A stretch of DNA of 64,000 nucleotides, taken from contig CAVVKJ010000010.1 of assembly GCA_963748815.1 (NCBI GenBank), positions 352,001 to 416,000 of the forward strand, in the 5' to 3' direction. Made by a program: the position numbers and the translations under genes. This document shows, one piece after another, positions 1 through 64,000 of this stretch. Source of the DNA: an uncultured Gemmatimonadales bacterium (GTDB lineage: Bacteria > Gemmatimonadota > Gemmatimonadetes > Gemmatimonadales > GWC2-71-9). Position 1 is the first letter of the stretch; every line of letters begins with the position of its first letter. Under the pieces are notes generated by a model. That model made no database searches. It saw only the letters and a program-made list of their open reading frames with translations, and was not told the origin of the DNA.

Positions 1-13
1 GGGGCGTGCCGGC

Positions 14-970
14 GTGAACTCGCCGCTTCCCGTCGGCGTGATCGGGGTCGGCGCGCTCGGCCGCCACCACGCCCGGCACCTCGCCACGCTCGAAGGCGTG
101 CGCCTCGTCGGCGTGTACGACGCCAACCCGGAGACCGCCGCGCGGGTCGCCGCAGAGGTCGGCGCCCCCGTCATCGCCGAAGTCGACGCCCTGCTGGGGC
201 TGGCAAAGGCGGTGTCCATCGCGGTGCCGACTTCCGTGCACGGCGAGGTCGGCCTCCGCGCGCTGGAGCGCGGCGTGTCGGTGCTGATGGAGAAGCCCCT
301 CGCCGCAACGCTGGCCGAGGCCGAGGCGCTGGTGGCCGCCGCCGAGGGCGCCGGCGTCGTCCTGCATGTCGGGCAGATCGAGCGGTACAACCGAGCGGTC
401 CGCGCCGCGTTGCCGGCGGTGGAGAACCCCCGGTACATCGAGATGGAGCGCATCGCGCCGTATTCGCCGCGGGGGACGGACGTCTCCGTGGTGCTCGACC
501 TCATGATCCACGATCTCGACCTGCTGCTGGCGCTCACCGGGTCGCCGGCCGTCACCGACGTCCGTGCCATCGGCTCGGCCGTCCTGTCGGCCCACCTCGA
601 CATGGTGAACGCCCGGCTCGAACTCCCCGGCGGGACGGTGGCGTCGATCACCGCCTCCCGGATCGGGCGCCACCGGGTGCGCCGGGTGCGAATCTACCAG
701 GACACGGGGTACCTGACGCTCGATCTTTCCACCGGACACGCCACCTTCCTGCGGGTCCGCCCGAGCTGGAAACGCGGGACCGGGACGAGCCTCGAGGAGG
801 TCGTCGAGGAAATCGTGCTCGAGGCGCCCGAGGGCGACGCGCTGCGGCTCGAGCTGACGGAATTTGTGCGAGCAGTGCGCCGGGAGCCGAATCGGGGAGT
901 GACGGGCGTGGAGGGCCGGGCAGCGCTCGACCTCGCGCTGCGCGTCGGCGCGGTGGTGCGCGCGACATGA
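14..970 (+). CDS. Gfo/Idh/MocA family NAD-dependent oxidoreductase, probably GnnA-like (UDP-GlcNAc 3-dehydrogenase)
   Basis: GVIGVGALG Rossmann motif, EKP motif, DLMIHD motif; ATGA overlap with lpxB. Confidence 0.8.
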   Translation: MNSPLPVGVIGVGALGRHHARHLATLEGVRLVGVYDANPETAARVAAEVGAPVIAEVDALLGLAKAVSIAVPTSVHGEVGLRALERGVSVLMEKPLAATLAEAEALVAAAEGAGVVLHVGQIERYNRAVRAALPAVENPRYIEMERIAPYSPRGTDVSVVLDLMIHDLDLLLALTGSPAVTDVRAIGSAVLSAHLDMVNARLELPGGTVASITASRIGRHRVRRVRIYQDTGYLTLDLSTGHATFLRVRPSWKRGTGTSLEEVVEEIVLEAPEGDALRLELTEFVRAVRREPNRGVTGVEGRAALDLALRVGAVVRAT

Positions 971-2085
971 CCGAACGCGCCCCCCGGATCCTGGTGTCCG
1001 CGGGGGAACCATCGGGGGACTTGCACGGTGCCGAGGTGGTGCGCGCACTTCGGGCGCGCTGGCCGTCGGCGACCATCGACGGGGTCGGCGGGCCGGACAT
1101 GGCGGCCGCGGGGGCCGAGCTCCTCTTTCCGATGGAGCGGCTCAGCGCGATGGGCGCGGTCGAGATCGTGCGCCGCATCCCCGCCCACGTCGAGCTGTAT
1201 CGGCGGCTCAAGTCCGACTTCGCCCGGCGGCGGTGGGACTTGTACCTGCCCATCGACTATCCGGGCTTTCATCTGCGCACCGCACCGGCGGCGCGGCGCG
1301 CCGGGGCCAAGGTCCTGTACTACATCCCGCCGCAGCTCTGGGCGTGGCGGCCTGGCCGGGCCCGCGCGCTGCAGGAAGCGGTCGACCGGCTCGCCGTGGT
1401 GCTGCCCTTCGAGCCGGCGTTCTTCGGCGGCCTGGGCCTGTCGGCGGACTATGTGGGTCATCCGCTGCTCGACCGTTCGCCGCCTCCGACGCGCGGGGCG
1501 GCCCGTGCGGCGCTCGGCATCGGGCCGGAGGCGCGGGTGCTGGCCCTTTTTCCCGGGAGCCGGGCGCAGGAGGTCCGCAGTCACTGGGGCACCTTCCTGG
1601 CGGTCGCCGATCGACTGCGGGCCGAGGGCCGATGCGACGTGGCGGTGGTCGCGGTGACGCCGGCGGGGAGCTATCCCGACCCGGGCGGCGCGCTGCTCCA
1701 TGCCGATGGCCGGACGGTGCTGGCGGCCGCGGACGCCTGCCTGGCCAAGTCGGGCACCACGACGCTCGAAGCGGCGCTGGCCGACGTCCCGATGGCGGTG
1801 GCCTACCGGATGCACCCGCTGACCTTTGCGGTGGCCCGGCGGCTGGTGACGGTGGAATGGGTCAGCCTCGTCAACCTCATCGCCGGGCGTGAAGTGGTGC
1901 CGGAGTTCCTGCAGGAGGCGATGAGCGTGCCGGCGCTGACCGCGACGCTGCGCGACCTCCTGACGCCCGACCATCCGGCGCGACTGGCCCAGCGTGCCGC
2001 GCTGGCTGAGGTGCGCGGGCGGCTCGGCACGCCGGGGGCGTCGGCGCGGGTGGCCGGGATGGCGGCGGAGTTGCTCGCCCGGTGA
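967..2085 (+). CDS. lpxB: Lipid-A-disaccharide synthase
   Basis: SAGEPSGDLHG, IDYPGF, YIPPQLWAWR, YVGHPL, PGSR, SGTTTLE, VPEFLQ motifs. Confidence 0.95.
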   Translation: MTERAPRILVSAGEPSGDLHGAEVVRALRARWPSATIDGVGGPDMAAAGAELLFPMERLSAMGAVEIVRRIPAHVELYRRLKSDFARRRWDLYLPIDYPGFHLRTAPAARRAGAKVLYYIPPQLWAWRPGRARALQEAVDRLAVVLPFEPAFFGGLGLSADYVGHPLLDRSPPPTRGAARAALGIGPEARVLALFPGSRAQEVRSHWGTFLAVADRLRAEGRCDVAVVAVTPAGSYPDPGGALLHADGRTVLAAADACLAKSGTTTLEAALADVPMAVAYRMHPLTFAVARRLVTVEWVSLVNLIAGREVVPEFLQEAMSVPALTATLRDLLTPDHPARLAQRAALAEVRGRLGTPGASARVAGMAAELLAR

Positions 2086-2741
2086 AGATCAAGGTGCCAC
2101 CGACGGTGGTCGACTGGATCGCGCGGCCGGTCGCGCGCGCGGTGGCGGCGACCTGGCGCTTCGAGCACGTGAACCGCGAGGCCTGGGACGGGCTCGTGGA
2201 GGGGCGGACCGGGTTTGCCTGCATGCTGTGGCACGAGACGCTGCTGCCGCTGCTCTGGCACCACCGCGACGCCAACGCGGTGATCGTGGTCAGCCAGGCC
2301 CGCGACGGGCAGTACCTCTCCGATTTCGCCGAATCGATCGGGTACCGGCTGGTGCGGGGGTCGAGCTCGCGGGGAGCGGTCGGCGCGCTGATCGCCGCCG
2401 CGAGGGAGCTTGAGCGGGGGACGATCGTGGCGTTGACGCCGGATGGCCCGCGCGGACCGCGCCGCGACATGAAGCCCGGTGTGCTGGCGGCGGCGCAACG
2501 CGCGGGGGTGCCGGTCCTCCCGGTCTTTGCCGAAGTCAGGTCGGCGTGGCGGCTAGATTCATGGGATCGATTCTGCATCCCGAAGCCGTTTGCGAAGGTG
2601 CGGGTGGCGTACGGCAGGCCGCTGCGGGTGGCGCCGGGGGCGGATCAGCTGGCGGCGGCGGTCGCGCAGGCGCGAGATTCCATGGACGAGGTCGAGAGGA
2701 TGGCGCAATGGCCCGACGGCACGGCGACACGCACCGGCTGA
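2082..2741 (+). CDS. DUF374 lysophospholipid acyltransferase family (LpxJ-like)
   Basis: WH..L, S.ARDG, RGSSSRG, TPDGPRGP, SWDRF.IPKPF motifs; lies between lpxB and lpxK. Confidence 0.8.
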   Translation: MKIKVPPTVVDWIARPVARAVAATWRFEHVNREAWDGLVEGRTGFACMLWHETLLPLLWHHRDANAVIVVSQARDGQYLSDFAESIGYRLVRGSSSRGAVGALIAAARELERGTIVALTPDGPRGPRRDMKPGVLAAAQRAGVPVLPVFAEVRSAWRLDSWDRFCIPKPFAKVRVAYGRPLRVAPGADQLAAAVAQARDSMDEVERMAQWPDGTATRTG

Positions 2742-3760
2742 TTCGCTGGCTCTGGACCAGCCGCCGGTTCGGTGCCCGGCTGGCCCGCGTCGGGCTGCTG
2801 CCGGCCGCTGGGCTCTGGCGCGCCGGCATGGGGTTGCGCGAGCTTTCCTTCCGGCGGGGCTGGCGCGCCACGCATGACTTGCCCCGGCCGTCGGTCGCCG
2901 TGGGCAATCTCACGGTCGGCGGCTCCGGCAAGACGCCCATCGCGACCTGGATCGCCCGGCACTATGCGGCGCAGGGACGCCGTCCCGGCATTCTCCTCCG
3001 CGGGTACGGCGCCGATGAAGTGCTGGTGCACCGCCACGACGTGCCGGAGGCCCTCGTGGTGGCCAACCCCGATCGCGTCGCGGGGGCGGCCCGGGCGGTG
3101 GCGGATGGCGCGGACGTACTGGTGCTCGACGACGCCTTTCAGCGGCTCGACGTGCGTCGCGACCTCAACGTCCTCGTGATGAGCGCGGAGACCACGCTGG
3201 CGGTGCGATGGCCCCTCCCGGCGGGCCCGTGGCGCGAAGGGTGGGAAGCAATGGAGCGGGCCGACTTCGTCGTCGTCACCCGGAAGCGCGCCACCGCGGA
3301 GGCTGCGGAGGCGCTGGAGCGGGACATCGTCCGCCGGGTGTCGGTGCCGGTCGCCCGGGTCCATCTCGGGCTGCACCACCTCGAGGGGATGCTGAGCGGC
3401 GTGACCCGGCCCGTCGAGTCCCTGCGGGGCGAGCGGGTGGTGGCGGCCACGGCCATCGCCGATCCCGACGCCTTCGTCGCGCAGGTCAAGGGGACCGGCG
3501 CGCAGGTCCAGGTTGCGACCTGGAAGGACCACTACGATTTTCGGGACGAGGACGTGGCGTGGATTGCCCGGGCCGCCCGCAAGGCGGACCACGTGGTCCT
3601 CACCGCCAAGGACGCGGTCAAGCTCCGGGACCGCTGGCCCGCCAGCGCGCCAGAGCCTCTTGTGGCGATATTGAATGTCAGGTTCGAATCCGGGGGCGAT
3701 GCCTTCGTGGCGGCGCTCGACGCCCTCGTGTCTCCCGTGAAGCGCCCGCAGTCCACTTGA
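2708..3760 (+). CDS. lpxK: Tetraacyldisaccharide 4'-kinase
   Basis: [41 protein letters not shown]; start moved to ATG 2708 inside ORF 2546..3760. Confidence 0.92.
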
Positions 3761-3785
3761 TGGTCCGGTCCATCCGGAGAGGAAT

Positions 3786-5094
<1,309 letters not shown>

Positions 5095-5109
5095 GTCGGC
5101 GCGCCTCGC

Positions 5110-5574
5110 GTGGAGCTTTGGCTGCTGGCCGTGGGCAAATTGCGTCCGTCCTACCGCGAGGCCTGTGACGACTACCTGCGTCGCCTGGGGCGGCGTGCGA
5201 AGGTGCAGGAGGTGGAAGTGCGCGAAGCGGCCCGGGCTCCAACCCGGGCCGTTCAGCAATCCGAGGAGGCCACCCGCCTCCGCGCGCGGATCCCGCCACG
5301 GGCCCGGGTCGTGGCGCTCGCGCGCGAGGGCAGCGGCTGGACCAGCGCCGAGCTGGCGCAACGCCTCGGGAGGTGGGAAACCGAGGCGCGGCCGCTCGCG
5401 TTCCTCATCGGGGGGTCGACCGGGCTGGACTCCGGCCTCGTGGCAGGCACGGACCACCGCTGGAGCCTCGGCCCGCTCACCCTGCCGCACGAGCTCGCCC
5501 GCGTGGTGGTTGTTGAGCAACTCTACCGCGCCGGGACGATTCTTCGGGGCGAACCGTATCACAAGGGGAGGTAG
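5110..5574 (+). CDS. rlmH: 23S rRNA (pseudouridine1915-N3)-methyltransferase
   Basis: AVGK N-terminus, [32 protein letters not shown]. Confidence 0.95.
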
Positions 5575-5576
5575 GG

Positions 5577-6293
5577 CTGGCTGAGTGGTTTGAGGACTGG
5601 TTCAACGACGATTATCTGGCGCTCTATCCGCATCGGGACGAGGCGGAGGCGGTTCGCGCCGTGGCGTTGTTGACACGCGTCCTTCCGTGGCAGGCGGGCT
5701 GGCGGGTGCTGGACGTCGGGTGCGGCGCCGGCCGCCATGCGCGGGCGATCGAGGCGGCTGGCGCGCGCCCGGTCGGCCTCGACCTGTCCGCGGACCTGTT
5801 GCGCTGCGCACGCGCCACGGGGATCCCGCTGGTGCGCGCCGACATGCGCCGGCTGCCGGTCCGTCGCGGGTCGATGGACCTCGTCGTCAATCTCTTTACC
5901 AGCTTCGGGTACTTCGAGCACGACGCCGAGCACGCGGGCGTCATCCGCGGCATCGCCGACACGCTTGCCTCCGGCGGGTGGTTCGCGCTCGACTTCCTGA
6001 ACGCGGACACCGTGCGCACGGGCTTGGTCGCCGAGGAAGTCCAGCAGCTCGGCATCGGTCCCGTCCGGATCACGCGCGAGCTTCGCGACGAGGGCCGCCG
6101 AGTGGTCAAGACGATTCGTATCCCTGATGGGCGGACGTTCATCGAGCGCGTCCGGCTCTTCCAGGCCGACGAGCTCGAGCGCATGCTGGCCGACGCCGGG
6201 CTGTCGGTGCAGTTCCGTTTCGGCGACTACGCCGGCGGCCCGCTGCACGCCGGCGCGCCGCGCACCATCCTGCTTTCCCGACTGGCCTCCTGA
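5577..6293 (+). CDS. Class I SAM-dependent methyltransferase (candidate N-methyl-bacillithiol methyltransferase); apparent CTG start
   Basis: VLDVGCGAGRH, GLDLS, ADMR, NLFTSFGYF; the frame extends upstream of track ORF 5661 to (L)AEWFEDWFNDDYLALYPHRD behind an AAGGGGAGG SD. Confidence 0.85.
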   Translation: MAEWFEDWFNDDYLALYPHRDEAEAVRAVALLTRVLPWQAGWRVLDVGCGAGRHARAIEAAGARPVGLDLSADLLRCARATGIPLVRADMRRLPVRRGSMDLVVNLFTSFGYFEHDAEHAGVIRGIADTLASGGWFALDFLNADTVRTGLVAEEVQQLGIGPVRITRELRDEGRRVVKTIRIPDGRTFIERVRLFQADELERMLADAGLSVQFRFGDYAGGPLHAGAPRTILLSRLAS

Positions 6294-7816
6294 TGCGAAT
6301 TCACCCCACGCCCTTCGCGATGCCCACCGCCTGGCCCGCCCCGATCGCCGGCGGGTTCGACCCGTCGTTGCTCCCGGCGCTGATCGGGGGCCCGGGGCTC
6401 GAGTCGCTCCGCGCGCGGCTCGCCGAACCGGGGGTGCTGGTCGTCACCACCGGCCAGCAGCCGGCGCTCTTCACCGGCCCGCTCTACGCCGTGCACAAGG
6501 CGCTGTCGGCCGCCGCGCTCGCGCGCGTGCTCTCGCATCGGTGGGGGCGGCCCGTCGTGCCCCTCTTCTGGGTGGCGAACGACGACCACGACTTTGCCGA
6601 AGCCAACCACGCGGCCTGGCTCCGGCAGGACGGGTCGCTTCACGTCGAGACGCTCCCTGACCGCCCTTCCGGGGCCGCGCTGCGGCCGATGGCCCGGGAA
6701 CCGCTTGGCGCCGGGGTCACCGACGCCCTCGAGTCGCTTGCCGGCGACCTCGCCCCCCTGGACGGCGGCGAGGAGGTCCTGCAGTGGTTGCGCGCGCATT
6801 TCCGTCCGGCGGCGACCGTGGGAAACGCCAGCGGGGCGGCGCTCGCCGAATTGCTGGCGCCCCTGGGCGTGCTCTGCCTCGATGGCTCCCACGCGGCGCT
6901 GAAGGCCCGGGGCGCCCTGATCGTTCGCCGCGCCCTCGAGGATGCCGCCGGGCTGGAAGCGGCGCTGGTGCGCCGCGCGGGGGCGCTCGCTGCCGAAGGC
7001 CGGGACCCCGGTGTCGTGGTCGGCGACGGCGCCACCCTCGTCATGCTCGAAGGGACGGAAGGCCGTGATCGGCTGGTGCGGGACGGGGCGGGGTTCGCCA
7101 CGCGACACGGTGGCGAACGATTCACCCTCGCCGAACTGCTGGAGCTCCTCGATCGCGACCCGGCGCGATTCTCGGGCAACGTGCTGCTCCGGCCCATCAT
7201 CGAGCGGGCCGTGCTGCCCACCGTGGCCTACGTGGCCGGTCCCGGGGAGCTCCGTTATCTGGCCCTGGCCGAAGCGGCCTACGCGCACCTGAACGCCGAG
7301 CGGCAGCTCCCGGTCCCGCGCTGGTCGGGGCTGCTCGTCGAACCGAGAGTCGATCGGGTGCTGGGCAAGTTCGGAGCGTCGCTCGATGAGCTGCTCGCCC
7401 CCGATGCCCGCCTCGAGGCCCGCGTCGCGCGGGAGCACCTGCCGGGGGAGGCCGCTGCGGCGCTCGGCGCGCTGCGCGCGGGCATCGAGGCGCAATACGG
7501 CATTCTCGCGTCCGTCGCCATCGACGTCGATCCGACGCTCGACCGGCCGATCCAGGGGCTGAAGGGGAGGGCGCTGCAGGGGGCCGACAAGGCGGAGAAG
7601 AAGCTGATTCAGCACCTCAAGCGCCGACACCAGACGGAGACCGACCAGATCGGGCGGGCCCGGACGGCGGTCCAGCCGGGCGGGCGTCCGCAGGAGCGGG
7701 TCGTCACGGTGGCGCCGTACCTCGCCCGCTACGGACACGGCATCCTGCAGGGGCTGCTCGACGAAATGGTTGCCTGGTACGGCTCCGCCCTTGAAGGCGG
7801 GGCGCCTCCCTCGTAA
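6293..7816 (+). CDS. bshC: Bacillithiol biosynthesis cysteine-adding enzyme
   Basis: TGQQPALFTGPLY..HK, FWVANDDHDFAE, FSGNVLLRP, YVAGPGELRY, PQER motifs. Confidence 0.9.
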   Translation: MRIHPTPFAMPTAWPAPIAGGFDPSLLPALIGGPGLESLRARLAEPGVLVVTTGQQPALFTGPLYAVHKALSAAALARVLSHRWGRPVVPLFWVANDDHDFAEANHAAWLRQDGSLHVETLPDRPSGAALRPMAREPLGAGVTDALESLAGDLAPLDGGEEVLQWLRAHFRPAATVGNASGAALAELLAPLGVLCLDGSHAALKARGALIVRRALEDAAGLEAALVRRAGALAAEGRDPGVVVGDGATLVMLEGTEGRDRLVRDGAGFATRHGGERFTLAELLELLDRDPARFSGNVLLRPIIERAVLPTVAYVAGPGELRYLALAEAAYAHLNAERQLPVPRWSGLLVEPRVDRVLGKFGASLDELLAPDARLEARVAREHLPGEAAAALGALRAGIEAQYGILASVAIDVDPTLDRPIQGLKGRALQGADKAEKKLIQHLKRRHQTETDQIGRARTAVQPGGRPQERVVTVAPYLARYGHGILQGLLDEMVAWYGSALEGGAPPS

Positions 7817-7819
7817 GAT
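7791..7819 (+). promoter_or_regulatory. Putative sigma70 promoter of a leaderless transcript
   Basis: TTGAAG-17 nt-TAAGAT, then 6 nt to ATG 7826. Confidence 0.5.
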
Positions 7820-7825
7820 CGTTGC

Positions 7826-8110
7826 ATGGTAATGCTCATTGGACTGGTCCTGCTGGTGGCGCTGATGCTCCCGATCCTGAGCATCGTCCTCGACTCACCC
7901 TTTGGGCGCGCCCTTGCCCGCAAGGTGGACGGGCCGGAGGTGGCGCCGCCGCCCGTCGCCGACCTGGCCAAGCGGGTGGAACTCCTCGAGAGTGAATTCG
8001 ACGACCTCACCCGAGCGGTCGAGGGGCTGAAGGACGAGAACGCCTTCCTGCAGCGCCTGATCGAGGACGCCCCGGCGCGGCCCGCCCTGCCGCCGCGCAG
8101 TTCCCCCTGA
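7826..8110 (+). CDS. Small membrane protein with coiled coil
   Basis: Hydrophobic N-terminus, then heptad pattern LAKRVELLESEFDDLTRAVEGLKDEN. Confidence 0.75.
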   Translation: MVMLIGLVLLVALMLPILSIVLDSPFGRALARKVDGPEVAPPPVADLAKRVELLESEFDDLTRAVEGLKDENAFLQRLIEDAPARPALPPRSSP

Positions 8111-8118
8111 GCGTCCCG

Positions 8119-9663
8119 ATGTCCCGCCGGCCCGCGGCCATGGTCGCGGCGGGGATCTTCCTCAGCCGAATCCTCGGGTTGGTCCGGCAGCGCGCCCTGG
8201 CCCACTTCCTCGGCAATTCAGGCGTCGCGGATGCCTTCACCGCCGCGTTCCGCATCCCCAACCTCCTCCAGAATCTCTTCGGCGAAGGGGCGCTCTCGGC
8301 GTCCTTCATCCCGGTGTACGCGGGGCTGCTCGCCGACAAGGACCGGGCCGAGGCCGATCGGGTTGCCGGCGCGGTCGGGGCGCTGCTCGCCGTCGTCGTG
8401 TCGGTCATCGTGGTGCTTGGGGTTCTCGCCGCCCCGTTCCTGGTCACTGTCATCGCCCCGGGCTTTGCCGGGGAGAAGCGCGACCTGACGATTCGGCTGG
8501 TCCGCGTGCTCTTCCCGGGCGCCGGGCTCCTGGTGTTTTCCGCCTGGTGCCTCGGCATCCTGAACAGCCACCGCCGGTTCTTTCTCAGCTACGCCGCGCC
8601 GGTGGCCTGGAACCTCGCCATCATCGGAACGCTCCTCGTACTCGGGCCCCGGCGGGCAATGGCCGACCTCGCCGTCGCCGCCGCCTGGGCGAGCGTCGCC
8701 GGCAGCCTCCTCCAGGTTCTCGTCCAATGGCCGACCGTCCGGCGCGTCGCCCCCGACCTGCGTTTCCGGCTTGTCACCACGACGGCGCATGTGCGGACGG
8801 TGATCGCCAACTTCGTCCCGGCGTTCGTCGGTCGCGGCGTCGTGCAGGTGAGCGCCTTCATCGACTCGCTCCTGGCCACGCTCCTCCCGACCGGCGCCGT
8901 GGCCGCCATCGGGTACGCGCAGACGATCTACCTGATGCCGGTGAGCCTCTTCGGGATGGCCATCTCCGCCGCCGAATTGCCCGCGATGTCCGGCGCGCGC
9001 GGGAGCACCGAGGAAGTCGGCGCCTACCTCCGCGCGCGACTCGACGGCGGATTGCGACGCGTGGCCTTTCTCGTGGTCCCCTCCTCGATGGCCTTCCTGG
9101 CGCTGGGGCACGTGATCGTGAGCGCGCTGTACCAGACCGGTGAGTTCGGGCGGCGGGACTCCCTGTATGTCTGGGGCATCCTGGCGGGATCGGCTGTCGG
9201 GCTGCTCGCCTCGACGATGGGCCGGCTGTACGCCTCGGCGTTCTACGCCCTCCGCGACACGCGGACGCCGCTGCGATTTGCCGTCGTGCGCGTGCTGCTC
9301 ACCGCCGCCTTCGGCTGGTTCGCCGCGCTCCGCCTTCCGGGGCTGCTGGTGATCGGGCCGGAGTGGGGAGCCGCCGGGTTGACCATGTCGGCAGGCGTCG
9401 CGGGATGGGTGGAGTTCGTGCTCCTGCGGCGGGGCCTCGGCGCCCGAATCGGCGCGACGGGCCTCCCCGCCGGCCTCCTCCCGCGGCTCTGGCTGGCCGC
9501 GGCGCTCGGCGCCGGCGCGGGATGGATGGCCCTCCGGTTCCTTGGGGCGTGGCACCCGGTGCCGGCTGCAGTGGTCATCCTTGGCGGCTACGGGGTCACG
9601 TACCTGCTCGCGGCCCGCCTGTTCGGCGTGCAGGAGGCGCGTGACCTGCTGGTGCGTCGATGA
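8119..9663 (+). CDS. murJ: Lipid II flippase MurJ
   Basis: SRILGLVR, ADAF..AFRIPN..NLFGEGAL..SFIPVY, FYALRDTRTP; polytopic membrane protein. Confidence 0.95.
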   Translation: MSRRPAAMVAAGIFLSRILGLVRQRALAHFLGNSGVADAFTAAFRIPNLLQNLFGEGALSASFIPVYAGLLADKDRAEADRVAGAVGALLAVVVSVIVVLGVLAAPFLVTVIAPGFAGEKRDLTIRLVRVLFPGAGLLVFSAWCLGILNSHRRFFLSYAAPVAWNLAIIGTLLVLGPRRAMADLAVAAAWASVAGSLLQVLVQWPTVRRVAPDLRFRLVTTTAHVRTVIANFVPAFVGRGVVQVSAFIDSLLATLLPTGAVAAIGYAQTIYLMPVSLFGMAISAAELPAMSGARGSTEEVGAYLRARLDGGLRRVAFLVVPSSMAFLALGHVIVSALYQTGEFGRRDSLYVWGILAGSAVGLLASTMGRLYASAFYALRDTRTPLRFAVVRVLLTAAFGWFAALRLPGLLVIGPEWGAAGLTMSAGVAGWVEFVLLRRGLGARIGATGLPAGLLPRLWLAAALGAGAGWMALRFLGAWHPVPAAVVILGGYGVTYLLAARLFGVQEARDLLVRR

Positions 9664-11483
9664 CCGACCCGCTCACCCCCTCGGTCGCCCTCGCGCGCAA
9701 GCTCGACACGCTGCCCGACGGGCCGGGTGTGTATCTCTGGAAGGACGCCGAGGGAACAGTCATCTACGTCGGGAAGGCGAAGCGACTGCGCGGCCGGGTG
9801 CGGAGCTACTTTCTCGGCGACCACGCGGAAAACCCCAAGTCACGGCTGCTGGTGCGGCACATCGCCGACGTGGAGACGATCGTCGTCCCCGACGAGGTGC
9901 AGTCGCTGCTGCTCGAAAACAACCTGATCAAGACCTACCAGCCCCGCTTCAACGTCCGCCTCAAGGACGACAAGAGCTACCCCTCGATCGCCGTGACCGT
10001 CAAGGAGCCGTTCCCCCGCGTCCTCGTCACGCGGCGGATGGACATTCCCGGGGCCCGCTACTTCGGGCCCTACACCGACGTGACGCTGATGCGGCGGTCG
10101 CTCGCGCTCATCCGCCGGATGTTCACCGTTCGGAGCTGCAGCGACGACCTCCCGCGGGAGCGCCGCGAACGCCCCTGCCTCGATTACCACATTGGCCGAT
10201 GCCGGGCCCCCTGCGTCGGGTGGCAGCCCGAAGCCTCCTATCGCGCCATGATCGAAGAAGTCCTCGATTTCCTCGGCGGGCGCACCGTCGACGTGCGCTC
10301 GAAGGTGCGCGACCTCATGACCGCCGCGAGCGACCGGCAGGATTATGAGCGCGCCCGCGAACTCCGCGACACCCTCAAGTGGCTCGACCGGGCGGACACG
10401 CCGGCCGCGGTGGAGGTCACCGGGACCGGCGACGCCGACGTGATCGGGTATGCGCGCGACGGCGACGACGCGGTCGGTGTGCTGATGCGGATTCGCGAGG
10501 GCCGCCTGATCGGCCGGGAGCATCGGGTGCTCGAGAACGTCGACGAGGTGGCCGACTCCACGGTGCTCGGAGCCCTCCTCGTGCGCTACTACCTGCCGAC
10601 GGAGGGAAGGGCCGACCGGCTGGTGCTGCCGCTCCCTCCCGCCGACCTCGCCGAGCTGGAATCGCTGCTCCCGGGCGTGCAGGTGTTCGTGCCGCAACGG
10701 GGCACCGCCGCCCGCTGGCTGGAGCTGGCCGACCAGAACGCCCGCCATCTCCTGGAAAGCCTGCGGATCGAGTCGTTCGAAACCGACGAGCGGGCGGAAG
10801 ATCCGGTGTATGCGCTCGGTCGCGACCTCGGGCTGAGCGTGGTGCCGAGGAGCCTGATCTGCGTGGACATCTCGACCAACCAGGGCAGAGATACCGTCGG
10901 CTCCCTGGTCTGGTTCGAGGCGGGACGGCCGAAGAAGGCGGAGTACCGCAAGTTCAAGATCCAGGGGGTCGGGCAGCAGGACGACTTCGCCGCGATCCAC
11001 GAAGTCGTGACACGATACCTCACCCGTCGGCGCGAGGAAGGGAAGGCGCTGCCGGACCTCGTGGTGATCGACGGGGGGAAGGGACAGCTCAACGCCGCGC
11101 GCGCCGCGGCCGACGCCGCCGGGTTCGAGACGCTTCCGATCGCCTCGCTCGCCAAGCGCGAGGAGGAGGTCTTCCTGGTGGGCCGCGCCGACGCCATCCG
11201 GCTTCCGAGGCGGGCGCCCTCCCTCCGCCTGCTGCAGCGCGCACGCGACGAGGCGCACCGCTTCGGCGTGGCGTACAGTCGCAAGCGGCGAAACCAGCGG
11301 ACCATCACGTCGGAATTGCTCGATATTCCTGGCGTCGGGCCGCTCAAGCGGACCCGGCTGCTGGAACGATTTGGAAGCCTGGCCGCGGTGAAGACCGCGA
11401 GCGTCGCAGAGCTCGCCGCCGTGCCTGGATTTTCCACCACTCTTGCCGAACGGGTGCTCGCCACCCTGGGATCCCGCCCATGA
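9660..11483 (+). CDS. uvrC: Excinuclease ABC subunit C
   Basis: GIY-YIG PGVY..IYVGKAK, FNVRLKDDKSYP, DLVVIDGGKGQL, RDEAHRF, HhH IPGVG. Confidence 0.97.
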   Translation: MTDPLTPSVALARKLDTLPDGPGVYLWKDAEGTVIYVGKAKRLRGRVRSYFLGDHAENPKSRLLVRHIADVETIVVPDEVQSLLLENNLIKTYQPRFNVRLKDDKSYPSIAVTVKEPFPRVLVTRRMDIPGARYFGPYTDVTLMRRSLALIRRMFTVRSCSDDLPRERRERPCLDYHIGRCRAPCVGWQPEASYRAMIEEVLDFLGGRTVDVRSKVRDLMTAASDRQDYERARELRDTLKWLDRADTPAAVEVTGTGDADVIGYARDGDDAVGVLMRIREGRLIGREHRVLENVDEVADSTVLGALLVRYYLPTEGRADRLVLPLPPADLAELESLLPGVQVFVPQRGTAARWLELADQNARHLLESLRIESFETDERAEDPVYALGRDLGLSVVPRSLICVDISTNQGRDTVGSLVWFEAGRPKKAEYRKFKIQGVGQQDDFAAIHEVVTRYLTRRREEGKALPDLVVIDGGKGQLNAARAAADAAGFETLPIASLAKREEEVFLVGRADAIRLPRRAPSLRLLQRARDEAHRFGVAYSRKRRNQRTITSELLDIPGVGPLKRTRLLERFGSLAAVKTASVAELAAVPGFSTTLAERVLATLGSRP

Positions 11484-12679
11484 CCGACTCGCTGGCCCGA
11501 CCCACCGAAGGCATCGACTGGACGCTGGAATGCCTGGCCTGCGGCGCGACAAGCACCGCGGAGGGGCTGCCGACCGTCTGCATTTGCGGGCAGCCCTGGC
11601 TGGTGCGCTATCCTGACCGCCGGCCCGGGATCGTGCAGCGCGCCGAGGTGCGCCGACGGCACGGCATGTGGCGATTCCGCGACTTCCTGCCGCTCCGCCC
11701 CTTCGAGGAACCGGTGTCGCTCGGCGAGGGTGACACCCCGCTGATTCGGTTGCGGCGCACTGCCGGGCGGCTCGGTGTGCCGAATCTCTGGCTCAAGGAC
11801 GAAGGCACCAATCCGACCGGGTCCTTCAAGGCTCGCGGGCTGAGCGCCGCCATCACCCGGGCTACGGCGGCCGGCGCCCGCCGCTTCACGCTCCCGACCG
11901 CCGGGAACGCCGGCGTGGCCGCCTCGGCCTACGCCGCGCGCGCCGGGGCCGAAGTGCGGGTCTTTGCACCCGACACGACTCCCGTCACCATCCTCTCCCA
12001 GGTGGAGGCCTTCGGCGGGACACTCGTCCTGCTGGAGGGACACATCGGGGATTGTGGAAAGGCGAGCCGGGCGTGGGCGGCGGAGTCCGGCGCCTTCGAC
12101 CTCTCCACCCTGCGGGAACCCTACCGGATCGAGGGGAAGAAAACCCTCGGTTTGGAGCTCGCGCTGCAGCTGGCGTGGAAGATGCCCGATGTCATCCTGT
12201 ACCCCACCGGGGGCGGCACCGGCCTGATCGGGATGTGGAAGGCCTTTCAAGAGCTGAAGGACCACGGTTGGGTCGAAGGGGATCTCCCACGTTTCTACTC
12301 CGTGCAGTCGACCGGCTGCGCCCCGATCGTCAAGGCGTTCGAAGCGGGCGCTGATCGCGCCGAAGTCTGGGAGGATCCGTGGACCGTCGCGAGCGGATTG
12401 CGCGTCCCGGGCGCCTTGGGTGACCGGCTGATGCTGCGGGCGCTTCGGGAGACGGCGGGCGGGGCAGTCGCCATCGAGGACCCGGTCCTGGTCGAGGCCG
12501 CCCAGACGGTGTCGCGGGAAGAGGGGGTGGACGTCTCCCCCGAGGGTGGAGCGGCGATGGCGGCGCTCGAGGTGCTCGTCGGGCGGGGGCAAATCGACCG
12601 GGGGGAGACAGTGGTGGTATTCAACACCGGAGCGGGGTGGCTCTACCGGAACCCGCAGGAATTGCGGGGCGGGCGCTAG
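11480..12679 (+). CDS. thrC: Threonine synthase-like PLP enzyme
   Basis: N-terminal CxxC..CxCG, SLGEGDTPL, NPTGSFKARG, TAGNAG, PYRIEGKKT, PTGGGTG, NTGAG; ATGA overlap with uvrC. Confidence 0.8.
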   Translation: MTDSLARPTEGIDWTLECLACGATSTAEGLPTVCICGQPWLVRYPDRRPGIVQRAEVRRRHGMWRFRDFLPLRPFEEPVSLGEGDTPLIRLRRTAGRLGVPNLWLKDEGTNPTGSFKARGLSAAITRATAAGARRFTLPTAGNAGVAASAYAARAGAEVRVFAPDTTPVTILSQVEAFGGTLVLLEGHIGDCGKASRAWAAESGAFDLSTLREPYRIEGKKTLGLELALQLAWKMPDVILYPTGGGTGLIGMWKAFQELKDHGWVEGDLPRFYSVQSTGCAPIVKAFEAGADRAEVWEDPWTVASGLRVPGALGDRLMLRALRETAGGAVAIEDPVLVEAAQTVSREEGVDVSPEGGAAMAALEVLVGRGQIDRGETVVVFNTGAGWLYRNPQELRGGR

Positions 12680-12699
12680 GGGGCGATATTTCCAAGTCT

Positions 12700-13989
12700 A
12701 TGCCTGACAGCCGCTTTGCCGTCATCGACCCGTCGTCCGGAATCAGCGGCGACATGCTTCTCGGAGCGCTGGTCGACCTCGGCGCCGGAGAGGACTGGAT
12801 CCGGGGACTTCCGGCGCGACTCGGGTGCCCCGAGGTTCGGGTGGAGGTTTCTCGCGCGGACCGGTCCGGCATCAGCGCTGCGAGAGTGTCGGTGGTGCTG
12901 CCCGATGGCAGCTCCGAGGGTCCAGCGGTTCCGGTGGCCCATACGCACGAGGCGGGGCATCATCATCATGGCCACGACGTGGCGCACGGACATGCGCCGC
13001 ATCGCCATATCGGCGAGTTGCTGGAGCAGATCGACCAGGCCCCCATTTCGCCCTGGGTGAAGGAGCGGGCGCTGGCGGCCTTCCGGCTCCTTGGAGCGGC
13101 CGAGGGCCGTGTGCACGGGATCGGGGCGGATGCCGTCGCGCTGCACGAGGTCGGGGCCCTGGACGCCCTCGTGGACATCGTGGGAGGCATCGAGGGGTTT
13201 GAGCGGCTCGGGATTCGGCAGGTGTACCGTCGGCCGGTCTCGGTCGGGGAGGGGTGGGTCCGGGCGGCGCACGGCGTGCTCTCGGTGCCGGCGCCCGCAA
13301 CGGGAGTGCTCCTGGAAGGAATCGAGATCGGGGCGAATGGCCCCGTTACGGGAGAAGCGACGACGCCGACCGGCGCGGTGCTCCTCCGGGTGCTCACCGA
13401 GGGTCCGCCACCCTCCCGGTGGCGCCCTGGGGCCACTGGATGGGGGGCTGGGGGCCGGAATCCGAAGGGGTACCCGAATGTGCTGCGGGTCCTGGTTGGG
13501 GAACCGGCGGGGGAGGCGGCGGAAGTGGTGGTCACCGCCACCGATCTCGACGACTTCAATCCCGAGTATCTTGAGCCGGTTCGCGCGGCCCTGTTCGCGG
13601 CCGGCGCGCTGGATGTGCAGGTGTGGGGCACGATGGCCAAGAAGGGCCGGGCGAGCCTGCGGATCGAGGTGATCAGCGAGACGGCGGCGGCTGAGGCCAT
13701 GGCGGAGGCGCTTTTCCGGCACACGACCACCGGAGGTGTCCGGCGCTGGACCGCGAGCCGCTCGACGCTGCCGCGCCGCGATTTCGAGGTCATGACGCGG
13801 GAAGGCGCCGCGGTCCGGATCAAGGTGCTCGACGCACCGGGCGGGGCGCGGGTGAAGGCGGAGTATGATGACGTCGTCTCCGCCGCCCTGCAGGCCGGGC
13901 GCACCACTGCGGACGTCGTGCGGGAAGTGCAGCAACAGGCTGAAGCACGGGTGGCGCGCGAGGTCGCGGCCCCCTTGACTGACAACTAA
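12700..13989 (+). CDS. larC: Nickel pincer cofactor Ni-insertion protein LarC
   Basis: SGISGDMLLGAL.DLG, His-rich insert, HEVGALDALVDIVG, AHG..VPAPAT, TPTGA, KKGR, KAEYDD. Confidence 0.9.
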   Translation: MPDSRFAVIDPSSGISGDMLLGALVDLGAGEDWIRGLPARLGCPEVRVEVSRADRSGISAARVSVVLPDGSSEGPAVPVAHTHEAGHHHHGHDVAHGHAPHRHIGELLEQIDQAPISPWVKERALAAFRLLGAAEGRVHGIGADAVALHEVGALDALVDIVGGIEGFERLGIRQVYRRPVSVGEGWVRAAHGVLSVPAPATGVLLEGIEIGANGPVTGEATTPTGAVLLRVLTEGPPPSRWRPGATGWGAGGRNPKGYPNVLRVLVGEPAGEAAEVVVTATDLDDFNPEYLEPVRAALFAAGALDVQVWGTMAKKGRASLRIEVISETAAAEAMAEALFRHTTTGGVRRWTASRSTLPRRDFEVMTREGAAVRIKVLDAPGGARVKAEYDDVVSAALQAGRTTADVVREVQQQAEARVAREVAAPLTDN

Positions 13990-13998
13990 GGAGCAACG

Positions 13999-15417
13999 AT
14001 GCGGAAGGTCCTTGCAGCGCTGGCGGCCGTCGCCCTCTCGGCGACCGGCCTGGTGGCCCAGTCCGGCGATCCGGCGATCAATCTTCGCGTGCAGCGGGCA
14101 CAGCCCCCGACGTGGGTGGTGCCGGACTGTGGCTTCGACAAGGGCAACTACCTCATCGGGAGCGGCGCGACCTACCTGATGAGCGGCCTCCAGACGAGCG
14201 ACAGCGAGAAGAAGGAGCGGCTCTTCACCAACGCCCGCGACGTCGTCATCGAGGGGATCGAAAAGGGGCAGGCCGGGGCGAGCGGCGCCTGGTACTACCT
14301 GGGCCGGGCCTACCTGCAGCTCGGCGACCTGGTCGGCGCGGACTCGGCGCTGACGCGCGCCCAGACGCTGGCGCCGTCGTGCGCCAAGGAAATCCAGTTG
14401 CTCCGGCGGAACACCTGGGTCGCCCTGGTGAATGCGGGCAACACCTTCCTGAAGGACGAGAACAAGGACTCGGCCGAGGTGCTCTTCCGGCAGGCGAACG
14501 AGATCTTCCGGGAGGAGCCGAACTCCTACACCAGCCTCGCGGTGCTCTTCAACTCCGAGGGGCAAGCGGACAGCGCGATCGCCTATTTCCGGCTGGCCGT
14601 GGCGTCGACGGGAGACGACCCGAAGACCGCGGAAGCGCGCGACCTGGCGCAATACAACCTGTCGGCGCTGCTGAGCAACGAGGGCCGCTGGCCCGAGGCG
14701 GTGGTGGCGTGGCAGCAATACCTGAAGTGGAAGCCGGACGACGTTGAAGGGAAGAAGGCGTATGCGCGCGCGCTGCGGGCGGACGGTCAGCCCGACGCGG
14801 CGGCAGAAATCGAGCGCGAGCTGATCAACGAGCAGGGGATGGACACGCCGATCGCCGACCTGATGGCCGCGGGCGTGAACTTCTTCAACGACAAGAACTA
14901 TCCTGAGGCTGCGGCCACCTTCGGGCGCGTCGTCAAGCGGGAGCCGTGGAACCGGGATGCACTCTTCAACATGGGGAACTCCTTCCTCGGCGCGCAGGAC
15001 GGCGCGGGCGTCGTGGAGGCGGGTACCGCGCTCTATGCAATCGAGCCGATGAACGAGAAGAGCGTGCAGCTGCTCGCCAACGGGTACCAGATGCAGAAAG
15101 ACCAGAAGCTGATCGTGAAGTACTACACGGAGCTGGAGGGGATGGCGTTCAACCTCGAGATCGAGCAGCTGCTCCTGCAGGCGGGTGGCGCCAAGGTCAT
15201 CGGCACCGCGACCGGGCGGGCGGCCAAGACCATCGATACCAAGCCGATTGCGCCGCACCCGGTGACGCTGGTCTTCGAGTTCCTGAACGAGAAGATGGGC
15301 GTGGTGGCCACGAGCGAGCGCACCGTACCGGCGCTCGGCGTGGGCGAGAAGTCGGTGGTGGAGGCCGAGGGCCTGGGCACCGGCATCGTGGGGTGGCGGT
15401 ACAGCGTCAAGAAATAG
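13999..15417 (+). CDS. Exported tetratricopeptide-repeat protein
   Basis: AAGGAG SD, signal peptide MRKVLAALAAVALSATGLVA, several TPR-like repeats (AWYYLGRAY, AQYNLS, ALFNMG). Confidence 0.85.
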   Translation: MRKVLAALAAVALSATGLVAQSGDPAINLRVQRAQPPTWVVPDCGFDKGNYLIGSGATYLMSGLQTSDSEKKERLFTNARDVVIEGIEKGQAGASGAWYYLGRAYLQLGDLVGADSALTRAQTLAPSCAKEIQLLRRNTWVALVNAGNTFLKDENKDSAEVLFRQANEIFREEPNSYTSLAVLFNSEGQADSAIAYFRLAVASTGDDPKTAEARDLAQYNLSALLSNEGRWPEAVVAWQQYLKWKPDDVEGKKAYARALRADGQPDAAAEIERELINEQGMDTPIADLMAAGVNFFNDKNYPEAAATFGRVVKREPWNRDALFNMGNSFLGAQDGAGVVEAGTALYAIEPMNEKSVQLLANGYQMQKDQKLIVKYYTELEGMAFNLEIEQLLLQAGGAKVIGTATGRAAKTIDTKPIAPHPVTLVFEFLNEKMGVVATSERTVPALGVGEKSVVEAEGLGTGIVGWRYSVKK

Positions 15418-15422
15418 GTCGA

Positions 15423-15452
15423 TTGACAGGCACCCCGCATGGGGTGATTTTT
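15423..15452 (+). promoter_or_regulatory. TTGACA -35 element upstream of tRNA-Gly, overlapping a hairpin plus T-run (terminator and/or promoter)
   Basis: TTGACA 15423-15428; CACCCC-GCAT-GGGGTG 15431-15446 followed by ATTTTT; -10 is poor. Confidence 0.4.
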
Positions 15453-15460
15453 GGAGAGTC

Positions 15461-15532
<72 letters not shown>

Positions 15533-15546
15533 CTCCGAAACGTCAG

Positions 15547-15584
15547 GCAGCCCCCGTCGAACCATCCGGTTCGGCGGGGGCTGC
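15547..15584 (+). terminator. Strong hairpin downstream of tRNA-Gly
   Basis: GCAGCCCCCGTCGAACC-ATCC-GGTTCGGCGGGGGCTGC; no clear U-tract. Confidence 0.55.
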
Positions 15585-15702
15585 GGCGTTGGGGCCCCCG
15601 CTTGACGCCCGCTTGACGCCCCGACGCGAATCTCCCGTCGCATGGTGAGCCGACCCGTGCCGCTCCGGCACGCCGAGGCTCGCCCAACACGAGGAGGACC
15701 AG

Positions 15703-16830
15703 ATGAAGTCACTGCACCGGGTGCTCGCCCTCGCTGCGCTTGTGCTGGCCGTGGCCTGCGCCGACCAGACCGAGCCGACCGACCCCGTGGCCGCCGACGC
15801 CGGTGGAATGGAGGAACACCTCGGCCGACAGGGCGGGTCCAACGACGTGACGGTCATGACGCAGAACCTCTACGTCGGGGCGGACGTCGACGCCGTCATC
15901 ACCGCCCTCGCCACGCCCGATCCGGACGACGACATTCCCGCCCTCCTGGACGCCGTGGCCACCATCGAGCGTACCGACTTTCCGATCCGGGCCCGTGCCC
16001 TGGCCCGCGAAATCAAGCGCCGGCGCCCCGAAGTGATCGGACTCCAGGAAGTCTCCATCATCGGCGTGGACATTCCTCCGCTCGGCGTGAGTCTGCACCA
16101 GGACTTCCTGCAGATCCTGCAGGCCGCCCTTCAGGCGGAAGGGTTGAACTACGCCGTCGCCGGCAGCTCAACCAACTTCACCGCGGCACCAGCGCCGGGC
16201 ATCAGCCTGACCGACCTCGACGTGATCCTGGTGGACGCCCGCCGGGTGCAGGTGGTCTCCTCCTCCGCGCACACTTTCAGTGCCAACCTCGGCGTCGTGG
16301 CACCGGGGGTGAACCTGCAGCGAGGGTGGGTCACCGTCGAGGCCGTCGTCGGCGGCGTCCGCTACACCTTCGCCAATACCCACACCGAGGGCACCGGGCC
16401 GGAGGAACTCCTCCTCGGGCTGCACCAGATGCAGGTGAGCGAACTGGTCGCGTCCCTCGGGAGCGCCGCGCCGGCCATCGTGATGGGAGACTTCAACACC
16501 ACGCCCGGCACGCCGGCCTACCAGGCGATGCAGGATGGCGGGTTCGTGGACCTCTGGGGCGCCATGCACCCCGGCGCACGGGGTTACACCTGCTGCCACC
16601 TGGCCGACCTCTCCGACGCCATCGCCCCGTTCCAGAAACGGATCGACTACGTGTGGACCCGCGGGCTCGGCGACGTGCGTGGCCGCGAGTCGGTCATGGG
16701 GCAGATCGGCCGGTACGGCGACGTGCCGTCGGACCGCATCCGGAACAGCGCGGGCGACCTGATCTGGCCCTCCGACCACGCGGGCCTGACGGCCAACGTC
16801 CTGCTGCGGCGCGGGGGACGGCACTCCTGA
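15703..16830 (+). CDS. Endonuclease/exonuclease/phosphatase family lipoprotein
   Basis: GGAGG SD; lipobox-like AVAC; TQN, GLQE, NTH, MGDFN, RIDY, SDH catalytic motifs. Confidence 0.85.
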   Translation: MKSLHRVLALAALVLAVACADQTEPTDPVAADAGGMEEHLGRQGGSNDVTVMTQNLYVGADVDAVITALATPDPDDDIPALLDAVATIERTDFPIRARALAREIKRRRPEVIGLQEVSIIGVDIPPLGVSLHQDFLQILQAALQAEGLNYAVAGSSTNFTAAPAPGISLTDLDVILVDARRVQVVSSSAHTFSANLGVVAPGVNLQRGWVTVEAVVGGVRYTFANTHTEGTGPEELLLGLHQMQVSELVASLGSAAPAIVMGDFNTTPGTPAYQAMQDGGFVDLWGAMHPGARGYTCCHLADLSDAIAPFQKRIDYVWTRGLGDVRGRESVMGQIGRYGDVPSDRIRNSAGDLIWPSDHAGLTANVLLRRGGRHS

Positions 16831-16858
16831 GCCTGGGTGTGTGTCTGTCGGAACGAAA

Positions 16859-16892
16859 CGAGCCGCCGGCGTCGCGTGACGCCGGCGGCTCG
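16859..16892. terminator. Hairpin between convergent genes
   Basis: CGAGCCGCCGGCGTC-GCGT-GACGCCGGCGGCTCG perfect 15-bp stem; T-rich tail on the minus strand. Confidence 0.65.
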
Positions 16893-16912
16893 GTCGCGTG
16901 GGCCCGCTCGGG

Positions 16913-17791
16913 TCAGCGCCGGCGGGGCTTGGCCCGCGGCCCGTACACCGGCGAGACGCCGTGGGCCGCGGCGGCCCAGAGCGTCAGGATGGACGTGATG
17001 CCGGCGATGGTCCGCTTCTCCTGCTCGGCGTGGATGACCAGGCCGTAGGTGTCGGCGACGAAGTGCAGGTTGTTCAGCACCCGCCGGGCGGCCTTGGTGT
17101 CGATGTTGCCGTGCCAGAAATCCACCTGCTCGATGATCATCCCCTCGTGCCGGCGCAGAAACTCGCCGAGGGAAAAGACCTTGCGGCTGAGCGGGGTGCG
17201 GCTGCGGCAGAGCACCAGGAGGTCGCCGAGGTAGACATCCCAGAGTTCGGCGAGCTGGCGGTTTTCGACCCGCCTGAGCGCGCGGGCCCGCGCCAGGGAG
17301 AACTGCGCCTTTGACTGGCGCCGGAACCGGGGGACCACGGGGTGCAGGTCGTAGAAGGTGTGGACCGCCGTGTCGTCGAGTTCGTCGTCTTCGTGGTAGA
17401 CCCACATGCGGCGCAGGGTGGGCCAGTCGGCGATGGTCACCACCTTCTTTTCGCGGCTGTCGAGGAGGATGAACTTCCCCTGCTCGACGTTCACGGCCGT
17501 CAGCCAGTGGCTCCACTCGTCGACGCAGAGCAGCACCGGGATGCCGCGCCGGAGGTACCGGGTCAGCTCCGCCTTGGCGTGGGCCTGGTCGTGGCGGCGG
17601 ATCATCTGCACTTCGCAGTCGAACTTGCGCGCCGCCCGGCTGAGCTGGAGCTCGTCCGTGCCGTGCCACCAGTGGCTGCCCGCCAGCTTGCTGATTTCCT
17701 TCTCGTCCCGAAGCACGCCAAGCATCGCCAGCGCGTGTTTCAGCGCGAAGGGGCCGCACTGCCAGATGTTCGGTTGTGGGTATATTCCCAT
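16913..17791 (-). CDS. Stand-alone C39/papain-like cysteine peptidase domain plus uncharacterised C-terminal domain
   Basis: MGIYPQPNIWQCGPFAL (Q..C), WSHWLTA (His), FILLDS (Asp); real start ATG 17791 inside track ORF 16913..18910. Confidence 0.7.
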   Translation of the reverse strand: MGIYPQPNIWQCGPFALKHALAMLGVLRDEKEISKLAGSHWWHGTDELQLSRAARKFDCEVQMIRRHDQAHAKAELTRYLRRGIPVLLCVDEWSHWLTAVNVEQGKFILLDSREKKVVTIADWPTLRRMWVYHEDDELDDTAVHTFYDLHPVVPRFRRQSKAQFSLARARALRRVENRQLAELWDVYLGDLLVLCRSRTPLSRKVFSLGEFLRRHEGMIIEQVDFWHGNIDTKAARRVLNNLHFVADTYGLVIHAEQEKRTIAGITSILTLWAAAAHGVSPVYGPRAKPRRR

Positions 17792-17839
17792 GAAGCGTCC
17801 GGTTCGGAGTCCCGCAAAGGTAAGCAGAATGGGGGAGCG

Positions 17840-18904
17840 ATGGCTACAGCCCGTCAGCGCGGGTCGGTGGTGGTGCTGTACAACAGCGTCAGCGACGAGG
17901 GATACGAGAAGCTGCGCGACGTTGACCCGGACACGCTGGGGTTCAAGCCGGAGTACGACATCGCCGTCTCGACGGTCGCCGAGGAATATGCCGCCATCAT
18001 GGACGGGCTCAAGGAGGCCGGGTTTCAGGCCCGGGAAGTCAACCTCGCCGAAGACATCAAGCCGCTGGAACGGCTGGTCCGCCGCAACCGGCCCGACGCG
18101 GTCTTCAACCTCGTCGAGGGATTCCACGACGACGCCGACCTGGAGCCGGCCATTGCCGGGTTCCTCGACCTCTACCAGATCCCGTATACCGGCGCCCCGC
18201 CGATCGCCCTGGCCAACTGCCGTCGCAAGGGGTTGATGAAACAGCTGCTCCTCTCCAACGGCGTCCCGACCCCCAAGTTCCTGCAGCTCAACAAGCCGAA
18301 GATCGCGGTCCGCCACGGCCTGCATTATCCCCTGATCATCAAGCCCGCCCGCGAGGACGCCAGCGCCGGCGTGGACGAGAAGAGCGTGGTCTACGACCGG
18401 GCGGAACTGCTGGCACAGCTGGAGCGGGTGTTCGACGAATTCGATCCGCCGATCCTGGTCGAGGAGTTCATCGAGGGGCGGGAATTCCACGTCGGCATCC
18501 TCGGCAACGATCCCGGGGAGGTGCTGCCGCCGCTGGAGTACGATTTCTCCGAGTTGCCGGAGGACCAGCCCAGCGTCATCAGCTACGCCGCCAAGTGGGA
18601 CCCCCTCGCCGAGGTGTTCCACCGGGTGGCGGCCCATTGCCCCGCCGACATGAGCAAGCGACTCGCCAAGCGGATCGAGGACGTCGCCCTCCGCGCCTAC
18701 AAGGTCTCGGGGTGCCGGGACTACGCCCGCCTCGATCTCCGCGTGTCGGCGGACAACCACGTCTATGTGCTTGAGGTGAACCCGAATCCCGACCTGACGG
18801 AGGGGGTGTCGTTCATGCACTCCGCCGAGGTGGCAGGGTACACCTTCTCGAAGACGCTGCGGAAAATCGTGGAAATGGCGCTGTCCCGGGCGCTTGCCGC
18901 CTAA
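17840..18904 (+). CDS. ATP-grasp ligase, D-Ala-D-Ala ligase-like
   Basis: VFNLVE, IPYTG, IIKPAREDASAGV, VEEFIEGREF, YARLDLR, LEVNPNP; lacks the GGxSxEH N-terminal motif of true Ddl; GGGGAG SD. Confidence 0.85.
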   Translation: MATARQRGSVVVLYNSVSDEGYEKLRDVDPDTLGFKPEYDIAVSTVAEEYAAIMDGLKEAGFQAREVNLAEDIKPLERLVRRNRPDAVFNLVEGFHDDADLEPAIAGFLDLYQIPYTGAPPIALANCRRKGLMKQLLLSNGVPTPKFLQLNKPKIAVRHGLHYPLIIKPAREDASAGVDEKSVVYDRAELLAQLERVFDEFDPPILVEEFIEGREFHVGILGNDPGEVLPPLEYDFSELPEDQPSVISYAAKWDPLAEVFHRVAAHCPADMSKRLAKRIEDVALRAYKVSGCRDYARLDLRVSADNHVYVLEVNPNPDLTEGVSFMHSAEVAGYTFSKTLRKIVEMALSRALAA

Positions 18905-19067
18905 GCTCATGCGGGCGGTGGGCTTCTATGTGGGGGATTCCCGTGTATATTGGGGCCATTCCAAGTCCGACCATTGGGTGACAGTGGGCTCGTCACCGAA
19001 TTGAAGCCGGCGGTGACGGGCCATTCCGCCATCGCGTTCCGTACTTCCACTCTCGAAGGAGCAGGAT

Positions 19068-19712
19068 ATGCGCAGCTTGAAGGGAACGATGTTTGCGGCC
19101 GTCGCGCTCGTGGCGCTGGCCGGATGCTCGAAGGAGAAGGCCCCCGAAGTAATGCCGGAAGCGGCCGCTCCGGCGCCGGCCGCCGGCCCGACCATGTCGA
19201 GCCCCCCGGCCGCCACCACGACGGGCATGGCCGCCACGCCGGCCGCCCCGGCCTCGGCCACCATGGCCTCCAACATTGCCAGCGGCCCGCTGAGCGAGAG
19301 CACCGCCCAGGCCGGCGACGCCGGCGATTCTTCGTGGGTTGGCCAGATCGACGTGGACGGCGACGGCACCGAGGCCCAGGCCACCTTCCTGTGGGACGAC
19401 GAAGTGAAGGTGCTCTACATCGCCGTCGAGGATGACGAGGCGTGCGCCGGCGGTGGCACCGCCATGGCCAACACCCTGACCGCGCTCTTCGCGACCGGCA
19501 ACGTGGCCGGCGCCCCGGTCGGATCCGGCTGGACCGCCACCTACCTCGACGCCACCGAGTGCGGCGCCGCGGAGCCCATCCTCTGGGGCGAGCGGTTCGA
19601 CGCGAACGGCAACGTGACCGTGGCCGGCGAGGCGATGATCTCCCCGAGCACCGGCGACCTGATGATCACCGTGGCGGAGACCGACTCGGCCGCCGCGGCG
19701 AACGGCATGTAG
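19068..19712 (+). CDS. Hypothetical lipoprotein with Ala/Pro-rich linker and acidic domain
   Basis: AAGGAG SD; lipobox LAGC; AP/T-rich stretch; DVDGDG. Confidence 0.75.
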   Translation: MRSLKGTMFAAVALVALAGCSKEKAPEVMPEAAAPAPAAGPTMSSPPAATTTGMAATPAAPASATMASNIASGPLSESTAQAGDAGDSSWVGQIDVDGDGTEAQATFLWDDEVKVLYIAVEDDEACAGGGTAMANTLTALFATGNVAGAPVGSGWTATYLDATECGAAEPILWGERFDANGNVTVAGEAMISPSTGDLMITVAETDSAAAANGM

Positions 19713-19750
19713 CACGTCAGCGGGCGGCACGTCCGCCGCTGAGGGCTTCC

Positions 19751-19790
19751 GAGCCCCGTCCGGACCTGGTCCGGGCGGGGCTCTGTCCTT
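19751..19790 (+). terminator. Putative intrinsic terminator
   Basis: GAGCCCCGTCCGGAC/GTCCGGGCGGGGCTC stem followed by TGTCCTT. Confidence 0.55.
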
Positions 19791-19964
19791 TCGCGCAACC
19801 TGGAGTTGAGGCCGGTCGAGGGATCGACGGAATGTGGAGAAGCTCACTGGTGTCGCAACCATTACTTGAGGTGCAGAGCCCTAACCCTTGATATTGTAAC
19901 ACGATCCACGCATCTTTGACCGGGGTCCGCATGGGCTCGACCGCTTTGACATCAGGACGTGTGG

Positions 19965-21242
19965 ATGATCCGTGTAAACGCAGTGCAGCCCGAATCGCTG
20001 GGTGAGGAACTCGGGCTGTCGGTCGGGACGGAACTGCTCTCCGTCAATGGGCGCCCGCTCGAGGATTTTCTCGACTGGGAGTTCCTGACCGCCGAGGATG
20101 CGTTTACGCTCCACGTCCGGCAGCCGGACGGCCAGGAAATCGAGTTCGACATTGAGCGCCCGGAAGGACTGCCGATGGGGCTGGGGCTGGAGCCGCCCCG
20201 GATCCGACGCTGCGCCAACCGCTGCGACTTCTGTTTCGTGGACGGCCTGCCGACGGGCCTGCGCGAGACCCTTTACATTCGCGACGACGACTACCGGCTC
20301 TCCTTCCGGTACGGCAATTTCGCCACCCTGACCAACCTGAAGCCGCGCGACGTAGACCGGATCATCGAATACCGGCTCTCGCCGCTCTACGTGTCGGTGC
20401 ATGCCACCGATCCGACCGCCCGGCGGTGGCTACTGCGCAACCCTACCGCACCGGACATCCTCGAGCAGCTGCGCGGCTTCGCGGCGCACGGCATCCAATT
20501 CCATACCCAGATCGTCATGTCGCCGGGGGTCAATGACGGGGAAGTGCTGGAGCGGTCCCTCAACGACCTCTACGCGTTCGGGGATGCGGTGCTGAGCGTG
20601 TCCGTGGTGCCGGTCGGTCTGACGGAGTTCAGCAAGCATCACCTGGTGCGAGAGCCGACCGAGGCGGAGTGCGCGGCCGCCGTCCGGCTGGTGGAGCGGC
20701 ACGCCGCGGTGGCCCGCGCCGAGCGGGGACTGGCCTGGTGCCTGGGCGCGGATGAGCTGTACCTCCGGGCCGGTCTCCCGCTCCCGGGTCCCGAAGCGTA
20801 TGACGACTTCGACCAGGTGGAAAATGGTGTCGGCTCCGTGCGGTACCTGCAGGCGCGGATCCAGGAAGGGGCAGGGGAGCTGGGCCACCTGGCCGGCAAG
20901 CGCATCGGGGTGCTGACCGGCACCTCGATGGGTGCGCTGATGCCGCAGGTGCTGGCGCCACTTACCGAGGCCACTGGCGCCACCTTCGAGCTGATCGTGC
21001 TGGAGAACACGCTCTTCGGGAAGACGGTCACCACCGCCGGGTTGCTGCCGGGCGCGGCCTTCCTGGAGGCGCTCCGGAATCGCGACGACCTCGACCTGGC
21101 GCTGCTCCCCGCGGAGTCCATCAACGACGACCTGCTGTTCATGGACGACCTCGAGGCGCACGACCTCCAGGCGCAGGTGCCGGTCAAGATTCGCTTCTCC
21201 CATCATTTCACGGACGCGCTCGCCGCGCCGGTGCCCGCATGA
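19965..21242 (+). CDS. DUF512 radical SAM-like protein with N-terminal PDZ-like domain
   Basis: CANRCDFCFVD (CX3CX2C), RDDDYRLSF.YGNF.TL, LSPLYVSVH, VVPVGLT, QVENGVG; upstream of der. Confidence 0.88.
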   Translation: MIRVNAVQPESLGEELGLSVGTELLSVNGRPLEDFLDWEFLTAEDAFTLHVRQPDGQEIEFDIERPEGLPMGLGLEPPRIRRCANRCDFCFVDGLPTGLRETLYIRDDDYRLSFRYGNFATLTNLKPRDVDRIIEYRLSPLYVSVHATDPTARRWLLRNPTAPDILEQLRGFAAHGIQFHTQIVMSPGVNDGEVLERSLNDLYAFGDAVLSVSVVPVGLTEFSKHHLVREPTEAECAAAVRLVERHAAVARAERGLAWCLGADELYLRAGLPLPGPEAYDDFDQVENGVGSVRYLQARIQEGAGELGHLAGKRIGVLTGTSMGALMPQVLAPLTEATGATFELIVLENTLFGKTVTTAGLLPGAAFLEALRNRDDLDLALLPAESINDDLLFMDDLEAHDLQAQVPVKIRFSHHFTDALAAPVPA

Positions 21243-22564
21243 GCATGCCGACCGTCGCCGTGGTGGGTCGTCCGAACGTGGGGAAGTCCACGCTCTTCAA
21301 CCGCCTCATCGGCGGGCGCAAGGCCATCGTGTCCGACCAGGCGGGGACCACCCGCGACCGGCACTTCGGCACCGCCGACTGGGGCGGCCGCCGCTTCTGG
21401 TTGATCGACACCGGCGGGTTGATGCCCGATTCCAACGACTCGATGGACAAGGCGATCCGGCGGCAGGTGGACCTGGCCGTGGAGCAGTCGGACCTGGTGG
21501 TCCTGCTGGTCGACGGGAAGGAGGGGCTCAATCCGGTCGACTCCGAAATCGCGGCGCACCTGCGCCGGGCGAAGCGGCCGGTGCTCCTGGCGGTCAACAA
21601 GCTCGACGACCTGCCCGACACCACCGCCCACATGGCCTTCTACAAGCTCGGGCTCGGCGATCCGATCCCGCTCTCGGCGGCCATCGGCAAGGCCAGCGGC
21701 GACCTGCTGGACGCGATCGTCGAACGGCTCCCCGAGCAGCAGGAAGGGGAGCTCGACGAGTCGATCAACGTCGCCGTGGTCGGCCGGCCGAACGTCGGCA
21801 AGTCGTCGCTGATCAACCGGCTGCTCGGGGAGGACCGGGTGGTGGTCTCGCCGGTGGCGGGCACCACGCGCGACGCGGTGGACTCGGTCTTCCGCGCCCA
21901 CGGGAAGCTGTTCACGCTGATCGACACCGCGGGGCTCCGGAAGAAGGCGCGGGTGCACGAGGACGTCGAGTTCTACTCGACCCTGCGCACCCAGCGCGCC
22001 ATCGAACGCGCGCAGGTCTGCGTCCTCGTGGTGGACGCGGCGCTCGGCCTGCACACGCAGGACCTGCGCATCGCGAACGAGGCGTGGGACCAGGGGTGCG
22101 GCCTCATCATCGCGGTGAACAAGTGGGACCTCGTCGAGGAGAAGGACGCCAACACCGCCCGCCGCGGCGAGGAGACGCTGCGGGCCAAGGCGCCGTTCCT
22201 GGCGTACGTGAAGTTCGTGTACATCTCCGCGGAAACCGGGCAGCGGGTGCACCAGTTGCCGCAGGAGATCCTCGACGTGGCCGAGGCGCGGGAACGCCGC
22301 ATTCCGACCGCCGAGGTCAACCGGGTGCTCGAGGAGCTGGTGCAGCACACCAACCCGCCCCAGAAGCCGGGGCAGGAGGTCAAGCTGCTCTACGCCTCGC
22401 AGGTCGGCACGGCCCCGCCAGTGTTCGCGATCGTCTGCAGCCGTCCCGACGCGATCCCGGAGTCGTACGAGCGCTACCTGATCAACGGCTTCCGCAAGGC
22501 GTGGTCGTTCGAGGGATCGCCGCTGCGCCTGAAGTTCAAGCGGCGCTCCGGGCGCAATCCATGA
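21239..22564 (+). CDS. der: Ribosome biogenesis GTPase Der
   Basis: Two tandem G domains GRPNVGKS, GTTRD, DTGG/DTAG, NK.D. Confidence 0.97.
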   Translation: MSMPTVAVVGRPNVGKSTLFNRLIGGRKAIVSDQAGTTRDRHFGTADWGGRRFWLIDTGGLMPDSNDSMDKAIRRQVDLAVEQSDLVVLLVDGKEGLNPVDSEIAAHLRRAKRPVLLAVNKLDDLPDTTAHMAFYKLGLGDPIPLSAAIGKASGDLLDAIVERLPEQQEGELDESINVAVVGRPNVGKSSLINRLLGEDRVVVSPVAGTTRDAVDSVFRAHGKLFTLIDTAGLRKKARVHEDVEFYSTLRTQRAIERAQVCVLVVDAALGLHTQDLRIANEAWDQGCGLIIAVNKWDLVEEKDANTARRGEETLRAKAPFLAYVKFVYISAETGQRVHQLPQEILDVAEARERRIPTAEVNRVLEELVQHTNPPQKPGQEVKLLYASQVGTAPPVFAIVCSRPDAIPESYERYLINGFRKAWSFEGSPLRLKFKRRSGRNP

Positions 22565-23181
22565 CCACCGCGCAGATCGCCGCGCTCGTGGCGTCGTATC
22601 TCCTCGGCGCCTTTCCCACGAGCTTCCTGACGGGGAAGACGTTCAAGGGCATCGACCTCCGCGAGCACGGCAGCAAGAACCTCGGGGCCACGAACGTCTA
22701 CCGCACCATGGGGTGGCGGTACGCGATCCCGGTCGGGATTTTCGACGTCGCCAAGGGGGCCGTGCCGGTCCTCATCCTCGGGCCGGCGGTGAGCACGCTC
22801 GGGTGGTTCCCGCTGCTGTGCGGCGTCATGGCAGTCGTGGGGCATGTGTTCTCGGTGTTCGTCGGGTTCAAGGGAGGCAAGGGGGTCGCGACCAGCGCCG
22901 GGGTGGTGCTCGGCCTCGCCCCCATGGCCGTGGGCATCTGTCTCGTCATCTGGGCGGTGATCGTCTGGGTGTCGGGGTACGTGTCGCTCGGCTCCGTGAT
23001 TGCCACGGGGGTCTTCCCCCTGCTGGTGTGGGTCCTCTATCCGGCGCGCCGGGAGAGCATCTGGCTCTACGCGCTGCTCGCGGTGGTGATCATCTGGATG
23101 CACCGGTCCAACCTCCGGCGCCTGGCGAATGGGACCGAGAACCGGTTCGGCCGGCACGCGAAGGGGTCCGAGTCGCCATGA
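22561..23181 (+). CDS. plsY: Glycerol-3-phosphate acyltransferase PlsY
   Basis: DLREHGSKNLGATNVYR, DVAKG, GHVFS.F.GFKGGKGVAT, HRSN..RL..GTE. Confidence 0.95.
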   Translation: MTTAQIAALVASYLLGAFPTSFLTGKTFKGIDLREHGSKNLGATNVYRTMGWRYAIPVGIFDVAKGAVPVLILGPAVSTLGWFPLLCGVMAVVGHVFSVFVGFKGGKGVATSAGVVLGLAPMAVGICLVIWAVIVWVSGYVSLGSVIATGVFPLLVWVLYPARRESIWLYALLAVVIIWMHRSNLRRLANGTENRFGRHAKGSESP

Positions 23182-24176
23182 CGCGCATCGGCGTACTCGG
23201 CGCGGGGAGCTGGGGGACGACGCTCGCCGACCTGCTGGCCCGGAAGGGCCACGAGGTCCGGCTCTGGGCCTACGAGGGCGAGGTGGTCGAGAGCATCAAC
23301 GCCCGCCATGAGAACGAGCTCTTTCTCGGGGGCCGGCCGCTCGACCCTCGGTTGGTCGCCTGCAGCGACCCCTTCGAGGCCATCGACGGCGCGCCGATCA
23401 TCCTGTCCGCCGCGCCGAGCCACGTGGCGCGGGCGGTGACGGCTCCGTTGGACCCGGGCGTGCGCAAGGACGCCATTGTCGTGAGCGCCACCAAGGGGAT
23501 CGAGGCGCCCGGCTTGAAGCTGCCGCACGAGGTGCTCGCCGAGAGTCTTCCTGGTCGGCCGTTCGTGGCGCTGTCCGGCCCGAGCTTTGCGGCCGAGGTG
23601 CACGAGGGACAGCCCACGGCCGTCGTGGCGGCGGCGCTCGATCCCGCGGTGGCCGCCGTGGTCCAGGAGGCGTTTTCGACGCCCCGGTTCCGGGTGTACT
23701 CGAACGACGACCTGATCGGTGTCGAGCTGTGCGGCGCGCTGAAAAACGTGATCGCCATTGCGGCGGGCATTCTGGAGGGGCTGGGGCTGGGGAACAATCC
23801 GCGCGCGGCGCTCATTACCCGGGGGCTGGCCGAGATGACCCGGCTGGGGCTCGCCATGGGGGCCAAGCCGATGACGTTTGCCGGGCTCGCCGGGATGGGG
23901 GACCTCATCCTGACCGCCACCGGCGGGCTGAGTCGCAACCGCGCCCTCGGCATGGCGCTCGCGCAGGGCGAGCGGCTGGAGCAGTACACGGCGACGCACC
24001 GCACGGTGGCCGAAGGGGTGAACACCGCCCGCTCGGCGGTGGGGCTGGCGGCGCGCCACGGCGTGGAGCTGCCGATCACGGAGCAGGTGGCCGCCATCCT
24101 CTTCGACGGCAAGGCGCCGAAGCAGGCCGTGGCCGACCTGATGGAACGGACCCTCAAGGCGGAGCAGTGGCGGTGA
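23178..24176 (+). CDS. gpsA: NAD(P)H-dependent glycerol-3-phosphate dehydrogenase
   Basis: GAGSWGT, ATKGIE, SGPSFA.EV, GALKNVIAIAAG, GLAGMGDL, SRNR. Confidence 0.96.
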   Translation: MTRIGVLGAGSWGTTLADLLARKGHEVRLWAYEGEVVESINARHENELFLGGRPLDPRLVACSDPFEAIDGAPIILSAAPSHVARAVTAPLDPGVRKDAIVVSATKGIEAPGLKLPHEVLAESLPGRPFVALSGPSFAAEVHEGQPTAVVAAALDPAVAAVVQEAFSTPRFRVYSNDDLIGVELCGALKNVIAIAAGILEGLGLGNNPRAALITRGLAEMTRLGLAMGAKPMTFAGLAGMGDLILTATGGLSRNRALGMALAQGERLEQYTATHRTVAEGVNTARSAVGLAARHGVELPITEQVAAILFDGKAPKQAVADLMERTLKAEQWR

Positions 24177-24547
24177 CTCACTCCCAGCCGGCCCAGGAAT
24201 TCTTCTCCATCGGCGAGGTCTGCGCGCTGACGGATCTCAAGCCGCACGTGCTGCGGTATTGGGAGAGCCAGTTCCGGTTCCTCAACCCCGCGAAGAATCG
24301 CTCGGGCAACCGCGTCTACAAGAGCCGCGAAGTCGAGCTCATCATGCTGGTCAAGCACCTGCTGTACAGCGAGAAGTACACCATCGAGGGGGCACGCCAG
24401 AAGATCGAGCAGTATCGCCGCACGGGGGAGCTGCGCGGCACGGCCAAGCGCGCGATGGGGTCGGAGACGGTCCGGGAGCTGCGGCAGGAGGTCGAGGACG
24501 TCCTCAAGGTGCTCGAGGGTCGTGACGGCGCCAAGGGCGGCGGCTGA
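24173..24547 (+). CDS. MerR family HTH regulator
   Basis: FFSIGEV...LKPHVLRYWESQF..L.P.KNRSGNR.Y, KYTIEGAR; GTGA overlap with gpsA. Confidence 0.9.
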   Translation: MTHSQPAQEFFSIGEVCALTDLKPHVLRYWESQFRFLNPAKNRSGNRVYKSREVELIMLVKHLLYSEKYTIEGARQKIEQYRRTGELRGTAKRAMGSETVRELRQEVEDVLKVLEGRDGAKGGG

Positions 24548-25296
24548 TGCACATCCTGGTGAGCAACGACGACGGCATCCTCGCCCCGGGGATCGGGCTC
24601 CTCGCCGACGCCTGCCGCAGCGTGGGGCACGTCACCGTGGTGGCGCCGGACCGGGAACAGAGCGGCACCAGCCACTCGCTGACGCTGCATCGGCCGCTGC
24701 GCGCGGCGCTGCGCCCCGACGGGGCGTACCAGGTGGACGGGACGCCGACCGACTGCGTGCTGCTCGCGGTCAACGCCCTCCTGCCGGAGCGGCCCTCCTT
24801 CGTGTTCTCGGGCGTGAACCACGGCCCGAACATGGGCGAGGACGTCCTCTACTCGGGGACGGTGGCGGTGGCGATGGAGGCGGTCACCCTCGGCATTCCC
24901 GGCGTCGCCATCTCGTTCGCGGGGCACGATCCCGAGACGCTCGCGACCTACGGTCCCCTGTTGAAGCGGCTCGTGCAGCAGGTGGTGGCCGTGCCCGAAT
25001 TCCCGGCGGACACCCTGCTGAACGTGAACCTGCCCGCCGTGCCGGCCTCGGAGGTGAAGGGCACGATGGTCACGCGACTCGGCAGCCGGTTCTTCTCGGA
25101 GTCGCTTACGCGGATGAAGGACCCGTGGGGGCGCGAGATGTTCTGGGTGGGTGGGGGCACGATCACCTGGACCGGCGGGGAGGACTCCGACCACGGCGCC
25201 GTCGCGGAAGGCTACGTGTCCATCACGCCGCTGCACATGGACCTCACGCACTACCCATTGCTGGAAACGGTCAGGGAATGGCGGCTGGCGCTGTAG
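24547..25296 (+). CDS. surE: 5'/3'-nucleotidase SurE
   Basis: ILVSNDDG, APDREQSG, GTPTDC, SGVNHGPN, YSGTV, NVN, SITPL. Confidence 0.96.
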   Translation: MHILVSNDDGILAPGIGLLADACRSVGHVTVVAPDREQSGTSHSLTLHRPLRAALRPDGAYQVDGTPTDCVLLAVNALLPERPSFVFSGVNHGPNMGEDVLYSGTVAVAMEAVTLGIPGVAISFAGHDPETLATYGPLLKRLVQQVVAVPEFPADTLLNVNLPAVPASEVKGTMVTRLGSRFFSESLTRMKDPWGREMFWVGGGTITWTGGEDSDHGAVAEGYVSITPLHMDLTHYPLLETVREWRLAL

Positions 25297-25952
25297 GGGC
25301 GGGGGACAGCTACGGCGGGTATCGCGCGCGCCTGGTCAGCGAGCTGCAGGCCAAGGGGATTCGCGATCTCGCCGTGCTGCGCGCCATTTCCCAGGTGCCG
25401 CGTCACCTGTTCGTTCCCGCGAGCGTGCGGCACCGCGCCTACGAGGATTCCGCCCTCCCGATCGGCGGCGGGCAGACCATCTCCCAGCCGTGGGTCCAGG
25501 CCCGGTACCTCGAGGTCCTGGAGCTGACCGGCCGTGAGAAGGTGCTCGAAGTCGGCACCGGCTCCGGGTACCAGACGGCCCTCCTCGCCATGCTGGCCGA
25601 CACCGTCTTCAGCATCGAGCGAATCCAGTCCCTCGCCACCGAGGCGCGCACCGCGCTGGAGGGGGCGGGCATCCGGAACGTGACGGTGCTCGTGGGTGAC
25701 GGGACGCTCGGGTGGCGGCCGTACGCGCCGTATGACGCGATCCTGGTGGCCGCGGCGAGCCCATCGGTGCCGGCGCCACTCGTCGAGCAGCTCGCTCCCG
25801 GGGGCAGGCTCGTGATCCCGATCGGCGACCGCGACACGCAGGTGCTGCAACTGCTCCGGAAGGAGGGTGACCGGCTGGTGACCACCTCCCTGGGCGACGT
25901 CCGCTTCGTGCCTCTCCTCGGGGAGTTCGGCTTCCGTCCCTCCACCTCCTGA
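25278..25952 (+). CDS. pcm: Protein-L-isoaspartate O-methyltransferase
   Basis: VPRHLFV, AYED.ALPIG.GQTISQP, VLEVGTGSGYQTA, GDGTLG, APYDAI, VRFVPL. Confidence 0.95.
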   Translation: MAAGAVGAGDSYGGYRARLVSELQAKGIRDLAVLRAISQVPRHLFVPASVRHRAYEDSALPIGGGQTISQPWVQARYLEVLELTGREKVLEVGTGSGYQTALLAMLADTVFSIERIQSLATEARTALEGAGIRNVTVLVGDGTLGWRPYAPYDAILVAAASPSVPAPLVEQLAPGGRLVIPIGDRDTQVLQLLRKEGDRLVTTSLGDVRFVPLLGEFGFRPSTS

Positions 25953-25963
25953 CCGGCTGGTTC

Positions 25964-26587
25964 ATGCTTCACTCCGTCGTCCAGTGGCTCGTCGAGACCG
26001 TCTCGGCGCTTGGCTACCCCGGCATTGCCATCCTGATGGCCATCGAATCGTCCTTCATTCCGCTCCCGAGCGAAGTCGTCATGCCACCCGCCGGGTATCT
26101 GGCGGCGCAGGGCCGCATGGACCCCGTCCTGGCCGTCCTGGCGGGGACCATCGGCAGCGTGGTGGGGGCCCTCTTCAATTACTGGTTTGCCATCGTCGTG
26201 GGGGAGCCGTTCCTCCGGCGGTACGGGAAGTACTTTCTCGTCAGCAACGAGCACCTCGACCGGGCGGAGAGCTTTTTTGCCCGCCACGGCGAGATCAGCA
26301 CCTTCATTGGCCGGCTGGTGCCAGTGGTGCGGCAGCTGATCTCGATCCCGGCCGGGATGGCCAGGGTCGGGCTGGGGCGTTTCGTGGCCTTCACGGCGCT
26401 CGGGGCAGGGATCTGGTGCGCGGTGCTGGTGTATATCGGCTGGCTGCTTGGCCGTCACGAGGCTACGCTGGTGGAGGGGATGGTCGCGGCCTACAGCACC
26501 CGAGCGTTTCTCTACATGGTGCCCGTCCTTATCTTGGTGGTAATCGGGTATGTTGTGTGGCACCGTCGCCGGAGGAGCTCGCCGTGA
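25964..26587 (+). CDS. DedA family membrane protein
   Basis: ESSFIPLPSEVVMPPAG, F.RHGE...F.GRLVPVVRQLISIPAG. Confidence 0.92.
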   Translation: MLHSVVQWLVETVSALGYPGIAILMAIESSFIPLPSEVVMPPAGYLAAQGRMDPVLAVLAGTIGSVVGALFNYWFAIVVGEPFLRRYGKYFLVSNEHLDRAESFFARHGEISTFIGRLVPVVRQLISIPAGMARVGLGRFVAFTALGAGIWCAVLVYIGWLLGRHEATLVEGMVAAYSTRAFLYMVPVLILVVIGYVVWHRRRRSSP

Positions 26588-26856
26588 GGCGAATTCGATT
26601 TGTGGTGACGGGGAGGGTGCAGGGGGTGGGGTTCCGGTGGTTTGTCAGGGCCGAGGCGCGGCCGCTCGGATTGAATGGCTGGGTCCGGAACCGGGACGAT
26701 GGGGCGGTGGAGGGGGAGGTCGAGGGCCGGGACGACGCGATCGAGGCGCTCATTCCCTGCCTGGAGGTGGGTCCCGCGAGCGCCATCGTCACGAATGTGG
26801 ACATCGCCGAGATTTCGGATGAGGCCCATCCATATAACAGATTTGAAATCAGATAG
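26584..26856 (+). CDS. acyP: Acylphosphatase
   Basis: GRVQGVGFR, GWVRN..DG.VE, GP; GTGA overlap with dedA. Confidence 0.92.
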   Translation: MRRIRFVVTGRVQGVGFRWFVRAEARPLGLNGWVRNRDDGAVEGEVEGRDDAIEALIPCLEVGPASAIVTNVDIAEISDEAHPYNRFEIR

Positions 26857-26888
26857 TTAGCCCATTGATGTGAGAGGAGTTCGAAGCG

Positions 26889-27419
26889 ATGCCCGAGTCC
26901 CTTCAGGAGAGAATCAAGAAGGCCCTTCGGCCGGTGCCCGACTACCCCAAGCTCGGCTCCACCTTCTATGACAGCGTCGAGGTATTCCGGCACGGTGCCC
27001 TGTTCAAGGAAGTCGTCGAGGCCATGTCGGCGCCCTTCGCGGGGCAGGGTGTTTCCCACGTGGTCGGCGTCGAACCCCAGGGCCAGATCCTCGGTGGGGC
27101 CATCGCGGTGTCACTGGGCGCCGGATTCATCTCGGCCCGGAAGCCGCGAAAGCTGCCGTGGGTCCAGGTCCGCCAGGTCTATTCGCTGGAATACGGCGAT
27201 GACTCGCTGGAGGCCCGCCGCGATGACTTCGTGGGAGCCGACAAGGTGATCGTCGTCGACGATCTCCTCTCCTCGGGCGGCACGGCGGCGGCGGCGGGGG
27301 AGCTGGTGGGGGCGCTCCGCGGGACGCTGGTGGGCTACACCTTCATCATGGAAGCGCTGGCGGACGAGGGACGGGCAAAGCTCGGCGACGCCCCGGTCCA
27401 CGTGCTGGTGCAGATCTGA
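26889..27419 (+). CDS. apt: Adenine phosphoribosyltransferase-like (divergent)
   Basis: PDYPK.G..F.D, RKPRKLP, YSLEYG, PRPP loop VDDLLSSGGT. Confidence 0.8.
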   Translation: MPESLQERIKKALRPVPDYPKLGSTFYDSVEVFRHGALFKEVVEAMSAPFAGQGVSHVVGVEPQGQILGGAIAVSLGAGFISARKPRKLPWVQVRQVYSLEYGDDSLEARRDDFVGADKVIVVDDLLSSGGTAAAAGELVGALRGTLVGYTFIMEALADEGRAKLGDAPVHVLVQI

Positions 27420-27430
27420 GGAGTCCGGTG

Positions 27431-27460
27431 TTGACGCCTGATGGCCTAACCGGATATTCT
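27431..27460 (+). promoter_or_regulatory. sigma70-type promoter of tRNA-Arg
   Basis: TTGACG-18 nt-TATTCT, 10 nt upstream of the tRNA. Confidence 0.6.
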
Positions 27461-27470
27461 TAAAGGCTTT

Positions 27471-27544
27471 GCCCCCGTAGCTCAGATGGATAGAGCAGCA
27501 GTTTCCTAAACTGTTGGCCGCGTGTTCGACTCACGCCGGGGGCA
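27471..27544 (+). tRNA. tRNA-Arg(CCT)
   Basis: Acceptor GCCCCCG/CGGGGGC, D-arm GCTC/GAGC, anticodon arm GCAGT-TTCCTAA-ACTGT, T-loop TTCGACT; followed by CCT, not CCA. Confidence 0.95.
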
Positions 27545-27588
27545 CCTGCGTGCGCATCGAACCTGTCACTGGCCGGTACCGGAGAATC

Positions 27589-28275
27589 ATGTCGAAGAAC
27601 GTTGCAGCCCCGAAAAAGAGTGAACTTGCCAAGGTGATGACCGAGACGAGTGACCCGATGGCCTGGGTGCGCACGCACCAGAGGCTCGTCATGGGCCTTG
27701 CGGCGGCGGTGGTCGTCGTCGCGCTGGGCACCTGGGTGGTCATCGAGACGGGGCAGCGCAGGCAGCTGCGGGCCGCGGAGGCGCTCGACCGGGCGCGGAG
27801 CATCGCCGAGTCGGGCAACCTCCCGCTGGCCGCCAGCGAACTGCAGAAGATCATCGAGACCTTCAGCGGCACCAACGCGGCGACCGAGGCGGTGGTGACC
27901 ATCAACCAGGTCCGGATGGTCAACGGCCAGAGCGAACTCGCCGTGGTGAGCCTCCAGGACTACCTGAAGACCAACCCGAAGAAGGTCTACAAGGTCCCGG
28001 CCCAGGGGCTCCTGGGCGAAGCGCTCGAGAACGCCGGCCGCCCGGAAGAAGCCGGGCAGGCCTACCTGGGCGCCGCCGCCGACGCCGACGTGGACTACCT
28101 GAAGGCGCAGTACCTCTTATCGGCGTCCCGCGCGTTCAGCAACGCTGGGAATGTCGACGAAGCGGTCAAGGCGCTGCAGACCATCCTCGACAACTACCCG
28201 AAGGCCAACGCCAACACCGAGGCCAAGGTGCGGCTGGCGGAGCTGACCGAAGGACGGATGACGCTGGCCAAGTAG
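27589..28275 (+). CDS. Membrane-anchored TPR protein (YfgM-like)
   Basis: GGAG SD; W..THQR then one TM helix, followed by TPR-like helices. Confidence 0.75.
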   Translation: MSKNVAAPKKSELAKVMTETSDPMAWVRTHQRLVMGLAAAVVVVALGTWVVIETGQRRQLRAAEALDRARSIAESGNLPLAASELQKIIETFSGTNAATEAVVTINQVRMVNGQSELAVVSLQDYLKTNPKKVYKVPAQGLLGEALENAGRPEEAGQAYLGAAADADVDYLKAQYLLSASRAFSNAGNVDEAVKALQTILDNYPKANANTEAKVRLAELTEGRMTLAK

Positions 28276-28313
28276 ATAGTGGTCCACGGCTCAAGCCGCA
28301 GACCTTAGGATGA

Positions 28314-28349
28314 GGGCGGGGCTCCAACCGGGGTGCCGCCCTTCTTCTT
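28314..28349 (+). terminator. Putative intrinsic terminator
   Basis: AGGGCGG...CCGCCCT stem followed by TCTTCTT. Confidence 0.55.
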
Positions 28350-28362
28350 GGCCCATACAGCA

Positions 28363-28390
28363 ACGACGTATAAGATATGTTATGTTAAGT
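28363..28390 (+). other. dif-like XerC/XerD recombination site
   Basis: ACGACGTATAA-GATATG-TTATGTTAAGT; the 11-6-11 layout and XerD arm match E. coli dif (TTATGTTAAAT) with one mismatch; located at the gene-orientation switch. Confidence 0.85.
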
Positions 28391-28395
28391 ACGTA

Positions 28396-28414
28396 GGTGG
28401 ATAACTGTGGACAA
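28396..28414 (-). promoter_or_regulatory. Two tandem DnaA-box-like 9-mers
   Basis: Minus strand TTATCCACC (28396-28404) and TTGTCCACA (28406-28414), each one mismatch from TTATCCACA. Confidence 0.5.
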
Positions 28415-28504
28415 GTGGCTCCCCCACCGAGAATTAGTTTTCCTAAGTTGTTCAATGGGAATTAGTTAGAACGATAGACGCCGGCGTGGGAAATACCTGC
28501 CGTG

Positions 28505-28525
28505 CTCAGTCCTCAGTCCTCAGTC
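28505..28525. repeat. Heptamer tandem repeat (CTCAGTC)x3
   Basis: Read directly; overlaps the dapF stop codon. Confidence 0.8.
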
Positions 28526-29344
28526 CTCAAGCCTCCCCTCGAAGACCAGCCTCCCCTCGCCACGGAGCCAGACGTCGGTGGCCCTGCCCCCCTCGATTTT
28601 GGCCCTGACAGTCAGTTCCCGGCCGCTGCGGGAGGCGAAGGTGAGGGGCAGCTGGGCCTCTCCATCGGCCGCCAGGGCGACCGCCGCGGCGACCGTCCCG
28701 GTGCCGCAGGCCAGCGTCTCCCCCTCGACCCCTCGTTCGTAGGTCCGAATCCGCCAGGGGCCCCCTGAGCTGGCCGGCTCCGCGACGAAGTTGCAGTTGG
28801 CCCCCTTGGGGGCGATGGCCGGATCGAAGCGCTGCGCCCGGCCTCGGCTCGGGAGGTCGAAGCCCTCGATGTCCCGGACCCTTGTGACCAGGTGTTCGAC
28901 CCCGACCACCGCCTTCCGTATCCACGCTTCGCCCGGTTCCGGGGCCATCCCGTGTACCACGGCCGGGAGGGCGAAATCGGGGAGGTTGAGTTCGGCCAGG
29001 TCCTTCTCGCCAACGCAGCGGGTCGGGAAAGGCCCCGCCCCGGTCGCGAGCGTCATCCCCGAGGCGCGGGCCATGCCGAGGTGGGCGGAGAGCCTGGTGC
29101 TGCATAGGGCGGCGTTGCCGCACATGTTGGCCGGGCTGCCATCGCAGTTCCAGAAGGTCATGCGGACCCGGTCCTGGCCCTCGGGGGTCAGGATCAGGAG
29201 GCCGTCGGCCCCGACCCCGTCCCGCCGGTCGCAGACGGCGCGAATCCGCTCCGCCGGCCATTCCTCCGGGGTCGTCTCCCGGCCGTCGAGCATCACGAAA
29301 TCGTTGCCCGAGCCGGTCATCTTGTAGAAGGTCTCGCCGCTCAC
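28520..29344 (-). CDS. dapF: Diaminopimelate epimerase
   Basis: FYKMTGSGNDF, GVGADG, N.DGS..MCGNA, RTYERGVEGETLACGTG; GTGA overlap. Confidence 0.93.
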   Translation of the reverse strand: MSGETFYKMTGSGNDFVMLDGRETTPEEWPAERIRAVCDRRDGVGADGLLILTPEGQDRVRMTFWNCDGSPANMCGNAALCSTRLSAHLGMARASGMTLATGAGPFPTRCVGEKDLAELNLPDFALPAVVHGMAPEPGEAWIRKAVVGVEHLVTRVRDIEGFDLPSRGRAQRFDPAIAPKGANCNFVAEPASSGGPWRIRTYERGVEGETLACGTGTVAAAVALAADGEAQLPLTFASRSGRELTVRAKIEGGRATDVWLRGEGRLVFEGRLED

Positions 29345-30060
29345 AGCTTCCCCACGATCGAGCGCAGCCGGATCCACCAGACCATCCAGATGGCCTCCCG
29401 GACGATCTTCTTGTTCATCTTGCTCTGCCCCTCGACCCGGTCGACGAAGACGATGGGAATCTCCATGATCCGGAAGCCCTTCTTCCACGCCCGGAAGCTC
29501 ATCTCGATCTGGAAGGCGTAGCCGTTGGACACCACCCGGTCGAGTTCAAGTGTCGCGAGAACCGACCTGCGAAAGCACTTGAAGCCGCCGGTGGAGTCCG
29601 TCAGGGGCAGCCCGGTGATCCACCGGGCATAGATGTTGGCGCCGTAGGACAGCAGCAGCCGGCTCATCGGCCAGTTGATGACATTGACCCCGCTCTTGTA
29701 CCGCGACCCGATGACGAGGTCGGCGCCCTCGGCGGCGGTGAGGAACTTGTTGAGGTACTTCGGATCGTGGGAAAAGTCCGCGTCCATCTCGAAGATGAAG
29801 TCGTAGTCCCGCTCCAGCGCCCAGCGGAATCCGGCCAGATAGGCCTTCCCGAGCCCCTCCTTGGCACTCCGGTGGAGGCAGTGAATCCGCGAATCCTCCT
29901 CCCCCATCCGGTCGGCCAGCTCACCGGTGCCATCGGGCGACCCGTCGTCCACGACAAGGACCTCGATGCGAGGGTCCTGGCGCAGGATCTCGGGGACGAT
30001 CTGCGGGAGGTTCTTGATCTCGTTGTAGGTCGGCACGACCACCAGGACGCGATCAGCCAC
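29341..30060 (-). CDS. Polyprenol monophosphomannose synthase-like GT2
   Basis: VPTYNE, VDDGSPDGT, GLGKAYLAGF, EMDADFSHDP, GSRY, DSTGGFKCF, GYAFQIEM. Confidence 0.9.
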   Translation of the reverse strand: MADRVLVVVPTYNEIKNLPQIVPEILRQDPRIEVLVVDDGSPDGTGELADRMGEEDSRIHCLHRSAKEGLGKAYLAGFRWALERDYDFIFEMDADFSHDPKYLNKFLTAAEGADLVIGSRYKSGVNVINWPMSRLLLSYGANIYARWITGLPLTDSTGGFKCFRRSVLATLELDRVVSNGYAFQIEMSFRAWKKGFRIMEIPIVFVDRVEGQSKMNKKIVREAIWMVWWIRLRSIVGKL

Positions 30061-32380
30061 GCGGCCTCCGGAGTCTTGCCACGCCATCGGCGAGGAGCAT
30101 CAGGAGGAGCAGTGCCAGGATGCTGAAGGTGACGGTCTTGCCGCGCTGGTAGGCGCCGGAGCTGAAGGTGAGTTCCACCACCCTGGCCCCCGCGGGCACC
30201 GGCACGGTCATGAGGGAAAACTGCGCCCGGACCACCTCGGCCGGCTGACCGTCCACGGTGGCGTGCCAGTCGGGATACCAGTTCTCCGAGACCGACAGGA
30301 AGGCGTCCTGTGCCGCCGGACTTGCCAGGGTAAAGCGATAGAGCCCTTCCCTCGGCATTTCCGTCTTCACCGGATCCTCGATGACCTCCACCGCCCCGAG
30401 GGGCGCGGACACGCCGACCGGGGCGTCCTCCGGCACCAGCACGAAGCGGCGCCCATCGAAACGGGGGTCGGCGAGGGTCGCGATCATCTGGTCTTCCGGC
30501 ACCTTGATGGCCATCGGGACCAGCGACGCGAACGGCTGCGCCTCCTCGAACCGGTACACGTAGGCCTGCGGTCCGTCATGGGTCGGCACCGGGCCGGCCA
30601 CGGGCGTCAGCGACATCCCCTCGATCGGTTGCGACAGCACGACGTATTTCACGGCGAGGAGGCGCCAGATGCTGGGGCTGCCGATGTTCTTCCACTCGTT
30701 CTTGCCGCCGAGCAGTTCGTCGTACCGGTGCAGCTCCTGGCCGTTGTAGCCGAGGACCGACCGGATCCGGTGCGTCATCAGGTAGTTGCGATTCTCGTCA
30801 TACACGCCGTACGGGAGCACCCGGTAGATGCTGCTGTCCCCCTGCACCGCCTGGACGACGCCGTCGGCGGCGAAGCTCTCCGACGCCGGCGGGGTCCACT
30901 GGATGAACTGACGCTCCACGGTCCACAGGTCAAGGAGGACGACGGCGCCGACGGCGAGGCCCCACACGGCCTGCGGAAACCGACGCCAGAGCAGTCCGAT
31001 GGTGAGGAGGCCGAAGAAGAGGACCCGCACCGCGTCGAGCCGAAAGTTCGGGTAGTTGGTAATGACCCCGCCGAACCGTTGCGGGTCGGCCATGAGCTCC
31101 ATGAATGGCTGGATGCCCCCGGCGACCGCGAGCAGGGTCAGCACGCCAAGTCCGCCGGCCAGCCAGGCGAGGCGTTTGCGGCGGACGGCGTCGTCGAGCT
31201 GCAGCAGCGCCTGCACGCCCATCGCGGCCAGTGCGGCGGCGCTGAAGGAGACGAGGAAGAAGATCATCGACGGCACCCGGGTCTTGCTGATGCCGGGCAG
31301 GATGGTGTACGGAATCCGGTAGAACGGCGTGTACCCGCCGAAGGCGAAGAGCAGCCCGTAGCCGGTCAGGAAGACGAAGAACCAGGCGAGCCGCTTCCGC
31401 CCCTCCAGCAGAAACCCGAACGACGCGAGGATGAGCGCGGCCACACCGACATAGTCGCTGTGGAGCTTGAACGGGTTCCGGCCCCAGTAGTCGCGGAGGT
31501 TGCCCATGAAGGCGGGCCAGAGGGTGCCGATCACTTCCTCCGGGGGCATCGACCACCCGGTGCCGTACTCGTATCCGGTGCTGCTGCTACCTTCCGCCCC
31601 GCGGGGGGAGTACTGGATGTACTCGAAGAACGGCATCAGCTGGATGGCAGCCAGCGCGAAGCCCAGCCCCAGGGCGCCCACGAAGTAGAGCGCCATCGTC
31701 GGCCACGACGTCCCGGCGGCCCGCTCACCACTCAGGAAGACGAGGTAGAGCCACCAGAACCCGGCCGCCATCAGCAGGTAGTAGGTGAGCTGCACATGCG
31801 GGGTGATCAGGGAGAGTCCGACGGTCACGCCGAATCCCACGTAGCCCCGCCACGACGGGCCGGTGACGCCCTTGTACAGGAAGTAGAGCGCCAGCGGCAG
31901 GAGGGCGCTCACGAAGAGCTTGCCATCGTGCCCGGGGCTGACCAGCGACACGATCTGGCCGCTCATCAGGTACGCCGCGCCCCCGGTGAACGCCGCGCTC
32001 CAGTCCAGCTTGAGCGCGCGGAGGAAGATGAACATGAAGAGGCCGGCCAGCACGAGGTGGAGCATGAAGCCGAGCGTCACCCCGGCATCCGGCGAGAGCA
32101 TGAGCCGGAGCAGGAAGGTGGGATAGAAGGTGTCGCCGTTGCCGGTGTTGGCGAGGAACGGCATGCCGCCGAAGGTATACGGCATCCACTGCAGGATGCC
32201 GCCGTTCGCATGGAAATAGGACGCCGCCAGTTCCCGGCCCGGAAATCCGGTGCGGGCGTCGCTCATCGCGTTGACGAGGAACTGCCCCCGGAAGAACGGG
32301 AGGAATGCGAGCACGACCGTCACGCTATAGAGCGCGGCGGCGGTGAGGACGGGGAAGCGCTGGGTCAGTCGCGAAAGCAT
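30053..32380 (-). CDS. YfhO-like polytopic membrane protein (GT-C fold glycosyltransferase candidate)
   Basis: W.PYTFGGMPF, HVQLTYY, many TM helices, C-terminal SENWYPDW.A.VDG motif. Confidence 0.75.
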   Translation of the reverse strand: MLSRLTQRFPVLTAAALYSVTVVLAFLPFFRGQFLVNAMSDARTGFPGRELAASYFHANGGILQWMPYTFGGMPFLANTGNGDTFYPTFLLRLMLSPDAGVTLGFMLHLVLAGLFMFIFLRALKLDWSAAFTGGAAYLMSGQIVSLVSPGHDGKLFVSALLPLALYFLYKGVTGPSWRGYVGFGVTVGLSLITPHVQLTYYLLMAAGFWWLYLVFLSGERAAGTSWPTMALYFVGALGLGFALAAIQLMPFFEYIQYSPRGAEGSSSTGYEYGTGWSMPPEEVIGTLWPAFMGNLRDYWGRNPFKLHSDYVGVAALILASFGFLLEGRKRLAWFFVFLTGYGLLFAFGGYTPFYRIPYTILPGISKTRVPSMIFFLVSFSAAALAAMGVQALLQLDDAVRRKRLAWLAGGLGVLTLLAVAGGIQPFMELMADPQRFGGVITNYPNFRLDAVRVLFFGLLTIGLLWRRFPQAVWGLAVGAVVLLDLWTVERQFIQWTPPASESFAADGVVQAVQGDSSIYRVLPYGVYDENRNYLMTHRIRSVLGYNGQELHRYDELLGGKNEWKNIGSPSIWRLLAVKYVVLSQPIEGMSLTPVAGPVPTHDGPQAYVYRFEEAQPFASLVPMAIKVPEDQMIATLADPRFDGRRFVLVPEDAPVGVSAPLGAVEVIEDPVKTEMPREGLYRFTLASPAAQDAFLSVSENWYPDWHATVDGQPAEVVRAQFSLMTVPVPAGARVVELTFSSGAYQRGKTVTFSILALLLLMLLADGVARLRRPRG

Positions 32381-32389
32381 GGGCTCAGG

Positions 32390-33328
32390 TCACTCCGAGG
32401 AGGAGACGCGCCGGGGGTGCCACGCGAGCACGCCGAGGGCGGTGAGGATTTCGAGCGCCACGAGCCAGAGCCGGGACGCGATGGCGAGCAGGAGCGCCGG
32501 GGCCGGGCCGGTGATCGGCGAAAGCAGGATGACCATGGCGGCCTCCCGGACCCCGAGTCCGCCGGGGGCGAAGACCGCGATGATTCCCGCCACGTAGCTC
32601 CCGATGAACGCGGCGGCCGCCGGCAGCACCCTCGGCGCGGCGTCACCCAGCAGCGCCAGCCCGAAGAGCCAGAACGCCACGCCGTAGGCCATCCAGGGGA
32701 GGACCAGGGTGCCGACGTAGGCCATCATTTCCCGGTGCGTGGGAGCAGGCCACCTGATGTCCCGCCTGAGGAGCCGGCTGCTCCACCGCTCCAGGGTCGG
32801 GGCGGCGACCGGGAGCAAAATAATGGCGGCGACCACCCCGAGCGAGGTCAGGCCGAGGGCGAGGACCGGGTTGGTGGTCCCCGTGACGGAGGTCGGCAGG
32901 ACCGGCGCCAGGGACACGGTGAGGGCGATGCCGGTCCCAAGGAGAACCAGCTGCTGGAAGAGGATGGCGCCGGTGGCGGCGACCGGACTGATGCGCGCGC
33001 TCAGCGCCTCGGCCGAGACGTGGGCAAACTGCCAGATGGCGCCGGGGACGAAGCGGCTCAGGTTGGTGATGAACCAGATGCGGATGGCGGGGCCGAACGG
33101 GAGCGAGTCTCCCCACCAGCGGAGGCTCCGCGACCAGGTGCGCACCAGCAGGAACCAGGTGAGGACGGTCAGCGCGGAGGCGGCGAGCAGCGGGAGCGGG
33201 CGCAGGGCAATGGGGACCGCGCCCAATGCTTCCCGGTGGGAAAGCGCCGTGCCCACCAGGTACCAGGCGGCGGCGGTGAGGCCGGCCACCTGCAGCAGGC
33301 GGCGGAACCAGTGCCGGGCGCCGCTCAT
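32390..33328 (-). CDS. Lysylphosphatidylglycerol synthase TM / flippase-like membrane protein
   Basis: SRFVPGAIW and APGGLGVREA motifs; own ATG at 33328 (fused to the upstream gene in the track only because of a frameshift). Confidence 0.8.
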   Translation of the reverse strand: MSGARHWFRRLLQVAGLTAAAWYLVGTALSHREALGAVPIALRPLPLLAASALTVLTWFLLVRTWSRSLRWWGDSLPFGPAIRIWFITNLSRFVPGAIWQFAHVSAEALSARISPVAATGAILFQQLVLLGTGIALTVSLAPVLPTSVTGTTNPVLALGLTSLGVVAAIILLPVAAPTLERWSSRLLRRDIRWPAPTHREMMAYVGTLVLPWMAYGVAFWLFGLALLGDAAPRVLPAAAAFIGSYVAGIIAVFAPGGLGVREAAMVILLSPITGPAPALLLAIASRLWLVALEILTALGVLAWHPRRVSSSE

Positions 33329-34561
33329 CGCGCCGCCACCGCCCGGCGATACACGGCGTCGAAACCGGCGGCGAGCCCGCCGGGGGAGAAGCGACGGTCG
33401 AGGTCGGCCCGCGCGGCCGTCGCAAAGCGCACCGAGAGCGCGGGATCGTCCAGCAGCCGGGCGGCGGCGGCAGCCAGCGCCTTCCGCATCCCGTTCCGGC
33501 ACGAGGAGGCCCGTCGCCCCGTCGGTCACGACATCGGGAATCCCGCCACACCGCGTGGCCACGACCGGCAAGTCGCTCGCCATCGCCTCGACGAGGACCA
33601 TGCCGAATCCCTCCTGCTCGCCCTTCCAGTCGGTGACCGCGGGCATCAGCAGCATGCTGGCGGTTCGGTAGTGCTCGGCGATGTCGTCGTGCGGGAGGGC
33701 GCCGGCGAGGTCCACCGCGTCGCGGAGGCCGAGTTCCTCGATCAGCGCGGTGAGCCTGGGGCGCTCCGGCCCCTCACCGATGACGGTGAGGCGTACCGCC
33801 CTCCCCTGCCCGCGGAGTTCGGCGACCGCGCGCACGGCGTATTCGGCACCCTTGCGCTCGATGAGCCGGCCGACGAAGAGCAGGCGGCCGGTGTCGCGCA
33901 CATTGTGCATGGGCGGTGCGAAGCGCTCCGCGCTGACCGGCATCGGGAGAACCGTGATGCGATCGGCGGAGACACCGAGCCGCTCGACCCGCGGCACGAG
34001 CGGAGTGGAGATGACCGTCACCTGCGCCGCGGAGCGGAAGATCGGCCCTGCGACGGCGCGGGCGACGGGGAAACGATCGAGCAGGAAGAGATCGGTCCCG
34101 TGCGAGGTCAGCACGATCGGCACGCCCGCGGCGTTGCCGGGCCAGGTCGCGAACCCGCCCGGCACCCACCAGTGGACGTGCAAAACGTCGGGGCCGAATG
34201 CGTCGCATTCGCGCCGCAGGGCGCGGCGACTCGCACGGAGGAATTGGACCAGCCGCCACCGGGCGCGCCACGAACCGAGCGCCTGTTCATGCATGGTGCC
34301 GGCATAGGCGAGGGTCTCCTCCCGGTCCGCCCCGTACCGATACCGGACCACCTCCACACCGCCGACCGACTCCCGCTCGGCGAGCCCGGGCCCGTGGGGC
34401 GCGAGCACGCGCACCTGGTGGCCGAGGGTCTGTTGCCCGCGGACGAGGGCGAGCAAGAACGCCCCCGCCATGTCGTCGACATGCCGGGGGAAGTTGTGGG
34501 TGACGAGGAGGATCTTCAGGTGGGGACTCCGGCGGCCATGGCGTCGTGGCTCATCCGTCAT
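33325..34561 (-). CDS. GT4 family glycosyltransferase, with a 1-nt frameshift near 33483
   Basis: HVHWW, HGTD, FVGRLIERKG, EGFGMVLVEAM, GGIPDVV; the shifted frame gives ALAAAAARLLDDP...VYRRAVAAR* with ATGA overlap. Confidence 0.85.
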
Positions 34562-35519
34562 CCTGCTTTCGCGTGAGTGCCGCGAGCCGGCTCACGTCCC
34601 GCCGCATCCCCTGCACGTCCTCCCGGAACCCCGCGATCATCTCGCCGACGAACCCGAAGCCGAAGAGCACGATGCCGCTGATGACCATCGTCTCGACCAG
34701 GTTGAGCAGGGGCCGAAAGCCGATGCCATACCCGAACCGCAGCACCAGCGCCACGATGCCGGCCAGGAACCCGACCCCGAAGAGCAGCGCGCCCAATCCG
34801 CCGAAGAAGAGGAGGGGCTTCCGCGAGAACCGGAGCTGGAACCAGACCGAGAGGAGGTCGAGCACGCCGACGGGAATCCGCTTCCAGTTGAACTTCGACA
34901 CGCCCGCCTTCCGGGGGTACAGCGGCACCGGCAACGACGTCAGCCGCGCCCCTTCGGCGGCGGCCACCACCACCATGTAGCGATGCCAGTCGGGCCGCAT
35001 AGGCACGTTGGCCATCACCTCGCGCCGGTAGGCCTTCACCGAATTGAGGTCGGTCACGCGGATGCCGAAGAGCCAGCGGCAGAGCGCGTTGTAGATGCCG
35101 GAGACGAACGCCTTCTCGTACTTCCCCTGCTTGGTCCCGGTCACGATGTCGGCCCGCCCCGCCAGGATCGGCGCCACCAGCGACGGGATGTCTTCGGGGA
35201 GGTACTGCAGGTCGGCGGGATAGAAGACAAACACGTCCCCGCGGGCCGCGTCGCCCGCGGAGCGCAGAGCATCGGCGATGCCCCGCTGGCGGGCGTGCGT
35301 CACCACCGTCAGGAAGGCGTTCCGCCCCCGCTCCGCCTCGAGCACCAGCGCGGTCCGGTCGCGCGAGCCGTCATCGACCACCACCACCTCGAAGGTGAAC
35401 GGCGCCGGCCCCAGCGCCTCGGCGCAGAGCCGGAGGAACTCGGGGAGGTTGTCGGCCTCGTCCTTGGCCGGCACCAGGACGCTGACGTCCACCGGGCCGG
35501 TGCGCGCGGGCAGGCTCAT
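34551..35519 (-). CDS. GT2 family glycosyltransferase with C-terminal TM helices (GtrB/ArnC-like)
   Basis: VPAKDE, VVVDDGSRD.T, ADLQY.PEDIP, HRY, R.AG.SK, KPL..FG. Confidence 0.88.
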   Translation of the reverse strand: MSLPARTGPVDVSVLVPAKDEADNLPEFLRLCAEALGPAPFTFEVVVVDDGSRDRTALVLEAERGRNAFLTVVTHARQRGIADALRSAGDAARGDVFVFYPADLQYLPEDIPSLVAPILAGRADIVTGTKQGKYEKAFVSGIYNALCRWLFGIRVTDLNSVKAYRREVMANVPMRPDWHRYMVVVAAAEGARLTSLPVPLYPRKAGVSKFNWKRIPVGVLDLLSVWFQLRFSRKPLLFFGGLGALLFGVGFLAGIVALVLRFGYGIGFRPLLNLVETMVISGIVLFGFGFVGEMIAGFREDVQGMRRDVSRLAALTRKQDDG

Positions 35520-37033
35520 ACCCGCTTCCGCATCCGGGCCGGCAGGATGCCCAGCTGGTCGCGGTACTTGGCCACGGTCCGCCGGGCGATCTTGATCCCC
35601 TGCTCCTGGAAGAGGTGCACGATCTGCTGGTCCGTCAGCGGTTTCCCGGTGTCCTCGTCGGCCACCATCTTCTCGAGCTTGGCGCGAATGGACCGGGCGC
35701 TGGCGTCCTCCCCCGACGAGGTGCTGAGCGCGCTGCTGAAGAAGAACTTCAGCGGCAGCACGCCGCGCGGGGTCTGCACGAACTTCTCGTTCGTCACGCG
35801 GCTCACCGTGGACTCGTGCATGTTGATGACCTCGGCCACCTCGCGCAGGGTGAGCGGCTTGAGGTACTCGATGCCCTTCTCGAAGAATTCCCGCTGCCGG
35901 TCCACGATGAAGTTCATCACCTTGAGCATCGTCTGGCGCCGCTGCTCGATGGCCTGGATCATCCAGGTGGCGCTGTTCATCTTCGACGCGATGAACTCGC
36001 GGTTCTCCTGGGTGAGCCGCTTCCGGTCGCGGGTGACCTCCTGATAGGCGCGCGACAGGCGGAGGCGCGGCATGCCGGTGTCGTTGAGGAAGACCTTGTA
36101 TTCGCTGTCCACCTTGTTGACGATCAGGTCGGGGGTGATGTACCCGTCGTCCTTGCCGGAATACTTGAGCCCCGGCTTCGGGTCGAGTGACGCGAGCGAA
36201 TCGGCGGCCGACTGCACCGCCACGGCCGGCACGCCGAACCGGCGGGCCAGGTCGTTCCATCGGTGGGCAATGAGGTCGCCGAACGCCTCGGACACCAGCC
36301 GGTAGGTGAGCGTCTCGGTCTGGTCGAGCTCGCGGAGCTGGATCAGGAGGCACTCCTGGATGTCGCGCGCGCCGATGCCCGGCGGGTCGAGGGCCTGGAT
36401 GATGCGGAGCATCTCCTCCGCCTCGCCCATGCCGTACAGTTCCACGCCCTCGGGGAGGTCGCCCACGGCCGGGTCGGCGTCGAGATTGTCGAGGTCCAGC
36501 TCCTCGTCGAGATCGGCGTTGTCCCGGGCGTGCGCGGTGATCAGCTGGTTGACGGAGCCGACGATCTCCTCCAGGGAGGCGGCCAGGAAGCCGTCCTCCT
36601 TGATGTTCCCGATGAACTCCTCGCTCAGGAGCACCTGCCGCGGCGAGAGGTCGAGCATCTTGAGCTGCTCGCGGAGGTGGTCGGTCAGATCCCGGCTCTG
36701 CACCGTGACCGCCTCGGTGTACTCGAGCTGCTCGTGCTGCTCGCGGGTGCCGCCGACGTCGAAGCCGTTGAGGAGGATCTCCTCCCAGTCCATCTCCTCC
36801 TCCTTGGCGGCCTGCTCCTTCTCCTGCTCCTTGTCCTTCTCTCGGTCCGCGCCGTCCTGCTCTTCCTCCTCCGGCTCGAGCAGTTCGAGGAACGGGTTGA
36901 CGAGCAGCTCCTGCTTCAGGTGCTGCTGCAGGTCCATCATCGGCATGTAGAGCATGTCCATCGCCTGGTAGAGGCGCGGATTGATGCGCAGTTCCTGCCG
37001 CTGGCCGAGGTGCTGCGAGAGTCCTGTCTTCAC
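35516..37033 (-). CDS. rpoN: RNA polymerase sigma-54 factor
   Basis: Q-rich region I, NPFLE, DPPGIGAR, HESTVSR, RpoN box ARRTVAKYR. Confidence 0.97.
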   Translation of the reverse strand: MKTGLSQHLGQRQELRINPRLYQAMDMLYMPMMDLQQHLKQELLVNPFLELLEPEEEEQDGADREKDKEQEKEQAAKEEEMDWEEILLNGFDVGGTREQHEQLEYTEAVTVQSRDLTDHLREQLKMLDLSPRQVLLSEEFIGNIKEDGFLAASLEEIVGSVNQLITAHARDNADLDEELDLDNLDADPAVGDLPEGVELYGMGEAEEMLRIIQALDPPGIGARDIQECLLIQLRELDQTETLTYRLVSEAFGDLIAHRWNDLARRFGVPAVAVQSAADSLASLDPKPGLKYSGKDDGYITPDLIVNKVDSEYKVFLNDTGMPRLRLSRAYQEVTRDRKRLTQENREFIASKMNSATWMIQAIEQRRQTMLKVMNFIVDRQREFFEKGIEYLKPLTLREVAEVINMHESTVSRVTNEKFVQTPRGVLPLKFFFSSALSTSSGEDASARSIRAKLEKMVADEDTGKPLTDQQIVHLFQEQGIKIARRTVAKYRDQLGILPARMRKRV

Positions 37034-38196
37034 GCGACGTTCTCCAATCGGGCCCGGAGCCTGGCCGTCAGGGTGGGCCCCAGGTAGAGCTCGGCGACCC
37101 GCTCGTCGAACACGAGTTCGGGCACGGTGCCGGCGGCCTGGACTTTTCCTTCGAAGAGGATGTACGCCCGATCCACGATGTCGAGGGTCTGCTCGACGTT
37201 GTGGTCGGTGATCAGCACGCCGAGGCCGCGGTGGCGCAGCCCGGCGACGATGTTCTGGATGTCGTTCACCGCGATCGGGTCCACGCCGGCGAACGGTTCG
37301 TCGAGCAGCATGAACTTCGGTTCGGTCACCAGCGCCCGGGTGATCTCGAGTCGCCGCCGCTCGCCGCCGCTGAGCGAATAGGCCATGCTCTTCCGCAGGT
37401 GCTTGATGGAGAGCTCGTCCAGCATCTTCTCGAGGCGCTCAAGCCGCTCGGTCCGCGACAGGGGCAGCATCTCGAGGATGGCCAGCACGTTCTCCTCGAC
37501 GGTGAGCCGCCGAAACACCGAGGGCTCCTGCGCGAGGTAGCCGAGGCCGCGGCGGGCGCGCTGGTACATGGCGGAGTGCGTCATGTCGTCGCCGTCGAGG
37601 ATGACGCGGCCGGCGTCGGGACGGATGATCCCGGTCAGGCAGTAGAAGGTGACGGTCTTTCCGGCGCCGTTCGGGCCGAGGAGCGCCACGATTTCGCCCT
37701 GCTCGACTCGCACCGACACGTCGTCCACCACCCGGCGCTGCCGAAAGCTCTTGCAGAGGCCGATTCCCTCGAGCACGCTCGCCGGTCCGGCGGGGCGCGT
37801 CTCGCCGGTGGTGTGGCGGCTCTGCCCTTCCTGGGCGGCGGAAAGGAGGTGCGTCAGCGCGGCACTCCGGTCCGCGACCGCGACGGACCACCAGTGCGGC
37901 GTCGCTCGAACGGTAGACCAGTCGCTTCCGCTCGCCTCGACGATCCAGCCGCCATCCGCCAGTCTGGGCAGGACCGACCGGGTGAGGCTTTCACGGAGCT
38001 GGTCGCCGCTCAGTTCCGACCGCGGGAGGCCCGGAATCGTCTCCACCGCGCTCAGGAAGGTGCTGCGATACCCCATCACCAGCCGGTCGAGCCCCACCGA
38101 TCCGTCGTCGGCGGCGGTGTGTGTCATGGCCGCGAGCGCCAGCGAGAGCGACGCATCGCGCTCCGCGAGCCCGTCCAGCCAGCCGGGGCGGCTCAC
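37030..38196 (-). CDS. lptB: LPS export ABC ATPase LptB with about 140-aa N-terminal extension
   Basis: GPNGAGKT, YLAQEPSVFR.LTV, LSGGERRR.EI, LDEPFAGVDP, ITDHNV, YLG; GTG 38196 overlaps the upstream stop (GTGA). Confidence 0.9.
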   Translation of the reverse strand: MSRPGWLDGLAERDASLSLALAAMTHTAADDGSVGLDRLVMGYRSTFLSAVETIPGLPRSELSGDQLRESLTRSVLPRLADGGWIVEASGSDWSTVRATPHWWSVAVADRSAALTHLLSAAQEGQSRHTTGETRPAGPASVLEGIGLCKSFRQRRVVDDVSVRVEQGEIVALLGPNGAGKTVTFYCLTGIIRPDAGRVILDGDDMTHSAMYQRARRGLGYLAQEPSVFRRLTVEENVLAILEMLPLSRTERLERLEKMLDELSIKHLRKSMAYSLSGGERRRLEITRALVTEPKFMLLDEPFAGVDPIAVNDIQNIVAGLRHRGLGVLITDHNVEQTLDIVDRAYILFEGKVQAAGTVPELVFDERVAELYLGPTLTARLRARLENVA

Positions 38197-39540
38197 GGCT
38201 GCACCGCGGGAAGCGAGTCGGCGGGAGCGGCCGCCGAATCGGCCGGCGTCGTCGTCGTGTCCCGGGCGGGCGGCTTCGGCTGCAGCTGCACACCGTCCAC
38301 CTTGCCGAGAATGTCGACCCGCTCCACGCCGCCCTTTGGTTCGGCCTTCATGACCACGAGAATCCGGTTCCCGCGCGCATAATTCAGCGAGGGCACACCG
38401 GGCCGCGCGGGGTCGATGACCTGGTAGAACGAGCTCGCGTCGGTCCACGCCTCGATCTGGTGGACCACCGTCTTCGTCCTGCCCTCCACCTCGAGCTGCG
38501 CGAACCGCGCGGTCACCGTGTCACCGCGGAGCCAGTCGCGGTTGGCCGCGGTCGTGTCCTCCCCGCTGGCCACCCACGCCTTGCCGATAGGCCCGGGCCT
38601 CGGTGAGGATCTTGGCGGGCGTGTCCAGGGCCAGCGAATCGGCCGTGATCTCGTACGTGCTGGAGATGGCGTGCGGCCGGACCCCCTTGCCCCAGGCCAG
38701 CGTCTGCTCCAGCACCCGGGCGTTGACGTCGAGGCCGATCGTGTCGGCCACGAGGGTCCAATCGGCGCTGACCGCCCTCCCCGCTCCATCGGCCTGCACG
38801 TAGGTCAAGTCGTTTTGCTCCAGCTGAAGATTGATGCGGTCCCCGAAGAGCGAAAACGGATCCTTGCCGAGGCCGTTGATCTGGGCGCCGCGAATCAGGG
38901 CGCCGTCCTGGCCCGGTCCGGTGTCGAGCCGCATCGAGTCGGCGCTGGCGGCGACGTCGCTGCGATTGATGGTGACCCGGCCGCCGGCCCAGAGGCGGTC
39001 CTCCCCCTTCATCCGGATCCGGTCGCCGACGATCACGTAGGGCTCCTGCTCCCGGCCGGTGGAATCCCGCGGGACGTAGTCGATGGTCGGGCGGCCGTCG
39101 GCGTAGACCTCGACCACCGCGCGCTGTCCAGGAAGAATCCGGTAGTAGTCGAGCGACGGCCCCCGGAGTGTCGATCCTCCCGAACTCCTGGTGACGACGT
39201 TGCCGCGCGCCTCCCAGATCTCCCCCGCCCGCCGGTACGTGCCCCGGTCGGCGGTCATGACCATCGACGAGTCCTCGTACCGCACATGGCCGATGAACTC
39301 GGTGATCTGCCCGCCGTACGACGCCAGGCTGTCGCTGCGCATCCGGATCGTGGTGCCGTCGCAGGCCAGCTGGACGTTGCCGGAGGCGAAGTAGTTGTCC
39401 TGCCCCACCGTGGCGCCGGAGTCGGCGTGAATCAGGCGGATCCGGCAGCGCTGCTGGGCAGACGGCTCCTGGGCGGCAGCCGGCGAAGGCGCGAGCGCCA
39501 TCGCCACCACGACCACGGCACCGACCAACCCGTCGCGCAT
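38193..39540 (-). CDS. Long LptA/OstA-like periplasmic beta-jellyroll protein, with a 1-nt frameshift near 38587
   Basis: Signal peptide; repeated GNV / ADS / GD beta motifs; lies between lptC and lptB; joins ORF frames 38521..39744 and 38193..38789 (EARAY-GKAWV). Confidence 0.75.
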
Positions 39541-39541
39541 C

Positions 39542-40102
39542 CTATTGCCCCGGCAGGATGATGCCTTCGTCGGCGCGTCCGCGGGGGCTGCCCGTCTTGG
39601 TCCGCTGGATGTTCGGATCCGACGTGAACCCGACGCCCTCCAGGTGGTTGGCGCCCTGGTCATACGTGTAGAACAGCTCCGACGAAATCTCGTTCCGTCC
39701 CGGATCGTACTTGAGCTGCTCGCTCTTGAGCGTCCGGGTGCCATCCGTGGACCGCACCACCACGTCGCCGCGGCCCTCCATGACGCCGGTCATCGTCTGG
39801 TAGGTGCCCTCGTGCGACGTCAGTTTCGAGGTCGGCGTCCCGTCCTTGTCGTAGAAGGTGACGGTCACCACGCGCAGCTCGAAGGTCTGGGATGCCTCGT
39901 AGTAGTAGGCGGTGTCGGCCTCGACGAGGCTCTTCTGGACCCCATCCCGCGTGATGATGTGCCGCACCTGGAGGAGCGTCTGGTCGGCGGTGTCCGCGGC
40001 CGTACTGAGCACGCCGGGCCGGGCGCCGGTTTCGTTGCAGGCGGCACCCACGGCCATCGCGCCGATCAGCGCGGCCACCCGCAGCGCCGCCGCGCCCCTC
40101 AC
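39542..40102 (-). CDS. lptC: LPS export periplasmic protein LptC
   Basis: Lipobox-like GAAC; ADTA, V.FYD..G, G.VVV, L.SEQL.YD, G.GF.SD; synteny kdsD-lptC-lptA-lptB. Confidence 0.8.
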   Translation of the reverse strand: MRGAAALRVAALIGAMAVGAACNETGARPGVLSTAADTADQTLLQVRHIITRDGVQKSLVEADTAYYYEASQTFELRVVTVTFYDKDGTPTSKLTSHEGTYQTMTGVMEGRGDVVVRSTDGTRTLKSEQLKYDPGRNEISSELFYTYDQGANHLEGVGFTSDPNIQRTKTGSPRGRADEGIILPGQ

Positions 40103-41064
40103 CCGGCCCCCGCGCGCATCAGGTCGTGGAGGTGGATGACGCCGGCCAGGCGCCCGTCCCCATCGAGGACCGGCATGGCCATGATGCCGTGACGCTCCAT
40201 CCGACCGAGCACTGCGGCCGCCAGTTCGTCGCCGGCCGCCGACTTCGGCGCCCGCGTCATCACGGCGGAGGCGAGCCCCTCGAGAAAGGCCGGGTCCGAC
40301 TGCGCCAGCCGGCTCAGGTCGCCGGCGGTCACCACGCCCAGCACCTTCCCCTGGTCAGCGACGATGGCCAGGCCGCGGTGCCGGGCCAGCGCGACGACGC
40401 ACTCCCGCATGGTCGCGGCCGGCGCCAGGACACCTTCCGGGGGAAGCATGACGTCGCGCGCGCGGAGCAGGAGCCTTCGTCCCAGCGTCCCGCCGGGATG
40501 CAACTCGGCGAAATCCTCCCGCTGGAACCCCTTCACCTCGAGGAGCGCGACGGCCAGGGCGTCGCCGAGGGCGAGCGCCACGCCGGTGCTGGTGGTCGGC
40601 GCCAGGTCGTGGGGGCAGGCTTCCTCGGCCACGCCGGCGTCGAGCACCTCGCGCGCCACCTTCGCGAGCGTCGAGTCGCGGCCGCCGGTCAGGGCGATGA
40701 TCGGCACGTTGAGTCGCTGCAGCGCCGTCATCAGCCCGAACAGTTCCTCCGTTTCGCCGCTCTTGCTGAGCAGGATCGCGATGTCGTCGCGTCCGACGAT
40801 GCCGAGGTCGCCGTGCAGGCTGTCCACCGGGTGGAGATAGGTGGCGGGCGTGCCGGTCGAGGTGAGGGTCGCGGCGATCTTCCTGGCGATGAGCCCCGAC
40901 TTCCCGACGCCCGAGACGATGACGCGCCCCTTCGCGGCGGCGAGCAGCGCCACCGCCCGCGCAAACGCGCCGTCGAGCCGGCTGGCGGCGCCCGCGATTT
41001 CGCGGGCCTCGAGCTCGAGGACCCGGCGGCCGAGCGCGGTCAGCGCCGCGGGATCACGCGTCAC
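40099..41064 (-). CDS. kdsD: Arabinose-5-phosphate isomerase (KpsF/GutQ family)
   Basis: GVGKSG..ARKIAAT..STGTP, HGDLG, SKSGET, EACP..LAPT, HPGG.LG, CBS pair. Confidence 0.95.
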   Translation of the reverse strand: MTRDPAALTALGRRVLELEAREIAGAASRLDGAFARAVALLAAAKGRVIVSGVGKSGLIARKIAATLTSTGTPATYLHPVDSLHGDLGIVGRDDIAILLSKSGETEELFGLMTALQRLNVPIIALTGGRDSTLAKVAREVLDAGVAEEACPHDLAPTTSTGVALALGDALAVALLEVKGFQREDFAELHPGGTLGRRLLLRARDVMLPPEGVLAPAATMRECVVALARHRGLAIVADQGKVLGVVTAGDLSRLAQSDPAFLEGLASAVMTRAPKSAAGDELAAAVLGRMERHGIMAMPVLDGDGRLAGVIHLHDLMRAGAG

Positions 41065-41608
41065 GGCCGTCTCGCGTGGCGAGGTACCGATCGACGGCGG
41101 CCTCGTATTCGTCGCGGGCGCGGAGCATCGCAGTCACGACCTCGCGCACGGCGCCCCGGCCCCCCGCGGCTTCGGTCACGTACGCCGCGATGGCCTTCAT
41201 TTCCGGCACGGCGTTGGCCACCGCGATCGGCAACCCCGCCCGCTGCATGACCGGCACGTCGGCCAGATCGTCGCCGACGAAGGCGACCTCGTCCCACGCG
41301 ATGCCGTGCTTCTCGATGAGGGCGGCGAGGGCGGGCACCTTCCGGGCGCCGGCGTCCTGGATGACATCGTCGATGCGCAGCTCGGCGGCGCGCAGCGCGG
41401 TGGCGTCGGAGACCCGCCCGCTCACGATCGCCACGCGGATGCCGGTCCCCCGCAGCAGCGCGAGGCCGAGGCCGTCCTGGATGTCGAACCGCTTGAGCTC
41501 GATCCGTTCCCCCTGCGACGCGCCGATGTACACGCCGTTGTCGGTGAGGACGCCGTCGACGTCGAGCGCCAGGAGGCGAACCCGGCGCGCCACGCGCGGG
41601 TCAAGCAC
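41054..41608 (-). CDS. kdsC: KDO 8-phosphate phosphatase
   Basis: LDVDGVLTD, F...DG.G, SGR, VGDDL.D, GGRGAVRE. Confidence 0.93.
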   Translation of the reverse strand: MLDPRVARRVRLLALDVDGVLTDNGVYIGASQGERIELKRFDIQDGLGLALLRGTGIRVAIVSGRVSDATALRAAELRIDDVIQDAGARKVPALAALIEKHGIAWDEVAFVGDDLADVPVMQRAGLPIAVANAVPEMKAIAAYVTEAAGGRGAVREVVTAMLRARDEYEAAVDRYLATRDGRDA

Positions 41609-42408
41609 GGGTGCCCTCGCGGGCGCGGGCCCAGAGGTCGAGCGTGCGGCCCATCAACGCATCGAGTTGGTCCAGCGGCCACTGGGTGGCTGCGTCGCTC
41701 GGCGCGTTGGCCGGGTCAGGGTGCGTCTCGAGGAAGAAGCCGTCGGCGCCGCTGACCGCCGCCGCCGCAAGCAGCGGCGGAATGAAGTGCCGGAGGCCGC
41801 CGCTCGCGCCCCCGTCGCCCTGCCCCGGCTGCTGCACCGAGTGGGTGGCGTCGAAGATGACCGGCACCCCGGTGGCCGCGCCATCCGGCGGAAGCTCCGC
41901 ATGTCGACCACGAGATCGCCGTAGCCGAAGAAGGTGCCGCGTTCGGTGACCGCCACCTCGCCGGCGCCGGCCCCCTGCACCTTTTCCACGGCGCCGAGCA
42001 TCCCCTCCGGCTGCATCCACTGGCCCTTCTTGATGTTGACCGGGCGCCCGGTCCGCCCCGCCGCCACGAGCAGGTCGGTCTGCCGGCAGAGGAACGCCGG
42101 GATCTGCAGGACGTCCACCACTTCGGCGGCGGGCGCGGCGTGCGCGGCCTCGTGGATGTCGGTCAGGATCGGCAAGCCGGTCGCGGCGCGCACCCGTTCG
42201 AGCGCGCGCAGTCCCTCCTGCAGCCCGGGGCCGCGCTGGCCGCCCCTGCGCGAGCGGTTGGCCTTGTCGAAGCTCGCCTTGAAGCAGACCGGCAGGGCGT
42301 GCCGCGCGGACAGCGCGGCCAGGGCCTCCCCCACGCGGAGCATGAGGTCGTCGTCCTCGACCATGCAGGGCCCCGCGATCAGGAACGGGGCCCGGCCGAA
42401 GGTCCAGG

Positions 42409-42412
<4 letters not shown>
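41601..42412 (-). CDS. kdsA: KDO 8-phosphate synthase, with a frameshift near 41879
   Basis: [37 protein letters not shown]; then [19 protein letters not shown] in the second frame. Confidence 0.93.
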
Positions 42413-44081
<1,669 letters not shown>

Positions 44082-44085
44082 GGTG

Positions 44086-44829
44086 TCACCTCAGCAATGC
44101 GTGCCAGTGGGCCTCGGCCCGTTTCAGGTCTTCGGGCGTGTCGACGCCGGGCAACGCCGAAGCGCTGAGGCGGGTCACGCCGATGGTCATGCCGTTCTGC
44201 AGGGCGCGCAGCTGCTCGAGCCGCTCCGCCAGTTCCGCCGGCGTGGGGGGAAGCGACACCCACCGCGTCAGGGAGGTCCGCGTATAGGCGTAGATGCCGA
44301 GGTGCTGCCAGTAAAGTCCCTCGGAGGGGTCGTCGGCTTCCCGGCGATGGGGAATGACGGAGCGCGAGAAGTAGAGCGCGCGCCCGTTGAGGTCGGTCAC
44401 GACCTTCACCCGGGCGGGGTCCTTGACCAGGTCGAGCTCGAGCGGCGCGGCGGCGGTGCCGACCTCGTCCCCCTGCGCCACCCGCGCCAGCGAACCCTCC
44501 AGGGCCTCGCGATCGAGGAACGGTTCATCGCCCTGGATGTTCACGATCACGTCGAAGTCCCGGTACTCTGGGCGGGAGGCCACTTCGGCGACGCGCTCCG
44601 TGCCGGTCGAGTGGCTGTCGTCGGTGAGCACGGCGTGGACGCCGGTCCGCTCGACCACCTGCGCCACCATCGGCGAATCGGTGGCCACGACCAGGCGGTC
44701 GACCAGGTCGTACGCGGCCACGCGCTCGACGACCCGGGTGACGAGAGGCTCGCCGGCCAGGAGCTGAAGCGGCTTGTTGAGGAGGCGGGTGGACCCGAGG
44801 CGGGCCGGGATGACACCGAGGACGCGCAT
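44086..44829 (-). CDS. kdsB: CMP-KDO synthetase
   Basis: [57 protein letters not shown]. Confidence 0.96.
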
Positions 44830-44834
44830 CCCAA

Positions 44835-44863
44835 AATCTAATAGGGAGCGGCTCCCGCGTCAA
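44835..44863 (-). promoter_or_regulatory. sigma70 promoter of the kdsB operon, leaderless
   Basis: Minus strand TTGACG-17 nt-TAGATT, then 5 nt to ATG 44829; no SD. Confidence 0.6.
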
Positions 44864-44932
44864 AAGTCGTGCCGGGAATCATCTGGGGGCTTGACAAACT
44901 GCTAGAAGGTTGTGTCACAAGGGCTTAGGCTG

Positions 44933-45943
44933 CTACTTCAGCAGCCCGACGAGCAAAATCGCCCCCAGAATGACGGCCCCGAGGATGATCGTCAGCCTGG
45001 TCGCGTGAGGAAGCCTGCTCCACCACGACCCCGGTTTCGCCGGCACCGCGCCGCCGAAGCCCGGGAGACTTGGCGTGCCCATGGCCTCGATGGCCTCGAG
45101 GATCTCCTCCGCGCGCTGGTATCGGAGGTTGGGGTCCTTGATAAGGCACTTCATCACCATCGCCTCGAGCATGGGCGGGACGTCGAGCCGCCTGGTCCGC
45201 AGCAGGGCCGGTTCGACCGAGACCTGGGCGGCCAGCATCCCCTGCGGAGTGGGGGCGTTGAAGGGGACGTCCCCCGTGAGCATCTCGTAGGCGACGATGC
45301 CCAGGGCGTAGATGTCGGCCCGGTGGTCGATCTTCGGGTCGCCCGCCGCCTGCTCCGGGGCCATGTACGCCGGGGTGCCGATGGTGAATCCGGCGGTCGA
45401 GCGCCCGGCGAGCACCGAGTCGGTGGCCTCGCTCAGCGCCTTGGCCACGCCGAAGTCGCTGACGAGGGCGTGGCCCTCCTCGATCAGGACGTTTTCCGGC
45501 TTGATGTCGCGGTGGATGACGCCGGCCTTGTGGGCGCGGGCCAGGGCGTCGGCCACCTCCCGGATCAGGCGAACCGCCTCGGGGATCGGGAGGGCGCCCT
45601 CCTTCTCGATCCGCTCACGGAGCGTGTCTCCGGACACGTACGGCATCACGTAATAGAGAATTCCGCCCTCCTGCCCCGAATCGATCAGGCCGAGGATGTG
45701 CGGGTGGTGCAACTGCGCGGCGATGTGGATTTCCCGGAGGAACCGTTCCGCGCCGATCGCCGTGGCGACGTCCGGCTTGAGGACCTTGATCGCCACCCAG
45801 CGGTCGTGCCGAGGGTCCTCGGCCAGGAAGACGGTGGCCATCCCCCCCTGCCCGATGAGCGCTGGCTTGCCGTCCACCCGCATCTCGAGGCGGTAGCGGT
45901 CGCCGAGGATGGCGTTGAGCCGGTCCGGCAGGTCGGCCTTCAC
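44933..45943 (-). CDS. Hanks-type Ser/Thr protein kinase ending in one TM helix
   Basis: GQGGMATV, VAIKVL, HRDIKPEN, DFG, GTPAYMAPEQ, DIYALG; C-terminal LTIILGAVILGAILLVGLLK. Confidence 0.93.
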   Translation of the reverse strand: MKADLPDRLNAILGDRYRLEMRVDGKPALIGQGGMATVFLAEDPRHDRWVAIKVLKPDVATAIGAERFLREIHIAAQLHHPHILGLIDSGQEGGILYYVMPYVSGDTLRERIEKEGALPIPEAVRLIREVADALARAHKAGVIHRDIKPENVLIEEGHALVSDFGVAKALSEATDSVLAGRSTAGFTIGTPAYMAPEQAAGDPKIDHRADIYALGIVAYEMLTGDVPFNAPTPQGMLAAQVSVEPALLRTRRLDVPPMLEAMVMKCLIKDPNLRYQRAEEILEAIEAMGTPSLPGFGGAVPAKPGSWWSRLPHATRLTIILGAVILGAILLVGLLK

Positions 45944-47415
45944 TCGCCGGTCCCCCCGGTCGACGCCAGCGCCCGCTCGGCCGCCGCCATCCCGTCCACC
46001 GACAGCAGGCGATTCGGCTGCAGCGCCAGCGATCGCTGAAACGCGTCCTTCGCCTCACGCGGGCGGCTCATCGCGAGGAGCAGCTCGCCACGGAGCTCCC
46101 ACGTCGGCTTCACGATCGTCGGCGGCCCAAACTCGACCGGCAATCCGTCCTCGATGCGGTTCGCCTCGGCGATGAGCAGGAGTGCCTCGTCCCGGTGCCC
46201 GGCGTGGAACGCGACCGCGGCGTCGAGCGCCTTGGCGAGGGCATCGACCGAGCCAGGCATGGTGTCGTCGGGACGGGTTGCCGCTCGCGCCTGCAGCGCC
46301 GGGAACCGTGCCTGCTGGGCGGCCGCGAGACCGGCCTCGCCGCGCTGCAGCGCCGCATACCCCTGCGCAAAGGCGTCGGCCGCCTCCGACCCCGTGCTGG
46401 TGCCGGACGTCTCGAGCACGCTGTAGAGGGAGGGCGCGCGCCACTGGCGGCCGTTGATGATCTGCGCCGCCCGCATGCCGAGCGCGTAGCTGGCGCGGCC
46501 GCCGGTGAGCGGCGTCCCGGCGTGCGCCAGCGTGCGCCGAAGAAGCGAGTCGGCCTCGGCCGTGCGGCCAAGCTGCAGCAGGCCGTACTGCAGCCACTGG
46601 GTGTAGTGCCCCGGCGTCCACTTCGAGGTGTCGGGCCCGGCGGCGATGATGTTCTGGCTCACGACGTCGTCCCACATGCCCAGCGCGAGGAAGATGTGGG
46701 TCGTCATGTGCTGGGCGTGCGGCGCGCCTGGCGCGATTTGCGAGTAGGCGCGCGCAGCCGGCAGCCCGAGGATGGCGTGGTCGGGGTCGTCGAAGGAGTG
46801 GATGGTGTAGTGCGCCGCACCGGGATGGTCGGGATACTGCTGCAGCAGGGCCAGGGAAATGGCCCCGGCCCGCATGTAAGTCGGGATGACCCGCTCCCCC
46901 TGGCTCAGCCCCAGCAGCGAGAGCGCATAGAACGCCTGCGCCTCGGCGTCGGTCGGATAGGCGGCGGCCAGCGATCCCATCGCATCGGCGTAGAGGGTGT
47001 CCCGCCCGTTCTTCGATCCGGTTTCGCCGTACAACACCTCCACCGCGTGCAGATACATCCGTTCCCGCTCGGTCGGCGCGCGCGCCGCCCGGGCCTCGGC
47101 GGTCGGCGCAAGCCGGGCCAGGACGGCCTGCGCGGCCGGACGGTCCTGCTGGTTCCAGACCGGGTGGTTCAGCGTCATCGCCTCGCCCCAGTACGCCATG
47201 GCGAAAGCGGGCTCGAGCCGCTGCGCCTCCTGGAAGGCCCTGGCGGCGGCGGCATACTCGAAGCTGTGGAGGTAGAGGACGCCGCGGACGAATGCGGCCT
47301 GGGCGGTCGGCTGGCCCGAGGTCGGGAAGTCGATCGTGCCGAGTCGTTGTTCCTGGGCCGCGGCGGGACTGGGAGCCGTCAGGAGCAGGGCCAGCAGTGT
47401 CAAAGCTCGAGGCAA
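45940..47415 (-). CDS. Exported TPR-repeat protein
   Basis: Signal peptide (TTG start); F.RG..YLHSFEY..A, AMAYWG.AM, PDHPGA.HY.IH, HAQHM..HIF..LG.W motifs. Confidence 0.8.
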   Translation of the reverse strand: MPRALTLLALLLTAPSPAAAQEQRLGTIDFPTSGQPTAQAAFVRGVLYLHSFEYAAAARAFQEAQRLEPAFAMAYWGEAMTLNHPVWNQQDRPAAQAVLARLAPTAEARAARAPTERERMYLHAVEVLYGETGSKNGRDTLYADAMGSLAAAYPTDAEAQAFYALSLLGLSQGERVIPTYMRAGAISLALLQQYPDHPGAAHYTIHSFDDPDHAILGLPAARAYSQIAPGAPHAQHMTTHIFLALGMWDDVVSQNIIAAGPDTSKWTPGHYTQWLQYGLLQLGRTAEADSLLRRTLAHAGTPLTGGRASYALGMRAAQIINGRQWRAPSLYSVLETSGTSTGSEAADAFAQGYAALQRGEAGLAAAQQARFPALQARAATRPDDTMPGSVDALAKALDAAVAFHAGHRDEALLLIAEANRIEDGLPVEFGPPTIVKPTWELRGELLLAMSRPREAKDAFQRSLALQPNRLLSVDGMAAAERALASTGGTGE

Positions 47416-47502
47416 TGCATCGCTCCATCAGGGACAGAAGTCAGCCCACAAGACGGAGGAATGTCCCCGTGGACGCCGCCCACCGCAAGGGCGTGGGGGC
47501 GG

Positions 47503-49101
47503 TCAGTCGAGGGCGACCTGCCGGACGGCCGTTACCTCGGGTAGGGCGCGGAGCTGTTTCACGACGGCAGGGCTCAATCGGGCGTCGACACCGATGGCCG
47601 CGAGGGCCTCTCCCCCCGCCTCGAGCCGGGCTACGTGATACTGGCCGATATTGATCGTCGCGGCGGCCAGCGCGGACCCGACCCGGCCGATGACGCCCGG
47701 GACGTCCCGGTTGCGGAGCAGGATGAGGTCGCCCCGGGGGTGAATGTCGACGTGGTAGTCGCCGATGCGGACGACACGCGGGTGGGCGCCCTCGAGCACC
47801 GCCCCTCCCACGCGAAGGGTCTCCCCGTCGCCGGTCAGGCGCACCTCGAGGTATTCCGCATAGTCGTCGCGCGGACTGAGCCGGGTGCGCTCGACGGCAA
47901 TCCCCCGCCCCGTGGCGAGGTGCATCGCGTTCACGACGTTCACCGCGCCGTGTCCCAGGACCTCCGACAGCACGCCGATGAGCGCCGCCGCCGCGATCGG
48001 CCCCAGTCCGTCCTCCTCACGCCCCGCGTACCGGACCTGCACCGTCTTCAGCGGCGCCGCGGTGAGGGTCGCGCCGATCCGGCCCAGCCGCTCGGCCAGG
48101 TCGAGCAGCGGCCGGAGCCGGCGCATCCGATCCCCGCCCACGCCCGGGGCGTTCACCGCCCGGCTGAGGTCGCCGTCGAGGAGCGCGGCGCGCACGGCCG
48201 CGGAAATCTCAAGCGCGACGTTCTGCTGCGCCTCCTCGGTCGAGGCGCCGAGGTGGGGCGTGAGGACGGCGTTGTCGAGCGACCGGAAGGGGTGGTCCGC
48301 GGGCAGCGGTTCGACGGTGTAGACATCGAGGCCCGCGCCGGCGATCGCCCCGGTGCCGAGGGCATCGGCGAGCGCCCCCTCGTCGATGATCTCTCCGCGG
48401 GCGACGTTCAGGACGATGGCGCTCGACTTGAGCTTCAGCAGCTCGGCCGCGCCGATCAACCCGGCCGTGGCATCGGTCAACGGGACATGGACGGACAGGA
48501 CGTCCGCCTGCCGCAGCACCTCGTCCAGCGTGCCGAGATCGGCGCCGAGGGACTTGGCGCGGTCGGGCTGCAGGAAGGGATCGTAGATCAGCACGCGCAT
48601 CCCGAAGGCCCGGGATCGGGTGGCGACCTCGCCGCCGATCCGACCGGCGCCGACCAGCCCGAGGGTCTTGCCGTAGAGCTCGCCGCCGCCGAGCTTGGCG
48701 CGGTCCCACGCCCCCGCCTTCATCGACCGATCGGCCGCGGCGACCCGTCGCACGACGGCCAGCATCAGCGCCATCGTCAGCTCCGCCGCCGAGATGGTGT
48801 TGCCGGCCGGGGCGTTCAGCACGGCGATGCCCTTCTCGGTCGCCGCGTCGACGTCGATCGTGTCGACGCCCACGCCGGCGCGGCCGATCACCTTGAGGCG
48901 GGTGGTCGCTTCCAGGGCCGCCCGCGGCACCTTGGCCGCGCTCCGGACGATGACGGCGTCCACCTCGGTGAGCGCCTGCGTGAGGTCGGCGAGGCTCAGC
49001 CCCGGCTTGGTGATCAGTTCGAACCGCGGGTCCTCGCGCAGCGGGGCGAGGCCGTCGGCGGCGATCTTGTCGGCGATGAGGACGCGGAAGGTGGCGGTCA
49101 T
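47503..49101 (-). CDS. serA: D-3-phosphoglycerate dehydrogenase (with ASB and ACT domains)
   Basis: IGRAGVGVD, NAPAGNTISAAE, GAGRIG, HVPLT, NVARG, TPHLGAST.EAQ, N.DVPGVIG. Confidence 0.95.
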   Translation of the reverse strand: MTATFRVLIADKIAADGLAPLREDPRFELITKPGLSLADLTQALTEVDAVIVRSAAKVPRAALEATTRLKVIGRAGVGVDTIDVDAATEKGIAVLNAPAGNTISAAELTMALMLAVVRRVAAADRSMKAGAWDRAKLGGGELYGKTLGLVGAGRIGGEVATRSRAFGMRVLIYDPFLQPDRAKSLGADLGTLDEVLRQADVLSVHVPLTDATAGLIGAAELLKLKSSAIVLNVARGEIIDEGALADALGTGAIAGAGLDVYTVEPLPADHPFRSLDNAVLTPHLGASTEEAQQNVALEISAAVRAALLDGDLSRAVNAPGVGGDRMRRLRPLLDLAERLGRIGATLTAAPLKTVQVRYAGREEDGLGPIAAAALIGVLSEVLGHGAVNVVNAMHLATGRGIAVERTRLSPRDDYAEYLEVRLTGDGETLRVGGAVLEGAHPRVVRIGDYHVDIHPRGDLILLRNRDVPGVIGRVGSALAAATINIGQYHVARLEAGGEALAAIGVDARLSPAVVKQLRALPEVTAVRQVALD

Positions 49102-50187
49102 GCGGCGAGCACCTCCTCGAGCGCCGTCAGCACCCGCTCCAGTTCCGGGAGGGTGTGCTCTCCCATGTGGCCGATGCGGATGGTGGAGTCCTTGAGCTTG
49201 CCGTAACCGGCGGAGATGGTGATCCCCTTCGCCTTCATCGCCGCGTTGACCTCGCCACCCAGCTTGCCCGGGGGCACGCGTCAGGCAGGTCACCGTCCAC
49301 GACCGGTACCCCTCCGGAGCCAGCACGCGCACGGGTACACCGCGCGCCGTCATCGCGTCGGCCCAGGCCCAGGTGCGCCTGGCCATCGCTTCGTGCCGCG
49401 CCCAGCGGGCCGGCATCGTTTCCGCCTCCATGCGCTCGAGCTGTTGCGCCAGCGCGTAGAGCAGCGAGAGCGCCGGCGTGTTGGGCGTCTGGTTCTTCAG
49501 GGTGAACTTCTCGAATTCGAGGAAGTCGAAGTAGATCCCCCGGCTGCGCTGCGCGGCGGCCCGCTCGAGGATGTTGGGCTGCGCCACGCCGAAGGCGAGC
49601 CCGGGCGGAAGCGCAAACGCCTTCTGCGAGCCGGTCAGCACGAAGTCGAGATTCCAGGCGTCGCTCTCGACGGGCACACCCGCCACGCCGCTGACGCTGT
49701 CCACCAGCAGCACGACGTCGCCCGCGGCGTGCGCCGCCTTGGCGAGTTCGGCGACGGGATTGAGCGCGCCGGTCGAGGTCTCGGAGTGCACGACCGTCAC
49801 GGCGTCGTAGTTGCCGCCCTTGAGCGCCTCGAGGAGACGCGCCGGGGTGTGGACGTCGCCCCACTCCACGGCGAGCGCGTCCGCTTCGAGCCCGCAGGCC
49901 AGCGCAATCTTGTGGAACCGGTCGCTGAAGGCGCCGTTGACCAGCGACAGCACGCGCTTCCGCGCGCCGTTTCGGAGCGCCCCCTCCATCAGGCCGGTGG
50001 CGGAGGAGGAGGAGATGTAGACCGGGCGCGCGGTGCGGAACACCCGCTGCAGCGCCGGCTGGATGCGGGCGAGGAGCTCTTCCATCCCCTTGCCACGGTG
50101 TCCGATCATCGGGCGGGTCTGGGCGGCGAGAACGTCCTCGGTCACTTCGGTGGGGCCTGGAAGGAAGAAGCTGCCGAACGGTGCCAT
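49098..50187 (-). CDS. Class V PLP aminotransferase (AGAT/SerC-like), with a 1-nt frameshift near 49278
   Basis: PGPT, GHR, HSETSTG, VDSVS, GSQKAFALPPG, PNTP; the shifted frame gives GYGKLKDSTIRIGHMG...VLAA* overlapping the serA ATG. Confidence 0.88.
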
Positions 50188-50253
50188 GTTGGGGCTCGCA
50201 GGTGGGGGCGGAAAAAGTCGACGGCGTAAGATAGGCGGCGCGAAGCTAAAGAA

Positions 50254-50916
50254 TCAGCCCGGGTCCGTGTGAAGAACCTCGGCGAGGACCGGGAGGAGCG
50301 ACGGGGACCGGATGACGGCGTCGGCGGCCCCGGTCACGGCCGTTCGGTCCACGACCCCGGCATACGCCACGAACCGGTCGACGGCCGGGCGGGCCTCGAG
50401 GTCGGTGATGCCGTCGCCGACCATGAGAATCGGCCCGGGGAGCGCGCTCCGCCACGCCTCCACGACGGTGCGCTTTCCGCCGGAGCGGCTGAGGGGCGAC
50501 GCCTCGTCGTAGCCGGCATAGCTCCCATCGGCGTGGAAATGGAGATCGACGGCGGCAACATGATCCGCGGCGAGCCCGAGCCATTCGGCAAAGGGAGCGA
50601 TGGCCGGCCGGAGCCCGCCGGAGAGGATCCGCACCTCGACGCCGTGGGCGCGGAGCTGCTGCACCGTCTCCCTCGCGTCCGGGACCGCCGCGGCGATGTA
50701 CTGCGCCGCCAGGGCGTCGACGGCGGCCCGGGTCGGGCGGATCAGCGCGAGTCGCTGGCCGTAGACCGCCTCCAGGGAGACCTCGCCCCGCATGGCGGCG
50801 TCCGTGAGCGCGGCGATGGCCTCGCGGTGGCCGGCGGCGAGTTCGTCGATGCCCTCGATGGCGGAGAGGGTGGAGTCGCAATCGAAGATGACGGTCCGGA
50901 ACCGGGGTGTGGCCAT
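50254..50916 (-). CDS. serB: HAD-IB phosphoserine phosphatase
   Basis: FDCDSTL..IEGIDELA, T..AM.G, SGG, GK, VGDGITD; clustered with serA. Confidence 0.85.
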   Translation of the reverse strand: MATPRFRTVIFDCDSTLSAIEGIDELAAGHREAIAALTDAAMRGEVSLEAVYGQRLALIRPTRAAVDALAAQYIAAAVPDARETVQQLRAHGVEVRILSGGLRPAIAPFAEWLGLAADHVAAVDLHFHADGSYAGYDEASPLSRSGGKRTVVEAWRSALPGPILMVGDGITDLEARPAVDRFVAYAGVVDRTAVTGAADAVIRSPSLLPVLAEVLHTDPG

Positions 50917-50922
50917 CCGGCG

Positions 50923-51840
50923 CTAGTTCCGACGCAGCGCGACGTCGTCGCTGCGGACGTTGCGGCCGATGACCAGGACCAGGAGGCGCGGCTCAAAGCC
51001 GGGGGCGCTCACCCGGACGTACTGGGTACGGCACTGGTCGAGGAGGGATGCGTCAAAGGTCAGGACGTATTCCCCGTTCTGGTCGGTGAAGGTGGTGAAC
51101 GAGGTGCCGATGATCTGGAGGTGGGCGTTCGGCATCGGTGCCCCGCCCTGCACCATGAGCACGCGGCCGCTCGCCGATCCCATCCGCGGCTCCCCCGGCT
51201 TGGTCGAATCGGGCATGACCGTCGGGCACTCCTCGGCGCCCGTGTCCGGCATCGACTGTTTCCAGGGGCGCGGATCGCGCGGGGCCATCCCCAGGCGTGG
51301 GCCCAGCTGGATGCCCCCGGGGGTGCCGGAGGAGGCCGGGGCCGAGGTCGGTGCCGGCTCGGCGGGTGAGGGGGCTGACGGCCCCGGGTTCAGGGCCAGC
51401 GGCATGGGCCGCGGCGGCGCGATCTTCGGCTGATTCGCCTCGGCGCCGTCGCCCAACCTGGTGGCGTCGCCGCCCGGATCCGCCACCGGCGAACGAATGG
51501 CACGGATCGGATCGGCTTGCGGATCGGGATTCTTTTCCTCGCCGCCGGATCTCGGAGCTGGAAGTGGTGGCGGCTTTGGCGGCCGGCGCCGCCTCAGGGG
51601 GGCGCGCGGCGGGAGGCAGGTACACCATGCGTACCTGTCGCTTCTGGAGCTCCTCCCGGGCGGCCTGAATCTCTTCGGGGGTGGCAGTGTTGTCGGGGTG
51701 GTGGCGGAACTCGGTCGTCGCTGGATCCACATCCCTCCCAGGATGAGGACGGCGTAGATGGCCAGCGAGATTGCCATGCCTTGCCAGCGCGGCTCGGGTC
51801 GTAGCGGTGGCGTGAGCGAGAACGCCCTGTTGGCAGGCAT
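50923..51840 (-). CDS. Membrane-anchored Pro-rich protein with C-terminal carboxypeptidase-regulatory-like domain
   Basis: One N-terminal TM helix, Pro-rich linker, SGRV...G.P..NA...IGT....TDQNGEY.L; possible internal compensating indels. Confidence 0.65.
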   Translation of the reverse strand: MPANRAFSLTPPLRPEPRWQGMAISLAIYAVLILGGMWIQRRPSSATTPTTLPPPKRFRPPGRSSRSDRYAWCTCLPPRAPLRRRRPPKPPPLPAPRSGGEEKNPDPQADPIRAIRSPVADPGGDATRLGDGAEANQPKIAPPRPMPLALNPGPSAPSPAEPAPTSAPASSGTPGGIQLGPRLGMAPRDPRPWKQSMPDTGAEECPTVMPDSTKPGEPRMGSASGRVLMVQGGAPMPNAHLQIIGTSFTTFTDQNGEYVLTFDASLLDQCRTQYVRVSAPGFEPRLLVLVIGRNVRSDDVALRRN

Positions 51841-51876
51841 CAAAGAAATATAACCCCATATGCGACAGCATGTTGC

Positions 51877-53253
51877 TTACGTGGTGTGCCCGTGGTCATC
51901 GATGATGACGCGTCCCATGCGGGCCTGCAATCGGTGCCGGACCCTGCCGAGCAGGATGACGGCGACCGCCGCCAAACCGAACACAAGCCCCCACCAGAGA
52001 CCGCGGGCACCCATGCCCGCCTGGAAGCAGAGGAAGAGGCCTGATGGAATACCTACGATCCAGAAGCCTATCACGTTGATGATCATGGGCGACCGAGTGT
52101 CGCCGAGCCCCCGCAGGACCCCGCCAGCCACGACCTGGATCCCGTCGAACACCTGGAAGATGCCGGCCAGCGGGAGGAGTGCGGCGGCCATGACCAGGAC
52201 GGCATCGGCGTTGGTGTAGAGGCCGGCGAGCGAACGCGGAATGGTCAGGAAGAGCGTCGCTGTGATGAGCATGAAGGTCGCGCCGACCATGAGGGCGGTC
52301 CGGGCGGAGCGGCGGGCGCCGAGGGGGTCGCCCCGGCCGACGGCCTGGCCGACGAGGACCGCGACCGCGGCGGAGACGCCGAGGGGCACCATGTAGGTGA
52401 GGGAGGCGAGATTCAGCGCCACCTGGTGTCCCGCCATCTGGTTGGTCCCGAGGCGGCCCATCATCACGCCGGTGAGGCCGAAGGCGCCGTACTCCAGCTC
52501 GAACTGGGCACCGATGGGGGCGCCGAGTCGGAGCATGCGCCCGAGCGGGGCAAGCCGCAGCACCTCGGGTCGGATGGGGAGGAGGTGATGCCGGAGTGCG
52601 GGCCAGCTGAGCCCGAGGAGGACGAGCGCCATGACCCACCGGCTGCCGGTGGTCGCGATGGACGATCCGGCCACGCCGAGGGGCGGCACGCCGAGATGTC
52701 CGTAGACCAGGATCCAGTTGAGGAAGACGTTCAGCAGGTTGGCGGCGACGATGGTGATGACGATGGCGCGCAGCCGGCCCATCGCCTGCAGCGTCTGGCG
52801 CAGGACGGCGTAGACGAGGAACGGCAGGACGCCGGGAATCACGAGCCGGGCATAGGTGGCGGCGAGGGGCACCACGTCGGCGGGTTGCTCGAGCCACTGA
52901 AAGACCGCCCCGGCGGGCCAGAGGAGTAGCATCGCCGGAATGGAAAGGAAGAGGGCGAGCAGCAACCCGCGCTGGACGCCGCGCGCGATCGCGGCGTCGT
53001 CCCGGGCGCCGACGGCCTGGGCAATGATGGGGTCGAGCCCCATCAGGACGCCCATGCCGAAGATGGCCACGGCAAAGAAGTAGAGGTTGCCGAGGGCGAC
53101 GGCGGCGAGGGCGGCGGGCGAGACGTGCCCTACCATCAGCGTGTCCACCACGCCCATGAGCATCATCCCCACCTGGACGGTGACGACCGGCACCGCCAGC
53201 GTGAGGAGCGCCCGCAGTTCTTCACGGGTCGGGAGGAGGGACAGGGTCGACAT
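51877..53253 (-). CDS. MATE family efflux transporter (NorM-like)
   Basis: LA.PV, VDT.MVGH, N.LN..LNW.L.YG, G.AG..IAT, LG.PIG, HQ.ALN, FQ.FDG.Q....G.LRG.GDT. Confidence 0.92.
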   Translation of the reverse strand: MSTLSLLPTREELRALLTLAVPVVTVQVGMMLMGVVDTLMVGHVSPAALAAVALGNLYFFAVAIFGMGVLMGLDPIIAQAVGARDDAAIARGVQRGLLLALFLSIPAMLLLWPAGAVFQWLEQPADVVPLAATYARLVIPGVLPFLVYAVLRQTLQAMGRLRAIVITIVAANLLNVFLNWILVYGHLGVPPLGVAGSSIATTGSRWVMALVLLGLSWPALRHHLLPIRPEVLRLAPLGRMLRLGAPIGAQFELEYGAFGLTGVMMGRLGTNQMAGHQVALNLASLTYMVPLGVSAAVAVLVGQAVGRGDPLGARRSARTALMVGATFMLITATLFLTIPRSLAGLYTNADAVLVMAAALLPLAGIFQVFDGIQVVAGGVLRGLGDTRSPMIINVIGFWIVGIPSGLFLCFQAGMGARGLWWGLVFGLAAVAVILLGRVRHRLQARMGRVIIDDHGHTT

Positions 53254-53276
53254 GGAAACCGGCAAAGGGAGTGGGA

Positions 53277-53350
<74 letters not shown>

Positions 53351-53493
53351 GCGATCCGTGGCGGCGTGGAGCGCTGTATGATAGTGTGCTGCCGTGCGAA
53401 CCGACAGCATCCGGGGTCGGCGCCGGGGAAACCTCCACTGCCGTCCGCCCGTACGGCCCCTGTCCCACGTCACCACACCTCACGGAGGCCCCG

Positions 53494-54243
53494 GTGCTCG
53501 TTCTGTCACTGACGCTCGCCCTGCTCACGGTTGCCCCCTCGGCGGCTCCCCTGCCCGATCCAGTCACCGGCGCGGAGGTGATCCGGATGATGCAGGCCAA
53601 GTACGCGGGCAAGTGGTACCAGACGCTGACCTTCGTCCAGGCCACCAAGCACGCCGACGGGTCCGTGGAGACGTGGTACGAGGCGATGCGGGTGCCGGGC
53701 GCCCTCCGGATCGACATCGCTCCGCTCTCGGCGCAGAGCGTCATTCTGTTCCGCAACGACTCCATCTACCGCTACGTGGGCGGCGAGCTCAAGCTGGCCC
53801 GCCCGCTGGTGCATCCCCTGCTGCTCCTCGGATTCGACGTCTACGGCCAGCCGCCGGAGAAGACGATCGCCACGCTGAATGGGCTGGGATACGACCTGTC
53901 GAAGGTGCGGAGCGGCAGCTGGCAGGGACGAAAGGTCTGGATTGTCGGGGCGGCGGCGGGCGACAGCACGACGACGCAGTTCTGGGTCGACCAGGAGCGG
54001 CTGGTGTTCGTGCGGAGCCTGGGAACGAATCCGCAGCGGCCGGGGGTCGTGACGGACGTGCAGTTCAACAAGTTCATCAAGGCGGGCCACGGCTGGATCG
54101 AGACCGAGGTGCTCTTCCTCGAAAATGGGGTCGTCACGCTGACCGAGGAGTACCGGGACGTGAAGGCGGACCCGACGCCGGCGCTCAACCCGGCCATCTT
54201 CGAACCGGGGGCCTACCTGGCGCCGGGGTGGGTCACGGAGTAG
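53494..54243 (+). CDS. Exported protein, possibly LolA-like fold
   Basis: GGAGG SD then GTG, signal peptide, WY.TLTF.Q, TWYE....PG.LRID, QFW.D.E.L. Confidence 0.7.
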   Translation: MLVLSLTLALLTVAPSAAPLPDPVTGAEVIRMMQAKYAGKWYQTLTFVQATKHADGSVETWYEAMRVPGALRIDIAPLSAQSVILFRNDSIYRYVGGELKLARPLVHPLLLLGFDVYGQPPEKTIATLNGLGYDLSKVRSGSWQGRKVWIVGAAAGDSTTTQFWVDQERLVFVRSLGTNPQRPGVVTDVQFNKFIKAGHGWIETEVLFLENGVVTLTEEYRDVKADPTPALNPAIFEPGAYLAPGWVTE

Positions 54244-54259
54244 CAGCCAAACCCGGTAG

Positions 54260-54288
54260 TTGCGCTCCGGGAGGGACTTAGGTACCTT
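54260..54288 (+). promoter_or_regulatory. Putative sigma70 promoter for csp, giving a leader of about 215 nt
   Basis: TTGCGC-17 nt-TACCTT. Confidence 0.4.
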
Positions 54289-54509
54289 TGTTCAGCGGTC
54301 GAAGCACGTATACGCGGAATGATTCCGAGTGAACGTTGGGGGCCCGGCTGCATGCTGTGGCCCCCCTTTTGTTGCCGAGACCGTTGGGAGCGACCGGGGA
54401 TGTCCCTGGCGCTGTCGCACCACCCTTCCCGTGAGGGCTTGTCACGGGGCAGTAGAAGTCGGTATACACGGCAACGCCGCGGTCCGATTCAAGAATATGG
54501 AGTACAGCA

Positions 54510-54722
54510 ATGCGTACCACCGGAACGGTGAAGTGGTTCAACGATGCGAAGGGCTTTGGATTCATCACTCCCGAGGGGGGCGCGAAGGATTGTTTCGTGC
54601 ACCACTCCGCCATCAGCGGCAGCGGCTTCAAGTCGCTGGCCGAGGGTGAAAAGGTGGAGTTCGATGTGGTCCAGGGCGCCAAGGGCCCGGCGGCCGAGAA
54701 CGTTACCCGCGCGGCTTCCTAA
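54510..54722 (+). CDS. csp: Cold-shock protein
   Basis: GTVKWFN..KGFGFI (RNP1), FVHHSAI (RNP2), GFKSL.EG, KGP.A.NV; GGAG SD. Confidence 0.96.
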
Positions 54723-55665
54723 GCACGGGCACACGACAGCTCTTGGACTGCATGGCGGCATGCCACATGTGCGGCGCGCCGACCGGCACCAGCAGGTTGA
54801 CGCGGTTGAACCGCTGCAGGATGGAGAAGACCGCGGTATGCGCCGGATCGGGGGCGGGCATCCCCTCGCTCCGCCCCGCCGCCTCCGGTTCGAAGGTCGG
54901 GTCGAGCTGGTACTCGAACCCCTCGCCCGGGAAGAGGGTGGCCAGCTGCCGGAGATCGGCCAGCGGGATGGGCGGCGGCACCGTCCGCAGCGAGATGAAC
55001 TCTTTCACGTTTGTCTTGTACACCGGGCGCTGTTTCCAGGGCCCGAGCGACTGGTCGATGTGGGCGTACACGCTGCCCGGCGTGATCTCCCCGGCCAGGT
55101 TCGCCGCCGCGCCGCTCAGCGCATCGACGAACAGCGTGGTGAAGACACCCCGGCCCCCGCTCTCCTTGGCGATCTGCGCCGTCGTGGCGGCCGTGAGAAT
55201 CGACATCCCATCCGACAACTGGGCGGTATCCTGTCCGGACAGGTTTCCCGCGACCCCCGAATGGCAGCTGTCGAGCACGATGATCGTGTTGCTCGACTTC
55301 GACCGATAGGCCAGCGTCATCACCTCCGAGAGCGCCAACCCCTCGTCCCCCTGCAGCGTGTCGCTGGAACAGAGGTAGCCTCCGCCGGTGTCCTCCACGT
55401 TGCCATGGCCGGCGTAATACAGCAGCGCGATCTCGTTGTCGTCGGCGAACAATTCGGTGACGGCCTTCTTCAGGTCGCGGCGGGAGATCGTCTCATCGGC
55501 GGTGCTCGCGGTCTGGAGGCGGACCGCGAAGTTCGGCGACCCGTCCCCGTGGGTCTCGAGGATCGTGGCGACCGCCTTGGCGTCGTTCACGCACCCGCTC
55601 AAACTGGGATAGTTGGGGAACTGGTAGTAGTCGATCCCGATGACAAGTGCCTTCCTGCGTCCCAT
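54703..55665 (-). CDS. Caspase-like (peptidase C14) protease, type IV Thoeris effector-like; C-terminus apparently truncated
   Basis: [30 protein letters not shown] (His), VLDSCHSG (Cys), GVFT..FVDAL.G, W.QRP..KTN, HMWHAAM.SKSC. Confidence 0.88.
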
Positions 55666-55702
55666 CCGCGCGTCCTCCCAAAGTGTGGTGTGCCCCGTTC
55701 GG

Positions 55703-57214
55703 CTAGGTCGCGGTCGGCGCTTCCGGCTGCAGGAGCGTCTTGCGGATCTTCTCGAAGAAGTCCGGCGTCTGGTCGACGATGCTGGTGTCCAGGTGCGAAT
55801 AGATGGTCGGGATGGCGGTGACGGTGGTCGCGACCGGGAGCAGCCCGAGCTTGCCGTCCATCTTGCGCTTGTAGGCGAGGTCGATCTCGTTCCGGCAGTG
55901 GTTCTTCCCGTAGTACTCGGGCGAGAAGACCGGCAGCACGAAGCGCGAGTCGACGATGGCCCACATGTACTTGGTCGTGAAGGGCTCCCCGATGCTGATC
56001 GATTCCCGGTCAAAGTAGATCGAGAGCGGCGTTCCGTCCGCCTTCCGCAGCGCCTTGAGCGGCTCCAGCAGGTTGGCCGCGACCCAGTCGTATTGCTGCC
56101 GGGAGTAGCTGATGAAGACATCGTACTGGCCGCTCCCCTCGGCCATCCCGGTCACCAGGAACTTCAGCGCGAAATGCGCCGCCAGGAACGCCGCGACCGC
56201 GATCGCCACGAGGGTGAGCCCCACCGGCGTGGCGAAGCCGAGCTGCCGGCCCGCGGCGGCGAGGGCTGCGAGCGCCGCCGCCGACAGGGTGCCCGACAGG
56301 ACGGCGGTGAGCCGTGGTGTGGTCTGAAGCCGCTTGACGTACTGGAAGAGCAGCGCGAAAATGGCGGCCGTGAGCGCGCCAAACACCAGGATCTGGGCGA
56401 GGAGGAGGACGGGCCGGTTATTGGGCTGGGGGACGCCCTCGGGAGTGAGCAGGGCGCTGAACGCCGACGCTACGACGAGCGGGCCGGCGACGGCCACCTG
56501 CCCCGGGCGATCCTCGTCGAGGCTCCCCACCAGCACAATGGCGTCGGCAAGGTCGAGGCCGGTCGTGTCGGCTCCCCGCAGGAACCGGCCGCCGGAGGTC
56601 ATGCCCGGCGCGTGCTCGAAACGCCAGGTCTGGGCGTTGATGGCCGATGAATCGGCCAGGGGTAGCACCAGGGACGCCCCGGTGGGGGGCGGCGTCCGGT
56701 TCCGGTCCGTGACGACCTTCACGGCCAGGGCCATCAGCGACATGCGCGAATCGTCGGGCAGTTTCAGTTCCAGCTTCGTGTCGTAGCTCAGCACGCCCAT
56801 GAACGGCGCGTTGATCTGGGTGTGGCCATAGCCGGTGAGATGTTCCTGGTAGAGGCTGGCCGCCTGATCCTCCCACACTTTCTCCCACGGGAGCAACATT
56901 CCACCGCCGCTCGCTTCCTGCGGGTCCACCACCGCATACACCGCCACTTCATTGCGCACGAGCGAGTCGACCGCCGCGGTCAGTTCGGCCAGCCCCCGCG
57001 CGTCGCTGGAGAACACGACGTCGAGCGCGACCGCGTCGGGGTGCCGCTGGCGGGCGGCGAGGTTGTTCAAGAGGTCGGCGAGCCGGAGCCGGAAGTCGGT
57101 CGGGTCGGCGTGGTCGCTGGCCGTGCGGATGCGGGGCACGTCGACCAGCACGATGCCGGGGGAGAACGGAATATTCTTTGGCAGGTAAAACCGGTGGTAG
57201 ACGGCGTAGTCCAC
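55703..57214 (-). CDS. CHASE2-like sensor, three TM helices and TIR domain; true 5' end probably lies further upstream (about 57300) and is frameshifted
   Basis: IVLVDV, LADLL..L....[18 protein letters not shown] (CHASE2-like); three hydrophobic helices; [28 protein letters not shown]....HCRNEI (TIR with catalytic-type Glu). Confidence 0.82.
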
Positions 57215-57325
57215 CCTGCGCCAGATGCCGGTCAGGGCGGCGAACGCCGAGACCGCAGTCGCAGGATGAATGCAGCCGGTCCGACGTCAGTCGGGCCGGC
57301 TGTTTTCGTTGGGGCGTGTCGCCCT

Positions 57326-57925
57326 TCAGAACACCGTCAATCCGACCCCGAACCCGACGTCCCACTGCGTCATGTTGCCGCCCGCCGGGAAGAATCCATA
57401 CGCCGTCGCGTCGTCCTGGTGCGCGTACTGCACGAACGCGAACGGCGCGATGCCGAGGTTGCCCATCGAGAGGTCGATCCCCACGCCGAACTGCGCGCCG
57501 AAGCCGTGGGCCTCGCTGCTGCGGACGCCATCGGCATCCTTCGAGCCGAGGTACTTCGAGCTGCCCGCCCCTCCCTTCACGAACGCACCGGAGGTGGGCC
57601 AGGGGTACCAGGCGACGGTCAGGAGGATCAGGGAGATGTCACCCTGGTTGCCCTGTCGGCTGATGGAGCCGAGTTCGAAGCCGACGGCCACGGCCGGCCA
57701 GGCATACCCGCCGACGAGATTAAAATTGGAGGCGATGCCGGCACCGGTGAACCGGCAGGAATCACAGGACTGGTCGAGGTTGCTCATCCCGAACGTCGCG
57801 CGGCCCCACAAACCGCGGGGGCGGAGCTGATCCTGGGCCATGGCAGTCGAGACGGAACCGAGGATGAGGCCGGCCAAGAGGCCGGTGAACACCGCGGCCC
57901 GGGCGATGCGGGCTGGTGGCCTCAC
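57326..57925 (-). CDS. Outer-membrane beta-barrel protein
   Basis: Signal peptide ending AMA-Q, alternating Gly/aromatic strands, C-terminal GVGLTVF with terminal Phe. Confidence 0.75.
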   Translation of the reverse strand: MRPPARIARAAVFTGLLAGLILGSVSTAMAQDQLRPRGLWGRATFGMSNLDQSCDSCRFTGAGIASNFNLVGGYAWPAVAVGFELGSISRQGNQGDISLILLTVAWYPWPTSGAFVKGGAGSSKYLGSKDADGVRSSEAHGFGAQFGVGIDLSMGNLGIAPFAFVQYAHQDDATAYGFFPAGGNMTQWDVGFGVGLTVF

Positions 57926-58278
57926 CGGCGCGCCCGTGCGCGGAACACGACGATCCGCTTGATCAGGTCGAGGGGAATCGGCTCGTCGTGGGGAAATTGG
58001 ACGGTCCCCTTCCCTCCGCCGTACCTCGCCAGCTCACGCTTGAAGCCCGGTTCCCCGCGGGGCGCGGGGTAGAGGCCGATGTGGTTGGCGTGCGCGGCAA
58101 AATAGACCACGATGCGTCCCTGCTTGTAGGCGGGAATGCCGTAACTGAGCAGTTCGATCGCCTCGGGTGCGGCGGCGCGGACCGCCTTGCGGACCGCTCG
58201 GAGCCGCGCACGGACGGCCGGGGGAAAGCCGGCGATGTAGGCATCCACCCCTTTCCGGTCCTCACGGGGCGTCCTCAC
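57922..58278 (-). CDS. DUF1801 (YdhG-like) protein
   Basis: VDAYIA.FP, P.A.E..SYGIPAY, YFAA..NHIGLYP, KGTVQFP...PIP. Confidence 0.88.
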   Translation of the reverse strand: MRTPREDRKGVDAYIAGFPPAVRARLRAVRKAVRAAAPEAIELLSYGIPAYKQGRIVVYFAAHANHIGLYPAPRGEPGFKRELARYGGGKGTVQFPHDEPIPLDLIKRIVVFRARARR

Positions 58279-58805
58279 GGTGCCGGGGCTCCACAGAGCC
58301 GCGCGGCGCGCTGGACGACCGAAGCGATGAGACGGGCGGCGTCGATGTCGGCGGCGGGAATGGTGGCCAGGTACGACCGCAGTTCCCCGCGGCTCGTGGT
58401 GGTGGTGAACGGAAAGCTGTCCGGTGCCCGGGCGGGAATCGTGACGAAGTACTGGCCGGGAATGTAGATGAAGTCGTGGTAGCCGTCGGGGCGAGAGACC
58501 CCTCGCACCCCTCCGGTCTCCACATCCTTCAACGGCACCTGCATCGTGGTCCGCGTGCCGGAGACACCGGCATTGTCGGTCACCACGATGGTCAGGCGGC
58601 AGTCATGCATGGCGAGCGTGGCCTTGGCGGTCAGGTCGATCCGCCGAACGTTGGTGGTGGCCGTCTCGTCACTCGAACTGACCGCGAGGTCGGTGCCGTC
58701 CCGCTCCAGCCAGCGGGCGGTCTCCTCCAGGGTCATGTCGGACTGGGCGGCGAGGGGGCCGACCATCAACGCCACCAGGCACCCGCCGGCCACGGCACAC
58801 CGCAT
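58275..58805 (-). CDS. Hypothetical exported protein
   Basis: Signal peptide (LAA-Q), TLEET..WL motif; stop/start overlaps with both neighbours. Confidence 0.65.
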   Translation of the reverse strand: MRCAVAGGCLVALMVGPLAAQSDMTLEETARWLERDGTDLAVSSSDETATTNVRRIDLTAKATLAMHDCRLTIVVTDNAGVSGTRTTMQVPLKDVETGGVRGVSRPDGYHDFIYIPGQYFVTIPARAPDSFPFTTTTSRGELRSYLATIPAADIDAARLIASVVQRAARLCGAPAP

Positions 58806-59776
58806 CACCGGATGACCGTCTCCTCGACGGCGTCGAGCAGCCATCCCATCTGCCGGGCGCTGTTCGTGGTCATGGTGAACGACCGCTCGCCCCGCCGCTC
58901 CAGGTTGAACTCCTTGAGGTTCGCGATGGAGTCCACGATGCTGTCGGCAAAGCTCCGCCGCAGCATGAACTCGACCTTGTAGGGCCGCTTCATCGTGAAG
59001 GGCGCAAATTCGCCGTTCTTCTCCCGGCGCACCGCCTCGGCAGCCCCCGCTTCCAGCATCGCCTGTACGTGGGCCGGGCTGTAGGTGATCGCCGCGTTCC
59101 GCCCCATCGCCACCTTGGTGACGACGGCGACGAAGCCATCGGGAAGCATCTTCTGCGTCTCCGCGATCAGGACGTCGTCCCCGCTGACCAGCGACACCGA
59201 CACCCCGACTTCGCCGGCAATCAGCGCGTTGATGCCGACCTCGTTCAGCACCTTCCCGTTCACCGTGAAGGAGTCGAACGCGAAGTTGTGCGGCATCACC
59301 CCCCGGCTGCCGGCGTTGGCGTGGGCGCCGGTGAACATCATCGTGCCGAAGGTGCTGTCGATGCCGGTGACCATCACCAGCGGCTTCGGGAAGCCCCGGA
59401 TGAGAAGTGCCTGCTGGTCGAGCTCCCAGGGGAGAACGTTGGCGAAGCGGTTCCCGCCGTGCCCCTCGTTGACCACGAAGCTCTGCGCCCCCGCCGACCG
59501 CGCGCCGCGAATGGTGGCGTTCACTTCGGCCGTGACCAGTTTCCGGAAGCCATCCCAGTAGTCGGGGCCGGTGAGGTTCTTGTAGTTGGGTCCCTCGTTC
59601 CCGGCGATGACCTCGTAAATGCTCACCGTGCTCCCCATCCCCTCCATGTCGGGCACGAGGAAGACCCGGAAGCCGGGTTCGAAGGGAATCGTCTTGTCAC
59701 GATACGGGGCGGAACCGGACTGGGCCTGCACGACGGAGGCGAGGCAGAGAAGCGCGGGCACGAGGAGGCGTCGCAT
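58805..59776 (-). CDS. M55 family (DppA-like) D-aminopeptidase with signal peptide
   Basis: DMEG, T.EVNA...GA...GA, NEGHG, HA.AG, PHNF, NE..INA, SGDD; N-terminus MRRLLVPALLCLASVVQA. Confidence 0.85.
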   Translation of the reverse strand: MRRLLVPALLCLASVVQAQSGSAPYRDKTIPFEPGFRVFLVPDMEGMGSTVSIYEVIAGNEGPNYKNLTGPDYWDGFRKLVTAEVNATIRGARSAGAQSFVVNEGHGGNRFANVLPWELDQQALLIRGFPKPLVMVTGIDSTFGTMMFTGAHANAGSRGVMPHNFAFDSFTVNGKVLNEVGINALIAGEVGVSVSLVSGDDVLIAETQKMLPDGFVAVVTKVAMGRNAAITYSPAHVQAMLEAGAAEAVRREKNGEFAPFTMKRPYKVEFMLRRSFADSIVDSIANLKEFNLERRGERSFTMTTNSARQMGWLLDAVEETVIR

Positions 59777-59801
59777 CAAAACTCCGGGAAGGTGGTGAAT
59801 G

Positions 59802-61229
59802 TCAGCGGTCACCGAGCACCAGCAGCCTGAGCTCGGTCATTTCGTCCATCGCGTAGCGAACCCCTTCCCTCCCCAGTCCCGATGCCTTGACCCCGCCATA
59901 GGGGGCGTGGTCCACCCGGAAGCCTGGGACGTCGTTGACCACCACGCCGCCGACCTCGAGCCGCTCAAAGGCCCGAAGGATGCGCCGCATGTCGTGCGTG
60001 AAGAGCCCCGTCTGGATGCCGTAGGGGGAGTCGTTCACCTCGGCGATGGCGGCGTCGAAGTCGGCGTACGGCCGGACGGTGGTGACGGGGGCGAAGACTT
60101 CCTCACAGTTGACCCGCATGGCACCGGTGGTGTCGAGCAGCACCGTCGGCTGGAGCACCGCGCCGTCACGCTGGCCGCCCACGGCCACTCGCGCCCCCGC
60201 CGCGGCGGCCTCCGCGATCCACTGCACCGCCCGCTCGGCGTTGGCCTCGTCGATCATGGGGCCGACATCGGTGGCTTCGACCATCGGATCGCCGGTGCGG
60301 AGGGCGCCGACCGCGGCCACGAGGCGTTTGGTAAAGTCGGCGTACAACGACTCGTGCACCAGGATCCGCTGGGTCGAGATGCAGGACTGGCCGGCGTAGA
60401 GGTATCCGCCGCTGACGCAGCGGCTCACGGCGTGGTCGAGGTCGGCGTCGGGCTCGATGACGACGGCAGCGTTGCCGCCCAGCTCGAGCGCCACGCGCTT
60501 GGTGGAGGCGCGCTGCCGGATGGCCCAGCCGACGCGCGCGGAGCCGGTGAAGGTCACCATGCGGATGCGCGGGTCGTCGATGAGCGGGGCGGCCACCTCG
60601 TTGGTGCACGGGAGAATGGAGAGGGCGCCGGCTGGGTAGCCGCAGTCCGCCAGGAGCTCGCCGAGGAGCAACGTGGAGAGCGGATCCTGCGGGGGAGGCT
60701 TGAGGATCATGGTGGCGCCGCAAGCGATGGCGGGCGCCAGCTTGTGCGCGGCGAGGAGCACCGGAAAGTTGAACGGGGTGATGGCGGCGATGGGGGCGAG
60801 CGGGAAGCGGCGGGTGATGCCCCAACGCCGTTCGCCGTGGGGCTGGAGATCCATGGGGATCACCTCCCCGCCCATCCGTGTGGCTTCTTCCGCGCCCTGC
60901 TGGAAGACGAAGATCGCCCGGTTGAGCTCTGCCCGGGCCAGGCCGAGGGGCTTCCCTGCCTCGGCGGCAAGCAGTCGGGAGAACTCCTCGTGCCGCTCCG
61001 TGAGCCCGGTCACGATGCGGTGGAGGACGGTGGCCCGGGCGTGGGAGGGGAGCGCGGCGGCTTCCGGGGCGGTCGTGACGGCGGCGGCAATGGCGGACTC
61101 GACATCCGCCGGGCTGGCCTGTGCCGCGCCGCCGATCCGGTTCCCGGAGAATGGACTGCGAATCTCGGTCACATCCACGCCTGCCTGTACCGTTCCGGCG
61201 AGCAGGAGACCGTAGCGCTGATGGGTCAT
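59802..61229 (-). CDS. Aldehyde dehydrogenase family protein
   Basis: ITPFNFP, HK.APA, FTGS, LELGGN, GQSCIS, EEVFAP, PYGGVK.SG.GREG; start ATG 61229. Confidence 0.93.
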   Translation of the reverse strand: MTHQRYGLLLAGTVQAGVDVTEIRSPFSGNRIGGAAQASPADVESAIAAAVTTAPEAAALPSHARATVLHRIVTGLTERHEEFSRLLAAEAGKPLGLARAELNRAIFVFQQGAEEATRMGGEVIPMDLQPHGERRWGITRRFPLAPIAAITPFNFPVLLAAHKLAPAIACGATMILKPPPQDPLSTLLLGELLADCGYPAGALSILPCTNEVAAPLIDDPRIRMVTFTGSARVGWAIRQRASTKRVALELGGNAAVVIEPDADLDHAVSRCVSGGYLYAGQSCISTQRILVHESLYADFTKRLVAAVGALRTGDPMVEATDVGPMIDEANAERAVQWIAEAAAAGARVAVGGQRDGAVLQPTVLLDTTGAMRVNCEEVFAPVTTVRPYADFDAAIAEVNDSPYGIQTGLFTHDMRRILRAFERLEVGGVVVNDVPGFRVDHAPYGGVKASGLGREGVRYAMDEMTELRLLVLGDR

Positions 61230-61294
61230 GCCGTAGTCTACCGTGGCCCGGGGCGGGCGCAAGCTTGCCCGGGAGGCAACCCGCTGGCGAGACG

Positions 61295-61786
61295 CTACTG
61301 GTCGGCGGCGATCCGCCTCAGCTCGTAGTACGGTCGCGGCTCGCCGGCCGTGCGGGCCGGAAATACCGCCCGCCAGGTGTCGTCCGACAGGCGGACGTAC
61401 AGCGTCCCGCGTGCCGAGCCGAATTGAATGGAGTCCTCCGAGAAGCGGCTCACCATCCGGGGATTCCCGCGCGCGCCAACGGCGCGCAGCGTCCCCCCTC
61501 GCCATTCGAAGCTGGTCGAGTCAATGAACCGGACGAAGGTGGAGTCGGCCGCGGTGCGCATTTGGATGGTCGAATCGTTCGTGGACCGGTACTCCTCATA
61601 AAAGGTGCCGACGGCGGCAAGCCGGCCCACACCGACCCCGCGCCAGCGTCCCACGATCCAGTGGAACTGCGCAAATTGCTTTCTTGACACCGCGGCCGGC
61701 GTCGGTGCGTCGGTGGCAGGGGACTGGGCGGGGAGCACGCTTACCACGCCGCACGCCAGGAGGGGGATGAAGCGGATTGCTCGCAT
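61295..61786 (-). CDS. Hypothetical exported protein (DUF6265-like)
   Basis: Signal peptide; F.W.VGRWRG, FYE.Y motif. Confidence 0.65.
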   Translation of the reverse strand: MRAIRFIPLLACGVVSVLPAQSPATDAPTPAAVSRKQFAQFHWIVGRWRGVGVGRLAAVGTFYEEYRSTNDSTIQMRTAADSTFVRFIDSTSFEWRGGTLRAVGARGNPRMVSRFSEDSIQFGSARGTLYVRLSDDTWRAVFPARTAGEPRPYYELRRIAADQ

Positions 61787-61989
61787 ATAGGTCCGTCACA
61801 GAGGAGGGTGCCACGGCGGCCCCGATTGGGCCGCGGTGCACTACGAACGACAGGCGCGTGGAGTTGAGGGCGGAATGTGTGCAAACGGTAAGATCGTCGA
61901 ATCCCCGCCGCGCACCTTGTGCGACCTGTGTGATCCCAGCATCATCACTCGTCCTCTTCCCCGCCAGGTTCACCCAGGGAGCCAGCCCG

Positions 61990-62679
61990 GTGGAACGAAT
62001 CCTCATCATCGAAGACAACGAGAGCATCGCGGCGACCGTGCAGGAGCACCTCGGTGCCGAAGGCTATCACGCCGAGGTGGCGTCGAGTGCTTCTGAAGGA
62101 CTGGCACGTGCCCGGGCCGCTCCCCCCGCGGTCATCATCCTGGACCTGATGCTGCCCGACGAGCCGGGGGAAACGGTGCTTCGAACGTTGCGGGCGGAGG
62201 GGTGTCCCTCCGCCGTGCTCATCCTCTCGGCGAAGAGTGACGAGATGTCGAAGGTCTTCGGATTCCGGGTCGGGGCGGACGATTACCTCACCAAGCCGTT
62301 CGGGCTGCTGGAGCTCCTGGCGCGGGTGGACAACCTGGTGCGCCGTTCCCGGGCGGGCGGACTGCAGCAGGATGTCGTCCGGTTCGGCACCGCCGAGGTG
62401 TTCCCCTCGGCCCGTCGGGTTACCCTGGGGGGCGTCGAGCTCGACCTCCGGCCGAAGGAATACGATTTGCTGCTGGCGTTGCTGAGCCGCCCGGGACGGG
62501 TCTGGTCCCGCCGGGAACTGCTCGACACGGTATGGGGCTACGACCCTACCATCGAGTCTCGCACGGTGGACTGGCACATGGCGGAGCTCCGCCGCAAGGT
62601 CGAACCGGATCCGGGCCAGCCGCGTTTCCTCCAGACGGTCCGCAAGGTGGGCTATCGGTTCGAGTATGGTACCGGGTAA
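61990..62679 (+). CDS. OmpR/PhoB family response regulator
   Basis: ILIIEDN, LDLMLP, LSAK, GADDYLTKPF, wHTH KEYDLL, SR..LL..VWG, RTVD.H, TVRKVGYRF. Confidence 0.95.
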   Translation: MERILIIEDNESIAATVQEHLGAEGYHAEVASSASEGLARARAAPPAVIILDLMLPDEPGETVLRTLRAEGCPSAVLILSAKSDEMSKVFGFRVGADDYLTKPFGLLELLARVDNLVRRSRAGGLQQDVVRFGTAEVFPSARRVTLGGVELDLRPKEYDLLLALLSRPGRVWSRRELLDTVWGYDPTIESRTVDWHMAELRRKVEPDPGQPRFLQTVRKVGYRFEYGTG

Positions 62680-64000
62680 CACCGTTTCGGGGCCTCTGCG
62701 CTCACTCCGCAACCGATTCCGGCTGCTGGAGGTCGGCCTCTTCCTACCCGTCCTCGTCACCGGTATTCTCGGCGTGGCGTACTTCAAGGCGCTCGGGTCG
62801 CGGCAGCGGGCAGTCGAGGCCGCCGGCCAACAGATCGCCCAGCGGGTTGGAGACCGGGCGCGGGCACTGGCCTCCGCGCGCGGGGATCAGGCGGCGCAGT
62901 CGATCCTCGAGCCGGTGAGCCGGGTGCGTCCCTTCGACGCCGACCGGGCCTTTGCGGCGATGCAGGCGGCGACCGATTCCCTCCGGGCCTGCGGCTGTGG
63001 ACCGCTGAAAGAGGGCGCCTATTTCTTTGTCTGGGTGCCAACGACCGGCGAGTATCTGGCCTCGCATGAGGGCGCCCGGGTGGACGGGGCCAGGAAGCGG
63101 GTTCCCGCCGTGTTGCCGCCGGGCAGCGACGAGAAGTTCGGCATCTGGGCGATGGGCGGCGGGATTGCCGGGCAACCCTGGCTGATCCACTACGCAGTGG
63201 TCCGTGGTGTGGGCGGAACGCCAACCGTGGTCGGGTTCGACATCGGGATGGCCTCGCTCTGGTCGGGTACCATCGTCCCGGCGGTCGAGCGCGCCCGGCA
63301 TGACATCTTCCCGATGCTGGGTGATCCCGACACGGCATTCGCCGCGGCATTCGTCGTCAACGACCGGGAGCTCGAGCGAACCGGCCCCGCCTATCCCGGC
63401 CCCAGCGCGCGGACCAGCCTCCTCGGGAACGACTATTTCTCGCTCGACGTCACCCTCAATCCCGCCATCCTGCCGGTGCTGCTGTCCGCCGCCACGCCGC
63501 CAAGCTATCCGCTGCTGCTCGGCGCGCTGGGCGCCTCGTTCCTCGCTTCCATCATGGCGCTCCTGCTCCTGCGCCAGCTTCGACGCACCGTTGCGCGGCG
63601 CGAGGCGTTCGTGGCGAGCATCTCGCATGAGCTCCGCACTCCGCTGACAGCCGTGCTCCTCCACGCGGAGACCCTGACGCTCGACCGCCAGACACCGGAG
63701 GCGAAGGGACGGGCGGCGGGAGCCATCGTCCGTGAAACCCGCCGACTGATTGGCCTGGTGGAGAATTCCCTGACCATCGCGGGCGCCGGCCGCGCGGCCG
63801 ACCCGGCGCATCCGCCAGCCGCCATTTTCCTGGCGCCGGTACTGCGCGAGGCGCTCGCGTCGCTCGAGCCGGCGGTGGCGGAACGTCGCGCCACCCTGGT
63901 CGTCGCGCTCGACGAGACGGCGGTCGCCCTGATCGATCCGGTGTCACTCGACCGCATTGCGATCAATCTGGTGGAGAATGCACTGCGATACGGCCCGGCG
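62666..64000 (+). CDS. Membrane sensor histidine kinase (runs off the window end; absent from the ORF track)
   Basis: ATG 62666 frame: TM1, periplasmic region, TM2, H-box FVASISHELRTPL, N-box INLVENALRYG. Confidence 0.9.
   Translation, partial: MVPGNTVSGPLRSLRNRFRLLEVGLFLPVLVTGILGVAYFKALGSRQRAVEAAGQQIAQRVGDRARALASARGDQAAQSILEPVSRVRPFDADRAFAAMQAATDSLRACGCGPLKEGAYFFVWVPTTGEYLASHEGARVDGARKRVPAVLPPGSDEKFGIWAMGGGIAGQPWLIHYAVVRGVGGTPTVVGFDIGMASLWSGTIVPAVERARHDIFPMLGDPDTAFAAAFVVNDRELERTGPAYPGPSARTSLLGNDYFSLDVTLNPAILPVLLSAATPPSYPLLLGALGASFLASIMALLLLRQLRRTVARREAFVASISHELRTPLTAVLLHAETLTLDRQTPEAKGRAAGAIVRETRRLIGLVENSLTIAGAGRAADPAHPPAAIFLAPVLREALASLEPAVAERRATLVVALDETAVALIDPVSLDRIAINLVENALRYGPA

Follow-up and report, generated by a model that had tools for sequence, protein, structure and literature searches.

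An eroded genomic island of Gemmatimonadales that places a receptor-like TIR gene beside a type IV Thoeris-family caspase gene

Could the cell envelope trigger TIR signalling in bacteria? The question is raised by a locus of an uncultured Gemmatimonadales bacterium in which a gene for a receptor-like TIR protein occupies the operon slot of a proven TIR-activated caspase. In the Thoeris literature consulted, TIR proteins are credited with sensing phage infection, and no membrane receptor is reported among them. The locus lies in a 64,000-nucleotide stretch of contig CAVVKJ010000010.1, which is called the window here. A sequence-only reading had proposed that it holds a candidate two-gene system, in which a CHASE2-TM-TIR receptor is coupled to a caspase-like protease.

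The two paired minus-strand genes of that proposal were recovered by ORF calling, the receptor-TIR gene at 55703-57214 and the caspase gene at 54703-55665. The stop codon of the TIR ORF (55703-55705) is separated from the caspase ATG (55663-55665) by a spacer of 37 nt (55666-55702, minus strand), with GGAGG located 8 nt 5' of the ATG. All of the motifs quoted were found, namely HCRNEI (Glu443), YAGHG (His87), DSCHSG (Cys134) and [24 protein letters not shown]. The truncated receptor ORF encodes 503 aa from a GTG at 57214. The earlier extension of the locus to 57325 had to be withdrawn, as 57215-57325 is non-coding; it contains an in-frame stop at 57287-57289, and no ATG, GTG or TTG lies between this stop and the GTG. 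The left edge of the island site is a minus-strand flank gene (57326-57925) for a 199-aa protein ending in GLTVF, with 94% DNA identity to G138:C3:417297-417863. Its product matched no Pfam family and, judged by its sequence, is read as resembling an outer-membrane barrel. The right edge is a plus-strand cold-shock protein gene (54510-54722; Pfam CSD, 1.4e-30), which is convergent with the caspase ORF, overlaps it by 20 nt and is syntenic with locus L002 of a related genome.

The window caspase (54703-55665, minus strand) belongs to the effector (ThsE) family of type IV Thoeris. The sequence-only reading had noted the resemblance, and Pfam, PADLOC, family searches, alignment, locus context and a tree agreed in demonstrating the membership. 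The C14 assignment was confirmed by a Peptidase_C14 match of 1.2e-17 over aa 3-217 (64.8 bits against a cut-off of 21.4), with metacaspases among the solved-structure matches. Among 8000 scored candidates, 6495 matched the caspase at E<=1e-3, many of them full-length and 61-66% identical. In the family alignment (A2), which has a mean column identity of 77%, His87 (55405-55407) and Cys134 (55264-55266) are both invariant, the equivalent of Cys134 in the 324-aa members being Cys129. Of 80 related metagenome loci, 59 have a ThsB_TIR gene directly 5' of the caspase, and 62 have a TIR of one or the other neighbour type. Among the 123-aa TIRs, 13 have Glu as residue 79, and 20 of the 324-aa caspases have Cys as residue 129, in agreement with PsTIR E79 and PsCaspase C129, for which the mutants E79Q and C129A appear in bioRxiv 10.1101/2024.10.24.620036. 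In a quick, midpoint-rooted tree the Gemmatimonadales caspases formed a clade (SH-aLRT 99) that is sister to the caspases paired with short TIRs (SH-aLRT 97). The gene 5' of the window caspase, however, encodes a CHASE2-like/TM/TIR receptor and not a short ThsB-type TIR, to whose family, PF08937, the window's genome (86% complete) gave no match.

The C-terminal TIR domain of this receptor (55805-56128, minus strand) was verified by Pfam, with TIR_2 at 2.3e-12 (aa 366-470; 47.9 bits against a cut-off of 28) and TIR at 1.8e-7 (PF13676/PF01582). The catalytic-type Glu, encoded at 55886-55888 in the window, was invariant in 50/50 members of the receptor family, and Glu443 aligned with the 'yEL' Glu of the BtTir and AbTIR TIR domains. 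We take the aligned AbTIR residue to be the catalytic one. The top Foldseek and VIA-align matches of the receptor model were TIR domains throughout, led by Hydra TRR-2 (Z 16.9, rmsd 2.1, 123 aligned) and including MAL (Z 15.2), MyD88 (14.9), ThsB (11.9) and AbTIR (10.9). These whole-protein fold searches gave TIR matches only for the receptor and TPR matches only for the FecR-like/TPR partner described below; the CHASE2-like and FecR-like parts were barely probed by them. The three TM helices ahead of the TIR domain, already proposed from the sequence, appeared as strong hydrophobic helices at aa 269-349 (56168-56410, minus strand) and are TM2-TM4 of the intact protein.

For the predicted extracytoplasmic domain (aa 35-268; 56411-57112, minus strand) the CHASE2 label draws its support from the family and falls short in the window itself, where PF05226 matched at 4.3e-4 with 20.4 bits, below the Pfam cut-off of 26.3. 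The score was 22.8 bits in L002 and 28.2 bits in L024; 16/50 family members matched at E<=0.1 (best 7.6e-7), and CHASE2 was the sole N-terminal family to recur among them. The window receptor is 93% identical at the amino-acid level to the receptor of L002 and 64-72% identical to the homologues P0002-P0008, and the intact protein has 533 aa and four TM helices. Hydropathy and AlphaFold2 gave the topology TM1, CHASE2-like domain, three TM helices and TIR in L002, L003 and L009, the three helices ahead of the TIR in the L002 model (pLDDT 88.8) lying at 298-322, 330-355 and 362-385. The window ORF retains the three helices after the sensor domain and lacks the single CHASE2-type helix before it. 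At E<=1e-30 the family comprises 175 clusters at 50% identity, spread over Bacteroidota, Acidobacteriota, Betaproteobacteria and Gemmatimonadota, and no description of it was found in the literature.

The partner of the receptor was expected to be the caspase; the constant neighbour was instead a secreted FecR-like/TPR protein, detected in 34/34 receptor loci by an HMM for which 28 of these loci had supplied the sequences; the other six matches are independent. These partners carry signal-peptide-like N-termini. Their FecR match (PF04773) is weak, with 3/28 partners matching at E<=1 (best 3.7e-8), and the AlphaFold2 model of the partner contains a beta-rich domain at residues 39-171 (pLDDT 55-85). 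Prediction of a complex between the CHASE2-like domain (A4 28-298) and the FecR-like/TPR protein (A3 30-480) scored 0.00 in two runs made without controls, which speaks neither for nor against a contact. In L035 and L026 the partner begins with its own signal peptide 3' of the TIR gene. An apparent fusion of the partner behind the TIR in L035 was rejected, since the long frame, in DNA rich in GC, results from an out-of-frame overlap. Housekeeping genes were the neighbours in most of the 34 loci, a protease was usually lacking, and a CHAT/TPR-S protein is encoded 3' of the receptor gene in four, all from Flavobacteriaceae. TPR-S may sense TIR products, an idea that receives indirect support from a TPR domain in ThsI (bioRxiv 10.64898/2025.12.03.692087), while literature searches for TPR-S tied to TIR or Thoeris came back empty.

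Receptor and caspase occur together in three Gemmatimonadales genomes, on the same strand and 37-55 nt apart. Loci L002 and L003 hold the intact arrangement: a Ser/Thr kinase gene is followed by those for the FecR-like/TPR protein, the 533-aa receptor and the ThsE caspase, and then by a convergent Trypco1/Pepco gene. There the receptor, with its 1+3 TM helices, CHASE2-like domain and TIR, takes the place of the usual short cytoplasmic TIR, as the earlier reading had it. These comparisons demonstrate the anatomy of the island, the replacement of ThsB by the receptor TIR and the conservation of the block. Positions 1011-3914 and 4389-8919 are all that L002 and L003 have in common, and their flanks are unrelated; from this pattern the block appears to move as a unit. 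Trypco1/Pepco (PF19493) was matched beside the protease at 1.1e-17 in L002 and 2.3e-17 in L003, convergent to the caspase gene and not co-oriented with it. As the Pfam match reaches the last residue, no C-terminal tail is evident, and a tblastn search of the 80 ThsE loci with the L002 protein gave no match at E<=1e-3.

A recurrent association of receptor and caspase clade, which the earlier reading had put forward as a check, was not borne out, as the pairing was found in 3/34 receptor loci and 0/80 caspase loci. It was present in 2/401 sampled genomes of the phylum and in 2/60 relatives of G401. In G402 and G403 the receptor pair was present and no ThsE-type caspase was found; G404 has the receptor pair and only remote caspase domains, 32-37% identical. 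Full-text literature searches gave no description of the pairing, in line with the earlier reading, which knew of none.

Taken together, we consider it fairly probable that the window holds the recently eroded remains of an accessory island with five genes, intact in two other Gemmatimonadales genomes, that would work as follows. The CHASE2-like domain and the FecR-like/TPR protein would read a cue in the periplasm or envelope, and clustering of the receptor would bring its TIR domains together. These may then turn NAD+ into a cyclic ADP-ribose-type signal, which would bind the conserved C-terminal domain of the caspase and set off broad, arginine-directed proteolysis. The caspase may also cleave the Trypco1/Pepco pore protein, and the outcome would be growth arrest or death. 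Every step of this scheme, signalling from TIR to caspase included, is inferred, and the replacement of the ThsB-type TIR by a receptor hints at a bacterial immune pathway that is triggered from outside the cell. A bolder version, an 'outside-in' Thoeris in which receptor and co-sensor detect an envelope event and the TIR nucleotide fires the ThsE caspase and opens the Trypco1/Pepco pore, is tentative, and we would sooner bet against it than for it. The envelope event would be phage adsorption, cell-wall damage or attack by a neighbour. If true, this would be a bacterial counterpart of animal receptor, TIR, caspase and pore signalling, and the first TIR immune sensor to read the cell exterior and not the cytoplasm.

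Alternatively, the receptor TIR may itself be the effector, a sensor-gated NADase that depletes NAD+, with the caspase as an orphan effector or as part of a separate protease/Trypco1 module and no signal passing between them. The receptor and FecR-like/TPR pair is indeed found without a protease in most of the 34 loci, and also in genomes without a ThsE-type caspase. The receptor TIR domain is unrelated to the TIRs usual beside this caspase (c1 and c3), to which phmmer gave no match at E<=10, so nothing indicates production of N7-cADPR by it. A separate module would also be in keeping with bioRxiv 10.1101/2025.11.14.688446, which describes Trypco1/Pepco proteins as known partners of proteases. 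We nevertheless regard this alternative as unlikely, because the two genes share a strand and their 37-55 nt spacing in three genomes, and the block is conserved as a whole with unrelated sequence on either side. Moreover, the caspase retains all invariant residues of the proposed signal-binding C-terminal domain, no short ThsB TIR to serve it was found in the window's genome (86% complete), and the CHAT/TPR-S proteins of the four Flavobacteriaceae loci provide an independent link.

The closest solved folds of the TIR domain are those of animal receptors and adaptors (Hydra TRR-2, MAL and MyD88), which would suit a scaffold as in animal Toll-like receptors, with the caspase recruited or clustered by contact and no small molecule involved. 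This is very unlikely, given that the Glu is invariant in all 50 members and aligned with that of bacterial NADase TIRs, that the caspase carries neither a TIR nor a death-fold adaptor domain, and that its family is switched on by a nucleotide according to bioRxiv 10.1101/2024.10.24.620036.

The signalling island as proposed is no longer whole in the window, where both genes are shortened at their outer ends relative to all relatives. The first deletion joint (57255-57325) consists of 71 nt with a strong hairpin (-33.1 kcal/mol), probably the terminator of the flank gene, and spans the flank-gene stop to the first base homologous with the intact TIR gene. Here a deletion of ~6.4 kb relative to a same-genus genome removed the Ser/Thr kinase gene, the gene for the secreted FecR-like/TPR protein and the first ~16 codons of the TIR gene, including its start codon and TM1; in G138 the left flank gene and the TIR gene are ~6.5 kb apart, versus 71 nt in the window, and intact relatives of 520-555 aa start with the TM1 that the window protein lacks. 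A surviving 5' end of the TIR gene in another frame was considered and rejected, since homology is clear only from about 57275-57254 on; a 5-nt indel lies close to this boundary, and the alignment upstream of it is unconvincing. The second joint (54703-54735, minus strand) marks a deletion of 477 bp that took the conserved last helix of the caspase and the Trypco1/Pepco gene. By blastn, L002 6000-8520 corresponds to window 57254-54734 at 91% and L002 8998-13548 to window 54734-50172 at 83%, while L002 8521-8997 has no counterpart. The new caspase tail, VPVLRKPRG and a stop, stands in place of the nearly invariant LTxLGEHYRRLVxxKLI, and the last 10 codons of the caspase ORF are foreign; the C-terminal domain is incomplete in the window and complete in L002 and L003.

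The alignments demonstrate both deletions, and the FecR-like/TPR protein, Trypco1 and PF08937 were unmatched anywhere in the window's genome (86% complete). Comparison with L002 and G138 and these genome searches showed the window pair to be incomplete, its partner genes being gone. Neither ORF contains internal stops or frameshifts, and dN/dS against L002 was low, 0.136 for the receptor ORF and 0.047 for the caspase ORF, which points either to recent cuts or to continuing selection on the shortened proteins. What the window retains is a remnant with both ends lost. It is most likely inactive, given that TM1 and the start codon of the receptor gene, the last helix of the caspase and three whole genes (FecR-like/TPR, kinase and Trypco1) are missing. 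Among four public runs (X1-X4), a contig of X2 tracks the window to 57254 and then continues into intact TM1 coding sequence, contigs of X1 and X2 part from the window at 54734, and X4 goes on there like L002. None bridged either joint, and thus the evidence for the window's own two joints is the assembly. It is nonetheless very improbable that the truncations are assembly artefacts of this MAG of 19 contigs and that the real organism's island is intact, as one might argue from the unbridged joints, because both joints are clean with flank synteny retained on either side, neither the FecR-like/TPR gene nor Trypco1 turned up anywhere in the assembly, and in our judgement a multi-kilobase collapse between non-repeated sequences is unusual as an assembly error. 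The window illustrates the fast decay of such an island, and the island would offer a natural chimera with which to learn what TIR clades can make the caspase-activating signal.

The closest known system is type IV Thoeris, as presented by Rousset et al. (bioRxiv 10.1101/2024.10.24.620036). The island shares with it the caspase family (61-66% identity), the His/Cys dyad, the C-terminal domain, the Cys equivalent to C129, and a TIR gene directly upstream on the same strand with a catalytic-type Glu. It differs in having a 533-aa receptor TIR with four TM helices where type IV Thoeris has a cytoplasmic ThsB_TIR of ~123 aa, in a TIR domain that appears by sequence to belong to another clade (TIR_2), and in the additional FecR-like/TPR, kinase and Trypco1 genes; the defence role and TIR product of the island, which is known here from its sequence, are putative.

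Fusions of CHASE2 directly to caspases have already been published, namely a Trichodesmium metacaspase-CHASE2 protein (PMC3501461) and EACC2-caspase-CHASE2 (PMC8195603). In these, as is proposed for the CHASE2-like receptor of the island, a caspase-fold protease is coupled to an extracytoplasmic sensor domain framed by 1+3 TM helices, but in one polypeptide, whereas the island has a separate protease, a TIR in between and presumably a diffusible nucleotide. The Burkholderia operon 'BiofilmReg', which combines a FecR/LysM protein with a CHASE2 histidine kinase (PMC5192318), encodes a secreted FecR-domain protein beside a CHASE2 membrane sensor and so resembles the island with its FecR-like and CHASE2-like proteins. 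The output of the island is a TIR and not a histidine kinase, its partner has TPR repeats and not LysM, and the FecR match of the island partners is weak (3/28). The protease and Pepco modules of bioRxiv 10.1101/2025.11.14.688446 are comparable in that Trypco1 adjoins the protease gene in L002 and L003. Unlike in those modules, Trypco1 is convergent here and has no evident C-terminal tail, the protease is a ThsE caspase and not an Avs-fused protease, and Trypco1 is absent from the window.

With animal Toll-like receptors the island shares the order of outer sensor, membrane span and cytoplasmic TIR, a caspase in the proposed downstream outcome, and a TIR fold closest to those of animal receptors and adaptors. 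However, the ectodomains are non-homologous (CHASE2-like versus LRR), the TM helices number four and not one, and the link to the island caspase would be enzymatic and not a chain of adaptors. The likeness is one of analogous design and not of family membership.

Both genes described by the sequence-only reading were found on the minus strand of the window: a 503-aa TIR ORF, from a GTG at 57214 to the stop at 55703, and a 320-aa caspase-like ORF (55665 to 54703), separated by a 37-nt spacer containing GGAGG. Every motif it had quoted was present in the two proteins. The TIR ORF matched Pfam TIR_2 (2.3e-12, aa 366-470) and TIR (1.8e-7), and three strong hydrophobic helices separate this domain from a CHASE2-like part. 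The CHASE2 match was below threshold (4.3e-4; 20.4 bits, where the cut-off is 26.3). With PADLOC, the same ORF matched PDC-S66 (8.7e-11) and, only faintly, ThsB (0.007). The caspase ORF matched Peptidase_C14 (1.2e-17) and the PADLOC 'caspase' model (3.3e-18). What the sequence-only reading said of the two genes therefore stands. The window (GC 0.69) comes from a MAG of 3.16 Mb in 19 contigs.

Intact forms of this island were analysed in a genome of the same genus (locus L002, genome G138) and in a more distant member of the Gemmatimonadales (locus L003). The two share a block of kinase, FecR-like/TPR protein, receptor TIR, caspase and Trypco1 genes, with 65% identity between the TIR proteins and 86% between the caspases. 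DNA homology is confined to L002 1011-3914 and 4389-8919, and the flanks are unrelated. The island is rare: it occurs in 2 of 401 genomes sampled from the phylum, one of them the window's own, and in 2 of 60 genomes related to that of L003. Short tandem repeats lie between the kinase and FecR-like/TPR genes (L002:3684-4175 and the equivalent stretch of L003); one frame reads as 'GGTAPPDKGRE' repeats and gave no Pfam match.

Using the full-length L002 caspase as the query, 6495 proteins from 8000 scored candidates were retrieved at E<=1e-3, including hundreds from many phyla that were 61-66% identical across ~323 aa. Mean column identity in the caspase alignment was 77%, C-terminal 100 residues included. 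We then clustered the neighbouring ORFs of 80 metagenome loci carrying close relatives, 73 of which extended 420 nt or more upstream. In 59 of the 80 loci the gene immediately upstream, on the caspase's own strand, encoded a short TIR, ThsB_TIR (123-140 aa; PF08937, 1e-7 to 2e-9); another TIR_2 protein occurred in 8, and 62 had one or the other. The 'WE' Glu is position 79 in 13 of the 123-aa TIRs and the DSCHSG Cys is position 129 in 20 of the 324-aa caspases, coinciding with the positions mutated in the published type IV Thoeris system (PsTIR E79Q and PsCaspase C129A, in the accessible part of bioRxiv 10.1101/2024.10.24.620036). In a quick maximum-likelihood tree (midpoint root; 75 rows; caspases of 300-345 aa once trimmed to the start motif), the Gemmatimonadales caspases formed a clade (SH-aLRT 99) whose sister group (SH-aLRT 97) comprised caspases with a short TIR upstream. 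Judged by sequence, the window-type caspase belongs with the type IV Thoeris effectors (ThsE). The likeness of the protease to this effector family that the sequence-only reading proposed was thus correct, as the ThsB_TIR context, sequence identity, match of the mutated sites and tree all indicate.

Other genes recurred at these loci. In 19 of the 80 (L070:5981-6265, L084:2066-2341, L093:2115-2396 and 16 more), the gene directly downstream of the caspase encodes a ~94-aa protein that weakly matches the RyR domain (PF02026, 2.4e-6 to 4e-4) and may be a third component of type IV Thoeris-like loci. Upstream of the short TIR, three loci encode a 286-aa protein (L082:3693-4550, L086:321-1178, L091:125-655) whose sole match, to ADP-ribosyl cyclase, is faint and under the cut-off (PF02267, E 0.0056). 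In four others, a ~1330-aa protein that matched nothing in Pfam is encoded upstream of the short TIR and caspase (L119:330-4313, L135:48-4094; partial in L114 and L134).

The receptor TIR is one of a family. A 50-member profile recovered 175 clusters (50% identity) at E<=1e-30, mostly of 520-580 aa and matched end to end. In full-length members a single N-terminal TM helix is followed by three more further along, the arrangement given for CHASE2 proteins in PMC3501461. CHASE2 was the sole recurring N-terminal Pfam family (E<=0.1 in 16 of 50 members). AlphaFold2 modelled the L002 receptor with confidence (pLDDT 88.8, pTM 0.84); the best solved-structure match of its TIR domain was Hydra TRR-2 (Z 16.9, rmsd 2.1, 123 aligned), with Z of 11.9 for ThsB and 10.9 for AbTIR. 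The 'HCRNE' Glu is kept in all 50 members and aligns on the 'yEL' Glu of the BtTir and AbTIR domains, which we take to be catalytic. Two long relatives were also found, P0310 (1430 aa) and P0359 (1489 aa); P0310 matches the CHASE2-like and TM part alone, through its C-terminal residues 1091-1428, so the sensor module also occurs, with no TIR, on other proteins.

A FecR-like/TPR protein accompanies the receptor in all 34 loci examined (L002-L035) according to an HMM built from 28 such proteins, with six matches independent of that model (in L027, in the TPR part only). Its gene lies upstream of the receptor gene in most phyla, but two Betaproteobacteria have it downstream. The proteins have signal-peptide-like N-termini, and just 3 of the 28 matched Pfam FecR. 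A secreted FecR protein has been described next to a CHASE2 kinase before (PMC5192318, in the part available, where TIR is not mentioned). Proteins of ~400 aa with PG_binding_1 adjoin the receptor pair in Flavobacteriaceae (L007:4381-5592, L011:3445-4677); considered alongside the LysM-FecR proteins that partner CHASE2 kinases in the same part of that paper, they hint at a cell-wall cue.

The other neighbours of the receptor vary. A ThsE caspase lies beside it in three Gemmatimonadales genomes, and most receptor loci have housekeeping neighbours. Downstream of the receptor, three Kriegella loci encode proteins of 1816-1846 aa with DUF7379, LCAT, CHAT and TPR-S (L004:7803-13343, L005:7792-13245, L006:7807-13254), and a Pareuzebyella locus encodes a 632-aa CHAT/TPR-S protein (L009:8458-10353) and has a patatin. 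L004 and L005 have additional stand-alone TIR genes upstream. Further neighbours were a lipase, SLATT plus SIR2-TIR, and LRR-TIR. Two receptor-bearing genomes yielded no ThsE-type caspase; another had remote caspase domains only.

The best-supported reading is that the Gemmatimonadales receptor TIR has replaced the short TIR in the type IV Thoeris operon slot, because the operon position is the same, the block is conserved across genomes, the caspase retains its putative ligand domain, the caspase family already takes at least two unrelated TIR partners, and the receptor has independently been paired with caspase-fold proteases (CHAT/TPR-S). Many receptor loci are protease-free and the receptor TIR is of an unrelated clade, which favours the main rival: a self-contained NADase with the caspase as a neighbour of convenience. 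We consider this rather unlikely, and a receptor TIR acting as a scaffold less likely still and quite improbable. Under the replacement reading, an outside cue would gate the receptor TIR, which would make a caspase-activating nucleotide, and Trypco1 may be the caspase substrate. Pepco proteins (Trypco1/2) are pore formers released by their own protease, according to the accessible part of bioRxiv 10.1101/2025.11.14.688446.

The window copy is truncated at both ends. TIR homologues (520-555 aa) begin with a TM helix ('M.TLKRLxxxLLxFVVL...AALTG'), of which the window retains only '...SAFAALTGIWRR', preceded by 24 codons without a start and an in-frame stop (57287-57289). By blastn, window 57254-54734 corresponds to L002 6000-8520 (91%) and window 54734-50172 to L002 8998-13548 (83%); these segments abut at window 54734 and the intervening 477 bp, holding the caspase's last 18 codons and the Trypco1 gene (PF19493, 1.1e-17), are therefore missing. 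The window caspase ends in 'VPVLRKPRG' instead of the family's nearly invariant 'LTxLGEHYRRLVxxKLI'. At the other end, a flank gene (57326-57925) with a 94%-identical counterpart in G138 lies 71 nt from the TIR gene, compared with ~6.5 kb in G138; this larger deletion took the 955-aa Ser/Thr kinase, the secreted FecR-like/TPR protein and the TIR gene's first ~16 codons. FecR-like/TPR, Trypco1 and ThsB_TIR proteins were not found in the window's genome (86% complete). Contigs from public sequencing runs are consistent with the break points, one tracking the window to 57254 and then entering intact TM1 coding sequence and others parting from it at 54734; none bridged the window's own joints. That the truncations are an assembly artefact is very improbable, again less likely than the NADase account.

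Two findings argue against long-standing decay: neither ORF has internal stops, and dN/dS relative to L002 is 0.136 (TIR gene) and 0.047 (caspase). Either the cuts were made recently, then, or selection still acts on the shortened genes. With TM1 gone, the three helices would either keep the sensor domain cytoplasmic or put the TIR domain outside, and for this reason we judge the copy, a freshly ruined remnant, to be probably inactive. What was seen in the sequence is genuine, and the interpretation drawn from it is right in part; it deserves pursuit in an intact homologue.

The remnant (54734-57254; 91% DNA identity, dS 0.30-0.34) is closer to L002 than the adjacent flank (50172-54734; 83%, dS 0.57), which could mean that the island was exchanged more recently, or just that constraint differs. 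Four public contigs (runs X1, X3 and X4) omit the 2.5 kb TIR-caspase segment, joining 54712-54722 on the cold-shock gene side to 57252-57273 on the other flank; with sides of just 29-39 nt at a likeness set at 90%, they point only weakly to relatives whose site is empty. The island site is 1.35 kb from a minus-strand tRNA-Arg(TCT) (53277-53350); between the two are the cold-shock gene and a 372-aa ORF without a Pfam match. Further along, an 894-aa minus-strand ORF (47503-50187) reads like an aminotransferase and a D-3-phosphoglycerate dehydrogenase joined by an odd His/Arg/Gly-rich linker; it may contain a frameshift, or the ORF caller may have run two genes together.

The sequence-only reading knew of no earlier report of this pairing of a receptor TIR with a caspase, and none was found in the literature searched. 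No CHASE2 to TIR to caspase path was found there either, a result that the supplementary tables of both Thoeris preprints could alter. The phrase 'transmembrane TIR' was absent from the Thoeris and periplasmic literature searched, and in the available part of the systematic Thoeris preprint transmembrane helices come up only in connection with effectors. Direct CHASE2-caspase fusions have already been published (PMC3501461, PMC8195603, as far as the accessible parts of each go). The likeness to Toll-like receptors goes no further than design. The proposed working of the island resembles that of type IV Thoeris, but one defining feature is missing, the short cytoplasmic ThsB TIR; the island is therefore classed as a Thoeris variant and not a member.
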